NCBI GenBank assembly: GCA_051439605.1
Contig: JBFRWN010000124.1
Span: 96,001 to 160,000, forward strand
Length of the DNA: 64,000 nt
Origin: Synechococcus sp.
GTDB lineage: Bacteria; Cyanobacteriota; Cyanobacteriia; Thermostichales; PCC-7336
Reading direction: 5' to 3'
Every line of letters starts with the position of its first letter. The first letter of the stretch is position 1. The translations under genes and the position numbers were made by a program. Shown here piece after piece: positions 1 through 64,000 of this stretch. Under the pieces are notes generated by a model. It was not told where the DNA came from and did not search any database. It saw nothing but the letters and a program-made list of their open reading frames with translations.

Positions 1-308
1 ACCCCCTCTAAATAGTCTTTTAGGCCGGAGGGACCGTAGATGTCGACTTCGTGCGGGACGTTACTCATCCCTAAGGTGGAGAGCAACCCAGGTAATCCGT
101 AGATGTGATCCCCGTGCATGTGAGTGATGAAAATCCGGCGGGTTTGGTTGGAGTTGAGCAGAGGGTTGCGCAGAATCTGATGCTGAGTCGCTTCTCCGCA
201 GTCGAGTAACCACATTTCCGATCGCTGCGGCAGCTGCAGGGCAATTCCCGAAACATTTCGACCTCTTGTGGGGACTCCCGAGCTGGTGCCCAAAAACGTT
301 ACCCGCAA
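1..308 (-). CDS. rnz: Ribonuclease Z, 5' part (runs off window start)
   Basis: Not in the ORF track. Manual translation from TTG at 308: [44 protein letters not shown]...[18 protein letters not shown]...DIYGPSGL, containing the FLGT, DCGE and THxHxDH RNase Z motifs. Confidence 0.95.
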
Positions 309-480
309 GGCTGTCGGGTCGCGATCGCTCATAACGCCCTGAAAAATCTGCTTTTCAATCCTAAGGTATGGCGATTGCCTGCGATATAGCTTTTGCCATC
401 CGAGTTAAAACCGAAAGGGTTGTGTCCAGTCACAGACCTGGACTTCTGAGGTGTTCTGTATGACTTGACAGTCGCAATAG

Positions 481-511
481 TCACAGAATCCTCAACATTC
501 CTGTTTACAAC
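481..511 (+). promoter_or_regulatory. TCAC-N7-TCA 11-bp direct repeat followed by a -10-like hexamer upstream of usp
   Basis: TCACAGAATCCTCAA, 11 bp, TACAAC; same geometry at 5543 and 10372. Confidence 0.45.
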
Positions 512-612
512 AGATATGGAGGGGTAGCGGGAGAGATGGTTTGCCCTCAAGGATTGCGTCTCCGTTATCTCCTCCTCACGATGCGTCTCTGCAGAAGCCG
601 TGCGAGGTTCTT

Positions 613-1152
613 ATGTTTCAGAAAATTTTGGTTGCCTTAGACCGTTCGGATATAGCCGATCGCGTGCTGGATGAAGCGATCGACTTGGCTAAGGCCACCG
701 GCAGCCACCTCATGCTTGTACACGTTCTATCGGACACTGAAGATGGTGCCCCCCAAGCTGCGAATGTTGGAGTTGGGATGGAATATTGGTACTCCAACCT
801 CGACTTGCTGTCCTCTTATCGAGATAGCTGGAAACGGTACGAACAGTCTTGCCTCGACCAACTGAAGGCAGAAGCGAACTATGCGAAAGCAAAAGGAGTT
901 GAGGCGGAATGGTCCCAGCAAATGGGGTATCCGGGCCGAAATATCTGCGATTTGGCAGCGGCCTGGAAAGCCGATGCGATTGTGATGGGTCGCCACGGTC
1001 GGCGGGGGCTGAATGAATTACTGATGGGCAGCGTGAGCAATTACGTTACCCACCACGCCCGTTGTGCAGTGGTGCTTGTCGGATTGCCGACAGAGGGCGG
1101 CGGCGAGGAATCGGCCGAGGAGCGTGAAGCATCCCCGGTGGCTACGGCTTAA
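613..1152 (+). CDS. Universal stress protein (UspA family)
   Basis: FQKILVALD...IVMGRHGRRGLNELLMGSVSNYVTHHARCAVVLV; ATG at 613 after GAGG. Confidence 0.95.
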   Translation: MFQKILVALDRSDIADRVLDEAIDLAKATGSHLMLVHVLSDTEDGAPQAANVGVGMEYWYSNLDLLSSYRDSWKRYEQSCLDQLKAEANYAKAKGVEAEWSQQMGYPGRNICDLAAAWKADAIVMGRHGRRGLNELLMGSVSNYVTHHARCAVVLVGLPTEGGGEESAEEREASPVATA

Positions 1153-1273
1153 GGGAGAAGACCCATTTGTCTATACCGCCTGCTGTAGATGAATTGTTCG
1201 CTAGATGAAATTTATGGAATTCGCTGATGGATGAAACTCGCTAGTAGATTGCAGTCGAAATAGAGGAGCTGAC

Positions 1274-3256
1274 GTGGGACTGAATAAACATGGGAAGACC
1301 GATCCCCAGAAGTCTCCAGAGGGTCTGGGGGCTGGGTTGCTGCCGCTGTTTTTGCTGCTGCTGTTGGTGAGCTTGTTTGTGCCCCAAAGATCTGTGCAGG
1401 AGACAGTGCCCTACAGCCAGTTTCTCGATCGCGTCGAAGCAGGGGTTGTAGAACAGGTGGAAATTGGGACCACCAGTATCGAATTTGTGTTGAAGCCCCA
1501 GGAAGGTGAAGAGGAAGGACAAACCCTAGTCACAGTACCGGTGGCTGAAGACGCCGAACTGGTAGCGCTGCTGCGGGAGCATGGAGTGCGATTCTCTGGA
1601 GTTCCCCGCGCACAAGGTGGGTTGCGCTCCCTTCTAGGATGGCTATTCCCGCTGCTATTATTTTTTGCCATGTGGTCGTGGATTTTTGGTAGAGCACAGC
1701 AAACGGGCCAGGGCGCCAATCCGCTGTCCTTTGGCAAAAGTCGGGCGCGCATTTATGCAGAGGGGGCAACCAAGGTGACCTTTGCCGATGTGGCGGGGGT
1801 GGATGAAGCTAAGGAAGAGTTGCAGGAGTTGGTGTCGTTTCTGCAGGATGCGGAGCGGTACACGCGACTGGGGGCCAAAATCCCGAAGGGGGTGTTGCTG
1901 GTAGGGCCACCAGGCACCGGGAAAACACTCTTGGCACGAGCAATCGCCGGAGAAGCAAAGGTGCCGTTTTTCAGTATTTCGGGGGCGGAATTTATCGAGT
2001 TATTTGTGGGGGTAGGAGCTTCGCGGGTGCGCAGCTTGTTTGAGCAGGCCAAACGGCAGGCCCCATGCATTGTGTTTATTGATGAGCTGGATGCCTTGGG
2101 GAAATCTCGGGCCAGCGCGGGTCCCATGATGGGGGCTAGCGACGAGCGGGAGCAGACGTTGAATCAGTTGTTGGCGGAGTTGGATGGCTTTGACCCGAAT
2201 AGCGGTGTGATTTTGTTGGCGGCCACTAACCGTCCGGAAGTGTTGGACCCGGCCCTTTTACGTCCTGGTCGATTTAACCGCCAGGTGCTGGTCGATCGCC
2301 CCGATCGCGTGGGTCGATTAGCCATTCTCAAAGTGCATGCCCGCGATGTCAAACTGGCCCCGGATATTAATCTGGGTAAGATTGCCGCCCGCACCCCTGG
2401 ATTTGCCGGGGCGGATCTCGCAAATTTGATCAACGAAGCGGCGTTATTGGCGGCGCGCAAAAATCACAGTGTTGTAGAGATGGCAGATTTTGACGAGGCG
2501 ATCGAGCGGGTGTTGGCGGGGTTAGAAAAGCGATCGCGCATTCTCAACGAACAGGAACAAAAGGTTGTTGCCCATCACGAAGTAGGGCATGCGATTGTGG
2601 GAGCTTTGATGCCGGGGTTGGGGTCGGTGGAGAAGATTTCAGTGGTGCCGAGGGGAGCGGCAGCGTTGGGTTATACACTGCAGTTGCCAGAGGAGGACCG
2701 ATATTTGGTGGGTGAGGATGAAATTCGCGGACGGTTAGCAACGTTGCTGGCGGGAAGAGTGGCGGAGGAAACTGTGTTTAACAAGACGTCCACTGGTGCG
2801 AGTGACGATATTCAAAAAGCAACGGATTTGGCGGAGCGGTACGTCACGCTGTACGGCATGAGCGAGGTATTGGGACCGGTCGCCTTCGAAAAATCTCAGC
2901 CTCAGTTTCTGGAGGGGTATGCCAATCCTCGACGGGCGGTGAGTCCGAAGGTTTCGGAGGAGATCGATCGCGAGGTAAAAGGCTTGATTGATTCGGCGCG
3001 GACGATGGCCGGGGCGATTCTGGCGCTTAATCGGGATGTGTTGTACGAAGCTGCTCAGTTATTGCTGCAACGGGAAGTGCTGGATGGAGAAGATCTCAAA
3101 CGCTTGCTCGATCGCGTTCAAGCTCCGGCTGAGTTAAGAGAGTGGTTGTGTAGCGGGAAGATTGTGGGGGCAACATCCCAGCCAAATAGCTATCACAATA
3201 CTGTTGCTCGCTCGGCGACGGCGACCAATCCTGCCCGCCTCTCGTCTAACTATTAA
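1274..3256 (+). CDS. ftsH: ATP-dependent zinc metalloprotease FtsH
   Basis: Two TM helices, Walker A GPPGTGKT, Walker B IVFIDE, SRH, HEVGH zinc motif. Confidence 0.97.
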
Positions 3257-3633
3257 ATCTGGTTGGCACCTTAGGGGCCTCTCATAAGGTATCAGTAGTC
3301 GGGTAGAGAGGACTCCTCCAATACTTAGGTTTGCTTCGTCTTTCCAGTTTCTCCCGTCTTTTAGTTCGAGAGTGTCACAAGACTCAGCTATGTGGGTTGT
3401 CGATAGTCCTTACTGTCACAGATACAATGTTGTTTATCCGAGACGGTGAAGTCCGGATGTTCAGCAAACTCTGTTCATAAGGAGCTCAGAACTCAGCCCG
3501 AGATGGAGTCCTCTACGACTTCCAGTGAACTTGAGTGTAGGCTCACTCCAAAATTCTTTAACGCAGATAAATCCACATGGTTGACGACCCCAGTTTATTG
3601 AATACAGGTATAGTAGCCTGCCATTAGAGTTCT

Positions 3634-5193
3634 TCATTCACCAGCTGCGGCAGTTGTGGAAGGAATCTCGTAAAGAGCCATAACGTTTCTAACTGAAAAA
3701 CTCGCTCCCTTTGAACCCGACAGCCCCATTGCAATGACTAATCCGCAAAATCCATCAGATTTGCTGCAGCGCTTATCCCATTCCTGCCGAGCTCGTATGT
3801 GATTGGGCTCGGTCGCATCAAACTCGGCCAGCATATGCATCTTGCCATCGCCGGTTTCCAACAAGCAGATGTCGTATTTTTCTTGAGAGTGCAGTTCTTC
3901 TCCCGACACCCAGCAGAGCGTTTTTGCCCCTCCTGCTGTCTTTATCCGGTCGAGCATTTTCTGAGCTTGTGGACGACTGGTCTGAATTGAAAAGACAGGA
4001 AATTTATCCCCTTTCAGTTCAAAGGCTGTCACAGCCTTTTTGAATACTTTTGCCTTGAGTCTGACAGTATTTAATAAACTCTCCGGCATCCAACCCAAGC
4101 TGTAAGCCATTTTCTCGGGAGCCAAATCGTAATGTACGACTTGCCTCTCGGCTGCAGATTCAGCGGTCATTTTTGCCAGTTCAAACGCAAACTTGGGTTG
4201 AGTAGATACTCTAATTGAGACTTTTTCTTCTGGATTAAGGGGATTAGAAACTCGAAAACGACTGGTAAGAGTCGGAAAAATAGGATCGGCCAACGATGTC
4301 TTGTGTTTCTTAACAAATCGATGCAGAGCTGTGAGGACGAGAATGACTGCGGCAGCTTCTTCTTCATCGAGTGCATGGCGCATTCCTTCTAGAGGATGGA
4401 TGCAGCCAAATTCAGGAACGAGGTGCTCGCTCTCAGAAAATGGTATTTCTAGATATCCCTCGGTGGGGATGAAGTTCAAAAAGAAACAATCTTGAGCGAG
4501 AAAAGCATCTTGCAGCGTTTCTTCTGTAGAATCCGAGTTTAAGACCTGCTGGCGAAACTGTTGGAGGGAGTCAGCAGAGCGATACATCAGCAATCCTGCG
4601 TCGATTCCTGCCATACCTAATGTTGATACATATAGGGTTTCTACGTCGCTGTGGTTGAGTTCTACAGACAGAATTCGAGTTTCATCCAGCACATCCCAAG
4701 GCCCATCTTGCAAGATGGCTTCAGCGCAATCTAGCATCGCTTCTTTCAGAGCAGGTGGTAAGGGAGACGCAAGGGTCTGGGTCGTTGTTAGCACCTGTTC
4801 GAATACTTCATCGCACAGTGGCAAGTTAGGACTGTGCTTCACGTCGATCTCAAGGTCTTGCAAAACACCCCGAAGAAACAGTTGTAGTTCACGATTTCTC
4901 ACGAGAATTGTTTTGGGTCTGGCAGGAGGGAGTCCCGAGTTGGGATGCTCGATGGCCTGTAGTAAAACGCGAACTGTGGCTTCCATCCCAGACTGTCCGG
5001 GGATGACATCCATAGCCCTCACCGCGGGAAAAGACCGATCCATCCAGATGATGCAATCTCCCGACTGCTGGGTACTTGGATCGATACCTGCAATCAACTC
5101 TGGAGAGAGAGAGCGTCGATCGCCTTCCCAGGTAGAAGGCTGTTTAGGCAGTCTCTTGAGACGGCGAAGCGTTGATTTGTTTAAGAATGTCAT
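3634..5193 (-). CDS. Conserved cyanobacterial hypothetical protein (DUF6930-like)
   Basis: 519-aa ORF; N-terminal STLRRLKRLP..WEGDRR and IQTSRP motifs resemble a known cyanobacterial family. Confidence 0.7.
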   Translation of the reverse strand: MTFLNKSTLRRLKRLPKQPSTWEGDRRSLSPELIAGIDPSTQQSGDCIIWMDRSFPAVRAMDVIPGQSGMEATVRVLLQAIEHPNSGLPPARPKTILVRNRELQLFLRGVLQDLEIDVKHSPNLPLCDEVFEQVLTTTQTLASPLPPALKEAMLDCAEAILQDGPWDVLDETRILSVELNHSDVETLYVSTLGMAGIDAGLLMYRSADSLQQFRQQVLNSDSTEETLQDAFLAQDCFFLNFIPTEGYLEIPFSESEHLVPEFGCIHPLEGMRHALDEEEAAAVILVLTALHRFVKKHKTSLADPIFPTLTSRFRVSNPLNPEEKVSIRVSTQPKFAFELAKMTAESAAERQVVHYDLAPEKMAYSLGWMPESLLNTVRLKAKVFKKAVTAFELKGDKFPVFSIQTSRPQAQKMLDRIKTAGGAKTLCWVSGEELHSQEKYDICLLETGDGKMHMLAEFDATEPNHIRARQEWDKRCSKSDGFCGLVIAMGLSGSKGASFSVRNVMALYEIPSTTAAAGE

Positions 5194-5542
5194 TCAGAGA
5201 GCGAATCGATTGGCTTTGCAGATTAAGACTCAGTCCGATCGCACCCTATCCAACCAGATATGAGTCTGCCTACAAAGGTTGCCATACCAAATCTGTTTTG
5301 CCTACCTCTTTGAAAGATAAGGCATTTTTCTTGTGTGGGAGAACTACAAAGGGGAATTTTAGGATTCGAGGGGTTCCGACGCAATCTAGCCCAATAACGC
5401 AGCCTGATACTCGATTGCGATCGCTCGTTCAAGCCATCAGAGGGTGGCTCGCTTTCACCTGTTTCGTTACCCAACGTCGCCACTTATTAACACGCACCAG
5501 AACTTGCGATCCCCGATCTGACAATTTCAGTCGAGGTTTACC

Positions 5543-5573
5543 TCACCAATTCCTCAGATTCATTAACTAGATT
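5543..5573 (+). promoter_or_regulatory. TCAC-N7-TCA direct repeat plus -10 (TAGATT) upstream of hpf-like gene
   Basis: TCACCAATTCCTCAG, 11-bp spacer, TAGATT at 5568. Confidence 0.5.
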
Positions 5574-5610
5574 TATAGACAAAGGGAACTCATGCGAAGG
5601 CAGAAGACTT

Positions 5611-6177
5611 ATGCGATTAACACCCCAAATTACATGGCGGACTATCCCACCCTCTGAAGCTGCTGAGGCCAAGATTCGAGAACGGATAGGGAAGCTGGAC
5701 GAGTTCTATAGTCACATCATGGACTGTCGGGTGATGGTTGAAGCACCGCATCGACATCACCATAAGGGTAGTCTCTACCATGTGCGAATCGATCTAACTG
5801 TACCCGGCAGGGAATTGATCGTAAAACGCGATCCGCCAAAACATCAAGCCCATGAGGATATCTATGTAGCAATTCGTGATGCCTTTGATAGTGCCGAACG
5901 GGAACTCAAGGATTATGCTCAACGGCAAAGAGGGGATGTTAAGACTCACGAAGTTCCATTTCACGGACGGATAGTAATGTTGTCACCGGAAGAAAGTTGT
6001 GGCTTCATTCAAGCTTCTGATGGTCATGAACTGTATTTCCATCAAAATAGTTTGATTAATGCCAATTTCAATCAACTTGAAATTGGACAAGAAGTCCGCT
6101 TTGCAGAAGAAAAAGGGGATCGGGGTCCGCAAGCCAGTACGCTTAGGGTCATTGGAAAACATCATCTCCATGATTAA
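5611..6177 (+). CDS. HPF/RaiA ribosome hibernation factor fused to a C-terminal cold-shock domain
   Basis: HPF motif HEDIYVAIRDAFDSAERELK; CSD motifs GFI...ELYFH...VRFAEEKGDRGPQA. Confidence 0.9.
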   Translation: MRLTPQITWRTIPPSEAAEAKIRERIGKLDEFYSHIMDCRVMVEAPHRHHHKGSLYHVRIDLTVPGRELIVKRDPPKHQAHEDIYVAIRDAFDSAERELKDYAQRQRGDVKTHEVPFHGRIVMLSPEESCGFIQASDGHELYFHQNSLINANFNQLEIGQEVRFAEEKGDRGPQASTLRVIGKHHLHD

Positions 6178-7129
6178 AAAGTTCTCCTAAGGCCGAATCA
6201 GGCTTTTGCATAAGGTTTTCATCTTGACATCCAATTGCAGACTTGCCAAAACTATCGTTTCAGAAGTTTTTAGTCGAAACTAACAAAGAGGAGCTGGGCA
6301 CTTGTGAGTGTTGTAGGACTGAATCAGATCCTAATAGGTTACTCACAGTCTTTTGCAGAATTTCTGAGCCAGGAGTCTGTCAGCCAACTACATCTCAGGA
6401 ACAACTACTAATCAAGGGAGGGCATATTGGGAGAGTACCAAAAAGAGGAAAAAAGAGCGATCGCAGAATTAGAACAATACTATTCAGAGCGGAGTCATCT
6501 GCTCAATCAGACCAGAAGTTGGTAAACCCTCCTAGTAATATTTTGATGTATCGAACAGTGTGTAGATTGAATATAAAATCTAGTATGTCGAACATGTTTT
6601 CTAGGCAGTATTGATACTAGTTAATGAGTCTCCTCCTGAAAATTATTTAGAGTCGATCTATCTTTCACCATGCTGTAACAAAAAGTTGACTTTGATCGAA
6701 TATCTTCATCGTCTCTCTTCGGTAGATACTGAGTCGCTTGAGAGTACATCACAGTTTTACAAACCTTACATCACTCATGATTTTTCAAGGCCTCTCAAAA
6801 TGGCCACCAGAAGATGAATTGAGCTGTTATTACTCTAGCAATATAAGTTTTAAACAGAAATCTAGTGTTTCCAAGGATTTCTGTTTTCAACATGTACTCC
6901 TTTTCATTGCTTGAGTAATAAGTGTTTAGACTCATGACATGATTGAGATGCACTTTTGTTTTAGGGATAATAAGCCCATCCAACCAATCCAAGAGCAGAA
7001 ATTCAGTTATGGCTGAAGAACTAGGGATTAGACTAGATATAGGGACCTACTTTGAGAAATGACTCGTTAAGTAGCCACTCCCTATTTGTGGAAACAATTC
7101 ATGACATTAACCTAGAGGAGGTGATTGTT

Positions 7130-7555
7130 GTGACATACGATCCCGAACGAACTCCTGCCGAAGCTAATACCGTGTCGGCCCCGCAGAAAGACCTCACTGA
7201 AGAAGTCCTTAAGGTCAATTCAGGGGACGTAGTATTCGAGGACCTGGCAGATCGCGATACAGGGTTGGGAAGAACTTTACGGCGGCGGCTAGAGGAGGCT
7301 GGAGCTGGTGTGGCCCCCACAGGGGGTGATATCGATGTCAATCAGTATCAGGCTAAAGTCGGGGGTGAAGAAGCAGTGGGAGGAACAACACCTACGCCGG
7401 ATCAGAATGTGGTAGATGATTTGGCAGATTCCGTAGGTATTGGGACTCCTGACGAACATCCATTGCGTACTCTTCGGATGCTGCAACAGCGTGACGCCCA
7501 TCCGTGGGAGTTAGAGCCAGAGTCAGCTGAAGATTATGAGGAACGTAAGGACTGA
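7130..7555 (+). CDS. Acidic hypothetical protein (DUF6335-like)
   Basis: TGGDID...GEEAVGGTTPTPDQNVVDDL motif; GTG at 7130 after GAGGAGG. Confidence 0.75.
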   Translation: MTYDPERTPAEANTVSAPQKDLTEEVLKVNSGDVVFEDLADRDTGLGRTLRRRLEEAGAGVAPTGGDIDVNQYQAKVGGEEAVGGTTPTPDQNVVDDLADSVGIGTPDEHPLRTLRMLQQRDAHPWELEPESAEDYEERKD

Positions 7556-7846
7556 GCCGCCGTAAAAGAAACTGTCAAACCTGTCTACTCAAGATCGAGG
7601 TAGGAATAACTGCCTGCTGTTCTGCCAACTGATCCAAAACATCAGTCTAGTCGGAGTTTCATGCGCTGCCCCACTATAGCTCCAGCAAGCATTGTCAACT
7701 TTATTCAATGGGTCATTCCTTCTTGCAAAAGGTCTAAAGAAGTGGCCAAAAAATCTTAATCTACTGTTCCCAATGCCAAGAATTTCTGACTAAATTCTCA
7801 ATGAAGTGCAAGCATACCAGTTAATGTGATAATTCCGGTTGAACCA

Positions 7847-8482
7847 ATGACAAAATCAATACACCCGATTGAGGGGCTTCAGGAAATCGTGTCCAGCTAT
7901 CGTCACATGCGAGGTGAACACGGACGAGAGGGCGAGCAAGGAAGCTGGCGCCGGAATCTGGTAGCACAGATGGAAGAACTGGAGCAGAAATTCGAGACAT
8001 TGCTTTCTCGTTGGGTGCTAGATGAAAAAGATCGAAGTAGCTGGCGTAATTGTCTTCACCATGGAGATCCGACACCGGAAGATAACTTGGAACGGGTACC
8101 TCCCATGTTCCTGGGTCGTTCAGAGATGGGTTCTGTAGTAGAGTTTCGAGAGAGTCCTCAAGGTGAGTACGCAGTCATTGTGGATGGAAGTTTGAGGCAG
8201 AGGTCTTCAAGTAGATTGACCTTTGGTGACTCTCGTCCCGTACTGGTTAACTTCGCGGATCAGAAATGGACTGAAATTAGTAGGGTTGACGAGTCTGCGT
8301 TAGAGGGGTTGCAAGGCTATGTTGCATCTCCCGCGGGTGAACCGCCCTGGCAGTTGGCTAGAATGCTGTTTTCCGATGGGCTGATTGACGCAAACTATAG
8401 TCTGACACCTCGTGGGAAGCGCATTCTGAACCAACGAGCAATGGAAAAGGAAGGACTGTTTCCATCTGAGGTGACGTTTTGA
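7847..8482 (+). CDS. Hypothetical protein
   Basis: About 211-aa ORF with protein-like composition; no family recognised. Confidence 0.65.
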   Translation: MTKSIHPIEGLQEIVSSYRHMRGEHGREGEQGSWRRNLVAQMEELEQKFETLLSRWVLDEKDRSSWRNCLHHGDPTPEDNLERVPPMFLGRSEMGSVVEFRESPQGEYAVIVDGSLRQRSSSRLTFGDSRPVLVNFADQKWTEISRVDESALEGLQGYVASPAGEPPWQLARMLFSDGLIDANYSLTPRGKRILNQRAMEKEGLFPSEVTF

Positions 8483-8937
8483 GACAGAATTGAACTTGTA
8501 ATATATTTATATCGTTGAGCTCGGATCTACTGCGTTACTCTGAATATCAAACCAATTTAAGTGAATGTGGTAATGATAAAACGATTAAATTGATCGCGAA
8601 CATTTGTAAGGCAAAATTACTGTACGTATTTTCGTCAACCTCTATCGAAGTCTAACCTTAGACAATTAGCTGTACGTGAGAGAAATAGCGATCTTATCTG
8701 AATTATATTAACAAAAAATATAGACTTCTACTACGTCTTGGCTTATTCAGTTTTAGTTTTGTAAGCAGCAACTATACTTAAAGAATAGAGCCTATAGAAC
8801 CGAAGCAAAAAACCTCAATCAATCACCTTGAGATTGATTAGTTTTCATATATGTATGAATCGTACATACAACAATAGCTTGATAGTCCTTTTTACATTCC
8901 ACCCAGTAGGGATTGCAATGGTAGAACCAGCTAAAAC

Positions 8938-9231
8938 TTATAGAAAAACAGAAAGTCTCTGGCCAAAATCAGCGAGGAGTTTACTCAATTGTTCCATTGT
9001 GTATCCGGGCTTCGATCGAACGGGAATGTCTGGATGAGTTGCGATGTGGATCTCATTGACAATTGCTGCGATTGATTCAAGATGCCCAAAGCTTTGTCCG
9101 TGCTTCATTGCTATCTCACGAAAGTGCTCGAACTGCTCTCTAGACATGTCCTTTCGGAAGGCAGCTAGATAGTCAAGAACTCGCTTCGAGGACTCTGCTC
9201 GGGATGGGCTTTTCCTTGAATAGTCTGTCAT
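8938..9231 (-). CDS. Hypothetical protein (97 aa)
   Basis: ATG start, GC-richer than the flanking intergenic DNA, amphipathic helical pattern. Confidence 0.55.
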   Translation of the reverse strand: MTDYSRKSPSRAESSKRVLDYLAAFRKDMSREQFEHFREIAMKHGQSFGHLESIAAIVNEIHIATHPDIPVRSKPGYTMEQLSKLLADFGQRLSVFL

Positions 9232-9673
9232 GGTGCCTGCTCATCAAATAGGGCTTGTTGTCTGTCATCGCGCAACATTCACCATCCTAAGATATGTTTA
9301 CGAGTCTGACTTAATAAATCGGCTGGAGGCCGAAGGATAGTAGAACCTTGGCTCTATTTAAGGCGATCGCACTGAATGACTCAAGGAACAAGTCACAGTT
9401 CCACGAGCAAGTTGCCCGACCGAAGGAAAACTTTCCGGAGAGCATTACTCGCGAGTCCACCTCTCAAAGGTAAGCAAATCCTTTGGACGTAAGCAACAGA
9501 TTGCTGATAATCACCCGTTCTTCATCCCTCAGATCGCGCTGGAATGACCTTGACGCTTTGGATGAGCAGCTATGGGCAAACGACTAGACAAGACCACCAG
9601 AACAAACCAGTTGCAGATCGGTGTGTCTGCAGATTAGCTGGCACTCTCTTGAGCTTACTTTTTACAGTAGTTC

Positions 9674-10012
9674 TTACTGCCAGTCAGCATCTGCTTGAGC
9701 TAGGACATAAGCTGAGACAGATTCAATTTGCTGTTCATCCAGTCGACCGGCAAAGGCAGGCATGGCATTTTTACCCTTCCTGACTTGAGATTGAATGGCG
9801 TCTATGGATGCCATGTTGTACTTCCCTAAGGTTGCTTTCTTTAGATCTTTGTTAGCGACTACAAGGTTAGCCCCGCCCTTGTGACAAGTCACACATTGAG
9901 CGTTAAAAACAGTTTTACCGAGGCTAAGATCGGGTTCTGCGCTAGCAGGATATGGAAAAGCAAGAGCTAAAACGACTAAAGCAACAAAAACAATACGAAT
10001 GAGTCTATTCAT
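9674..10012 (-). CDS. petJ: Cytochrome c6
   Basis: Signal peptide ending PASA, CVTCH heme motif, GKNAMPAF axial Met. Confidence 0.93.
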   Translation of the reverse strand: MNRLIRIVFVALVVLALAFPYPASAEPDLSLGKTVFNAQCVTCHKGGANLVVANKDLKKATLGKYNMASIDAIQSQVRKGKNAMPAFAGRLDEQQIESVSAYVLAQADADWQ

Positions 10013-10371
10013 CGAACAATGCTCCCGCTGCGCACAAGACAATTATTTCTAATGAGGTATACATTTTCGACAAGGCATCAGATTTTGTCAAAAGACAGGC
10101 TGTCAAAGATTATATTCTGTTTCATCTGGAAAAGAATATTGTCTGAGATGATATATTCTACTTCGGCTAAGCGTTGAGTTTGCGAGCTTCAGTAAAAATG
10201 GCCGATCAAAATCCCCTTTTCCTGTTTAAGTTCGAAATAAACAGTTACTAGAAACTTGATAATTTACACGCTACTCGAATCAGTTTCCCAGTCACTTATA
10301 AAGGAGAAAACTCTTTAATATTTTGCGAAATAAAACTATTTTGTAAGATTTGCTGTCTCAGTTATAATTCC

Positions 10372-10402
10372 TCACAAGAATCTCAAGTCAACTCTGTATC
10401 CT
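10372..10402 (+). promoter_or_regulatory. TCAC-N7-TCA direct repeat plus -10 (TATCCT)
   Basis: TCACAAGAATCTCAA, 11-bp spacer, TATCCT at 10397, upstream of the DHODH-like/pfkA operon. Confidence 0.5.
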
Positions 10403-10665
10403 TAATTGTGGTCAAGTGTTTTCCTTAAAGTCTAAAGCAAGTATTGATGGATATTCTATGTAATGAAACTATTCTGAATGATTTACAGAAAAATGCTGAA
10501 ACATTAAGCTGTAATAAAGTCCTCAATGGCTAGTTATTGAAGTCGATCTTCATTTCTAGATAGTGTCAAATTTTGCATAAGGGAGAACTTAGCATGACAC
10601 GGAACATGTTAGCTACTCGGTATCGTGGCATCCATAGTCTACCAACGGTCACACAAAGTGACAGC

Positions 10666-10679
10666 AATCGTACGTTGAG
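10666..10679 (+). promoter_or_regulatory. AATCGTACGTTGAG promoter element (contains TACGTT -10)
   Basis: Identical 14-mer at 16663-16676, at nearly the same distance from the next ATG. Confidence 0.55.
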
Positions 10680-10715
10680 GTGGAGAAAAAACACTCGGCC
10701 AAGAGGTAATTTGTA

Positions 10716-11744
10716 ATGGATTTAACGACAACGTATATGGGGTTGGAATTGCGATCCCCATTGGTTCCCTCAGCATCAGCCCCCCTGACTCACGAGATTG
10801 AAAACGTCAAAAAGATGGAAGACGCTGGCGCGGGGGCAGTAGTTCTGCATTCCTTGTTTGAAGAACAGCTGAAGATGGAGCAGGACAAAGATCGCCAACA
10901 CCACACCTACGGAATCGAAAGTTCTGCCGAAGCCCTAAGGTATCTTCCCGAACCCCGAATCTTCCAGGTGGACCCCTCTACCTACCTGAACAATATTCGT
11001 GCTGCCAAGGAAATGGTCAAGATTCCCATCATTGCCAGCCTCAATGGTTCCACGATGGGGGGATGGACAGAATACGCAGTTCAAATTGAGGAGGCAGGGG
11101 CCGATGCCATCGAGCTCAATATTTACCAAGTACCGACTGACTTCGATCGCACTGGTTCTGAAATCGAACAAACCTATCTAGACATTGTTTCTGCAGTTAA
11201 ATCGGCTGTTTCTATTCCGGTGGCAGTGAAACTCAGCCCTTACTTCAGCAATATGGCCAATATGGCTAAGCAAATCTCTGAGGTAGGAGCAGATGGATTA
11301 GTTCTCTTCAATCGCTTTTATCAACCCGATATCTATATTGATAGCTTGGAGGTAAGACCGAGTATTCTTCTCAGTACGCCGCAGGCACTCCGATTGCCCA
11401 TGCGGTGGATAGCGATTCTCTACGGCCGAGTTTCTGCCGATCTCGCTGCTTCGGGTGGCATTTCCATCGGTCAAGAGGCCATAAAAATGCTCATGGCGGG
11501 AGCGAGCATCACCATGGTTTGTTCGGCACTTTTACGACATGGCATCAATTATTTGTCCACCATCGAAGAGGGTATGTGCAAGTGGATGCAGGATAATGAC
11601 TACACATCGGTACGCCAGTTACAAGGCATTGTGAGCCAAGAAAACTGTCCCGATCCCGATGCCTTCGAACGCGCTCAATATATACGTGCTATTCAGAGCT
11701 ACTTGCCAAGCAAGGACTACTCCCCGTCCCGCTACTATGGATAA
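10716..11744 (+). CDS. Dihydroorotate dehydrogenase-like flavoprotein (type usually linked to PFOR/NifJ)
   Basis: MDLTTTYMGLELRSPL..GAVVLHSLFEEQ..ELNIY..AVKLSPYF..LFNRFYQPD..FERAQY. Confidence 0.88.
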   Translation: MDLTTTYMGLELRSPLVPSASAPLTHEIENVKKMEDAGAGAVVLHSLFEEQLKMEQDKDRQHHTYGIESSAEALRYLPEPRIFQVDPSTYLNNIRAAKEMVKIPIIASLNGSTMGGWTEYAVQIEEAGADAIELNIYQVPTDFDRTGSEIEQTYLDIVSAVKSAVSIPVAVKLSPYFSNMANMAKQISEVGADGLVLFNRFYQPDIYIDSLEVRPSILLSTPQALRLPMRWIAILYGRVSADLAASGGISIGQEAIKMLMAGASITMVCSALLRHGINYLSTIEEGMCKWMQDNDYTSVRQLQGIVSQENCPDPDAFERAQYIRAIQSYLPSKDYSPSRYYG

Positions 11745-11756
11745 CGCGAACATCTT

Positions 11757-14170
<2,414 letters not shown>

Positions 14171-14303
14171 CTAAATCAATCCCTACGACGGAACGGTTGG
14201 CCTGCTGCAGTTGCTCCGATAACACCGCATCTAACTTGGTGGCCACTGTATCTGCTAAAGCGATCTGCAGGAGGTCGGCCAATTGCTTGCAAAAAGAACT
14301 CAG

Positions 14304-14768
14304 CTATGTGGGTTGGATAACTAATGTGTTGCAGCGTGCGTGATGCACGACATAGTTACTGACGCTACCCAGCATCAATTCGGTGAGTCTCGATCTACCG
14401 TGCCGTCCCATTACTATCAGATCGGTGTTCCTGTCTCGGGCAACGTCGCAAATAGTTCGGCCAGGATCTCCATATTTTTGGACAATCTCCGAATTCACAC
14501 CTGCAGCGCTGACTTTTTCTGCGTACTTTTGCAGCTTTTGCAAGCAAGACTGCTCGAACTCTTGCCACTTATGCTGAAACGTTAAAAAATCATCTATAAG
14601 AGAAGAAGGAGCATAAAAAAGATTTGGCGGAGCCCCTTCCTCCTCACCATACATAACGTGAAGCAGCGTTAATTCAGCTCCAGTTGCTTTAGCTAATTGC
14701 ACCGCCTTTTGAAAAATTGATTCGCTTGTTTTCGAGATATCCAGAGCGACAAGAATTTTTTGAATCAC
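14304..14768 (-). CDS. Universal stress protein (UspA family), paralog of 613-1152
   Basis: IQKILVALD...IVMGRHGRSRLTELMLGSVSNYVVHHARC. Confidence 0.95.
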   Translation of the reverse strand: MIQKILVALDISKTSESIFQKAVQLAKATGAELTLLHVMYGEEEGAPPNLFYAPSSLIDDFLTFQHKWQEFEQSCLQKLQKYAEKVSAAGVNSEIVQKYGDPGRTICDVARDRNTDLIVMGRHGRSRLTELMLGSVSNYVVHHARCNTLVIQPT

Positions 14769-14988
14769 AATTGCTTAACCTTTTTGGCGTGTAAATGTAT
14801 TGAATTGTTAGGCCCAACCACTCGTCCTTGTTCGTAGGTTAATCGGTGGACAGCCTTGTTGAAGAGCTGAGGGATTCTCTCCATAGAGGTAAACCATTCT
14901 CATCTCGTAAAGCTAAACTATCATTTCCTTTTTTCACTTCGTTTTCCTTCGACTCTATTTCTGCCTGCAGCGGTCCTGTTCGAACCAT

Positions 14989-15546
14989 TTAAACCTCCAT
15001 TGATTTATAAACGGAACTCGTTGCGCTGTTATTTCCTCCTGGTTCGCCACTCGCAACAGTCCAATTTCCCTCCGCTCTGGTAAGAATGGCTGGCCGCAGC
15101 CCATACGGTTCTGGGGTAATGTGACGGGCAAAATTCATCACCTCTATGCGGGAGGGAACGAATTTAATCAGCACGTAGTCCTCCCCTTCTGGGCCTGTTG
15201 GATAAAAAGTAATCCACTGTTCAACCCAATATTTCTGCTGCAAGTCCGTGTCAGACACAATCTGAGCGGTCCCATTCAGAGTCACGTAGGCGGTGTCAGC
15301 GGGATCGTAAAAGGCGACAGTAACCTGGCTGTTGTTGCGAATGTCCCGCACCTTTCGAGACTTCGCGCTGGTTCCAAACCAAAGGGTTAAATCTGGCTGG
15401 GGCTGAAAGTGTTGCATGAGCCGGCTGTCGATCTGGCCCGAGAGACCAATAGTACTGAGGAAACAGTAATCTACTGCCTGAAGGGTGGCTTCTACCGCTT
15501 CGAGAATAGGCTCTACAGTCGTTGGTGGGGGATGTTTGCTAACCAC
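14989..15546 (-). CDS. Pyridoxamine 5'-phosphate oxidase-like / general stress protein 26 (FMN split barrel)
   Basis: CFLST..SRLM..LWFGTSAKSRKVRDI..YVTLNGTA..LIKFVP. Confidence 0.85.
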   Translation of the reverse strand: MVSKHPPPTTVEPILEAVEATLQAVDYCFLSTIGLSGQIDSRLMQHFQPQPDLTLWFGTSAKSRKVRDIRNNSQVTVAFYDPADTAYVTLNGTAQIVSDTDLQQKYWVEQWITFYPTGPEGEDYVLIKFVPSRIEVMNFARHITPEPYGLRPAILTRAEGNWTVASGEPGGNNSATSSVYKSMEV

Positions 15547-15573
15547 TTGAATGCATCCTTTATTGTTTGGTGA

Positions 15574-15783
15574 CTACAACAATCGGGCCTGGTTCATCGC
15601 AGGGTTACAGTCCGAAAGGCATTTCTCGAGAAAAATCAGCAATCTTTCCTTGACATTTGCGACCGGTAGATCGTGAGTGGAGATACTCGGCGGTTGGTGT
15701 ATCCCAGTGCGATTGTAAAGAATGTCCCGAGCCCTTTCCATCACTTCCAGCTTAAGCTCAGAAGTTCGTATATTGGTTGCCAT
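15574..15783 (-). CDS. Small hypothetical protein
   Basis: 69 aa, GAGG upstream, co-oriented just ahead of the PNPOx-like gene. Confidence 0.5.
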   Translation of the reverse strand: MATNIRTSELKLEVMERARDILYNRTGIHQPPSISTHDLPVANVKERLLIFLEKCLSDCNPAMNQARLL

Positions 15784-15943
15784 TCAGGCCCTCACCAAGT
15801 CAGAACCCAGTAGCCATCTAGCAACAAAACTTCAAGTCAGTCGGATATTCGTGTTCCAAACAGGCGAACAAAGCTCAGATGATGGCCCGCTTTGGCTTGA
15901 AAGTATTACCCAAAACGCGCCCTTTTTAATTAACCTAATAAAG

Positions 15944-16147
15944 CTACAACGAGTGCCTTATTTTTCTGTCAAGTATTGAATAGCCGGTCACAAGAAGAAT
16001 TACTAGTATAATAAAGTCTATCATTAATGTAATGGCAGGATTGATGGGGAAGAGAAGCTGATTTAATTTGGCAAAAGCAACAATGAATAGCAATAGACCG
16101 ATGACGGGGGCAATCACATACTGCAGGGTTTCGGTAATAGCGTTCAT
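15944..16147 (-). CDS. Small two-TM membrane protein, paralog A
   Basis: Strong RBS GAGGAGG; 19/66 ungapped identities with 22144-22344. Confidence 0.75.
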   Translation of the reverse strand: MNAITETLQYVIAPVIGLLLFIVAFAKLNQLLFPINPAITLMIDFIILVILLVTGYSILDRKIRHSL

Positions 16148-16632
16148 GAGAAGTACACCTCCTCAAGTTAGGATTAATGGATAGAAAAACCCTTCTACTA
16201 ATATTTTAGGCCGTTTGAAAAGCTCTATCTATGGAATGGTTGCAAAATTTCACCTGAATGATTGAATTCTGGGGAGAATCGCCAAAGCCGATGTCAACAA
16301 GTTGAAGTTTGTATTATAGGTTAATCAGCGGTTAGAATTGTTTCAAAAGAAGAGTCCAAGTCAAGCACGAACTTTGCTTTTTCCTGAATTCCCCATTGCA
16401 GCGATGTTGGGACTTTCCTCTCTTCTAGTTGACTACCGTACCAAGCGATCGGTCATTTGACTACTGAGCCTAGTACTGGATCGATTGAGTTCCAGCGCTA
16501 TCAGATGTTACGAGCTATCGATATCTAGTTCGTGCAGATACCTAGGACATTGAGCGATAATGAAAATAGATATTTTACGCAATTGGCAAATTCAATTATG
16601 TGTAGCATTTGGTCTATGCAATTGATAGCCAG

Positions 16633-16676
16633 AGTGACAATTTTTGCTGCCAGAAAAAGTTGAATCGTACGTTGAG
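16633..16676 (+). promoter_or_regulatory. AGTGACAATTTTTGC box plus AATCGTACGTTGAG element upstream of the Rieske gene
   Basis: Both motifs also occur upstream of 10716 (10562-10576 and 10666-10679). Confidence 0.55.
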
Positions 16677-16711
16677 TCGGCAGGCAGATCTAAACGATCG
16701 AGGAGAGCCTT

Positions 16712-17098
16712 ATGCGATGGGTAAAAGTGTTAGAGCAAGGCGCTCTGTCAGAGGGAATGCGACATGTCGTTAAGGTTGGCAAACTTTCAGTTCTTCTCCT
16801 CCAAGAAAAAGGAGAAATACTTGCTATGGATAGTATCTGTCCTCATATGAGAGGACCCATGCAAAAGGGAGAATTGACCGCAGATGGCGGTATTGTTTGT
16901 CCGTGGCATCGTAGTGTTTTCGATATACGTACTGGTGACGTCAAACAATGGTGCCCTTGGCCACCAGGTGTAGGAAAGGCATTGGGTGCAATTTCACGTG
17001 AAAAAGCTCTACCAGTTTTTCCCGTACGGCTGGAAGATGGGAGTATCTTGATTGGCCTAGATGAATCGAAGACTGAGGGGATTGGAAACTCCCTTTAG
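16712..17098 (+). CDS. Rieske [2Fe-2S] ferredoxin
   Basis: CPH...CPWH motifs; RBS GAGGAG. Confidence 0.92.
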   Translation: MRWVKVLEQGALSEGMRHVVKVGKLSVLLLQEKGEILAMDSICPHMRGPMQKGELTADGGIVCPWHRSVFDIRTGDVKQWCPWPPGVGKALGAISREKALPVFPVRLEDGSILIGLDESKTEGIGNSL

Positions 17099-17152
17099 CG
17101 AGCAGTAGTAAAACCACGTCCATGTAGAATCGGGAGTTTACAGGGAAGTTCC

Positions 17153-18406
17153 ATGGACGCCTACAACTCAGCTTTATACGAAAAGATTAAGCGTCTGATT
17201 GATTCCAATCCTCAGGGAAGAATCACTTTTGCCCAATTCATGGAGGTTGTTCTCTACAATCTTCGCCAGGGTTACTATTCCGCCCATGCAAAGAAAATTG
17301 GCAGTTATGGAGACTACTATACTTCTCCTCACTTAGGTCCTCATTTTGGAGAACTGTTAGCGGAACAGTTTTTCGATATGTGGCAGTCGCTCGGGTACCC
17401 TAACCCATTTTCACTGGTTGAAATAGGATCCGGTCAAGGGGTACTGGCTGGCGACATACTCATGTATGTCAAGAATCAATATCCGTTTTTCTTTCAGTGC
17501 ATACGTTATGTAATGATAGAAATCTCTCCTGAACTACGGTCTTTTCAGCAGGGACTACTACTCAGCGTTGATGGTTTAGGGGAAAAGATTCAATGGGTGT
17601 CTTTTGAAGATATATCTAAGAGTTCTATCGTTGGATGTATATTTTCCAATGAATTGGTGGACGCCTTTCCCGTTCATTTAGTTGAAGTCCGCAACAGACA
17701 GCTACATGAAATCTATGTATCGGCAAGTTCTGACACAAGCAATCTTACTCGTTTGCAGGAAGAAGTCGGCGAACTATCTACCTCGCACATAGCTAACTAT
17801 TTCAGTCGGTTAGGAACCAATTTGGAGTCAGACCTTTATCCAAACGGATATCGAAGCGAGGTAAATCTGGCGGCAATTGACTGGATAAAAATAGTGGCAG
17901 ATAAGCTCTTGCAGGGATATTTGTTAACGATTGACTACGGTTACAGCAATTCTCAGTATTACAGTCCGAAACGCCCTCGCGGGACTCTGGCTTGCTATTA
18001 CCGACATACCGTTCGCGATAATCCTTACCTGCTATTGGGTGAGCAGGACATCACAACCCATGCCAATTTCACAGCTTTGGAATATTGGGGTGAGTATTTT
18101 GGTTTGCAGAGGTTGGGGTTTACACGACAAGGACCTTTTCTAATGGCCCTCGGACTCGGGGAAAAAATGGCCGAGCTATCTCTACCCCAAGAGACGGCTC
18201 GCGGAACAAACATTCAAGAGATACTGCATCGCCGTCATGCCTTGCATTTATCGATCCATCCTCACGGACTGGGCAACTGGGGAGTGCTTATTCAGGGAAA
18301 AGGATTGAGTGAACAACAATTAGCTGTTCCTTTACGTGGATTGGCAAATGCTGCAGAGACAGCGGAGGATTGGTGCGCGATGCCTTTATCCCAGTCAGCT
18401 ACTTGA
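17153..18406 (+). CDS. SAM-dependent methyltransferase, MidA/NDUFAF7 (DUF185) family
   Basis: ITFAQFM..GYY..GDYYTSP..VEIGSGQGVLA..SNELVDAFPVH..IDYG..GEQDITTHANF. Confidence 0.92.
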   Translation: MDAYNSALYEKIKRLIDSNPQGRITFAQFMEVVLYNLRQGYYSAHAKKIGSYGDYYTSPHLGPHFGELLAEQFFDMWQSLGYPNPFSLVEIGSGQGVLAGDILMYVKNQYPFFFQCIRYVMIEISPELRSFQQGLLLSVDGLGEKIQWVSFEDISKSSIVGCIFSNELVDAFPVHLVEVRNRQLHEIYVSASSDTSNLTRLQEEVGELSTSHIANYFSRLGTNLESDLYPNGYRSEVNLAAIDWIKIVADKLLQGYLLTIDYGYSNSQYYSPKRPRGTLACYYRHTVRDNPYLLLGEQDITTHANFTALEYWGEYFGLQRLGFTRQGPFLMALGLGEKMAELSLPQETARGTNIQEILHRRHALHLSIHPHGLGNWGVLIQGKGLSEQQLAVPLRGLANAAETAEDWCAMPLSQSAT

Positions 18407-18465
18407 AATTTCAATGGCCGATCGCAGGTGTTTCATTCGATCTTGGATTATCCCAAAAACTGAGT

Positions 18466-19452
18466 TTAGAGATAAGTCGTTGACGCTGCGTACATTTCCG
18501 CCAAAAGCTCGCTATGTTTGCTAGCCAACCAACGCTCCGCATCCATCGCTGCCATGCAGCCCGTTCCCGCAGCAGTTACGGCCTGGCGATACACGCGATC
18601 CTGTACATCGCCACAGGCAAATACACCGGAAATGCTGGTTTGGGTTGAGTGAGGCGCAGTCACGATGTATCCCTTGTCATCGAGTTCCAGCCATCCCTTG
18701 AACAAATCGCTATTGGGTTTGAGCCCGATTGATACAAATACTCCATCGAGTGTCAAAACTCTGATTTCGCCCGAGACAACATTTTCCAACTGGATGGCTT
18801 CAACCGAGGGGTTACCCAGAATATCGCGCACGACCGTATTCCAAATAATGGTGATGCGATCGTTTTCGAACAACCGTTGCTGCATAATTTGGCTGGCTCT
18901 TAGCCGATCGCGGCGATGAATCAGATACACGTGACTGGCCGTACGGGTGAGCAACAGCGCATTTTGGACGGCTGTGTCTCCCCCCCCAATCACGGCAACC
19001 GGGACATCTTTGAAAAATGCACCGTCGCATGTAGCGCAGACTGACACACCTCGACCGAGCAACAAACGCTCGCTCTCTATACCCAAATATCGGTGAGTAG
19101 CCCCTGTTGCAATGATGGCGGTATCGGCCAAGAGCAGGTCCTTGCCATCAACGGAGATCAGAAAAGGCCATTCCTCAAAATTCACCCGGGTGACGATGCC
19201 AAAGCGCCGATCGGTGCCAAAGCGAGCGGCTTGCTGCTCGAACACGCTCATCAATTCAGGTCCCAAGATTCCTTTGGGAAAGCCAGGGTAGTTTTCAACA
19301 TCACTGGTTGTCATCAACTGTCCACCCGGCTCTGGCCCTCGAATCAGCAAGGGGTGCAAGTTAGCCCGCGCAGCATAAATAGCAGCAGTGTATCCTGCTG
19401 GACCCGCTCCAATGATGACAACGTGTCTGCGTTCGTAGCGCGAGACTGTCAT
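18466..19452 (-). CDS. trxB: NADPH-dependent thioredoxin-disulfide reductase
   Basis: GAGPAG FAD motif, CATC active site, GGGDTA and HRRDRLRAS NADPH motifs, FACGD. Confidence 0.95.
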   Translation of the reverse strand: MTVSRYERRHVVIIGAGPAGYTAAIYAARANLHPLLIRGPEPGGQLMTTSDVENYPGFPKGILGPELMSVFEQQAARFGTDRRFGIVTRVNFEEWPFLISVDGKDLLLADTAIIATGATHRYLGIESERLLLGRGVSVCATCDGAFFKDVPVAVIGGGDTAVQNALLLTRTASHVYLIHRRDRLRASQIMQQRLFENDRITIIWNTVVRDILGNPSVEAIQLENVVSGEIRVLTLDGVFVSIGLKPNSDLFKGWLELDDKGYIVTAPHSTQTSISGVFACGDVQDRVYRQAVTAAGTGCMAAMDAERWLASKHSELLAEMYAASTTYL

Positions 19453-19453
19453 T

Positions 19454-20224
19454 TCACGATTTCACCTCCTTTGGTGCTTGAAGGGTAATTGCTTCGGCAG
19501 CCTTTACCTGCCATTCCGCCGGGTAAATTCCCGCATCGATCAGAGCTTGAGGTGGAGCTTTGCGGGTGGGAGATTCCAAATATTCCGGTGTGACGGCGGG
19601 GGGAACGGGAACGAGTTGGTGAGCAATGGTGTAGTAGCGGTGGGTTTGAGCCAACTTGCCGCGATCGCTCAAATCTTCTCCTGCAATTTTCTTGCGCAAC
19701 TTGACGATGGCGTCAAACATGGCCTCCGGACGTGGCGGACATCCGGGCATGTAAACATCGACGGGGATTAACTTATCGACGCCGCGCACTGCCGAGTAGG
19801 AGTCGGTGCTATACATCCCTCCCGTAATCGTGCAGGCTCCCATGGCAATCACGTATTTGGGATCCCCCATTTGGTGGTAGAGCTTCACCAGTGCCGGAGC
19901 CATCTTCATGGTGACTGTTCCGGCTGTAATGATGAGATCCGCTTGCCGCGGGCTGGAGCGGGGCAACAGACCGAACCGATCGAAATCGAACCGAGGCCCC
20001 AGGAGGGATGCCATTTCGATAAAGCAACAGGCTGTCCCGTAGAGTAGAGGCCACAGGCTAGAGAGGCGGGCCCAGTTGTATAGGTCGTTAACGCTGGTCA
20101 AGATGACGTTGTGACTCAGCTCCTTAGTGACCTGCGGTGGCCCAACAGGGTTGATGAGGCTGCTGAATGGTTTTTCCTTGACCTCTGATTGATTGGTCGC
20201 AACTGTCGGTCGATCGGTATTCAT
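19454..20224 (-). CDS. ndhK: NDH-1 subunit K, island copy (NdhK2)
   Basis: [34 protein letters not shown] (N2 ligands). Confidence 0.96.
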
Positions 20225-20250
20225 GGATCCTCCTCAGACAGAGGTAGATG

Positions 20251-21435
20251 CTAGCGGTCTACCTCGCCCATAATGATGTCAATGCTGCCAAGAATGGCAA
20301 TGATATCCGCCACCTTCATTCCCTTAACCAATTGGGGTAAAACCTGAAGGTTGATAAAACCAGGGGGACGAATTTTCCACCGCCAAGGAAAGATGTTTGC
20401 ATCACCCATGAGATAGATACCGAGTTCACCTTTCGGGGCCTCCAGGCGCGCGTATACTTCTCCCTCCGGGAATTTGAACATCGGTGAAGTCTTCTTGCTC
20501 GCAAACTGATATTGAAAGTCACTCCATTCCGACTTGGGACCTCCCATCATCCGCTGGGCTTCTAGATTCTCGTAAGGACCTCCAGGCAGTCCGGCGATCG
20601 CTTGTAAAACAATCTTGGCGGACTCCCGCATTTCGTTGATGCGGACAAAATACCTGGCCAGACAGTCACCGCCCGTTTCCCAAACCACATCCCAATCGAA
20701 ATCGTCATAGCACTCGTAATGGTCAACTTTTCGCAAGTCCCATTTCATGCCTGAAGCCCGTAGCATCGGACCTGAAACCCCCCAACCTATTGCATCTTCG
20801 CGACTGAGAGTGCCGACACCTTCGGTGCGCATGCGGAAAATAGGGTTATCGGTAATCAGCCGTTCGTATTCATCGACTTTGGGTATGAAGTAGTGGCAAA
20901 AATCTTCAACTTTATCAACCCAACCGTAGGGAACGTCGGCAGCCAGTCCACCAATACGGAAGAAGTTTTGCCCGACCATTCGCATCCCCGTGGCGGCTTC
21001 AAATAAGTCGTAAATCAGTTCTCTTTCTCGAAAGATATAAAAGAATGGAGTATGAACTCCCAAATCCGAGCAAAAGGGTCCCAGCCACAATAGGTGATTG
21101 GCAATGCGGCTGAGCTCAAGCAAGATGACCCGCAAGTAGCTCGCCCGTCTGGGTACGGAAATATCGGCAAGTTTTTCAGAGGCGTTGACGGCAATCGCCT
21201 CGTTCCACATGGCTGCAGCATAATCCCAACGGGTTGTATACGTGATGTATTGTATTGCCGTACGATTTTCGGCAATTTTCTCCATTCCGCGATGTAGATA
21301 CCCGACAATGGGGGTGCAATCGACGACATTTTCGCCATCTAAAGTGACTAGCATGCGGAAAACACCATGGGTGGCCGGGTGATGCGGCCCCATGTTGATG
21401 ACCATCTGGTCGAGCTTGGTTTCGACAACTGTCAT
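20251..21435 (-). CDS. ndhH: NDH-1 subunit H, second copy (NdhH2)
   Basis: [28 protein letters not shown]-terminal GEVDR; full length and paralogous to 37540-38721. Confidence 0.97.
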
Positions 21436-21644
21436 GAACTCAGCGGCTTAGCTTCCGCGCTAAACGGGATTGCAGGTTTTGAAACTCGATGCTGCTCGAG
21501 AACTTTTAAAGGCATACTGAGAGCTTGAATGTAGACAAGCGACTGTACCTTCAGGGATTTCGATGTCGATACAGCAGTTTGACTCAGAAAAGACAGATAT
21601 TCTACGGAGTAGCTTCAAACTTGCCTAAAACTCCTCTCCACCCA

Positions 21645-21694
21645 ACCTTATTGCCACAACTTCTTTAGAGGCTTGCTACAACTTCTGTTAGAGG
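21645..21694 (-). promoter_or_regulatory. 22-bp-period direct repeat abutting a TAAGGT -10 element upstream of ndhH2
   Basis: TTGCCACAACTTCTTTAGAGG / TTGCTACAACTTCTGTTAGAGG on +; on the minus strand followed at once by TAAGGT. Confidence 0.5.
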
Positions 21695-22143
21695 TCTCGT
21701 TTCACTAGGCTTTATCCTACATACAGTTTAGTATTTTCAAAGATAGACTGCTAATGCTGGCCGGGAAGTGTCAAAATTTTTACCCTAGTCGGCTATTGTA
21801 TACAGAACAGTATTCATTAAAGTTATGATGTATTAATTAATATCATTTATTTCTCTTGTGCCTGCCACGAACATTCCCAATCTTTAGGAAGCCAGTTGGT
21901 AGACATTCCTTACTGTAAATATTTCATGCTCTCGGTGCGATTTAAAATCCACCTCTGAAATAAATTTAACTTCAGCTTAGAAGGCAATACAATTTTCAGC
22001 TTGCTAACATCAATATTGGCTAATAGAAACAAAAAACTCTTTCGAGCAAATAGGCAACTTTGTATCGTATAGCTTTAATAGATCTACAATAACTCTACAG
22101 GAAAGCTCCTGTCAGACAACATCAAATCAGGAAGGTTGTTCTC

Positions 22144-22344
22144 ATGGAATACATTATAGAAATTCTGCAGCATGCGATCGTACAGATCCTTGGCTTATTT
22201 CTGTTGGCTGCTATACTTAGAAAAATAAATAAATTTTTATCTTTCATAAGTGTCGATCTTGTGATTCTAATAGACTTTGTCTTAATAATAGTATTTATGA
22301 TTTCATGGTACTATTTTATTAGTAGGAATATAGTCTTCACATAG
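22144..22344 (+). CDS. Small two-TM membrane protein, paralog B
   Basis: RBS AGGAAGG; aligns without gaps to 15944-16147. Confidence 0.75.
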   Translation: MEYIIEILQHAIVQILGLFLLAAILRKINKFLSFISVDLVILIDFVLIIVFMISWYYFISRNIVFT

Positions 22345-22767
22345 TATTTTTTGTTAGTTTTTGCTGGAATATCGTATTGAAATCAGATTTAATTACTGTA
22401 TTGTTTCTGCTTTATGCTGTCTCATTCAGAAATAAGAGCCACGTCTAGCTAGAAAGCCGTAGTTTTCAAAATCTGACCACAATGCTTTTTGAGTAAGGGC
22501 TTTAACCCCTAAGAAGGTCTGCAGAAAAACCAGCTCTCTGAATGCATACTTTTGTAATAGTATAGAGAGACTTTCAGAATCGATCTTCTATAATTAATGT
22601 AGAGTATTGTTGGTAAAGTTTGCAGACGGTTTCATTTGAAACGCATGACTCACCACAATACATTTCCTCTGTCTGTTTATAGAGCTTCAACACACTACAG
22701 AGGCAAGCGTATTTTAGAGATGAAACCAACAGGCACATCCCTACTCAGCTAGAGTTAGGAGGACGAG

Positions 22768-23253
22768 ATGACTATTAACCATCAATTTGATAAAGGCCAG
22801 ACAATAAACCAGCTCAACCGGATACTGGAATCGGAACTGGCTGGGGTGGTGCGCTACACTCACTACTCCCTGATGATTTTTGGCTACAATCGCATTCCAA
22901 TTGTGTCGTGGTTCCGATCCCAAGCGGACGAAACCCTGATTCACGCCCAGCGAGCAGGAGAAATGGTAACGCATTTAGGCGGACATCCCTCGCTAGCTAT
23001 CGGGTCGCTGCTGGAAACCCACAAACACGATATTGGGGAAATTCTGCGGGAGACAATCGAGGCAGAATTTAGGACGCTGCAGCTGTATTACGGATTGCTT
23101 GAACTGGTGGAAGGCAAGTCCGTGCCGATTGAAGAATATGCCAGGGAGTTGATAGCTGCAGAAGAACAGCACCTGGATGAAATTGACAAAATGCTGCGGC
23201 GACCTGGACATATTGAGGTGAGTGAGGAGGCAACGGCGATCGCAAACTCATGA
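22768..23253 (+). CDS. Ferritin-like (bacterioferritin-related) protein
   Basis: ELAGVVRY..ETLIH..E..EEQH di-iron pattern; RBS AGGAGG. Confidence 0.88.
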   Translation: MTINHQFDKGQTINQLNRILESELAGVVRYTHYSLMIFGYNRIPIVSWFRSQADETLIHAQRAGEMVTHLGGHPSLAIGSLLETHKHDIGEILRETIEAEFRTLQLYYGLLELVEGKSVPIEEYARELIAAEEQHLDEIDKMLRRPGHIEVSEEATAIANS

Positions 23254-23993
23254 CAATCCAGGCTCTGTTTCAATCAATGTGTTGATGAAGACTTACTAAG
23301 CTTCTTGGTGATTCTAGGAAATATCTCTGATAATTGTAGTATGGCTGATCGAGCGAGTGAATTTTTCGAACTTGATTGCAAGAGTTTCGAAAAGGTTCGT
23401 CATAGCGAGGATTTTGCTGTTTATCCCACGAATTGCTCCCAAAGGAGAATGACGTTAGGGAAGTAAGTGGCGGATCAATTGTTTGTTTTCGTCTGGCCTT
23501 TTTTTGTGGTGCAAGGTTTTTGTCTTTTTCCTTGCTTTACGATCGCTTATAGAGTGCGAAACCACTCGATAGAACAGCTTGAGCCGATCGACACGATACA
23601 TTCCTTATAGATGAAGTAACGCCCTTGAGGGGTTGCAATCTTTGGACTTCAATCTAGGGGAGCGGAATTCCTGCTCCCTTGCTCGCTTGGAGTAGGATAA
23701 GCAAAAAGCATAATTTTGTGAAAAGGCTACTACAATTATTCCTATCCGAGGTAGAAGAAAACAGCATTTGGGTTGGTATGGAAAAGGCATGGGACCTCAA
23801 TAGCCAATCTCAGGAGCGCCAGAAAGTGAGGCCGACATGAATCGGACAGCCTGGAGGTAGCGCAAACGTTTTATGGATTGCTGATATCGATTCGTTGATA
23901 ATCTCTACAATAGAGTCTGTTTATCAAAACATTTCACGGCAGCAGTTTCAACCTCCTTGCAATCAACTACAAGTATAAAGTAGAGGTAGAAAT

Positions 23994-24338
23994 ATGACTG
24001 CAAATATCACTGATACAAAAAAAATAACAAAAGAACAGGCCATAATAGCTGTACTAGAGGCCGAGAAAAAATCAAGATATGCCATTGAAAAATGCAAATC
24101 TGAAGAAGATAAAATAATGCAAGAAGCACGCCAGAAGTCCCAGAAAATTATAGAGCGTGCCGAGCAACGTATGGCGCAAATTCATCGGATTTGCAATCAA
24201 TTAAGCACCAATGAAGTGAATCGAACTGAGCAAGAAGCTGAGGAACATGCTAAGCAACTACTTTCATGTGAAATAGATTTTAAGATAGCAACAGTCGTGG
24301 TTGAAAAAGTTGCAGAGATGTTGACTGAAGAACTCTAG
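23994..24338 (+). CDS. V/A-type ATPase peripheral stalk subunit G/H-like
   Basis: Coiled-coil AI..VLEAE..A..AIEK..EARQK; first gene of the ATPase operon. Confidence 0.7.
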   Translation: MTANITDTKKITKEQAIIAVLEAEKKSRYAIEKCKSEEDKIMQEARQKSQKIIERAEQRMAQIHRICNQLSTNEVNRTEQEAEEHAKQLLSCEIDFKIATVVVEKVAEMLTEEL

Positions 24339-24371
24339 GTCTAAGGTATATAAAAGCTTTTGGTCGTACTC

Positions 24372-25133
24372 ATGTTGAAAGACTTTATCTATATTCAAAC
24401 TCGACTTCAAGCTCGGCATGGTATGCGCCCCGACAACCAAGAATGGCAGATTCTGGAAAGTCAAAAAGATCTAGCGGCTTTTTTGCACAGTGCACGCCAT
24501 ACTCGTCTGAAGCCCTGGGTACTCAGTCTGCATGCAAGCGACAATCACCACGTACTAGAAACAACACTACGCCAACTTTACTGCAATTATGTGGATGAAG
24601 TCGAACACTGGATGCCCTCGGTATGGCAAGCATCAGTGCGGTGGGTAAAGTACCTACATTATTTGCCTTCGCTTCAATATCTATTGTCTGGCAATATAGT
24701 CTATGCCTGGATGTTGGAAGATCCACAACTTAAAGAGTTGACTGGAACTAATGTAGAAACACGTATCCAAATTCTGCGCCAGTCTGCATATGCTCCACTC
24801 ATCGATCCTTGGCAGTCAGGAAAACCGCTGTTAACAGCTTGGACCGAACATTGGCGATCGTTATGGCCCGATCAAAACAACAATAGATCTATAAATAAAT
24901 TGATTTCATCAATCGATGGGCATCTTTTTAAATTTGGGCAGATCTCATCTCATCCGGGGAGAAAAAGCCGCGAGATATTTACTGCCAAACTATCTATCCT
25001 ATTTCGCCAGTTCAGTTATCAGCCGGTTGCTGTTTTCATCCATCTAGCACTTATTGCTTTAGATGTTGAAAGGTTGCGCAGTAATATTCTGCAGCGTTGT
25101 TTATTCGATCGTTCTAAGGTTGTGCTGCTATGA
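24372..25133 (+). CDS. V/A-type ATPase subunit C-like
   Basis: Operon position; YIQTRLQARHG N-terminus; 4-bp overlap with subunit I. Confidence 0.65.
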   Translation: MLKDFIYIQTRLQARHGMRPDNQEWQILESQKDLAAFLHSARHTRLKPWVLSLHASDNHHVLETTLRQLYCNYVDEVEHWMPSVWQASVRWVKYLHYLPSLQYLLSGNIVYAWMLEDPQLKELTGTNVETRIQILRQSAYAPLIDPWQSGKPLLTAWTEHWRSLWPDQNNNRSINKLISSIDGHLFKFGQISSHPGRKSREIFTAKLSILFRQFSYQPVAVFIHLALIALDVERLRSNILQRCLFDRSKVVLL

Positions 25134-26950
25134 CATTCAGGCCTGTTCCAGCCCGCTGGTTTGAAGTAATCGCGACTCAAGAGGATTTACTCAGCGCGTT
25201 AGACATCCTGCGAAAAACTGGAGATATCGAATTGGAAATTCATAGTGAAATGCCTCGTCCCACTACAATTACTAATCTACAAAATCGTTTGGAAGGCTTT
25301 AATCAGCTTGCACGTCAATATCGAGCCTATTGGCCCAAACCTAATCCTCACGCTACGAAAGTAGTTGGTTTACCTGGCGAATGCTTAGATAGCGCCTTAG
25401 AGAAATTCAGCCTCTGGAGGCAGGCAGCCGATTCGCTAGTTGAACTCATTGAGGAGTTAGCGAGCGAACAGGATGACTTGTTATGCCTGTCGGAGTTTTT
25501 ACAGAAACTGCAAGGTGAAGAATTAGATTTCGCCAACCTCGCACGTGCAGGGCCTATCCTTTGCGCACGCTTATTTGTATTTCCATTTACAACTCAGATC
25601 GAACATTTGCCTACTTCAGCACTATCTATTCAAGTTCCGACAGACGAACGTATCTTTTTGTTAATAGTTGGGGAAGTTGAAACAGTTGATGGCTGGCAAC
25701 GGGATTTATTATTGCAGAAAGGTCGCGCTATTACATTGCCTAACTGGCTCAATGGTAAACGGACAAATGTTGTTGCCCAGGTAGAACAACGGAAAATCCA
25801 GATTCGCGAGAAATTGACGTTGCTTAATGCACAGCTGGATACCATTGCTACAAAACATCATTTGCCAGGAGTGTTGAGCGAGATACGGCAGATTGAGTGG
25901 TTTATTACTCATGCGAGTAATTTACCTGTTTCAGACAATTTTGCCTGGATCACGGGTTGGACCAGCGATATTTCTAGCGATCGACTCAATGAGGCCTTGG
26001 AAGCTGCATCTGTTCGTGCTGTGGTTCATTATCCACCGCCGCCAGTAGAGGCCAAGCCACCCATGGTGTTACAAAATCCCTGGTGGTCAAAACCCTTTGA
26101 GCTATTTGCCAAACTGTTGGGTATACCCTCCACCAACGAAATCGATCCTTCCATGTTTCTCGCATTGATTGTGCCATTGCTATTTGGCTACATGTTTGGG
26201 GACGTTGGCCAAGGTTTTATCCTGATGGTTGCTGGTATTACTATGCAGCGCCACTTTCCAATGCTCAAACTTTTAATAGGATGTGGCTTATCGGCTATGG
26301 TGTTTGGCCTGGTATTCGGGAGCGTGTTCGCTAGTGAAACAATTATTAACCCTTTATGGGTCAATCCTATCAACTCTCCCTTGTCTGTATTGTTCGTTCC
26401 TTTAGGAGGTGGTGTAATCCTGCTGCTATTGGGGCTTGCCTTTAGTGGCGTGCAGGCTTACTGGCAAGGTGAACTGAAAAACTGGTTGCTCAAAGAGGCT
26501 GCTACGATCGCAATATACATCGGGATTGTCGGAAGCGTTTTTCATCTGATTATCAGCATACTGATATTAATTGGGGGGATTTGGTATGTTGCAGGCAGCT
26601 TGTGGTTGACTGACAATCCTTCTCCCAAAGCTCTGTTACCTGTGCTAGGTCAGCTCCTGGAAAGTGGACTGCAATTAATTATTAACACGATTTCTTTTAT
26701 TCGGGTCGGTGCATTTGCCTTAGCCCACGCAGGACTTTCATTGGCATTCATTATCATGGCTGACGCAACTGGCAATGTCCTTCTAGCTGGAATCATTATA
26801 CTGATTGGAAATATTGTCATTATTCTTTTAGAAGGTCTGGTAGTCTCGATTCAAACCACCAGATTGATACTGTTTGAATTTTTCATTCGGTTTATGCGAG
26901 GCACCGGTCGCATGTTTCATCCGTTAGCCATATCTTCAGAATCATCATGA
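25130..26950 (+). CDS. V/A-type ATPase subunit I (a)
   Basis: EIDPS..FGYMFGDVGQG, NTISFIRVGAFALAH (essential Arg), LEGL..IQTTRLILFEFF. Confidence 0.95.
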   Translation: MTFRPVPARWFEVIATQEDLLSALDILRKTGDIELEIHSEMPRPTTITNLQNRLEGFNQLARQYRAYWPKPNPHATKVVGLPGECLDSALEKFSLWRQAADSLVELIEELASEQDDLLCLSEFLQKLQGEELDFANLARAGPILCARLFVFPFTTQIEHLPTSALSIQVPTDERIFLLIVGEVETVDGWQRDLLLQKGRAITLPNWLNGKRTNVVAQVEQRKIQIREKLTLLNAQLDTIATKHHLPGVLSEIRQIEWFITHASNLPVSDNFAWITGWTSDISSDRLNEALEAASVRAVVHYPPPPVEAKPPMVLQNPWWSKPFELFAKLLGIPSTNEIDPSMFLALIVPLLFGYMFGDVGQGFILMVAGITMQRHFPMLKLLIGCGLSAMVFGLVFGSVFASETIINPLWVNPINSPLSVLFVPLGGGVILLLLGLAFSGVQAYWQGELKNWLLKEAATIAIYIGIVGSVFHLIISILILIGGIWYVAGSLWLTDNPSPKALLPVLGQLLESGLQLIINTISFIRVGAFALAHAGLSLAFIIMADATGNVLLAGIIILIGNIVIILLEGLVVSIQTTRLILFEFFIRFMRGTGRMFHPLAISSESS

Positions 26951-26966
26951 AAATGATAAGGAGGAA

Positions 26967-27323
26967 ATGGTCATGATTTCGCACAATAAACATCTATTTA
27001 TTTTGCTCAAGATTACCCTCTCGATCGCTATAGTGGGTGCCACACTTTTTTGGCTAGAGCCAACAATGGCAGCGACTGTTACTACAGATAGTTTAATATC
27101 ACCCGAAATTGTCCAAGCAAGTTATTTCTCTGCTGCATTAGCAACAGGTCTTTCTTCACTTGGTGCAGGCATTGCTGTAGCTTCAGTAGGGAGCGCTGCT
27201 ATAGGGGCATTAGCAGAAAAACCAGAGTTGTTAGGCCGCGTATTAATCATGGTTGGCCTTGCAGAAGGCATTGCAATCTACGGGCTGATCGTATCTATCC
27301 TAATTTTGAATGAAGTTATTTAG
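26967..27323 (+). CDS. V/A-type ATPase proteolipid subunit K (c)
   Basis: GAGIAV..AAIGALAEKPE..GLAEGIAIYGL with the ion-binding Glu; N-terminal signal-like extension. Confidence 0.95.
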   Translation: MVMISHNKHLFILLKITLSIAIVGATLFWLEPTMAATVTTDSLISPEIVQASYFSAALATGLSSLGAGIAVASVGSAAIGALAEKPELLGRVLIMVGLAEGIAIYGLIVSILILNEVI

Positions 27324-27324
27324 A

Positions 27325-27621
27325 ATGAGTGCACCGATTTTTATTGGCGATGAAATTAGCGCTGCAGGTTTTCGGCTAGCAGGCGTAGAGACTCGAACAC
27401 CAAACCCTGATGAACTTCCAAATCTAATCAAGTGGGCTTGTGTTAATACATCTCTGTTATTAATTACTGCGGAATATGCAGCTATGTTGTCCGCAGCAGA
27501 AAGACAACGTTTGCTGTGCCAGGAAATGCCTTTGGTCGTGACGATTTCAGATATTTGCGCTAAGACTCCCTTACCGGATTTAGTGACTGAATTACGATCG
27601 CAACTAGGAGTCTTAGCATGA
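27325..27621 (+). CDS. V/A-type ATPase subunit F
   Basis: IGDEISAAGFRLAGV motif. Confidence 0.92.
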   Translation: MSAPIFIGDEISAAGFRLAGVETRTPNPDELPNLIKWACVNTSLLLITAEYAAMLSAAERQRLLCQEMPLVVTISDICAKTPLPDLVTELRSQLGVLA

Positions 27622-28259
27622 ACGCATCATCCAGCATCGTTCACACACAAGTCGAGCGTTTACTCGATGTCGTGCAGAGATATCAACAACAGCAATGCGA
27701 CAAGATCGTCACTCGGGCTACAGCGGAAGCCGAGCAGATGATTCATCAGACTTATCGAGATGTCCGTCTTCGTTTACACCAGGAAATTCTAGACAGTCGC
27801 GATCGCCTGCAGGGGAAGATTTCAGCATCCAAGGCGAAAAGCCATACCCTCCGAAAAAAATACCAACACGAAGCAGACCGCCGCTATTTGGATCGGGCTT
27901 GGGATTTGCTGAAGGTTAAACTGATCGAACGCTGGCAGAACAAAGAATATCGGCAGCGATGGGTGCAAAAACATTTAGTAGAAGCATTGAGGCTTTTAAT
28001 TGGCCCAGAGTGGTTAGTTGAACATCCGCATAGTTGGACTGTGGATGAACAGCAGCATTTTATTCACCAGGTCAGGGATAAATGTGAGGTTGTTGTTAAT
28101 TTTTCTGCATCGCCAGATATTGTTGCCGGTGTTCGCATTTGCGCCAATGGAGCAACGATCGATGGCACTTTGCAAGGACTGTTGGCGGATCGGTCGCGAA
28201 TTGAGTCTGAATTATTAGCGCAATATCATCAGTATATTTTGTGTGGCAGTGGGTCATAA
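27618..28259 (+). CDS. V/A-type ATPase subunit E
   Basis: N-terminal coiled coil, C-terminal IVAGVRI...IDGTL; operon position. Confidence 0.8.
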   Translation: MNASSSIVHTQVERLLDVVQRYQQQQCDKIVTRATAEAEQMIHQTYRDVRLRLHQEILDSRDRLQGKISASKAKSHTLRKKYQHEADRRYLDRAWDLLKVKLIERWQNKEYRQRWVQKHLVEALRLLIGPEWLVEHPHSWTVDEQQHFIHQVRDKCEVVVNFSASPDIVAGVRICANGATIDGTLQGLLADRSRIESELLAQYHQYILCGSGS

Positions 28260-28302
28260 CAAATCCATCTAATTTGTCAAAGCGGGAAGCGAGGCAGTTG
28301 TT

Positions 28303-30060
28303 ATGAGTACAGCAAGCATTACCTGGATCGGCGGACCAGTTTTGCATGCACAGACAGCAGATATTTTTCATATCAATGAAGCTGTGGTGGTAGGTGCACA
28401 AAAACTGTTGGGCGAAGTCATTCAAATTAAAAGCCAGGAAATCGTCGTTCAAGTGTACGAAGATACCAGCGGTTTACGGCCAGGTGATGTGGTAATTGGC
28501 TACGGTAAGCCCCTTTCCGTAAAACTTGGGCCGGCATTACTGGGAAACATCTTTGATGGTTTGCTAAGGCCCTTAGTGTCGGTAGGCGGCACATTTATCC
28601 AGCCTGGCACGATCGAGCCTGTTCCGAAATCTTTTCATTTTACGCCCAAGGTTAAAACGGATGAATTATTAGCTAGTGGAAGCATCATGGGCACCGTTCG
28701 ATCGGAATCGGGACAACTGCAGCATTGCCCGATCCCGCCAAATGTCAGTGGAATTGTCACCGACGTTGTTGAGCCGGGCGAATATAGCGATGAACAAACG
28801 GTTTGCGTAATAGAAGATAGCCAGAAGAACCGACACGAAATTGCCATGAGCCATTGGTGGCCCGTGCGTCAACCCCGACCCTTTGCCGAACGATTACCCA
28901 CCCTCGGTCCACTGTTGACCGGTCAACGCATCCTAGATTCTATTTTCCCGCTGGCAAGTGGCGGACGTGCGGCGATCCCCGGTGGTTTTGGGACTGGCAA
29001 AACAATACTATTAGAGACTCTCGCCAAATGGTGCGATTCTGACGTCATCTTATATGTTGGTTGCGGAGAACGTGGCAACGAGATGGCCAGTGTGTTGCAC
29101 GAACTGCCCCAATTAGAAGACCCCCGTACTGGCCGACCTTTAATGGAACGTACAGTTATTATTGCCAATACCTCCAATATGCCGGTAGCTGCAAGGGAAG
29201 CGAGTATTTACACCGCGGTGACAGTTGCTGAATATTTTCGAGATCGAGGATTGCGGGTTGCGCTCATGGCAGATTCCACCACCCGCTGGGCAGAAGCGCT
29301 ACGAGAAGTGTCCGGCAGGTTGGGTGAAATACCTAGCGAAGCAGGCTATCCAGCCTATCTAAGCAGTCGGTTAGCTGATTTTTACGAACGTGCTGCTTAC
29401 GTTCGCACAGCATCCGACCAGATTGGCTCGTTAAGTATTATTGGCGCGGTAAGTCCGCCCTCTGCTGATTTTTCTGAACCAGTGACCATCCACACCAAAC
29501 GTTACGTGCGGGTGTTTTGGGCGTTAGACCCCAATCGCGCTCAGGCGCGATTTTATCCGGCGATACACCCTTTGCAATCCTATTCAGGGGATCTGACCGA
29601 GCTCGTTTCATTCTGGAAAGAACACAATCATCCCCAATGGCTAGAACAACGCCGACGTTTCCTGACCTTTCTAGAAAAGCAAAGCCGCTTAGAACGAATA
29701 GCGCGGATTGTGGGTAAAGATGCTTTACCCACAAGGCAACAGCATATTTTGTTATGTGCTGACTTGATTAATGAAGCGTTTCTGCGTCAATCTGCATTTT
29801 CCCAAGTCGATCGGTATTGTTCTCCAGAACGTCAGGCAGCCATGATGAAATTAATTACGCGGTTTATCGATCTTTCACTGGAAGCGATCGAACAACAAGT
29901 AGACATCGAATCGATTACAAATCTGCCATTGTTGCGTCGCTTACGCCGAATGAACGAAGATCTGGGTGAGGACGACATGGAACAATTTAATGTCTTGCGG
30001 GCTGATATGGAAAATGCATTTGGCAAACTGATGAAACAGAGAACGAGCGATGCTAGCTGA
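28303..30060 (+). CDS. V/A-type ATPase catalytic subunit A
   Basis: WPVRQPRP, PGGFGTGKT, GCGERGNE, NTSNMPVAARE, GYPAYL. Confidence 0.98.
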   Translation: MSTASITWIGGPVLHAQTADIFHINEAVVVGAQKLLGEVIQIKSQEIVVQVYEDTSGLRPGDVVIGYGKPLSVKLGPALLGNIFDGLLRPLVSVGGTFIQPGTIEPVPKSFHFTPKVKTDELLASGSIMGTVRSESGQLQHCPIPPNVSGIVTDVVEPGEYSDEQTVCVIEDSQKNRHEIAMSHWWPVRQPRPFAERLPTLGPLLTGQRILDSIFPLASGGRAAIPGGFGTGKTILLETLAKWCDSDVILYVGCGERGNEMASVLHELPQLEDPRTGRPLMERTVIIANTSNMPVAAREASIYTAVTVAEYFRDRGLRVALMADSTTRWAEALREVSGRLGEIPSEAGYPAYLSSRLADFYERAAYVRTASDQIGSLSIIGAVSPPSADFSEPVTIHTKRYVRVFWALDPNRAQARFYPAIHPLQSYSGDLTELVSFWKEHNHPQWLEQRRRFLTFLEKQSRLERIARIVGKDALPTRQQHILLCADLINEAFLRQSAFSQVDRYCSPERQAAMMKLITRFIDLSLEAIEQQVDIESITNLPLLRRLRRMNEDLGEDDMEQFNVLRADMENAFGKLMKQRTSDAS

Positions 30061-31450
30061 TGTCAGTACACGGGGGACAGCCACCCGAATCGAAGGTCCA
30101 CTTCTATTTTTGAAACGCAACCTCAACGTGGGTTTGAATGAAGCCGTGGAGGTGCTAGATACGAAAGGTCATGCGCGTTTAGGCCGGATTGTAACGCTGG
30201 ATGAAGATCGGTTGATTATTGAAGTGCTGGAATCCACCAGTGGTTTGGCGTTATCCAATATCAAAGTCCGCTTTTTGGGTGAACCCTTACATTTTAATGT
30301 GGGGCCCGATCTGTTAGGTCGCATCCTCGATGGGGTCGGACGTCCGTTAGATAGTGGTCCACCCGTTTCATCGCTACAACGTTTGCGGATTGATGGTTTG
30401 CCGCTAAATCCTGCCGCACGATCGAATCCTACGGACTTTATTGAGACTGGCATCACGACGATCGATTTAATGAATAGTTTGGTGCGCGGACAAAAGTTAC
30501 CTATTTTTTCCGGTGGAGGCTTGCCTCACGAACGCATTGCCACGCACATCGCTCAGCAAGCTCGCTTGCGGGGTGAAGCTCGTGGAGAATTTGCGGTGGT
30601 ATTTGTTGCGATTGGCGTTTCGTACGATATAGCGGAACAGTTTCGCCGAGCTATGGAAGAAAGTGGTGCCTTGGAACATACGGTTTTATTTCTGAACCTG
30701 GCATCGGATTCCAGTACCCAACGTTTGCTTGCACCCCGTTATGCATTGACGGCGGCGGAGTATTTGGCATTTTACGAAGATAGACATGTTCTAGCGATCG
30801 TGACTGACATGACTAATTACTGTGAAGCATTAAGGGAAGTCTCCGCCAGTCATGGTGAAATACCTAGCCGCAAAGGATATCCAGGTTATATGTATTCCGA
30901 TCTAGCAAACCTCTTTGAACGCGCGGGATGTATCCAGGGGAAAAAAGGTACCTTGACTCAGTTGCCGATCTTAACAATGCCTGCTGATGACATTACCCAT
31001 CCCATTCCAGATTTGACCGGATATATTACTGAGGGACAAATAGTTTTGGATCGTGAACTCGATCGCCGGGGGATTTATCCACCTATAAAAGTTTTACCCA
31101 GTCTTTCCCGCCTAATGAAAGATGGGATCGGTAAGAACTACACCCATGTGGATCATCCAGCGTTAGCGAACCAATTATATGCAGCCTATGCGCGTTCGGT
31201 GCACGCGCGGGTTCTAGCCAGCGTCATGGGTCAAGAAAGTTTATCAAAAGTTGACCGTATCTTTTTGCAATTTGGCGATCGGTTTGAAAACCAATTGGTA
31301 AGACAGGATCGTCCACGTACCCTGGAGAACAGTATGGAAATAGGTTGGCATCTATTACAACAGTTACCCATCGGCGAATTAACCCGTTTAAGCGATCGGC
31401 AGATTCAGCAGCATATAACGAATGGAGTAGCACACCATGCTAGTCAATGA
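30050..31450 (+). CDS. V/A-type ATPase subunit B
   Basis: VRGQKLPIFSG, TDMTNYCEALRE, RKGYPGYMYSDL, HPIPDLTGYITEGQ. Confidence 0.98.
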   Translation: MLADVSTRGTATRIEGPLLFLKRNLNVGLNEAVEVLDTKGHARLGRIVTLDEDRLIIEVLESTSGLALSNIKVRFLGEPLHFNVGPDLLGRILDGVGRPLDSGPPVSSLQRLRIDGLPLNPAARSNPTDFIETGITTIDLMNSLVRGQKLPIFSGGGLPHERIATHIAQQARLRGEARGEFAVVFVAIGVSYDIAEQFRRAMEESGALEHTVLFLNLASDSSTQRLLAPRYALTAAEYLAFYEDRHVLAIVTDMTNYCEALREVSASHGEIPSRKGYPGYMYSDLANLFERAGCIQGKKGTLTQLPILTMPADDITHPIPDLTGYITEGQIVLDRELDRRGIYPPIKVLPSLSRLMKDGIGKNYTHVDHPALANQLYAAYARSVHARVLASVMGQESLSKVDRIFLQFGDRFENQLVRQDRPRTLENSMEIGWHLLQQLPIGELTRLSDRQIQQHITNGVAHHASQ

Positions 31451-32090
31451 ACAGGCCCCGACGCGTTCGGCTATTCTGCAATTGCAAGAAGAGTTGAGTG
31501 TTGTTCATGAAGCCTACGATTTTCTAGACGAAAAACGTTTGTTACTGGCATCAGAAATATTACAGCAATTAAAACAATATGAGAAGCTGTTAGATGAATA
31601 TGAGAAATTGCGTCAAATTGCTGAGAAAAATTTAATAGCAACCGTGCGGCGACATGGTTTTCAGGGTACACAGGTTTATCCAGCTAAATCTTTAGAAAAT
31701 TCTGATATTTGCATGAACAATGTATTATTTATGGGTGTTAGTTTATTGAAAACTGAATTGCAAATTCCAGAAGATAATACACTTACCCATATTTGCTATC
31801 CCTCCTCAGAAGCAAAGCAATGTCGGCAAAATTTCTTAGAGCTCGTCAAGCTAGCAGGAATTATTGGTGGGATTTCTAGTAATTTACATCGTTTGTCAGC
31901 CGAGTATCAGCGCACAGAGCGACGTGCTAGAGCCCTTGAGAATGTCGTAATTCCTGAAATGACTCGAACACTTCGCGATATGTCCACACAGCTTGAGGAA
32001 ATTGACCAGGAAGACATTATTCGTGTTCACCTCCACAATACTCCGGACCGCTTTAAGGCACAGATGAAACAACAGCTATCCAACATGTAG
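31437..32090 (+). CDS. V/A-type ATPase subunit D
   Basis: APTRS..FLDEKR..TERRARALENVVIP. Confidence 0.95.
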   Translation: MLVNEQAPTRSAILQLQEELSVVHEAYDFLDEKRLLLASEILQQLKQYEKLLDEYEKLRQIAEKNLIATVRRHGFQGTQVYPAKSLENSDICMNNVLFMGVSLLKTELQIPEDNTLTHICYPSSEAKQCRQNFLELVKLAGIIGGISSNLHRLSAEYQRTERRARALENVVIPEMTRTLRDMSTQLEEIDQEDIIRVHLHNTPDRFKAQMKQQLSNM

Positions 32091-32857
32091 CTTTCCACTA
32101 TCAAGAAGACACTTACTGCTGAATAGGCTCCAAGAGAATCTAGCCGGGATGTGGGGTACCTACGCCGAGAGATCGCCCTCTAGACTTGGCTTCAAAACTA
32201 GACTTGAAGTAGGATAGCCGAACAACAAGTTAACTCTATAAGCACGTTTCAATCGCAACCTCGTAATATATTGAACCAGGCTTCGCAGGTCATTTTGGCT
32301 TTAGATGTCGATCTCACCCTTCTGACCATTGCAAACGACTATCAGGGGAAGGTGAGTGATGTCGCGAACGTAGTTCCCGTCCCCGTGGTTCTAGAAGAGG
32401 AACCAGTCCACGTGGGCGTTCCGAACATCTTGGAGTGAATGGATGCCTTTACCACTCAACGACTGGTGGAATATTTTGGCACGGTTCAATTTCAGGTAAC
32501 AGTCAACATTCCGTTCATCAGAACAATCAGCAATCTTTCCGTAGGACTTGTAGCAAATGGATCGTGAGTCGAGATACCGAGCGACTGGTGTGTCCCAGTG
32601 CGTTCGCTCAGAATGCATTTCGTTCGTAAGCCCTTTGGGATTGCTGTGTAACAAGTTAACGACTCACCAGAGTTCAATTGTTTGTTTTGCAAAGTTTCAA
32701 CAGTACCACTAAAAATGTGACATTTCATTGAACCGTAGCTTACAAATTCTCTTCGGTTGTTAGTAACCCCTTCAGGAACTGATGCTTGCCGCTGCGCATA
32801 TTGGCCAGGAATAAAGGTTTTCTTTGGATAAGAATTAAGGATTAGTTCTGCACATTC

Positions 32858-33085
32858 TCAGATACACATACAATTCATCCGGCATAGCATAGAGCTTTTC
32901 AGATGCTCTTCGTGCTGACGTTGTCCGGCCATAAGTTTGCGTGCCTTCGATTCCAACACTTGACCGTTGTTAAAACTGTTCCTATCTAAGTCAAATTCTG
33001 CTCGATAGAGCATAAACTTGTGCAATTGATTTTGATGTTGGCGCTGCTCACTTAGGAGTTTTCGAGCAAGATTCTGGATATTCAT
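32858..33085 (-). CDS. Small protein with two IF7 (GifA)-like repeats
   Basis: RBS GAGG; 41-aa internal repeat ARKL....RQH...L...ML.R. Confidence 0.7.
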   Translation of the reverse strand: MNIQNLARKLLSEQRQHQNQLHKFMLYRAEFDLDRNSFNNGQVLESKARKLMAGQRQHEEHLKSSMLCRMNCMCI

Positions 33086-33299
33086 TAGATACCTCTAAAA
33101 TTTAAAAGCATCTTTATATACATTTTAGAGCAATAGCATGTTTGGTCCACTCTCTTTTGCGTGGCTATTTAGCTATAGATTATTCGGATATGAACATTGC
33201 AAATTCCGCAAAAGCAAGCTCTGTTTCTAGTTGATTGTTCAGTTGTGAAGCCTGTGACAGCTGAGGGTTATATTCCCAGAGGCATTTCCAGAGATTTAG

Positions 33300-33775
33300 C
33301 TGTATGGCCACGTCTACAACCGTCGAGTCACTCGACATCCGCAGCAGCCACTTCTCGGAGGGTTTGGTGTTGGGACTGCGGGGCTCAAGCCAGCTCAGCC
33401 GTTGCGGGGTCGTTGGATAGCCTTCACAGTGCGGACACCGATAGCGCTTAGGTCGAAACTCAATCCAGACAGGTTGGTCAAACACGGGCAGGTGACGAAT
33501 CCGAATTGCCTAGTCCAAACCGTGGAATTGCTCGATCTGCAGACCCCATTGATGGCAGGTCGTGCCTTTCAGTATGTTTTCGATATAAATGAGCCAATGC
33601 CCTTGCTCAATCTTTGAGACTCCTAGCACTCGTACATCGGGCCAGTCGAGAGGGATGTGAATAGACTTATCCGTATGTTCCCCCTATCGCTTGGGTATCT
33701 GGATCGTCTCACAATAGCTATTCCTCTGCTCTCCAAACTAGATGTAGCGCTCAACCAAGCAATTCCCGAAGAACC
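33300..33775 (-). mobile_element. ISL3-family insertion sequence remnant (left end plus 5' transposase pseudogene)
   Basis: Minus-strand end GGTTCTTCGGGAATT at 33775; frame IHIPLDWPDVRVL..TCHQWG..HGLD*AIRIRHLPVFDQPVWIEFRPKRYRCPHC..TTPQRLSW has an in-frame stop and is truncated. Confidence 0.85.
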
Positions 33776-34076
33776 CAAATAGACGCATGCTGCTAACCCA
33801 CATAGCAGGGGAGGAGATGGCCAAAATCTTCAGTACGCCAGCACCCACAGCGGTTGTTCTGCCAATGTGGGCATTTTTGGGGCTTATATACCTGCATGGG
33901 CAGAGCGGAGATTTTCTGTCAAAATCAATACGATTTAGTCATAGACCTAGTGGCCGAGTTGAAGGGTATACAACTATCTGACCAATGCTATCGGCAAAGG
34001 CGTGAGATGGGGTTGAAAACATTCAAATTGTAACTTCAAACATGGGTAAAGGGTGAGGTCGCATTAGCCTTATGAC

Positions 34077-34490
34077 TTAAGCCATCATTCTTTCCGACGC
34101 CTGCTGCTCTACATCCTGAGCAGCTTCTTGCGTCTTGGCTTCAATGGTTTCACTAGTTGGTTCTGCCCTCTTGCTGGGGGGGAGTGCAGCTACGCTGGAT
34201 TCCAGCTCGACAACCATATCCTTCAGCTCTGAGATAGTGTTATCACGCTCTTCAATTGTTTCGTTCTGCTTGCGGAACTCCATCACAAACTGTGCTTTAC
34301 TCCACAGGCTAAATACCCAAGCCACAGTTGCCCCCAAGCCAGTCGCCAGAAGTAACTCCACCACCAAAGGGGCTTCAAATGACATCCCAGGAGCTACATT
34401 CACCTCCACAGGTTGAGAGTTCTGCATCGCAAACAAAGAGATTCCCAGGCATACTGCGAAAATCGTCACGAAGTTAAACTGTCGCATCAT
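34077..34490 (-). CDS. LapA (DUF1049) family membrane protein
   Basis: MRQFNFV..LFAMQNSQPV..PLVVELL..GLGA followed by a coiled coil. Confidence 0.82.
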   Translation of the reverse strand: MMRQFNFVTIFAVCLGISLFAMQNSQPVEVNVAPGMSFEAPLVVELLLATGLGATVAWVFSLWSKAQFVMEFRKQNETIEERDNTISELKDMVVELESSVAALPPSKRAEPTSETIEAKTQEAAQDVEQQASERMMA

Positions 34491-34773
34491 TACCTCAATT
34501 GGGTTTGGATCGTTTTCACGCCTACCAGTTTAGGGGTCACCCTAGAAACAACTCTTGAACGATCGCGTAAATTTTCACAACTGGTGAGACTCTGCCCATC
34601 TACCCCACCTTACTTATGCCCAATCGCCCTGCAAGCTGCTTTTTCGGAGAGTCAGCAGTCTTCTTGATTGCCCAGAAAAGCCCCCAGCCGCCACGTCGTC
34701 AATAGCACTCGGATACAAAGACGTAGTATTTGCTGTAGCTAGCATTTCCGCAAGACAGTAACTTGATTGCAAA

Positions 34774-35103
34774 TTAGTCAGTGACCTGTGGAGGCAAACC
34801 CACGAGCCCAGGATTGAGGTCAGTCGCTGACAGATTTCTCAGCAACGATTGGATGTGCATGCGGGGAATATACGGCCAACTTCCACTCGCCTCAATGTCT
34901 TGGAGCAGGTGATACAACCGTTGACGGTTATCGGGCAAGGACTCCTTAAATAGACCATCGTGAATATCCCTATGAGTCTCCTCCAGAACCCGCAGCAATT
35001 GCAGTAGCTCCAAACAGTTGCCATCCCGCTCCTTAGCTGCATCTGAAATGCGTTCCGCCAACTCCTGTAGGTCCTGTGGTAATTCTTCTTTAGGAAAATT
35101 CAT
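34774..35103 (-). CDS. Conserved cyanobacterial hypothetical protein
   Basis: LLQLLRVLEETHRDI..LF..SLPDNRQRLY.LL.DIE..G.WPYIPRM. Confidence 0.8.
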   Translation of the reverse strand: MNFPKEELPQDLQELAERISDAAKERDGNCLELLQLLRVLEETHRDIHDGLFKESLPDNRQRLYHLLQDIEASGSWPYIPRMHIQSLLRNLSATDLNPGLVGLPPQVTD

Positions 35104-35545
35104 AAATCGCGTTTTTCACCGGTATATTGTTCCTGAGTGCCTCGGTTAAATCAGAAGGCTGCCTCAGAATTAAAGCGTCTGTACTAAATTGAGCTAATTT
35201 AACACGTTCATCATGACGGGGCGATCTTATCTCAGCGCTTTCGTTCCAGTCCTAGTCAGCGATTGCATACAATAGTATGCAAATGTTAAGAGTATGAGAG
35301 CCAGTTTCGGCATCCTTCGATCGCACTTTGGCCTTCAAGCATTTGGTGGATAGCGGCTTTGCAGTCAGCGTCCAATCCAAGTACTGGGTTTTCATCCGCT
35401 CGAAGCATTCACTGAAGTTGCGAACAAGTGCTCGCTCGTTCCGGGATTGGACCCAGTTCGGCTGATGCGAATCACGGTTACCGGCCCAGCACTGAGAGCT
35501 CCTTTAGCAAATCGTTACTTAATGCACCGTTTAACGAGGTTCAAG

Positions 35546-36361
35546 ATGAGGTACCGCTCCCTGCTTGCGATACTGCTAGCACTTTTTTTGGGTGTGACTG
35601 TGACCGCCTGTGGAGAGGCTCCCCAGCAGGAAGGGCCGCTCACCTACGATCAAGTTCACAACTCGGGTCTAGCCGCCCTTTGCCCTGAGGTTTCTGACTT
35701 CGCCCGCGGCAAAATCGAATTGACTTCCGGTCAAACTGTCCAGTTGGACGACATCTGCATGCAGCCTGTTTCCATCGAGGTTGAAGAAGAGCGTCGCAGT
35801 GGTGAAAAAGAATTTGTTGGCACCAAAAATGTTACCCGCGACACATACACCCTAGGCCCCGCTCAGGGTTACATCACCTCTAAAGGTGACAACACCCTAG
35901 AGTTTGGGGTTACCGATGGTATGACCTACCAGGCAACCACCGCACAAATGCCTGGCCGAGAGCAGATTCCGATCCTGCTCAGCATCAAGCGCATGAAAGC
36001 AACGTCTGCCTCTGCTGATGGAAGCATCAACTCTTCCCTAGACTTTGAAGGGGACTACACCGTACAGGGCTACCGTGGCAGTACCTTCCTCGATCCCAAA
36101 GCGCGCGGTAGCGAAACCGGCTACGAAATGGCCAATGCTCTACAAGCAGCTCAAGAGGAATACCCCGAAGGCACTGTCAAAACTGACGAGTTCACCAAAG
36201 GTCAGGTTTCCATCCAAATCGCTCGTGTCGATCCTGAAACTGGCGAAATTGGTGGCAATTTCATCAGCTACCAGATGTCCAGCGACGAGCAAGGAACCCT
36301 CGAGCCACATTTGATTCGAGTTCAGGGAATATTCTACGCTCGGACGGTCGGCGAAGCTTAA
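35546..36361 (+). CDS. psbO: Photosystem II manganese-stabilizing protein
   Basis: MRYRSLLA signal, LTYDQV..GLA..CP, C.QP, YRGSTFLDPKARG, GIFYA. Confidence 0.95.
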   Translation: MRYRSLLAILLALFLGVTVTACGEAPQQEGPLTYDQVHNSGLAALCPEVSDFARGKIELTSGQTVQLDDICMQPVSIEVEEERRSGEKEFVGTKNVTRDTYTLGPAQGYITSKGDNTLEFGVTDGMTYQATTAQMPGREQIPILLSIKRMKATSASADGSINSSLDFEGDYTVQGYRGSTFLDPKARGSETGYEMANALQAAQEEYPEGTVKTDEFTKGQVSIQIARVDPETGEIGGNFISYQMSSDEQGTLEPHLIRVQGIFYARTVGEA

Positions 36362-36402
36362 GGTTGCGCGATCGCGTTCTTTTCAGTTCATTACTGCTTA
36401 CG

Positions 36403-36434
36403 AAAGGGCTGGCCCCGTTGGGGCTGGTCCTTTT
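36403..36434 (+). terminator. Rho-independent terminator after psbO
   Basis: AGGGCTGGCCCC-GTT-GGGGCTGGTCCT hairpin followed by Ts. Confidence 0.75.
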
Positions 36435-36460
36435 GCTTTCCTCCTCTCGAAATCTATTTC

Positions 36461-37291
36461 ATGAGCAACGTCGGCACAGTAGCCTACCTGGGGCCAGCGG
36501 GAACTTTTACAGAAGCCGCAGCTATTAGCTTTCAACCCAACGAAGCTTTGCTGGTTCCCTACTCCAGCAACCAAGCCACATTGCAGGCTGTTGTTGACGG
36601 TGAGGTGGAGTGGGGGGTTGTTCCGGTGGAAAATTCGGTTCAAGGAGGGGTTACTGCCACGCTCGATATGCTGTGGCAGTTGAATGGACTACACATTCAT
36701 CAGGCTGAAATCTTGCCCATTCGCCACTATCTGATGGGGTTTGCACCCGCCATCAGCGGCATCGAAACGGTGTATGCGCATCCGCAGGCGCTAGCACAAT
36801 GCAGATTGTGGCTAAGCGATCATTTACCCCATGCCCAGACTGTTCCAGCAGCATCTAACACTAGCGAGCTTTCTATGTTGGCTCAGACCCCAACGGCAGC
36901 AGCAATTTCTTCGCACCGAGCGGCTGAAGTATACGGGATTCCATTACTTGCCAATGCCATCAACGATTACGACAACAACAGCACACAGTTCTGGGTGGTC
37001 AGCCGAAATCCATCCCCAGGCGGTCCTTACTCGTCATTCGCCTTTTGTGTCAAAGCCAACGTACCGGGAGCCTTGCTCCAACCGTTGCAGGTCTTGGCCG
37101 CCGCGGGGATTAACATGAGACGCATTGAATCTCGTCCTTCTAAACGGGCGATTGGCGATTACGTGTTCTTCGTTGACGTGGAACATCAGGATCGGTCTCA
37201 TTTCCCAGACCACGTTCTCAACTTATTGCAAGAGATTGCTGCTGTTATTAAGGTTTTTGGCAGCTACCCGCTTAAAATTTGCCAGGATTGA
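36461..37291 (+). CDS. pheA: Prephenate dehydratase
   Basis: AYLGPAGTFTEAA, VPVENS, HPQALAQC, ACT domain IESRPSK. Confidence 0.95.
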   Translation: MSNVGTVAYLGPAGTFTEAAAISFQPNEALLVPYSSNQATLQAVVDGEVEWGVVPVENSVQGGVTATLDMLWQLNGLHIHQAEILPIRHYLMGFAPAISGIETVYAHPQALAQCRLWLSDHLPHAQTVPAASNTSELSMLAQTPTAAAISSHRAAEVYGIPLLANAINDYDNNSTQFWVVSRNPSPGGPYSSFAFCVKANVPGALLQPLQVLAAAGINMRRIESRPSKRAIGDYVFFVDVEHQDRSHFPDHVLNLLQEIAAVIKVFGSYPLKICQD

Positions 37292-37539
37292 TTCGCTAAG
37301 CCTGACCGGATGAAGACGAACTAACCCAGTCTAAAGCTTGGCCTGACATCCCAGACGACAAACCTGTCAGTGAATTTGAGTTATATCTTGGCGGTTAACA
37401 AGATGGCTCTGATGCGATACCATCTCCACTGCTAGCGCCCGGAAGGCTTGAGAAACCTTGAGGCTCCACCCCTCTACGTAAGGATTTCCCCCTATAATGA
37501 CTTTGTTAAAAACCGTTGCAGACGTGGGAGACGGCACTC

Positions 37540-38721
37540 ATGCCGATGATCGAAACCAAAGCGGATCGGATGGTGCTCAACTTTGGGCCACACCATCCCT
37601 CTATGCATGGCGTCTTGCGACTGCTTGTAACCCTTGACGGTGAGAATGTCGTGGATTGCGAGCCGGTGCTGGGGTATCTGCACCGGGCAATGGAAAAAAT
37701 CGCCGAAAACCGAACAATCGTCCAGTACCTGCCCTACGTCACCCGTTGGGACTACCTGGCCACCATGTTCACCGAAGCCATTACGGTGAATGCCCCCGAG
37801 CAATTAGCGGATGTTAAAGTTCCTCGTCGAGCTCAGTACATTCGGGTCATCATGCTGGAACTGAGCCGCATCGCCTCCCACCTGCTCTGGCTAGGTACCT
37901 TTGTGGCCGATATTGGCGCCCAAACCCCCTTCTTCTATGTCTTCCGAGAGCGGGAGATGATTTACGACCTGTTTGAAGCTGCCACCGGCATGCGCATGAT
38001 GCACAATTATTTTCGCATTGGTGGCGTTGCCGCGGACTTGCCTTATGGATGGGTCGAGAAGTGCAACGATTTCTGCGACTATCTTCTGCCCAAAATTGAT
38101 GAATACGAGCGGTTGCTGTCTAAGAACCCCATCCTGCGCAATCGCACCGAAGGGGTCGGTACCATCACTCGCGAGAATGCCATTAGCTGGGGATTGTCTG
38201 GCCCGATGTTGCGGGCCTCGGGGGTGAAGTGGGACCTGCGGAAAGTCGACCACTACGAATGCTACGACGATTTCGATTGGGAGGTTCAAACGGCAACGGC
38301 AGGGGACTGCTTGGCGAGGTATTTCGTGCGAGTCCGCGAGATGCGCGAATCTATCAAGATTATTCGCCAAGCCCTCGATAGACTTCCTGGTGGCCCATTC
38401 GAAAACTTGGAAGCCCAGCGCATGACTGGTGGTCCCAAGTCCGAATGGAATGATTTCCAGTACCAGTTCATTGGCAAGAAATCTTCCCCCATGTTTAAGG
38501 TGCCGGAGGACGAACACTACGTGCGAGTTGAAGCTCCTAAAGGAGAATTGGGGGTCTATCTTGTGGGAGACGGTAACGTTTTCCCCTGGAGATTCAAGAT
38601 TCGTCCACCGGGCTTCATCAACCTGCAGGTTTTACCAGAACTGGTCAGAGGGATGAAGCTGGCTGACATCATGGCCATTCTGGGCAGCATCGACATCATC
38701 ATGGGCGAAGTCGATCGCTAA
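37540..38721 (+). CDS. ndhH: NDH-1 subunit H (core copy)
   Basis: [21 protein letters not shown]. Confidence 0.98.
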
Positions 38722-38822
38722 CGATTTGCCGCCAACTCAGCCCCCCCAGCTATCTGGGGCATATTCCCCTGTATGGCAGCCCTTTATTCAGTCGCTCGAA
38801 GCCTTTACGAGTACCCAACAGT

Positions 38823-39941
38823 ATGGAAACCGGTCTAGACTTACAACGCAGTTTTCTCGAGCTCCTGGTGGGCTGGGGTGTTCGCCCGGACATCGCGTCG
38901 GCGGTATGGCTACCTCTACCCATGTTGGTTCTGATTGCTGGCGTAACCGTAGGAGTTATGGTCCTCACCTGGCTGGAGCGTAAGGTGTCGGCAGCAGCAC
39001 AACAACGTACTGGCCCTACACTCGCTGGCCCCCAGGGTTTATTAATTCCTCTTGCGGACGGCCTCAAGCTGCTCACCAAAGAGGACGTCACCCCTGCGAA
39101 TGCCGATCCCTTGCTGTTTACTCTGGGGCCAGTATTGGTTTTTCTGCCGGTATTTTTTTCCTACTTGGTGATTCCGTTCGGCCAAAATATGCTGCTGACG
39201 GATTTATCTATCGGCGTATTCATGGTAATTGCAGTCTCCAGCATTCAACCCATTGGTTTGTTGATGGCAGGTTACGGGTCAAACAACAAGTATTCATTGT
39301 TGGGCGGTTTGCGTGCAGCTGCCCAATCCATTAGTTACGAACTGCCGCTAGCACTCTCAGTACTGGCGATAGCCATGATGAGCAACGGCCTTGGCACCAT
39401 CGATATTGTCAACCAGCAGGAAGGTTTGGGAATTCTTTCTTGGAACGTTTGGCGCCAGCCCATTGGCTTTGTCATCTTCCTGATTTCTGCGCTGGCAGAG
39501 TGCGAACGACTTCCCTTCGATTTACCTGAGGCGGAAGAAGAGCTGGTGGCTGGCTACCAGACTGAATATTCAGCCATGAAATTTGCTCTGTTCTATCTGG
39601 GGTCCTATGCCAACCTGCTGCTTGCGGCTCTGCTGGCTACCGTGCTGTATATGGGTGGCTGGTCCTTCATTATTCCGGTGGACATGTTGGCCGACCTAGT
39701 GGGGGTTTCCATTTACAATCCCGTGTTTCAGGTGATTGCTGGGGCACTGGGTATTTTCATGACCCTGTTCAAAGCGTTCTTATTCGTATTCTTGGCTATC
39801 ATCACCCGCTGGACGCTGCCTCGCGTCCGCATCGACCAACTATTGGATCTGGGTTGGAAGTTCCTACTACCGATTTCCTTAGTCAATCTACTGCTGACTG
39901 CCGCATGCAAACTGGCACTACCCGCTTTTTTTGGCGGCTAA
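38823..39941 (+). CDS. ndhA: NDH-1 subunit A (NuoH)
   Basis: [44 protein letters not shown]. Confidence 0.98.
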
Positions 39942-39975
39942 ACCATCACTGACTGACCGATAGAGAGGACACGAC

Positions 39976-40599
39976 ATGAAATTTCTAAACAAGGTGGGTG
40001 GCTACGCCAGTGATGTCTGGCAGTCTGCCAAGGCAATTGGACAGGGGCTGACGGTGGTGTTCGATCACATGAACCGCCGCCCTATTACGGTCCAATATCC
40101 CTACGAGAAGCTGATCCCCTCCGAACGATTCCGCGGCCGCATCCACTTTGAGTTCGACAAGTGCATCTCCTGTGAAGTCTGCGTTCGGGTCTGCCCCATT
40201 AACCTGCCTGTGGTGGACTATGCTTTTAATGCCAAGTTGAAGAAAAAGGAGCTGTACAGTTACAGTATTGACTTTGGCGTCTGCATTTTTTGTGGCAACT
40301 GCGTTGAATTTTGCCCCACCAATGCTCTGTCCATGACAGAAGAGTACGATCTGTCTGCCTACGACCGGCACGAGCTGAACTATAACCAGGTGGCTTTGGG
40401 CCGCCTTCCCTACAAGGTCACCGACGACCCGATGGTCACCCCCTTGCGGGAATTGGCCTATCTCCCCAAGGGAGTCATGGAACCTCACGATCTTGAGCCA
40501 GGTGTTCAGCGTGCCGGGAAGCGGCCCCAAGATATTCTGGAGGAGTTGAGAGCAGCCAAGGAGGCCGCTACAACAGCTTCTGCAGAGTCTGCAGAATAG
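39976..40599 (+). CDS. ndhI: NDH-1 subunit I
   Basis: [12 protein letters not shown] and [12 protein letters not shown] 4Fe-4S motifs. Confidence 0.98.
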
Positions 40600-40677
40600 A
40601 CTTGGAGATTCAAGGTTTTTGCCCTTTGACAGCTGATACTTTGACAAGACCCGTGATTGCTAGATAGGAGAAGGTTC

Positions 40678-41280
40678 GTGCAGCTATCTGAAGGAGTTCA
40701 ACTGGTTAGCTTTGGCATATTGTCTGCAATGGCCATTGGGTTTGCCCTGGGAGTGGTCCTGCTACCCAGCATCGTGTACGCCGCTTTTATGCTAGGTGGC
40801 GTGTTCATGAGCATGGCTGGGCTATATCTCTTGCTGAATGCTGACTTTGTTGCTGCAGCGCAGGTGCTTATCTATGTAGGTGCAGTCAATGTTTTGATCC
40901 TGTTTGCCATTATGCTCGTTAACCGTCAGCAAACTTTCCAACCGTTGAAGTTGGGTTGGTTGCGCAATGCTTTCGCTGCAGCTGTCTGTGCAGGTATTGT
41001 TTTCCTCTTAGGAAGCGCAGTCTTTTCAACTGGTTGGGCGGTTCAGCCGGTGCAGGAAATCAGCAGTATTTTAGTGATTGGCGGTCAGTTTTTCTCCTAT
41101 TACCTGCTACCGTTTGAGGTTGCATCTGTTCTGCTACTGATGGCGTTGATCGGCGCCATTGTGATTGCTCGCCGAGAGTTTATTGCCGAGGTGCCAGATC
41201 GGTCTGAAGAGGTAGAGTTTGCCTTACTGGAGCGCCCCCGCTCCACGATCCCCACCGGTACAATGTCTGAAGGTAAATAG
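40678..41280 (+). CDS. ndhG: NDH-1 subunit G (NuoJ)
   Basis: AQVLIYVGAVNVLILFAIML, LLPFE; GTG after AGGAG. Confidence 0.96.
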   Translation: MQLSEGVQLVSFGILSAMAIGFALGVVLLPSIVYAAFMLGGVFMSMAGLYLLLNADFVAAAQVLIYVGAVNVLILFAIMLVNRQQTFQPLKLGWLRNAFAAAVCAGIVFLLGSAVFSTGWAVQPVQEISSILVIGGQFFSYYLLPFEVASVLLLMALIGAIVIARREFIAEVPDRSEEVEFALLERPRSTIPTGTMSEGK

Positions 41281-41286
41281 ATCGAA

Positions 41287-41595
41287 ATGTTAGAACTTGA
41301 ATTTTTCCTGACTGTTGCCGCCATTCTGTTCGGGATTGGCATTTATGGAGTGGTCACCAGTCGTAACGTAGTGCGGGTGTTGATGTCCATTGAGCTCCTG
41401 TTGAATGCCGTCAATCTCAACTTTATTGCCTTCTCGAATTTCCTCGATTCTGGAAGTATCCGCGGTCAGGTGTTCTCTGTATTTGTCATTACCGTGGCTG
41501 CAGCTGAAGCAGCTGTGGGGTTAGCAATTGTCCTTTCTATCTACCGCAATCGCTCCACCATTGATATGGAAAGCTTTAATCTTCTCAAGTGGTAA
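41287..41595 (+). CDS. ndhE: NDH-1 subunit E (NuoK)
   Basis: [31 protein letters not shown]. Confidence 0.97.
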
Positions 41596-41597
41596 TA

Positions 41598-41620
41598 AGG
41601 TCTCACAGACATTGAGACCT
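41598..41620. terminator. Hairpin between convergent ndhE and rhomboid
   Basis: AGGTCTCA-N7-TGAGACCT. Confidence 0.55.
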
Positions 41621-41688
41621 CTATATCAAGCTAATTAATTAAGCGTACCAAAGATACTATTTCCCCTAGTCTCGACCTCTTGTGGGAT

Positions 41689-42405
41689 TTAGAACAGGGC
41701 TCGGGGGTTCTTTTTCGACATAAAAAACTTGACCAGCAACACACCGAATACAAAGCCGCCTGCATGGGCCCAGTAGGCTATCCCTCCTGTACCCATGTTG
41801 ACGTCATTATCAAGCGATAAAACGCTGTAAAAAGCTTGTTGGATAAACCACCATCCCAGGTAAAAGACAGCCGGTATCCTGATGTAAATGGGGAAAATTA
41901 CAATTAGAAAAACTGCTCTGACTTTGGCTTTTGGGAAATTAATCAGATAGGCTCCCAAAACAGCAGCGATCGCCCCACTGGCCCCTAAGTTCGGAACTAC
42001 AGAAGTTGGGTCAGCAACCACTTGAACAACCGTAGCCCCTGCCCCACACAACAAGTAAAAAACTAGAAATTTGAAGTGGCCCATGACATCTTCGATGTTG
42101 TCACCGAAGATCCACAGGAACAACATGTTTCCAATAACGTGCAAAAATCCACCATGCAAAAACATAGCGGTGACAATGGGGAGAATCAAGATTGGTAATA
42201 GCTCCAGTTGACCCGCTATCACTTGTTGGAAATGGGCTGCTTCCCTGGCGGGGATGACGGCGAAGGTTCTCCAAAAACTTGTTAGAGAACCATTGGCATC
42301 TAAATACAACTGGTACAAGAAAATAGCGATATTTGCCGCGACAATTGCCTGCACCACAATAGGCTGGGTGCGGCTAGGATTTTCGTCACTATAGGGAAAT
42401 AGCAA
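41689..42405 (-). CDS. Rhomboid intramembrane serine protease
   Basis: FLHGGFLHVIGNMLFL, GASGA, AYWAHAGG. Confidence 0.95.
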   Translation of the reverse strand: MLFPYSDENPSRTQPIVVQAIVAANIAIFLYQLYLDANGSLTSFWRTFAVIPAREAAHFQQVIAGQLELLPILILPIVTAMFLHGGFLHVIGNMLFLWIFGDNIEDVMGHFKFLVFYLLCGAGATVVQVVADPTSVVPNLGASGAIAAVLGAYLINFPKAKVRAVFLIVIFPIYIRIPAVFYLGWWFIQQAFYSVLSLDNDVNMGTGGIAYWAHAGGFVFGVLLVKFFMSKKNPRALF

Positions 42406-42593
42406 TAGCTGATTCCTCAGTAAGCGAGGGCGATACCGACCCGCAGACGAATCGGTGAAGCCAGCCTATCACTTGCAAGAAGAGGGGATGTATCCAGTAG
42501 CAGTTAACATCAGAGGTTGCACAACACTATCTATACCCGTCCAGAGTTCTGAATCGGTGAGATGTCCCGAGAGACTTGTCGGTCGCTATAGAA

Positions 42594-44987
42594 TTAACTA
42601 CGCAGGCTGACTGAGAATTGCTGTTCTAACTGCCGGCGCACCTGTTGGTGTGCGGATTCCACTTCAGATTCAGTTAACGTACGATCGCCCGCTCGGTAAA
42701 CCAGTCGAAAGGCCAGGCTGCGCTGCCCCTCTGGCACCCCTTTGCCGCGATACTCGTCGAACAAATTGACAGACTCTAACAGATCTCCAGCGGCTTTAGT
42801 AATGGCATTCTCAAGTTCCCCCACGCTAACTGTAAGAGGGGAATAAAAGGCAATATCGCGATCGGAGGCCGGGAATGTAGAGAAGTGTCTGTAGGTGACA
42901 GTCCCCAAAGACTTTAGACCTGTTAGCAACCCATTCAGAGCCACCTCAAAGGCATAGACCGTACCAGGTAAATCTCGCTCCTTGGCTACGCGAGGGTGAA
43001 GTTGGCCAAACACTCCAAGTCGATCGCCATTCAGCCACAGTGAAGCCGTACGACCGGGGTGCAGCAGCTCCTGTTCACTTTCTGCTTGGAACGTTACTTC
43101 TAGGCCCAGCCGCTCGAACACTTTGACTAACAGTCCCTTGGCGGCAAACCAATCGAATGGCTGTCCTGATTTCTGCCAGTTCTCTTGAGTGGGATTGCCG
43201 CCAAAAATACCGCCAATTCGGGTTTCTTCAACATAGCGATCTCCATCGCGCCAAAACACGCGTCCGACTTCGAATCCGTTGAGGGAACTGTTGCCTCGGT
43301 CGTTGTTATAAGCATATGTATCCACCAACCCGGGCAGCAGATCTTGCCTCAAGGCGGAAAATTCTTCGGCAATGGGGTTCGTAATGACTACCGGTACGCC
43401 ACTGGTTTGGGGACACAGTGAAATCTGCATCAACTCTGTGAGTCCAGCACTGCGGAATGCTTGCCGTACCACGCGCAGCAAGTACTCATGTTCGGAAATG
43501 TCGCCCACTCCGGTGTCGGAGGGCAGGGTGCTGGAGAAGCGATCGTAACCGTAAAGGCGTGCAAATTCTTCAATCAGGTCGATTTCCCGCTCGATATCCC
43601 GTTGGCGGTAGGCGGGCACCTTTACCGTCCATTCCGTTCCTGCATCTGATTCCTGTGGGGTCAACTCGAATCCAAGAGCCGCCAGATAATCGGAAACGGT
43701 TTCAGCAGGGATGCGATCTCCTAAGATGTCGATTAACCGTTGCAGCCGCAGAACAATCGTGCGATCGCCAGTAGGGCGGTCATCGTGAGCGGTTTCTTCA
43801 ATCAGCTCTCCCCCCGCCAGTTCCAGAATTAAGGCCACCGCGCGATCGCGAGCGGTTAACCAGGCAGAACTATCGACTCCCCGTTCGTAACGGGCAGACG
43901 CCTCAGTTCTCAAGGTTTGAGCACGGGCAGAACGGCGAACGGCGACGGGATCGAATAAAGCTGCTTCGAGAAAAATATCAGCTGAATCTTCACTGACTTC
44001 GGTATCTTCGCCCCCCATCACTCCAGCCAAAGCTACTGGTTTATCAGCCGCGGTAATCACCAGGTTCTCGGCAACCAATTGGCGATCGCTACCATCTAGA
44101 GTCTTCAGGGTTTCCCCAGCGGTAGCCAGGCGCACTCCAATTGTGGGGGAACTGCCATCCATCACCGCCAACAGCTTCTCCCAGTCAAATGCATGCAGGG
44201 GTTGGCCCCACTCCAGCAAGATGAAATTGGTGATATCCACAACATTATTAATTGATCGCACTCCGGCAGCCTCTAGCTTGCGACACAGCCAGTCGGGGGA
44301 GGGACCGATGTTGACGTTGCGAATCAGACTGCCACTGTAGGCGGGGCAATCTGCGGAGCTAGCAATAGCGAGCTGTATGCTTGTAGCCTGCTGAGCTTGT
44401 ACGGGGGGGGACGTGGGAAGTTGGATGGGGTTGCGAGTCAGTGCAGATACTTCCCGCGCAATTCCCACCATACTAAGGGCATCGGCTCGGTTAGCCGTAG
44501 AGACCAAATCTAGAATGGCATCGTCCAATCCCAATAGTGGACGAACATCACTACCCACTTCAGGGGTGGCGGCAAACTCGTAAATGCCCTCCGACTTGGC
44601 TTCCAATCCCAGTTCCTTTAGCGAGCAGATCATGCCCTCTGACTTCACCCCCCGCAGTTTCGTCTTGCGTAGCTTGAGGTCAATCGCTGGCAAGTAGGTG
44701 CCCACCGTCGCCACCGCTACGTAAATACCGGTGCGGGCATTCATAGCGCCGCAGACAATGTTTAGGGGCTCGACCCCTCCCACATCCACTTGGCACACCT
44801 GAAGGCGATCGGCATTCGGGTGCTTCTCTGCTTTCAAAATATGGCCGACAACTACCCCATCGGCAAGCTTGCGCAAGTCCTCAATCTCTTCCACCTCGAA
44901 GCCTGCCAAGGTTAAAGCCTCGCTAATTTCCTCAGGCTCCCACTCAAATTCCACCAGTTCCCGTAACCATTTCAGGGAAATCTTCAC
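42594..44987 (-). CDS. pheT: Phenylalanine--tRNA ligase beta subunit
   Basis: MKISLKWL, HPNADRL, NRAD.LS, GQPLHAFD, REIDLIEE, FDX-ACB C-terminus. Confidence 0.98.
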   Translation of the reverse strand: MKISLKWLRELVEFEWEPEEISEALTLAGFEVEEIEDLRKLADGVVVGHILKAEKHPNADRLQVCQVDVGGVEPLNIVCGAMNARTGIYVAVATVGTYLPAIDLKLRKTKLRGVKSEGMICSLKELGLEAKSEGIYEFAATPEVGSDVRPLLGLDDAILDLVSTANRADALSMVGIAREVSALTRNPIQLPTSPPVQAQQATSIQLAIASSADCPAYSGSLIRNVNIGPSPDWLCRKLEAAGVRSINNVVDITNFILLEWGQPLHAFDWEKLLAVMDGSSPTIGVRLATAGETLKTLDGSDRQLVAENLVITAADKPVALAGVMGGEDTEVSEDSADIFLEAALFDPVAVRRSARAQTLRTEASARYERGVDSSAWLTARDRAVALILELAGGELIEETAHDDRPTGDRTIVLRLQRLIDILGDRIPAETVSDYLAALGFELTPQESDAGTEWTVKVPAYRQRDIEREIDLIEEFARLYGYDRFSSTLPSDTGVGDISEHEYLLRVVRQAFRSAGLTELMQISLCPQTSGVPVVITNPIAEEFSALRQDLLPGLVDTYAYNNDRGNSSLNGFEVGRVFWRDGDRYVEETRIGGIFGGNPTQENWQKSGQPFDWFAAKGLLVKVFERLGLEVTFQAESEQELLHPGRTASLWLNGDRLGVFGQLHPRVAKERDLPGTVYAFEVALNGLLTGLKSLGTVTYRHFSTFPASDRDIAFYSPLTVSVGELENAITKAAGDLLESVNLFDEYRGKGVPEGQRSLAFRLVYRAGDRTLTESEVESAHQQVRRQLEQQFSVSLRS

Positions 44988-45507
44988 AGCTGCACCCGCT
45001 CGATCGCACAGCTACTTATGCTATCACTCGGTTGTCATTCATTCGTGCCCCGCCAACTCCGAAATCCTATCGCTGTGCCCATTTCATGTAGGGTCTCAAG
45101 ACCTATACACGGTCAGGAATCTGGTTCTATAAGATGTTCTCAGCGAGTTGAGGGTAGAACTTGCCTACGATCGCCCTTTGGGCTTGGAATGTAGCCCGAC
45201 AGAGCGGTAAGCCTGACAGACCGGTAAGCCTGATTGAGCGGATAAACAGTCTGGGTTCGGAGTCTATCGACAATCTGACTGCGAATCGCACGATAAAACT
45301 TTCCGAATAAAAGAGATGTAAGTAAAGTTATACCTGTGGACATTTCTATTCGGCCATCAAATCGAGTCCGACATGGGGGCTAGGGTCATGAAATGTTCTC
45401 ATCGATCTAGATGGCTGCTATTGAAGCACCGCCACCTTCACGATCGCTCCTTTTTTCACTTCTCCTTTAGCCCAACACTAAGATGAACAACCGCGATCCC
45501 ATCTGTT

Positions 45508-47487
45508 TTGGATGTAGTGCACGTGATACCACTGCTTTTGTCGTTAAATGCTCCACTACTGTTTGCTCAACTGCCAGCTGAGCACATCCCCCCCGGCACA
45601 GTTGCAGACAACTTACTGTCCGAGGGAGAGGCATCGCACCTACTGCCCGATTCGAGCTTAGATGAGATCGAAGAGCTAGCAGAGGAGGGTTCCCCCGAGC
45701 TAGAGGCAACAGATATCGACACGGGAGAGTTGGATCCCCCAGGAACTGAATCCCCCGAGGGCATGCCAGCGCCCCTGCCGGAAAACGCCCTCCAAATCCG
45801 ATCGGATCGACAAACCTTTAACTCGGAAACCCAAGTCTTTCAGGCCGAAGGGAATGTCGAAATGACATTCGGCCAAACCATTCTGCACGCGGACATTGTC
45901 ACCATGAACTTGGTGACAGAAATCGCTACAGCAGAAGGCAATGTGGTGATTGAAATTGACGAACGTCAAGAGATCCGCGGAACGTTTCTCGAATACCACA
46001 CCGGTAATCAAACCGGGTATTTGGACAATGCTGAAGGGGAACTGGACCTAGTCGCTCTACCAGTCAGCATTCAACGGGCGGTGTTACCCACCGATGCCGC
46101 TGCATCATCAGTATATGAACCCCCCGCCCCACAAAAAGGGCTCAAATTTATTCGCTTTGAGTCCGAACGCATCGAGCTAACCCCAGACAACTGGTTCGCC
46201 ACCAATATTGCAGTCACCAACGATCCAGAAGGGCCACCGCTGGGGCCAGAATTGGAGCGCCGATCCAAAACAGCTATTTTAGAAGAATTATCAGATGGCA
46301 CAAGCCTGCTGACAATGCGGGGCAGTAGCTTGTGGTTCGATCGCAAATTTCGCCTGCCGCTGCGGGATAACCAAATTGTGCTCGGGGATGATGATGCCCG
46401 TCGTCGTGCTCCTTTTGACATTCTCTACGATGACGATGATGGAGGGTTGATCCTTCGCCGTAATTTCGAGCTTTTGGGCAAACGAAATGTAGCTTTTATT
46501 CTGGCTCCCAGGGTACGCGTTGAGCAGTTTTCCAACTCAGATGGCGTTCTGGCTGCCTTTGGCTTGGACCTTGAATTCACTCGTGTCAGCCCGAACAATC
46601 AAGTTACCGACCTATTTGTTGCCCTCAACTCACTGGCTTTTGCGGAGGGGGTTGATAACGAAATTCGAGCTCGCATCCAACATCGCATTCCCATTAGCAA
46701 CAACTTAGGTGATGTTGTGCTGAGATATGCCTATCGCCCCCGCTTTCGCCCTATCTTCGGTGAATCGAACCGCCGGACCGATCTTTTTCATCAGGGTGGA
46801 GTGGCGTACAACTCTCCGGTAGTCAAGCTGGGGACTTCCGGTATTCGGTTTAGCTCGAGAATTGCAGCTGACTACTTAGATGGTGAGAGTCGAGATGACC
46901 GCAATGATTTTGTACAGACGGGGCGTTTGCGTATGGATGCCGCGTTAAGCAGCCGTTTTGGATTGTGGAAGCCCAGCGTGGTAGGCAAACCTCAACCTAG
47001 ATTTAGCTTTGCACCGATTCGACAGGGGTTTTGGTTGATCTCAGGGTTGCGCACTAATTCCGCCGCTTACACCACTGGAGATCTGCAAGCATCGTTGATC
47101 GGCAGTATTGGATTTCAAACAGTTCTGGGGGAATTCGATCGGAATTTCTTTGATTACACCGCCCTAAATGTGGTCTACAGCAACGGCCTGGTGGATGACG
47201 ACACCCCTCTACGTTTCGATCGCTTTCGAGCTCGAGAGAGTGTAGTTCTTGGCCTCAGACAGCAACTATACGGCCCTTTCCGAGCGGGGGCGGAGACGCG
47301 CCTCCGGCTGAACGACGGCTTCGAAGAACTCGATACCCTGTATTCTCTGTCTTACGATCGTCGCACCTACGGTTTTGACATTCGTTTTAGCGTCAAGAGC
47401 GGCTCGGGGAGCTTTCGCCTTCGCATTGATGACTTCAATTTCTTTGAGTTTGGTTTGGATAGCGTCACTGGAGGAGTCCTGCAGTAA
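45508..47487 (+). CDS. LptD/OstA-like outer membrane protein (DUF3769 type)
   Basis: OstA-like AEGNV repeats; C-terminal QQLYGPFR..YDRRTYG..FRLRIDDFN. Start uncertain. Confidence 0.8.
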   Translation: MDVVHVIPLLLSLNAPLLFAQLPAEHIPPGTVADNLLSEGEASHLLPDSSLDEIEELAEEGSPELEATDIDTGELDPPGTESPEGMPAPLPENALQIRSDRQTFNSETQVFQAEGNVEMTFGQTILHADIVTMNLVTEIATAEGNVVIEIDERQEIRGTFLEYHTGNQTGYLDNAEGELDLVALPVSIQRAVLPTDAAASSVYEPPAPQKGLKFIRFESERIELTPDNWFATNIAVTNDPEGPPLGPELERRSKTAILEELSDGTSLLTMRGSSLWFDRKFRLPLRDNQIVLGDDDARRRAPFDILYDDDDGGLILRRNFELLGKRNVAFILAPRVRVEQFSNSDGVLAAFGLDLEFTRVSPNNQVTDLFVALNSLAFAEGVDNEIRARIQHRIPISNNLGDVVLRYAYRPRFRPIFGESNRRTDLFHQGGVAYNSPVVKLGTSGIRFSSRIAADYLDGESRDDRNDFVQTGRLRMDAALSSRFGLWKPSVVGKPQPRFSFAPIRQGFWLISGLRTNSAAYTTGDLQASLIGSIGFQTVLGEFDRNFFDYTALNVVYSNGLVDDDTPLRFDRFRARESVVLGLRQQLYGPFRAGAETRLRLNDGFEELDTLYSLSYDRRTYGFDIRFSVKSGSGSFRLRIDDFNFFEFGLDSVTGGVLQ

Positions 47488-47643
47488 CTTTCGCAAAGCA
47501 TGCTCTTTACCGCTTGGGAAGGAATCTGCCTGCGCGAGCTATGGTGACATTCAATCTGACTTCGCGGTTTCTTATCGCCACAGCCATCTCCATGGGGTCA
47601 GCTAGCTTTGAGCAGAGTCAGAATTCTGAATAGCGAGATATCC

Positions 47644-48624
47644 TCAGCTGCTTGACGGTCGCGATAAACCATCAAGTAGGGCGAAACTATTCTCTCGGGT
47701 GTTTTGCAATCTCTCGAGGTAGCGGTGTACGGCTGCTTTGACAGACACTAATAAATTTGGATCGTCGCGATCGAACCAGATAATGCCAGGTGTGCGACGA
47801 AACCAGGTCATCTGGCGCTTGGCGAACTGGCGGGTGTGCTTGACAATGTCGAATTTTGCTTCGGCAAGGGAAATTGCTCCGTCGAGGTACCGCCCTAATT
47901 CCCGATACCCTAATGTTTGCAGCAACGGTAAATCGGCTCCATAAGTATCACGTAATGTCAGAACTTCCTCTAGCCAACCAGTCTCCAGCATGCGCTCGGT
48001 ACGAGCGGCAATGCGTTGAGCCAGCTTCTCCATGTTGCAGCATTTCAACCCCAGAATAAGGCTGGTGTAGGAAGGGGGAATCCTTCGCTGTAGCTCAGAC
48101 ATGGGTTGTCCTGCCGAGTAATACACTTCTAGAGCGCGCACGGTGCGTACCACATCGTGGGGGTGGATCTTTTTTGCTCCCACCTTATCCACCTGACAGA
48201 GGAAATTATGGCGCAGAGATTGGGGCAGTGCTTCCAGCTGATGGCGTAATTGTGGGTTAGGGGCCACAGCCGGGATGGCCAATCCTTCGGTTAAGGCTTG
48301 AACGTACAGTCCAGTCCCCCCCACGAGGATAGGAGTTTTACCTTGGTGGTGGGTTGCGTTGATGAGTTGTTCCGCCCGCTGCTGATACTGGACTACCGTA
48401 TAGGTTTCGGTTGGAAGGGCTATGTCGATCAGGTGGTGGGGCCACTGCGCTTGTTCTGCAACAGTTGGCTTAGCGGTTCCAATGTTGAAATGGCGGTAGA
48501 TTTGTCGAGAATCTGCATTGATGAGGGGAACTTTCAACTCTTGGGCCAATTGAAGTGCTAGGGCAGACTTGCCCGATGCAGTTGGCCCACAAATTACAAT
48601 TAGACCGGAGTTGCTAGCGCTCAT
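47644..48624 (-). CDS. miaA: tRNA dimethylallyltransferase
   Basis: GPTASGKS, ADSRQIY, IGTAKP, VGGTGLY, FAKRQMTWF. Confidence 0.97.
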   Translation of the reverse strand: MSASNSGLIVICGPTASGKSALALQLAQELKVPLINADSRQIYRHFNIGTAKPTVAEQAQWPHHLIDIALPTETYTVVQYQQRAEQLINATHHQGKTPILVGGTGLYVQALTEGLAIPAVAPNPQLRHQLEALPQSLRHNFLCQVDKVGAKKIHPHDVVRTVRALEVYYSAGQPMSELQRRIPPSYTSLILGLKCCNMEKLAQRIAARTERMLETGWLEEVLTLRDTYGADLPLLQTLGYRELGRYLDGAISLAEAKFDIVKHTRQFAKRQMTWFRRTPGIIWFDRDDPNLLVSVKAAVHRYLERLQNTRENSFALLDGLSRPSSS

Positions 48625-48718
48625 GCAATTGTCCAATTACGGTGCGAACGGGTGATTCAACTAGTCATCCGCACTAGTTCCCAGTTACACCAAACCTCAG
48701 TCTTATCTTAGTAAACCC

Positions 48719-49321
48719 ATGTCAATGAAAATCGCACGTTGGGATAGCAAACTTGCTGGCTGGATGAGTGCAGCGCACTGTGAATCGTGGGCGCAATTGG
48801 GCCGACGGGCAACACTTTCTAGGCATCGGATTCAGCAGCTGAGAGCAGGTCAACTGAATTCCTGGCGGCTTCAGCATTTAAAAAGTCTCTGTCAAACCTT
48901 CAATATTTCGCTGATGGAGCTGCTTGAAGCACTTGGGGAAGCGGAGGTCAAAGCTGCGGATACGGCATTACACCTGCAACCCAACAAGACTTCATCAAAG
49001 GCGATCGCGTCCGTACGCCAATCAACCTTGCAATGCCTGGAACCATTGTTACGACAGTTGCCAACGGCCGCATTTGCCGTTCAGCATCATAATTTGTCAG
49101 CACAGCAACTGCTGAAAATCCTGCATCCTCTCGATGTCTTACTCAACGAGTGGGAGGTTGAACGGCTCGGAGAAGTTGGACGAGTCATTCCTTACGACCC
49201 CACTTGGCAGCAACCCCTCACCCCCGAAAATATAGAAAGCGGCACCTCTGTAAGCATTCGCTACGTCGGGTACCGCATTAATAAAGCAATTTGGATTAAA
49301 GCTCAGGTGAGAGTTGCCTAA
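48719..49321 (+). CDS. XRE-like HTH protein with a GrpE-like C-terminal region
   Basis: N-terminal HTH-like segment; QLPTAA..GEVG..IPYDP..Q..V.IRYVGY..KAQV. Confidence 0.65.
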   Translation: MSMKIARWDSKLAGWMSAAHCESWAQLGRRATLSRHRIQQLRAGQLNSWRLQHLKSLCQTFNISLMELLEALGEAEVKAADTALHLQPNKTSSKAIASVRQSTLQCLEPLLRQLPTAAFAVQHHNLSAQQLLKILHPLDVLLNEWEVERLGEVGRVIPYDPTWQQPLTPENIESGTSVSIRYVGYRINKAIWIKAQVRVA

Positions 49322-49410
49322 TTTTTTTCAAAACCCAGTCAAGGGAGCGATGCTTTGGAAGCACGCGCCAGCTTACCTACAGATCGGACGTCAGAAATTG
49401 TTTAAACCGA

Positions 49411-49830
49411 CTATACCTGTGCAGAGTTCAGCTGTTCTTTGATTTGCTGCAGTTGTGCCGCCCAACGGGGATCGGGACCAGAAGGACTAGACTTATCTAC
49501 AAAGCTACTACCGCCTCGGCCGCTGCTTTTACCGCTTCGCCTGCCGGATTTAGGTGAGGGACGTCCCTCGCCACCCTCTTTGGTTCGCGATTGAGCCACT
49601 TCAACCTTGAGCTTGCCAGAACCGAAGTCAGCATTATTGAGAGCGGTGATGTACTTTTCAGCGATCTCATCAGACTCAACCGTCACAAAAGCAAAGCCGC
49701 GGCATTTACCAGTTTTGCGATCGGTAACGAGCTTCATAGAGGAGGGCTTGCTGACCTCAGCAAACTTCTCCTCTAAAGCTTGCTTATCCACTTCTTCGGG
49801 CAGATTGCCGACGTACAAACGCACAGACAT
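49411..49830 (-). CDS. RRM RNA-binding protein (Rbp3-like)
   Basis: RNP2 LYVGNL, RNP1 RGFAFV, C-terminal PDPRWA motif. Confidence 0.93.
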   Translation of the reverse strand: MSVRLYVGNLPEEVDKQALEEKFAEVSKPSSMKLVTDRKTGKCRGFAFVTVESDEIAEKYITALNNADFGSGKLKVEVAQSRTKEGGEGRPSPKSGRRSGKSSGRGGSSFVDKSSPSGPDPRWAAQLQQIKEQLNSAQV

Positions 49831-50531
49831 TTTATGAAACTCCTAGCAATAACATTGCAAAACATTGAGGATAAGGACTATCTCTCGGGCAAAAAACTTA
49901 TATGTAAAGATACAAATGCAAACCAAATACCGACACTTGATGTCTGGCGCTTACCGGCTTAGTAGCGAACGCTTTGCATTGCGAATTTCAGACAACAGCA
50001 AGCGCCCTGAATTAACCTTGCGACATCACATTATCTGTAAAAACCGCAAAACACAACAGGCAATCACTATCTTTTTGCATAATGCATGTCCAATAGTTCT
50101 TACATAATTGGTAGGAGATCGAGTCCTCTGCCACGAGACAAGGTGTTGTACATCGAACTTGCCAAGCACCCTGATTGGAGAGCGATAGCGATCGACGAAC
50201 CCTAAAGATGTGAAAGCATGGAATGTCGCACATCTAAACATAACATTTCTTAACGAGAAAGCCGCTTTATCGTTAGGATAACGATGAACTGATTAACCCA
50301 CATCACCAGTGTTCTCTTCCCCCATCAATGCCAGGGGGAGCAACACCACTTAATTGAACGCGAGAGACATCAACTCTATCCGCCGACCTGTTTAAGCTTC
50401 GTGGAAATCCTTCAGTCCAATCCATTTGCAGCAAGGTCTCTGCATAGAGGAGAAGCTTCCTAAGCCGGCGTGGTTCTGGGGTAGGATCGTCTCTGCACGA
50501 TTTTCGAGATTCCCTTTCTAGCCAGCCAGCC

Positions 50532-51809
50532 ATGATTCAAGAAATTACAATGCCCGCCTTGAGCTCCACCATGGAAATGGGAAAGGTGGTTTCCTGGTCT
50601 AAGAATGCCGGCGATCCTGTCGAAAAGGGTGAAACCATATTGGTGGTCGAATCGGACAAAGCCGATATGGACGTGGAGTCTTTCTACAGCGGTACGCTGG
50701 CAGCAATTGTTGTGGCAGCGGGTGACTCTGCTCCGGTAGGCTCTGCGATCGCGTTTATCGCCGAATCCCCCGATGATATCGATGCTGCCAAAGCAAAAGC
50801 TGAGGCTCTACGAGCAGCTGCTCCCGCCACCCCAGCTACCGCTCCTGCAAAAGAAGCACCTCAGCAGGACAAAGCTTCAGCCGCAGCAATCAAAGCAACT
50901 GCTGCTTCCCAAACTGCTCCTGCAGCCTCACGTACCGATGGCCGCATTATTGCGTCTCCCGTCGCCAAGCGTGTAGCTCAGCAGTTGGGGGTGGACATTG
51001 CCAAGGTGCAGGGTAGCGGACCCAACGGCCGCATTATTGAAGCGGATGTTCGGCAGGCTGCCTCGTCCCCGCAGGCGGCAATCAAGACTTCTACGACTTC
51101 TTCCCTTCCCTCGGCGATACCAGCCAATGTCGTACTTGGTGAAGTCGTTCCGTTCAACACTTTGCAGCAGGCTGTCGTGCGCAACATGAATGCCAGCCTC
51201 TCTGTGCCGACATTCCACGTGAGCTACGCTGTCGCCACCGATGCCCTCAATGCTCTCTACAAGCGGGTTAAGTCTAAGGGGGTCACTATGACTGCCCTGC
51301 TGGCAAAGGCTGTGGCTGTCACGCTAGAAAAGCACCCCTTGGTGAACGCAAGCTATTCCGAGACGGGAATTCATTACAAGGAAAACATCAACGTTGCCGT
51401 TGCGGTGGCCATGGAAGATGGTGGATTGATTACTCCCGTATTGCAGCAAGCGAATCAAGTGGATCTCTACGAGATGTCGCGCCAGTGGAAAGACTTGGTC
51501 GACCGTGCTCGTCGCAAGCAATTACAGCCTGAAGAGTACAGTTCTGGAACCTTTACTCTTTCAAATCTGGGAATGTTTGGCGTCAGTACCTTCGATGCTA
51601 TTTTGCCTCCTAACCAAGGGTCGATTTTGGCGATTGGAGGTGCAAAACCAACGGTGGTGGCAACTCCTGAAGGGGCGATCGCTGTTAAGACTCAGATGCA
51701 AGTGACTATCACCTGCGATCACCGAGTTATTTACGGCACTAATGCTGCTGCCTTTCTAAAGGATTTGGCTCAGCTGATTGAAGACAATGTCGAATCCTTG
51801 GCACTTTAA
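50532..51809 (+). CDS. pdhC: Pyruvate dehydrogenase E2 dihydrolipoamide acetyltransferase
   Basis: Lipoyl ESDKAD, E3-binding GSGPNGRI, catalytic DHRVIYG. Confidence 0.97.
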   Translation: MIQEITMPALSSTMEMGKVVSWSKNAGDPVEKGETILVVESDKADMDVESFYSGTLAAIVVAAGDSAPVGSAIAFIAESPDDIDAAKAKAEALRAAAPATPATAPAKEAPQQDKASAAAIKATAASQTAPAASRTDGRIIASPVAKRVAQQLGVDIAKVQGSGPNGRIIEADVRQAASSPQAAIKTSTTSSLPSAIPANVVLGEVVPFNTLQQAVVRNMNASLSVPTFHVSYAVATDALNALYKRVKSKGVTMTALLAKAVAVTLEKHPLVNASYSETGIHYKENINVAVAVAMEDGGLITPVLQQANQVDLYEMSRQWKDLVDRARRKQLQPEEYSSGTFTLSNLGMFGVSTFDAILPPNQGSILAIGGAKPTVVATPEGAIAVKTQMQVTITCDHRVIYGTNAAAFLKDLAQLIEDNVESLAL

Positions 51810-51856
51810 ATCGGTAGTTTGAGCGATTCTGGAAGAGGGTGAACGCTCCAGTCAGG

Positions 51857-52081
51857 TTAATCTTCCTGCACTAAATCGATGTATTTGCCATCGATGAGAA
51901 AGGCGCCATTGGCAAATCGAATGCTGAAGTATCCTGCTGGCCGAATCTCGAGTATGCGCCCTTCTTCCCCGACCTTGACCAGTTCAGCAGACCGCAACAT
52001 AGGCATCGGCTCGGCGGTTTTCAAAAAAGGGGGGAGTTGAACGATTTTTACGATATCCCCCACGGAAAAAGAACGGTTCAC
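51857..52081 (-). CDS. sipA: SipA (NblS-interacting, DUF3148)
   Basis: PPFLKTAEPMPMLR...VRF/IRF.NGAFLID. Confidence 0.88.
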   Translation of the reverse strand: MNRSFSVGDIVKIVQLPPFLKTAEPMPMLRSAELVKVGEEGRILEIRPAGYFSIRFANGAFLIDGKYIDLVQED

Positions 52082-52486
52082 GGGCAGTCTGTACCTAACT
52101 CAACCGGGATCGCGACCGATAGCTGTAGTCATTTCTGTTGGAACTGCAAGATAGATACCTGTGAGGGGATCGACTTATCTCAGTCCTAAGCATTTGGCGG
52201 TCGCTATAGGAGCTGATACTAGCATGCAGCTCTCTCACGGAAACCGCAGAACTGTGCAGGCGAACGCCTTTCCCAACCGCTACCCAGCAGCATCGTGGCT
52301 CAATCGCACAAGGTAGAACGCGCTTTACGACCTTTCGATTTTGTCCGAAAGGAGTAGAACTGTATCAGTTGTTCATGGAGCAAGCACCCAAACGGGCTTA
52401 TACTTCAACTCCAGCACTGTTTTTCAGCCATAACCCCCCTACAAGAAGATTCAAGACCGCGAGGGCGGCGATTGCCGCAAAGCTCC

Positions 52487-52702
52487 ATGGATGAACGTCA
52501 GGTAAGCAAACAACGTGCTAACGCCTTAGAGCAATATTTGCTGGATGGCGGATTTGTGGACGGTCGCGAGCTGGATTTGGCAAAAAAGCTGCAGGAGCGC
52601 GAACAGGGACCGTTACTGATGATTCTACTGCGGCTGAACTTTATCGATACCGACCAGCTGGCTCAGCTTTGGGATTTTGAAGATCGTGCCTGGGTTTCTT
52701 GA
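52487..52702 (+). CDS. DUF2949-like small protein
   Basis: GPLLMILLRLNFI...QL..LWD pattern. Confidence 0.7.
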   Translation: MDERQVSKQRANALEQYLLDGGFVDGRELDLAKKLQEREQGPLLMILLRLNFIDTDQLAQLWDFEDRAWVS

Positions 52703-53683
52703 GTGATTCAGATTTATGACCTGCGGGTTGGCAACATTCCCGCCGAAGCTTCTTATAAGAATCAAACAACCTTATTGACCCACTGCACGAGCGATCGCTG
52801 GCAGCAGGCATACCCCATTCTCAGTCATTGTCTGCCGTTAAACCTTCCGGTTGTCCTTATTGAATCCAATTCCAATGTCACGGCGATCGAGACCTCGCTT
52901 TCGCAGGTTGAGACCCATTTCTTTTCAGAGCGATCTACTGGGTCTTGCTGGGTGCACGTACTCATTCCGATGTCTGGCTCACCGTCGTCGGCAGCGGTCG
53001 GCAATCTGATGGAGATTGTGGCAACATTGCGATCGCCCACAGGCTGCCCGTGGGATAGAGCCCAAACCCCTATATCCCTAACCCCTTATATCGTGGAGGA
53101 AGCTTACGAGGCGGTGGCCGCCATCCGCAGCGGTGACACAGCTCATGCGATGGAAGAGCTGGGGGATTTATTGCTGCAGGTAGTGTTGCAGTCCCAGATC
53201 TTTAGCGAAACCCAAGACTTTTCCCTGGCCGAAGTGGCAGAGGGGATTTCTAGCAAACTGATTCGTCGCCATCCCCACGTGTTTGGACCGACCGCAGGAC
53301 CGACAGATGTCGCTGCAGTCAAACAGCGCTGGGAAGAAATTAAATCTGACGAGAAATCCACTGAAACGCTATTGGACACAGTGACCGGCTATGCAGACAC
53401 GTTTCCCCCGTTATTAGCCGCCACCAAAATCGCTAAAAAGACAGACCAGACCCCAGGTCTTAACGGCGACCTACAATCTCTGTTCGAGCAGATTCAGCAG
53501 CAGCTATCTTGCTTGCGACTGGCTGTTGAAGGAAACGATGAGGACAAGGAAAAGGCCTTAGGTCAGCTTTTGTTCCTGCTTGCTCAAGTGGGGCAACGAC
53601 AGGGCATCAAGGCTTCTACTGCGCTTGATGCAGCCAATCGTTTGGCGATACAGCAGGTGAATGACTGCGAGTCCCCCTACTGA
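52703..53683 (+). CDS. mazG: MazG nucleoside triphosphate pyrophosphohydrolase
   Basis: LRSPTGCPWDRAQT, EEAYE, EELGDLLLQV, KLIRRHPHVF; N-terminal extension and start uncertain. Confidence 0.88.
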   Translation: MIQIYDLRVGNIPAEASYKNQTTLLTHCTSDRWQQAYPILSHCLPLNLPVVLIESNSNVTAIETSLSQVETHFFSERSTGSCWVHVLIPMSGSPSSAAVGNLMEIVATLRSPTGCPWDRAQTPISLTPYIVEEAYEAVAAIRSGDTAHAMEELGDLLLQVVLQSQIFSETQDFSLAEVAEGISSKLIRRHPHVFGPTAGPTDVAAVKQRWEEIKSDEKSTETLLDTVTGYADTFPPLLAATKIAKKTDQTPGLNGDLQSLFEQIQQQLSCLRLAVEGNDEDKEKALGQLLFLLAQVGQRQGIKASTALDAANRLAIQQVNDCESPY

Positions 53684-53689
53684 ATCAGG

Positions 53690-54013
53690 CTAAAGGGACA
53701 GGCGATCTTCCAAAGCCCGTACCTGCCGCTCTAGGCGATCCAGCCGTCCCCGCAGTTCGTCCATTTCCGCCTGGCGAGGTACTCCCCAATCCTGCATCGC
53801 GTTACGTATTTGCCGCTGCAGGGTGGCTTCGATGGTCTCCTGGTCGGTCCGAAATTGTGCCATCACCTTCTCAACCATTTGTCGAGCAGCTTCGGGATCT
53901 AGGCTGCCATTCTGGACTAACTCGTCCACCGCCTTGTTAAACTGCTCCATTACGACACTCGTCGTACCAATTCCCATCATTAAGAGTTGTCGCAATAAGC
54001 TGTTAGTTTCCAT
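53690..54013 (-). CDS. Phasin-like (PHA granule-associated family) protein
   Basis: LLMMGIG..VDELVQNGSL..EA..W/LGVPRQAEMDELRGRLDRLE. Confidence 0.75.
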   Translation of the reverse strand: METNSLLRQLLMMGIGTTSVVMEQFNKAVDELVQNGSLDPEAARQMVEKVMAQFRTDQETIEATLQRQIRNAMQDWGVPRQAEMDELRGRLDRLERQVRALEDRLSL

Positions 54014-54069
54014 AACTCCTCAAATGGCTGCGCTATTTCTATTCTGTCAGACTATTTTCTTGCCCCCCC

Positions 54070-54441
54070 ATGTCTAACCCAATCCCGACGCCCCCAATGA
54101 CTCCCATTCAAGCTGTGCCTGACCAGCTGACGCTGCACCTAGAAACAGGGTCCATCAGCTTTAATTGCCCTCACTCAACCGCTGTCGAGCTCAATCGAGC
54201 CCTCGATACACTGGTAAAGCGCCTCAAAACGGTGGCTACCGATCCTAAATCCCCTCAGCCAGCGGTTGAATTCCGCAATACAGAAGGATTTTTTCTAGAA
54301 GTGTTCTGCAATCCCAATATCTGGCCCACCCCTTACGCAGCTAAGCTCAATCTCACCCTGAAAACCGATCGTGTCCGTCTCTCAACCGAGCTACTTCTGT
54401 CCCAAGTGCGTGAAGATATCGGTCAATTTTTGGGGAGATAA
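54070..54441 (+). CDS. Conserved cyanobacterial hypothetical protein
   Basis: FLEVFCNPNIWPTPYAAK motif. Confidence 0.75.
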   Translation: MSNPIPTPPMTPIQAVPDQLTLHLETGSISFNCPHSTAVELNRALDTLVKRLKTVATDPKSPQPAVEFRNTEGFFLEVFCNPNIWPTPYAAKLNLTLKTDRVRLSTELLLSQVREDIGQFLGR

Positions 54442-54887
54442 TGTCGGAATTCTCCACCACCATCACCGCGCTCCCGCAGGAAGAGGCAAACGAGGGAAGG
54501 CCGACTGAAGCGGTCTGGCTAGATTGGCACGAACGCCGCAAAGCCCGACAGCGGGTCACGAGCGATGCTGGGACAGAGCTGTTTTTGGCTCTACCCCGAG
54601 GTACCGTTTTGGCGGACGGTCAGTGTCTGTATCGGGAGGCTGACAGACAGATTATTGTCAAAGCGAGATCGCAGCCTCTACTCAAAATTCATCCCCAATC
54701 CCCTGTGGAGAGCTGTCGCATCGCACACCATTTGGGCAATTGGCACCGTCCGATTCAAATCGATCCGGATGGAGTCATCTGGGTGGAATGCGATCGACCC
54801 ATTGCAGACTGGCTGCAGCGGACAGGGATTTCATTTGAAACATTAGAGTCCCCCTTCCATCCCAACTCCATTGCCCATCAGCATTAG
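54441..54887 (+). CDS. ureE: Urease accessory protein UreE
   Basis: R.K.R.R..SD.G.E..L.LPRG..L.DG, AHHLGNWH; His-containing tail. Confidence 0.85.
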   Translation: MSEFSTTITALPQEEANEGRPTEAVWLDWHERRKARQRVTSDAGTELFLALPRGTVLADGQCLYREADRQIIVKARSQPLLKIHPQSPVESCRIAHHLGNWHRPIQIDPDGVIWVECDRPIADWLQRTGISFETLESPFHPNSIAHQH

Positions 54888-55395
54888 TCCTAAATTGCAT
54901 GAGATAGTCTGACAACGGACGTCAACCCAAGAATAAATGGCGGCGAGGGGCATCAATTATGAGAAAATTCTGCCGAACGTCTGAAAGGCTCTCAGTTTTG
55001 TCACAGTCTGCATGATGCCTGCATCAGGCTCAAGAAATGGTCCCGACCTTAGAGAAGCTAATATGGCTGTTGAAACCTCGCTACTTATGGCTCAAGCAGT
55101 CCTTGCCGGGACTGGCGTTTGAGGGGCCTAGCCTTTAGTATGTAGCTTAATATAGTTAAGCTTTGGCACAGACGCCCGAACTTCAGACAGAGAGTTGCGC
55201 TCAATGTGTGAGCATAGGGGGAGCAAATTGGTGAGCGTTTTACATTTCTTTACCGCGTTTTCACTTTAGCGATGGGATTGCGTAGAGGTTTGTTTGGTTG
55301 TTGCTGAATTTGTTCTTGCCATTAAAAAGCTGTTATCCATGTCGGCTACATAATTCACATCGTTTTTACATTGTTGTTACTAGGAGTAGCACCGA

Positions 55396-56715
55396 ATGAA
55401 CTTTGGATCGACGTCACGGTTGGGACTCAGCCTGTACGAGACTTCCGACCCCTTGGAGCGATGGCCGGGTCAATCGAACGCTGATACTGAGGTCGTTATT
55501 CGGGCCATCTACCGCCAAGTGCTGGGCAACGTCCACATTATGGACAGCGAGCGACCGATCGCCCTCGAGTCTCGGCTCAGGAACGGAGAGTTGAGCGTCA
55601 GCGAATTTGTGCGCGCATTGGGCAAGTCTGCGCTATATGTAAAACGATTCTGTGATTGCCCCCGCTTCCGCCAGATCGAGCTGGGATACAAGCATTTCCT
55701 GGGTAGAGCCCCCAACAGCTATGCCGAAATGTTGGCTGGTACTGCAATCATGGATCGAGGCGGCTTCGATGCCTTGGTTGACTTTTTCGTAGACAGTGAT
55801 GAATTTAAGTCGACGTTCGGTAGCGATACGGTTCCTTACATCCGGGGCTATAAATCAGATGCTCTGAGTTCTAATGCAGGGTTCTCCTATATGTTCGAAC
55901 TCCTTGGCGGACCAGCCAGTAGCGATGCTGGGAAGGCTTCTGTTCTGAACGCATCCATCACACAAGAGAAGCCAAAGACGATCGCACCTGTTTACAAAAA
56001 GCCCGTTATTCTTCCTTATCAACCCCCAACTAAATTTACAATCCCAACTGCAGCTCCTGCTGCTACTCCTGCTGCTCCAACGTTTGCATCCACTCCCGCC
56101 GCCGTTCCCGGAAAAGTCCCGAGCGCCCCAGGTGGAGCACAAGCACCACTATTGGGCGAGGCTGCTACCAGTGGTGGATTTTTCGGAAAAATCCTCAGCT
56201 TTGTGGAAAAACTTACAGGTGGCGGAGAGGCCCCTGCTGCAGCTGAAGCCGGACAAGTGGCAGCCAGCGCGGCCCCAGAGCAGCCAAAAAAGGCATTTTT
56301 CTTAGAGCCCGATGAGGCAATTTCCTTGGGGAACGTGGAGTACATGCGCACTCCAAGAACCGTTCGTCGAAGCTTCCCCAACGTTGCCGAGCCCGACAAG
56401 CCACTGGAATTTGAAGCTGTCGTTGATGCAACTAAGAAAGTTATCACTCCCGAGGCTGAGAAGCCGACAGGAATTCCTTCTGCGCTTGCGCCGAAGAAAG
56501 AAGAAGTTAAAATTCCAGTTGTTATCGCGCCTTTCGCTCCTGGTGTGAAAGTATCGGAGTCATTGAAGGAGTTTGGTACGACTGCTTCAAGAGCGGGGAA
56601 ATCCGGTCCTTATGTTTCGATGTCGATGTCTCCTGAGGTATCCGTTCGTCGGAATAAGGACAGCAGCCTCGATGCATTTCGCAAGATGGCAACTGCAATT
56701 CGGAAAGGTGAATAG
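55396..56715 (+). CDS. Phycobilisome linker-domain protein with a long Ala/Pro-rich linker and an extra C-terminal domain
   Basis: IRAIYRQVLGN, LRNGELSVSEFVRAL, KHFLGRAP, DSDEF..FGSDTVPY. Confidence 0.85.
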   Translation: MNFGSTSRLGLSLYETSDPLERWPGQSNADTEVVIRAIYRQVLGNVHIMDSERPIALESRLRNGELSVSEFVRALGKSALYVKRFCDCPRFRQIELGYKHFLGRAPNSYAEMLAGTAIMDRGGFDALVDFFVDSDEFKSTFGSDTVPYIRGYKSDALSSNAGFSYMFELLGGPASSDAGKASVLNASITQEKPKTIAPVYKKPVILPYQPPTKFTIPTAAPAATPAAPTFASTPAAVPGKVPSAPGGAQAPLLGEAATSGGFFGKILSFVEKLTGGGEAPAAAEAGQVAASAAPEQPKKAFFLEPDEAISLGNVEYMRTPRTVRRSFPNVAEPDKPLEFEAVVDATKKVITPEAEKPTGIPSALAPKKEEVKIPVVIAPFAPGVKVSESLKEFGTTASRAGKSGPYVSMSMSPEVSVRRNKDSSLDAFRKMATAIRKGE

Positions 56716-56797
56716 TCTGGCTAGGTTGAGCAGGGCTCTGAATTGCTGTAAGTGTTCCCCCTCGTTTCCGCACTATACGGGAACCTAAAACGAACCT

Positions 56798-56834
56798 ACA
56801 AATGACTCTGTCGATCGCCGGTAGAGTCATTTGT
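56798..56834. terminator. Inverted repeat between convergent genes
   Basis: ACAAATGACTCT-N13-AGAGTCATTTGT, 12-bp stem. Confidence 0.65.
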
Positions 56835-56911
56835 GTGGCGACCGTCAAGTTACCTTGCGATTTAGCAAGCCTCGATCGCCGATGTTGATTTGAGAAATGA
56901 CCGGACTCGAA

Positions 56912-59608
56912 TTAAGACTTCGAGTCCTTTTGGGGAAAACGATTGAGTACAAAAGCGATCGCCTCTTCCCGGGTTTGGAGCTTCCCATCGAGATTGGCAT
57001 CTCGGATCGCTTGCAGAATATTTCTGAAGCCAGGACCGGGGCGATATCCCAACTGTTTGAGATCGTGTCCGTTGATGGGGGCTTTTTGTTGCCGCCAGCC
57101 AGACAAGTATTGCCACAGCTGCCTGCGCAGCCAAGCTGGCATTGAGGCTGCCAAGAGAATGACATCCGCTACAGAGAGGCGATCGCAGAGTCGAGCTACT
57201 GCGCTGGGGGGGGATCCAGCTGAGAGTTCAGATAGGAACGTATCCCGACACTCTACAAAGTGCTTCAGACGCTGTAGCCCCTCCTGAGTCCAATCGAGGT
57301 ACGTTGCTGCTTCCGCGGCCCGATCGCATTGCAATAGTAAGGACTCTAGTCTGAGCTGCCAGATGTGCCGCTGGTTGACTTCCCGAAAACGACGGGCAAA
57401 GTAATACGCCCAGGCTCCCACCCGCCGCAACCTAGGTAAGGACGTTGGGGTGAGGCGAAGATCGGGGTGCAGATAATGGAACGCTTCGAGGCGATCGAGC
57501 ATTTGCAAGCCCTGCCGCCAGTTTTGGGTCTCGAGCAAGTAATACAGCTCTTGCTTAAGGCGAGGCCCTTGTTCCAAGGTCACCCCAGGTAACTGTTTTC
57601 CACGCACCAGTCGGCTAGCAGCCAAGGCATATTCGCGGGTGCGATCGTCCAGTTCGAAACCGAGACGCACGGCAAAACGTACTGCCCGGATGGTGCGGGT
57701 GGGATCTTCGACGAAGCTATTGGGATGTAAAACCCGCAGCAGCTTTCGGTCTAAATCCTCCAGACCACCAAAGAAATCCAGAATTTCCCCCGCCTGCGGG
57801 CCGTTGAGCCGGAGGGCAAGAGCATTGATAGAAAAATCTCGTCGATAGAGATCCTGTTGGATTGAACTGGCAGATACCTCCGGGGCGGCTGCAGGATACG
57901 GGTAAAACTCGGTGCGGGCGGTGGCGATGTCGATCCAAAGGCCGTCCGGCCAAGTGAGGGCGGCCGTTTGAAATTTGCCGTGAATTTCCAGTTTGGTCTC
58001 GGGGTACTCCTCCTGCAACACTCGGGCCAGCTTCACCCCCCATCCCTCCGGTTCTTCATCGCTCATACTAATGGGGTGACGTCCATCTACCACTAAATCG
58101 AGGTCGTCCGTGGGGCGATCGAGCAACATATCCCTGACTGTGCCCCCCACTACGTACAGTTGCAGGTTCATGCGATCCGCTGCGTCTGCAGCTTTATTCA
58201 AAATGTCCCAGTAGCGATCGGGAAGCATCTGCTGCAGCTTGACCTGCAGGCGATCGCGCACCTGTACCGACGGTTGTTCGGTAGGATGCAAGTCATGCAG
58301 TTGCCGCAGTACGTCCGTTCGGGTGACGATGCCCACCAACTCGCCGCGATCGATGACAGGCAATCGGCCAATATCCCGCTTCAACATCAAATTCTGAATC
58401 TCTGCCAAAGAGGTTTGCGGTTGAATGAAGTAAACGGGATGGGTCATGTATCCCTTCACCGGAGCGTGACCGAAGCCGTGGTGCAAAGCTAGGTCCAAAT
58501 CTCGACGGGAAACGACCCCCACCAACTCGCCACTTTCGTTGACCACCGATAGTCCAGAGTGGCCGTACCGCAGCAGCACCCGCTGGGCTTCGTTGATGGT
58601 GATGTCCGGCCGAATGGTGCGCACGGGGGAGGACATCAACTCCGATGCAGTGACCGGGTGAGGAATCCGATCACGCAAGCGGTTGCGAATGTCTGCGGCC
58701 AGTGTTTCTAGTCCCTCCAGATCGCTGACATGAAGGTCCTCAGCTTTCAGGGAGGCTGATGCGGCTCGAGGATGACCGCCGCCGCTGTAGGGTTGCATCA
58801 CTGTTTGCAGTTGAGCAAAGTCATGCATCGATCGCCCGATGATGCTGATGCGCTTGCCTTGGTGGGCTATCACCACCAGGATATCTAGGTCCGTCAGCTC
58901 CATTAGCCGCTCTACAATGCCCGAGAGTCCCCGCAAATAGACATCGCTTTGTACTGCCCACACCGCCAGTCGATAACCAGAGACCATCTCGCTAATTTGG
59001 CTAATGGTGTCCAGCCCTTGGGCTAGTAGCTCTTGCAGATCTGGGGTGAGACCGCGATCGATATAGGTCGATAGCACATCAAGATTCACCCCCCGCTCCA
59101 TCAACCAGGCCAGAGCAGCTGCGTCCCGAGGAGAGCTATTGCCGAAGGTAAGAGAGCCTGTATCGACGTGAATCCCTAATGCTAGTGCCGTGACCTCAAA
59201 AGGACTTAGCTCGATGTCTGTTTGTCGCAATCGTTCTACCATCAATGTGGAAGTGGCCCCTACTGGCTCTACACACCAAACCTTGGGTTGGTAATCTGGC
59301 TGCTTGGGGTTGGGGTGGTGGTCGAAAACATGCACTTCCACGTCTTCGCGGTAGACCCAAGACTCAGCTTTTCCCAATCTTTGAGGGGATTGTACGTCCA
59401 CTAACACAATGCGATGGAGCGATCTCTCGTCCACCGATCGTATTTCGATGAGGGGATATTCGTCTCGGTGCAGAGCCAAAAATTCTTTCACCGGCTGGTG
59501 TGCTCCGCCTGTGAGGACAATTTTGGCCCCAGGGTACAAGTGCGCTGCCCCCACCGCTGCACCGAGGGCGTCAAAATCAGCAGTTTCGTGGCAAAGAATG
59601 ACATCCAT
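56912..59608 (-). CDS. DHH-CBS-containing tRNA nucleotidyltransferase (A-adding type)
   Basis: Start MDVILCHETADFDALG at 59608; DHH, GGGH, 2 CBS, VGGTVRD..DLDL, RRDFSINA, EDPTR. Confidence 0.92.
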   Translation of the reverse strand: MDVILCHETADFDALGAAVGAAHLYPGAKIVLTGGAHQPVKEFLALHRDEYPLIEIRSVDERSLHRIVLVDVQSPQRLGKAESWVYREDVEVHVFDHHPNPKQPDYQPKVWCVEPVGATSTLMVERLRQTDIELSPFEVTALALGIHVDTGSLTFGNSSPRDAAALAWLMERGVNLDVLSTYIDRGLTPDLQELLAQGLDTISQISEMVSGYRLAVWAVQSDVYLRGLSGIVERLMELTDLDILVVIAHQGKRISIIGRSMHDFAQLQTVMQPYSGGGHPRAASASLKAEDLHVSDLEGLETLAADIRNRLRDRIPHPVTASELMSSPVRTIRPDITINEAQRVLLRYGHSGLSVVNESGELVGVVSRRDLDLALHHGFGHAPVKGYMTHPVYFIQPQTSLAEIQNLMLKRDIGRLPVIDRGELVGIVTRTDVLRQLHDLHPTEQPSVQVRDRLQVKLQQMLPDRYWDILNKAADAADRMNLQLYVVGGTVRDMLLDRPTDDLDLVVDGRHPISMSDEEPEGWGVKLARVLQEEYPETKLEIHGKFQTAALTWPDGLWIDIATARTEFYPYPAAAPEVSASSIQQDLYRRDFSINALALRLNGPQAGEILDFFGGLEDLDRKLLRVLHPNSFVEDPTRTIRAVRFAVRLGFELDDRTREYALAASRLVRGKQLPGVTLEQGPRLKQELYYLLETQNWRQGLQMLDRLEAFHYLHPDLRLTPTSLPRLRRVGAWAYYFARRFREVNQRHIWQLRLESLLLQCDRAAEAATYLDWTQEGLQRLKHFVECRDTFLSELSAGSPPSAVARLCDRLSVADVILLAASMPAWLRRQLWQYLSGWRQQKAPINGHDLKQLGYRPGPGFRNILQAIRDANLDGKLQTREEAIAFVLNRFPQKDSKS

Positions 59609-59825
59609 AAACAGGCGCGGACTGGCGAGAAGGATAGTGGAATAGCTCGTGAGGCTATCTTGATTCTTGCATCTGCGGTCATGCAGAGTTGGAGATTGGT
59701 GGGGGGAGAATGAGCGATCGTCAACAACGGTCCTGCATACCCTAGGAAAAAGCCCTGCCGCAGTGGGCAAGGCGCTGTTTAGCGTGGGAAGTGAAAGACT
59801 CAATGGGAACGGGCTAGTGCTTGAG

Positions 59826-60341
59826 TTAATAGGCTCCGGACTCGCTGCTGGTGCCCGAGTCATTGAGAGTTTGGAGGAACTTGGGACGGAAGTTTTTGTT
59901 GTAGACACCAGACTCGCTACTGGCGGACGCTTCGTTGACTTTTTGTAGGAACTCGGGTCGGAAGTTTTTGTTGTAGACACCAGACTCACTACTGGTGGAC
60001 GCTTCGTTGACTTTTTGTAGGAACTCGGGTCGGAAGTTTTTGTTGTAGACACCAGACTCGCTGCTGCTGCCTGCGTCATTAAGCGTTTGCAGGAACTTGG
60101 GGCGAGAGTTTTTGTTGTAGACGCCAGACTCGCTGCTAGAGGAGGCGCTGTTTACTTTTTGGAGAAACTCGGGCCGGAAGTTTTTGCGGGAAGCGCCAGA
60201 ATTTTTGCTGGTGCCTTGAGATTCGAGGCGGTCGAGGGTTTCGAGAATGGAAGCGTTAGAAGGAGCGGGGGCTGCAGCGGCAACTACGGCAACAGCTGCG
60301 ATCGCGAAGGTGGCGGAAGACAGAGTTTTGAAAGCGTTCAT
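59826..60341 (-). CDS. Secreted protein made of 24-aa tandem repeats
   Basis: Signal peptide ending PSNA; repeats SSESGVYNKNFRPEFLQKVNEAST; RBS GGAG. Confidence 0.8.
   Translation of the reverse strand: MNAFKTLSSATFAIAAVAVVAAAAPAPSNASILETLDRLESQGTSKNSGASRKNFRPEFLQKVNSASSSSESGVYNKNSRPKFLQTLNDAGSSSESGVYNKNFRPEFLQKVNEASTSSESGVYNKNFRPEFLQKVNEASASSESGVYNKNFRPKFLQTLNDSGTSSESGAY
59835..60190. repeat. 72-bp tandem repeat, about 5 copies
   Basis: GTAGACRCCAGACTC recurs at 59901, 59973, 60045 and 60117. Confidence 0.95.
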
Positions 60342-60731
60342 GATGAAATCTCCGATGTGGTGTGAGGGATTTCGAATTCCTTATTTCCCTGACGCTTATC
60401 AGTAAACGAGGTCTGGCTGAGAGTTAACCAAAGGTTCTATCTACATTCGTTAAAGGTCCGGTGAGCGATCGCTCGTATCGCTTTAAGGTGGTTCTCAGGT
60501 GAGAACTGGCGACGATCCAGTTGAGGAGATCGACTGGGGCAGTACCCACTACCACTGATGCTGTTGTCGTTTACACGGTTTACAAAGCTTCCCAATGGAA
60601 AAATTTGGCAGTTGGAAACCTTGCTATAAGGTTGCTAACGGCTGGCATCCAAATGCTGTCTCGGGGAACGATAACCAGAGGTCAGCTGTGGCCGCCATCT
60701 AGACCGCAAACCTGTTGTGTGAATACAAGCC

Positions 60732-61619
60732 GTGGGCAAACCCCTCACAGTCTTATTTGCCGATGTGTGTGACAGTACGTCACTGTACGAAACTCTGGGG
60801 AATCAGGAGGCTCAGCGAACCATTGGTGCATCGCTGCTGCAGATCGTGGCGATCGTGCAGGAATGTCGGGGCTGTACGGTCAAGATGCTTGGGGATGGGG
60901 TGTTGGCAGTGTTCGAATGTCCCCAAGATGCCTGTCAGGCTGCGATGGAAATTCAGCGTCAGCTTTCCAATTATTTTCGAGCGGGTGGAATTCGTTCGGG
61001 TATGAAGGTTGGCCTCAATCAGGGGGATGTGGTTCGCGAAGGCGGAGATGTATTTGGAGATGCGGTGAATGTGGCCTCCCGATTGGGAGAGACTGCGAAG
61101 ATCGATCAAATTTTGACCACCCAAGCAACGATTGCGGCTCTCGATTCTGCTTGGCCACTCCAAATACGGGAGGTGGACCGCCTGTACGTCAAAGGCAAGC
61201 GAGAACGGGTGGATGTGTGCGAAATCATTTGGAAGCAAGAGGGACTGACAGTCGCTAAGTTTTTAGCCCAGCCAACTGCGACGTTATCCCCCAAGCTAAC
61301 GCTGCAGGTTGAGGACCTAGAGGCAATCGCCGATCGCCAACATCCGACCCTTACAGTTGGAAGGGATACCGATAACGATCTGACCATCGATAGCAATTTA
61401 GCGTCTCGCCACCACGCCCGCATCGAATTCCGGCGCAACAAGTTTTATTTGGTCGATCGCAGCACCAACGGAACCTATGTTTACATGTCCGCCAATGCCC
61501 CCGCTGTCTTCGTTCGGTGGGAGGAGCTGGTTTTGAAGGGGGATGGTTGGTTGGGGCTGGGGCAAGAGGTGACGTCAGCGGAAGCAGCTACGATTCGATT
61601 TTCTAGCACTATGTCGTAG
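60732..61619 (+). CDS. Class III adenylate cyclase with a C-terminal FHA domain
   Basis: LFADV..ST, VKMLGD, DVFGDAVNVASR; FHA GR..SRHH..STNGT. Confidence 0.92.
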   Translation: MGKPLTVLFADVCDSTSLYETLGNQEAQRTIGASLLQIVAIVQECRGCTVKMLGDGVLAVFECPQDACQAAMEIQRQLSNYFRAGGIRSGMKVGLNQGDVVREGGDVFGDAVNVASRLGETAKIDQILTTQATIAALDSAWPLQIREVDRLYVKGKRERVDVCEIIWKQEGLTVAKFLAQPTATLSPKLTLQVEDLEAIADRQHPTLTVGRDTDNDLTIDSNLASRHHARIEFRRNKFYLVDRSTNGTYVYMSANAPAVFVRWEELVLKGDGWLGLGQEVTSAEAATIRFSSTMS

Positions 61620-61697
61620 AGATGGCATTGCTCGGCACAGAGTCGCTTGCCGCGATGTTGCGATTACACTGGCTAGGACCCTCTTGCTTGGATTCCA

Positions 61698-62666
61698 TTG
61701 GCTGCCTTTACCCTCCGTTCTGCGACACCAAGCGACACCCCCGCGATCTTTCGGCTAATTCAAACGCTGGCAGAGTACGAGCGTTTAGCCCACGAGGTGA
61801 CGGGTTCTCTGGAGATGCTGCATGGGTCGCTGTTTGGCGATCGCCCAGTGGCTGAAGTGTTGCTGGCGGATTTGGATGGCGAAGCGGCGGGGTTTGCGTT
61901 GTTTTTTCCCACCTATTCGTCTTTTGAGGGTAAGCCAGGGATTTATTTAGAAGATTTGTTCGTGCGGTCCGAGTTCCGGCGCAAAGGAATTGCAAAAGCG
62001 TTGTTGAGCAGGCTGGCGCAGTTGGTGCTAGAGCGGAAGGGATCTAGGTTGCAATGGGCGGTGCTAGATTGGAATACCCCTGCGATTGAGTTTTACCAGC
62101 GCATTGGGGCAGAGCAACTGGGACACCGCTGTCTATGCCGCGTGACGGGTGGCGACCTCACTGAATTAGCGGAAAGGGAGGCGAAGCAGGAGGTGAGATC
62201 GCCGCAGTTTGAAGATCTGACCTCTATCCTCAGTTTGCTGCGGGGGAATGCGCAGTTTCACGATTTGCTGGATCGATTTCATTTGAGCGAGGCGGAGCTT
62301 TCGCGAGCCGTATTTCAATCGCCACCTGCGTTGGAGGTGGTAGTGACGGAGGCTAGAAAAACAATTTGTGGAATAGGGACGTTTTTTGCCAATTACTCGA
62401 CGTTTTTGACGCAGGCGGGGATCCATTTGGATGACCTGCTGATTGCTGAAGATTATCGGCGGCAGGGATTTGGGTCGGCGTTGCTGACTCGACTGGCGCG
62501 GGCGGCGGTGGAGCGGGATGCAGGGCGGTTGGAGTGGTACGTGTATCGGGATAACGAGGAGGCGATCGCCTTTTATCGGCATATGGGGGCGAAACTGCTG
62601 CCAGAATGGATACCGAACCGCGTGAGCGATCGCGCGTTGGTCAATCTTGCTCGGGGAGTGTTATGA
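61698..62666 (+). CDS. Tandem GNAT N-acetyltransferase (SSAT-like domains)
   Basis: Two GNAT domains: YLEDLFV..RRKGIA and HLDDLLI..RRQGFG. Confidence 0.9.
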   Translation: MAAFTLRSATPSDTPAIFRLIQTLAEYERLAHEVTGSLEMLHGSLFGDRPVAEVLLADLDGEAAGFALFFPTYSSFEGKPGIYLEDLFVRSEFRRKGIAKALLSRLAQLVLERKGSRLQWAVLDWNTPAIEFYQRIGAEQLGHRCLCRVTGGDLTELAEREAKQEVRSPQFEDLTSILSLLRGNAQFHDLLDRFHLSEAELSRAVFQSPPALEVVVTEARKTICGIGTFFANYSTFLTQAGIHLDDLLIAEDYRRQGFGSALLTRLARAAVERDAGRLEWYVYRDNEEAIAFYRHMGAKLLPEWIPNRVSDRALVNLARGVL

Positions 62667-62992
62667 AAGGCCCCTCTTTTCCTCTGTATCGTTGGTTTCG
62701 CCAAGGGATCCGCAATCCTGTCACTCGTCAGTGGGTGATTGCGGGGGTGTTGGTGTATTTGGTTAGCCCGATTGATATTGTGCCGTCGTTTTTTCCTGGG
62801 GTGGGGGAGATTGACGATGTGGTGTTGTTGGGACTGCTGCTGTCGGAGTTAGTGCAGTTGTGGTGGGGGAATCAGTTGAATCCGGAGGGGGATGTGGAAG
62901 AAGGGCAGGCTGAGACTCAGAAGTCTACGGGGGCTGGTTCGGCGGCTAGCAGTCAGGTGGTGGATATTGAGGCGGTGGCTGTGGATGAGTAA
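62663..62992 (+). CDS. YkvA/DUF1232 family protein
   Basis: YLVSPIDIVP..PGVGEIDD. Confidence 0.88.
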   Translation: MKGPSFPLYRWFRQGIRNPVTRQWVIAGVLVYLVSPIDIVPSFFPGVGEIDDVVLLGLLLSELVQLWWGNQLNPEGDVEEGQAETQKSTGAGSAASSQVVDIEAVAVDE

Positions 62993-62999
62993 GTCGCAG

Positions 63000-63160
63000 C
63001 TTTTAGGATAGGGCAATTCAGGCTCTTTATCTGATTGAGTAATTTAATCGGCGCATCATCCAGCCGCAGGGGAATAAACCGCCGCTCCTGATTAGTGGGG
63101 TCGCGAAACAATGCAATATGACTTTCTAGCGTCACCCCTTCTGATTGAATCCCCGAAGCG
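63000..63160 (-). pseudogene. TIR-domain gene fragment
   Basis: SEGVTLESHIALFRDPTNQERRFIPLRLDDAPIK resembles the C-terminal half of bacterial TIR_2 domains; the N-terminal half is absent. Confidence 0.55.
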
Positions 63161-63253
63161 CACAAGCTTATCTTGTCTCGCAAGAACAAACTTGGCAGCA
63201 AATCCACCGTTCTCCTTTTCAATCTGCCGATCGCCTGAAGTAATTGTTTACAG

Positions 63254-64000
63254 TCAGCCTTCGCCAAGACCGATCGCCTCCTCCCGATGCTGCAACAACC
63301 GCTCCTGACTCAAGGGGCCCAGAAGATGGGACCAGGGTAGCGGCACCTCGGGGTCCCAATTGTCGTGGACGTAGTACGCCAGCGGCGGCAATTCCCCCTT
63401 CAACTCCTTAAAGGCCCGCTTGTAACTCCCCAGCGAATCCCCAAACCCTCGCGCCAGTTCCAAAACACGACCCACCCGGCGATCGCCCCGAGCAATCAGC
63501 GCCTGAATCACCGACCAGTTATAACTTTCGGGCCGAAACTCCACCCCCAATGGCCGCAGCTGCTTTTGCAGCGACTTGAGCTTCTTCTGCGCCGCCTTCT
63601 CAACGCCGTACCACTGGAATGGGGTATGGGCTTTGGGAACAAACGTGCTGCACCCAAAGGAATATCTCAACTTAGGGGCCGCCTTCCGCAGCCGTTTGAA
63701 CATCCCTACCGTGGCCTCTAAATCCCCATCGGACTCAAATGGCAACCCCGCCATTCCATAGAACTTAATGCTTTTGAGCCCCCCCGCCTGTGCCGCCTCA
63801 GCTGCATGGTATATCTCGTCATTCTGCAGCTTCTTATTAATAATCTCCCGCAGCCGCTCGGAGCCACTTTCCACTGCCACCGTAATCGACTGGCTACCCC
63901 GTCGGGTGAGCACGGACGCCAGTCGTTCGGTCACGGTCCCTGTCCGCACAGAGGCCAAACTAATCCGCACATCCTCAAACCGATCGCCGTCTAAATACGT
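63254..64000 (-). CDS. B12-binding-type radical SAM protein, 3' part (enters from window end)
   Basis: SLASVR..TVAVESGSERLR..KFYGMAGLP..STFVPKAHTPFQW..LPW. Confidence 0.85.
   Translation of the reverse strand, partial: TYLDGDRFEDVRISLASVRTGTVTERLASVLTRRGSQSITVAVESGSERLREIINKKLQNDEIYHAAEAAQAGGLKSIKFYGMAGLPFESDGDLEATVGMFKRLRKAAPKLRYSFGCSTFVPKAHTPFQWYGVEKAAQKKLKSLQKQLRPLGVEFRPESYNWSVIQALIARGDRRVGRVLELARGFGDSLGSYKRAFKELKGELPPLAYYVHDNWDPEVPLPWSHLLGPLSQERLLQHREEAIGLGEG

What the first reader, a model, noticed from the sequence alone, without database searches (positions are those of the whole stretch)
16712..21435. Candidate swappable NDH-1 quinone-site module: ndhH2-ndhK2-trxB facing Rieske-MidA/NDUFAF7
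Seen: an intact second ndhH plus an ndhK, with no other ndh genes nearby, while the core ndhH sits 16 kb away in ndhH-A-I-G-E. trxB starts 1 bp after the ndhK2 stop. Converging on this operon are a Rieske ferredoxin and a MidA/NDUFAF7-family methyltransferase. Known: NdhH (NuoD/49 kDa) and NdhK (NuoB/PSST) together form the N2 cluster and quinone pocket. NDUFAF7/MidA methylates the Arg of the HRG motif of the 49-kDa subunit. Described cyanobacterial NDH-1 diversity is mostly in the membrane NdhD/F modules. Inference: a cassette that replaces only the Q-reduction site of NDH-1 under some condition, carrying its own maturation enzyme and redox partners.
Basis: partly seen in the sequence, partly recalled or inferred. 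Interest (0 to 1): 0.88.

Follow-up and report, generated by a model that had tools for sequence, protein, structure and literature searches.

The report
Spare NDH-1 quinone core with methylase
An early-branching marine cyanobacterium carries a second, different pair of the two subunits that form the quinone-reducing site of its photosynthetic complex I, next to its only copy of an arginine methylase, which suggests the cell can build that site in a methylated or an unmethylated version.

Summary
Observation confirmed. ndhH2-ndhK2-trxB faces Rieske-midA. The genome also has core ndhH (75% identical) and core ndhK (72%, in ndhCKJ); ndhA/C/E/G/I/J are single. midA is the genome's only copy and was found in 0 of 6 family relatives. 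The H2-K2 tandem recurs in another metagenome contig (91% aa, mostly silent changes). A congener keeps a deleted H2-trxB relic. In another family an H-K/midA block has displaced the native genes. New result: in 301 cyanobacterial genomes all 47 lacking MidA have NdhH with Leu/Ile73 after Tyr72; all 249 without that signature have MidA; the 5 with both carry a second, Ala/Thr73 ndhH linked to midA. The signature was refined post hoc, and kin are not independent. The HRG motif alone does not predict MidA. Best reading (0.55): an accessory, MidA-dependent H/K core that assembles with the shared subunits into a second NDH-1 form. Methylation, assembly, expression and the dark/anoxic trigger are not shown. 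Rieske and TrxB have no demonstrated role. New variant of a known kind; interest 0.7.

The parts
20251..21435 (-). ndhH2, 394 aa, Ala73/long-loop type; keeps H19, H23, R49 (HRG), Y72, D124; Thr22 in place of the Met22 gate
19454..20224 (-). ndhK2, 256 aa; N2 ligands C66, C67, C131, C162 kept; [10 protein letters not shown] where core copies mostly read IEFAAxIGSR
17153..18406 (+). midA (PF02636, NDUFAF7 family), the only copy in the genome; proposed methylase of NdhH2 Arg49
18466..19452 (-). trxB, NADPH-type thioredoxin reductase (CATC, HRRD); third gene of the putative operon; role not shown; 73% paralog on C81
16712..17098 (+). small Rieske ferredoxin upstream of midA; 50% paralog on C14; link to NDH-1 not shown
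37516..41595 (+). core ndhH1-A-I-G-E; NdhH1 is the Leu73/short-loop type with HRA (plastid-like)
3400..34000 (.). lower-GC accessory region that hosts the module (HPF, cytochrome c6 paralog, DHOD-like, pfk, second ahcY, USP, ferritin-like, A/V-ATPase operon); approximate bounds

Best explanation
The locus is an accessory quinone-reduction core for NDH-1. NdhH2 and NdhK2 are co-transcribed and assemble with the single shared set of NdhA/C/I/J and the other subunits, in place of NdhH1/NdhK1. The adjacent MidA dimethylates Arg49 of NdhH2 beside cluster N2. NdhH2 needs this because it has a small residue at 73; the core NdhH1 has Leu73 and HRA and does without the enzyme, as in the rest of its family and probably plastids. 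The second form should differ in N2 potential or stability and in quinone access (Thr22 for the Met22 gate, changed NdhK helix 2). Shown: genes, linkage, conservation, co-occurrence. Inferred: co-transcription, methylation, assembly, Leu73 standing in for the methyl groups. Weakly inferred, from neighbours only: use in dark or low-oxygen sediment conditions. TrxB and Rieske are treated as co-regulated passengers.
For: Only H and K are duplicated: one match each for ndhA, I, G, E, ndhJ, ndhC. MidA: 1 copy here, 0 of 6 family genomes, 23 of 23 in the sister family. 301 genomes: MidA in 254; WDY[L/I]ATMFTEA in 52 = the 47 MidA-less genomes plus 5 dual-copy genomes; in those 5 the second ndhH has Ala/Thr73 and lies by midA. 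The 3 short-loop genomes that do have MidA read Ala73. G073: only ndhK sits in ndhH-ndhK facing midA, ndhC and ndhJ are 93 bp apart, while congener G054 has ndhC-K-J, Ile73 and no MidA. Sister family: ndhK-ndhJ-midA in a row (G007). L079 tandem: 25 of 310 residues differ (hand count) at about 82% DNA identity, mostly third positions. PMC8042128: the HRGXE arginine is dimethylated in mammals, yeasts and Paracoccus but not E. coli, whose N2 is about -220 against -150 mV; E. coli has Leu after the tyrosine and no PF02636 match (control). [quoted passage not shown]
Against: No expression, proteomic or activity data. The module is dispensable in kin: not found in 6 of 6 family genomes (85-100% complete), deleted in the closed genome G002. 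The G002 relic reads RAM, not RGM, at the motif. The residue-73 rule was set after seeing three exceptions to an earlier signature, and the 47 genomes fall in only six families, so it rests on a handful of independent events. No tree and no structural distance could be computed. Met71 of NdhK2 also occurs in an ordinary ndhC-K-J copy. No enriched promoter or FNR-like site. Three NDH structure papers have no word beginning 'methyl' in the main text, although T. elongatus NdhH is the Ala73 type.
Confidence: 0.55

Rival explanations
1. Redundant stage of gene displacement. The H-K-midA block is a mobile or anciently duplicated equivalent of the core genes with no special condition; it persists for a while and is then lost (G002) or takes over (G073).
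For: Both end states are seen: relic in G002, full displacement in G073. It sits in an accessory region not found in three congeners. Most crown cyanobacteria use the MidA-linked type as their only NdhH.
Against: Both types persist side by side in 4 of 4 genomes of genus g25 and here; H2 and K2 stay under purifying selection over about 18% DNA divergence; clade-specific pocket residues are fixed in P0122, P0123 and L079.
Confidence: 0.25
2. Pocket variant selected for insensitivity to a natural quinone-site inhibitor, or for another quinone; MidA comes along only as the needed maturase.
For: Changes cluster in elements that PMC6992706 names as chamber walls: beta1-2 loop (A21, T22, F26), four-helix bundle (S123-H128), NdhK helix 2. 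Other second ndhH copies lie behind AraC-like regulators.
Against: No regulator, exporter or quinone-biosynthesis gene beside this module; Thr22 also occurs in single-copy NdhH (G073, G196, G163 first copy).
Confidence: 0.12
3. NdhH2-NdhK2 works outside NDH-1 as a soluble hydrogenase-like dimer that passes electrons between the Rieske ferredoxin and TrxB.
For: trxB starts 1 bp after ndhK2, and was linked to ndhH2 in the ancestor shared with G002.
Against: NdhH2 keeps all quinone-site residues and has no Ni-binding CxxC; its C-terminal half resembles the host family's core NdhH; TrxB is of the NADPH type; related modules lack trxB and Rieske.
Confidence: 0.05

Closest known systems
NDUFAF7/MidA acting on NDUFS2 (49 kDa) Arg85/R121 of respiratory complex I (PMC3829151, PMC8042128)
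   Same: Same enzyme family (PF02636; PDB 5ZTZ hit E 1e-15), same HRG arginine (Arg49) beside N2, same pair of subunits (49 kDa and PSST).
   Different: Here the methylase is linked to one of two co-existing NdhH paralogs in a photosynthetic, ferredoxin-fed complex; activity on NdhH not shown.
Cyanobacterial NDH-1 isoforms NDH-1L/L'/MS/MS' (PMC9283085, passages)
   Same: Alternative subunits on a shared core give different complexes.
   Different: Known isoforms vary the NdhD/NdhF membrane module; a 2026 preprint says the distal module leaves the quinone chamber unaltered. Here the chamber subunits themselves are alternative.
Synechocystis NdhK2
   Same: A second ndhK in a cyanobacterium (table entry in PMC7058544).
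   Different: No paired ndhH or midA known to me (recalled); the window's K2 belongs to a small clade of its own.
midA-ndhH2 pairs and duplicated ndhK-J of family f16 (Gloeobacter-like by inference), and the ndhH-ndhK/midA block of G073
   Same: Ala/Thr/Gly73 NdhH with Thr22, physically linked to midA; second copy beside a Leu73 core in f16; same convergent H-K/midA layout in G073.
   Different: f16 also duplicates ndhJ; none has trxB or the Rieske gene; identities 69-75%, so common origin is unresolved; I found no paper on them.

Membership tests
NdhH (NDH-1 49 kDa subunit) | NF005649 above cut-off, full length | tested here: met
   742 bits against 583, residues 1-394
NdhH (NDH-1 49 kDa subunit) | Quinone-site residues H23, Y72, D124 and the HRGxE arginine | tested here: met
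NdhH (NDH-1 49 kDa subunit) | Assembles into NDH-1 | not testable with these tools
   needs BN-PAGE/MS
NdhK (NuoB/PSST) | Four N2 cysteines incl. tandem CC; NF005012 above cut-off | tested here: met
   C66, C67, C131, C162; 244 bits against 116
MidA/NDUFAF7 methyltransferase | PF02636 domain with glycine-rich SAM motif; homology to solved MidA/DUF185 | tested here: met
MidA/NDUFAF7 methyltransferase | Substrate arginine in HRGxE present in a partner, and genomic coupling to it | tested here: met
MidA/NDUFAF7 methyltransferase | Symmetric dimethylation of that arginine | not testable with these tools
   needs MS or in vitro assay
Known NDH-1 isoform systems (NdhD/NdhF/Cup modules) | Alternative ndhD/ndhF/cup genes in the locus | tested here: not met
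   none among the ORFs of the locus
Condition-swapped subunit module | Only the site-forming subunits are duplicated | tested here: met
   ndhA, C, E, G, I, J single; ndhB/D/F/L-V not checked
Condition-swapped subunit module | Five-gene order conserved elsewhere | tested here: inconclusive
   H2-K2 in L079 (contig ends in K2), H2-trxB relic in G002, H-K/midA in G073; all five nowhere else among 30 genomes of the order
Condition-swapped subunit module | Conditional expression | not testable with these tools
   no RNA run listed
NADPH thioredoxin reductase (TrxB) | TIGR01292 above cut-off; CxxC and HRR motifs | tested here: met
   386 bits against 343; CATC and HRRD in the translation

The most novel reading that the evidence does not exclude
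Cyanobacteria have two interchangeable chemistries at the N2/quinone site of NDH-1: a methylation-free Leu73 form (early-branching lineages and plastids) and a MidA-methylated small-residue form (most others). Some early-branching cells keep both and switch between them, resetting the N2 potential and the quinone gate between light and dark or anoxic life.
Probability: 0.25. Interest if true: 0.88.

Novelty: new variant of a known kind. Interest (0 to 1): 0.7.

Why it matters
What the dimethyl-arginine beside N2 does is an open question in complex I research, because mutating the arginine destroys the cluster (PMC8042128). A cell that holds one methylase-dependent and one methylase-free version of the same subunit on a shared scaffold, and a one-residue predictor (73) of the need for the enzyme, make the question directly testable. 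It would also extend NDH-1 modularity from the membrane arm to the catalytic site, and suggests that plastid NDH descends from the methylase-free type.

Tried and rejected
Trees, dN/dS by program and a recombination test: not done, the script machine was lost; counts of differences are by hand. HRG-versus-HRA/S as the predictor of MidA: rejected, 6 of 47 MidA-less genomes have HRG. Short loop (MRMMHNYFR) as predictor: 3 exceptions among 55. The pattern also admitted Gly, so it served as the total count. Assembly artefact or contamination: rejected. Recent duplication of the core genes: rejected (72-75% identity, different type). Recent transfer from a sampled crown genome: no donor, best NdhH hit 77% and best MidA outside the clade 57% (8000 candidates scored each). 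Promoter, terminator and FNR-like scans (FNR box recalled): at chance level. Expression: no RNA holder listed. trxB search of genome contigs gave 46-59% hits, mostly non-cyanobacterial, none examined beyond L150, which has no ndh gene. Cluster look-up timed out. (0 of 5) had no positive control in the same call. No structure or complex prediction was run: H-K is a textbook pair and enzyme-substrate jobs are uninformative. Literature: ten searches listed no paper on a second ndhH, an ndhH-ndhK-midA block or NdhH methylation in cyanobacteria; only listings were seen for most hits, subscription papers are not covered, and no supplements were read.
Full report
1. Observation. All five genes are intact at the stated coordinates and pass their family cut-offs, the Rieske protein by Pfam. 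The genome (G000, 99.98% complete, 4.1% contamination) has two ndhH (75% identical), two ndhK (72%; the core one in ndhC-K-J on C98), one midA, and one match each for ndhA, I, G, E, ndhJ and ndhC. The core NdhH1 is nearly the same as P0009, named Synechococcus sp. PCC 7336 by its source, so the host is an early-branching cyanobacterium. The 12 runs listed for the stretch are marine sediment DNA from 3 studies; 4 were laid and all hold near-identical pieces.

2. Setting. The module lies in an accessory region of about 30 kb (roughly 3.4-34 kb), mostly 41-48% GC against 51% for the genome, though the H2-K2-trxB genes are 53%. Apart from ahcY in G002, paralog hits and short repeats, the region was not found in three congeners, whose flanks are syntenic on each side. 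It holds a ribosome hibernation factor, a USP, pfk, a DHOD-like gene, a ferritin-like gene, a second ahcY and an A/V-type ATPase operon. Reading these as dark or low-oxygen genes is my inference from general knowledge.

3. Is the module conserved? No full-length NdhH above 77% was found apart from a 99% relative, but NdhK2 has orthologs at 99, 87 and 85% and MidA at 91, 76 and 74%; the top relatives of all three list the same longest contig length. Metagenome contig L079 has ndhH2 directly before ndhK2 with the same 26-bp spacer and ribosome site; 25 of 310 NdhH residues differ (hand count) at about 82% DNA identity, mostly third positions. The closed congener G002 has a relic: 33 codons of ndhH joined to the 3' part of trxB at a short shared sequence. 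The piece is closer to NdhH2 (23 of 33) than to G002's own core NdhH (20 of 33) and has the H2-type residues around Tyr72, but reads RAM at the motif. It lies 17 kb from the ftsH ortholog and near a match to the DNA upstream of the Rieske gene, so the operon was probably in the common ancestor and was deleted there. The five-gene order was found in none of the other 29 genomes of the order.

4. Two kinds of NdhH. NdhH1 reads [14 protein letters not shown] and a short loop (MMHNYFR), like plastid NdhH at the last two; NdhH2 reads [14 protein letters not shown] and a loop one residue longer, like T. elongatus NdhH. In 301 genomes of the class (G000 plus 300 drawn at 90% completeness or more), PF02636 was found in 254. 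HR[A/S] occurs in 46: 41 lack MidA and 5 have a second HRG copy. The short loop occurs in 55 genomes, three of which have MidA without a visible long-loop copy; these three read Ala73. With the signature refined to WDY[L/I]ATMFTEA the split has no exception: 52 genomes, namely all 47 without MidA and the 5 dual-copy genomes; the 249 others all have MidA (27 of the 47 identified from family tallies and absence from the match list). The refinement was post hoc and the 47 fall in six families. Within-group contrasts help: G054 against G073 (one genus), G154 against its family, G000 against its family, f36 against other short-loop families. E. coli fits: Leu after the tyrosine, no PF02636 (control), arginine unmethylated (PMC8042128, Discussion read).

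5. Linkage elsewhere. In 4 of 4 genomes of genus g25 (family f16) midA lies under 100 bp upstream of the second, Ala/Thr73 ndhH, and the two tested also duplicate ndhK-J; G144 has the same pair. In G073 ndhH-ndhK face midA as in the window, without trxB; that ndhK is the only one found, and ndhC-ndhJ are 93 bp apart, whereas congener G054 has ndhC-K-J. An H-K/midA block can therefore supply the whole quinone site. In the sister family midA follows ndhK-ndhJ (G007). Second ndhH copies as such are common, 23 of 301 genomes, and those looked at in crown families are unlinked to ndhK.

6. What differs in the pocket. H23, Y72, D124, R49 and the four N2 cysteines are kept. PMC6992706 (passages) names the beta1-2 loop, the four-helix bundle and NdhK helix 2 as chamber walls, and Met22 as blocking the way to N2. 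NdhH2 has Thr22, as do the f16 second copies and G073; NdhK2 has Met71, Ser73, Pro77, fixed in its orthologs, though Met71 also occurs in one ordinary copy. The C-terminal half of NdhH2 shares residues with the host family's core NdhH, which may reflect long residence or gene conversion; no tree could be built.

7. Mechanism. Most likely (0.55) H2/K2 replace H1/K1 on the shared scaffold, MidA methylates Arg49 of NdhH2, and the second complex has a different N2 potential and quinone gate. The mitochondrial precedent is from PMC3829151 (abstract start and passages) and PMC8042128. That Leu73 fills the space of the methyl groups is my inference and was not modelled. Rivals: redundant stage of displacement (0.25), inhibitor- or quinone-adapted pocket (0.12), soluble dimer with Rieske and TrxB (0.05). 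TrxB has been linked since the ancestor shared with G002 but has an unlinked 73% paralog here and a free-standing relative in G001; the Rieske gene has an unlinked 50% paralog.

8. Known and new. Papers seen as passages only: PMC6992706, PMC12170339, 10.64898/2026.08.03.742399, PMC7058544, PMC9283085. The three structure papers do not mention methylation in the main text; supplements were not read, and those of the preprint are closed. Ten searches listed nothing on this arrangement. As far as its summary shows, it does not mention the two NdhH types, residue 73 or the H-K module.

9. Verdict. Real, conserved in a small marine clade, with parallels in other early-branching lineages. New variant of a known kind.

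Noticed in passing
window 23994-32090: Complete A/V-type ATPase operon in the accessory region, not found in three congeners; a further partial A-subunit hit on C120.
   Followed up: partly
window 12857-14158: Second ahcY (39% to the copy on C19), 3 kb from midA; would clear S-adenosylhomocysteine made by a methylase (inference).
   Followed up: no
L284:777-3371 (G163): A second ndhI-ndhH-ndhK operon in family f36; H has Thr22 and HRGIEK, K shares YHQM with the window's K2. G180 also has a second ndhH.
   Followed up: partly
L031:8701-10906, L033:6790-8962, L239:6097-8814: Second ndhH copies of crown families read HGCF; two sit directly behind AraC-like regulators, one is tandem with the core copy. 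A separate, possibly inducible paralog family.
   Followed up: partly
P0127 and P0245: A K2-like NdhK and one of the next-closest MidA proteins both list a longest contig of 221,301 bp; possibly a related module. Locus not obtainable.
   Followed up: no
L234:9321-10361 (G144): The only ndhH found in this genome changes frame near its 3' end; assembly error or decay.
   Followed up: no
coordinates: In many crown genomes midA lies 2-3 kb from ndhH (for example G074, G206, G220, G241, G183, G166).
   Followed up: no
L266:1478-2506 (G001): A close relative of the window's trxB stands divergent from a PEP synthase gene, with no ndh gene beside it.
   Followed up: partly
window 55396-56715: Phycobilisome linker domain followed by a long Pro/Ala-rich extension.
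   Followed up: no
window 59826-60341: Small signal-peptide protein made of about five near-identical 23-residue repeats; no Pfam match.
   Followed up: no
window 33180-33485: Short ORF that looks like a transposase remnant near the right edge of the accessory region; no Pfam match.
   Followed up: no
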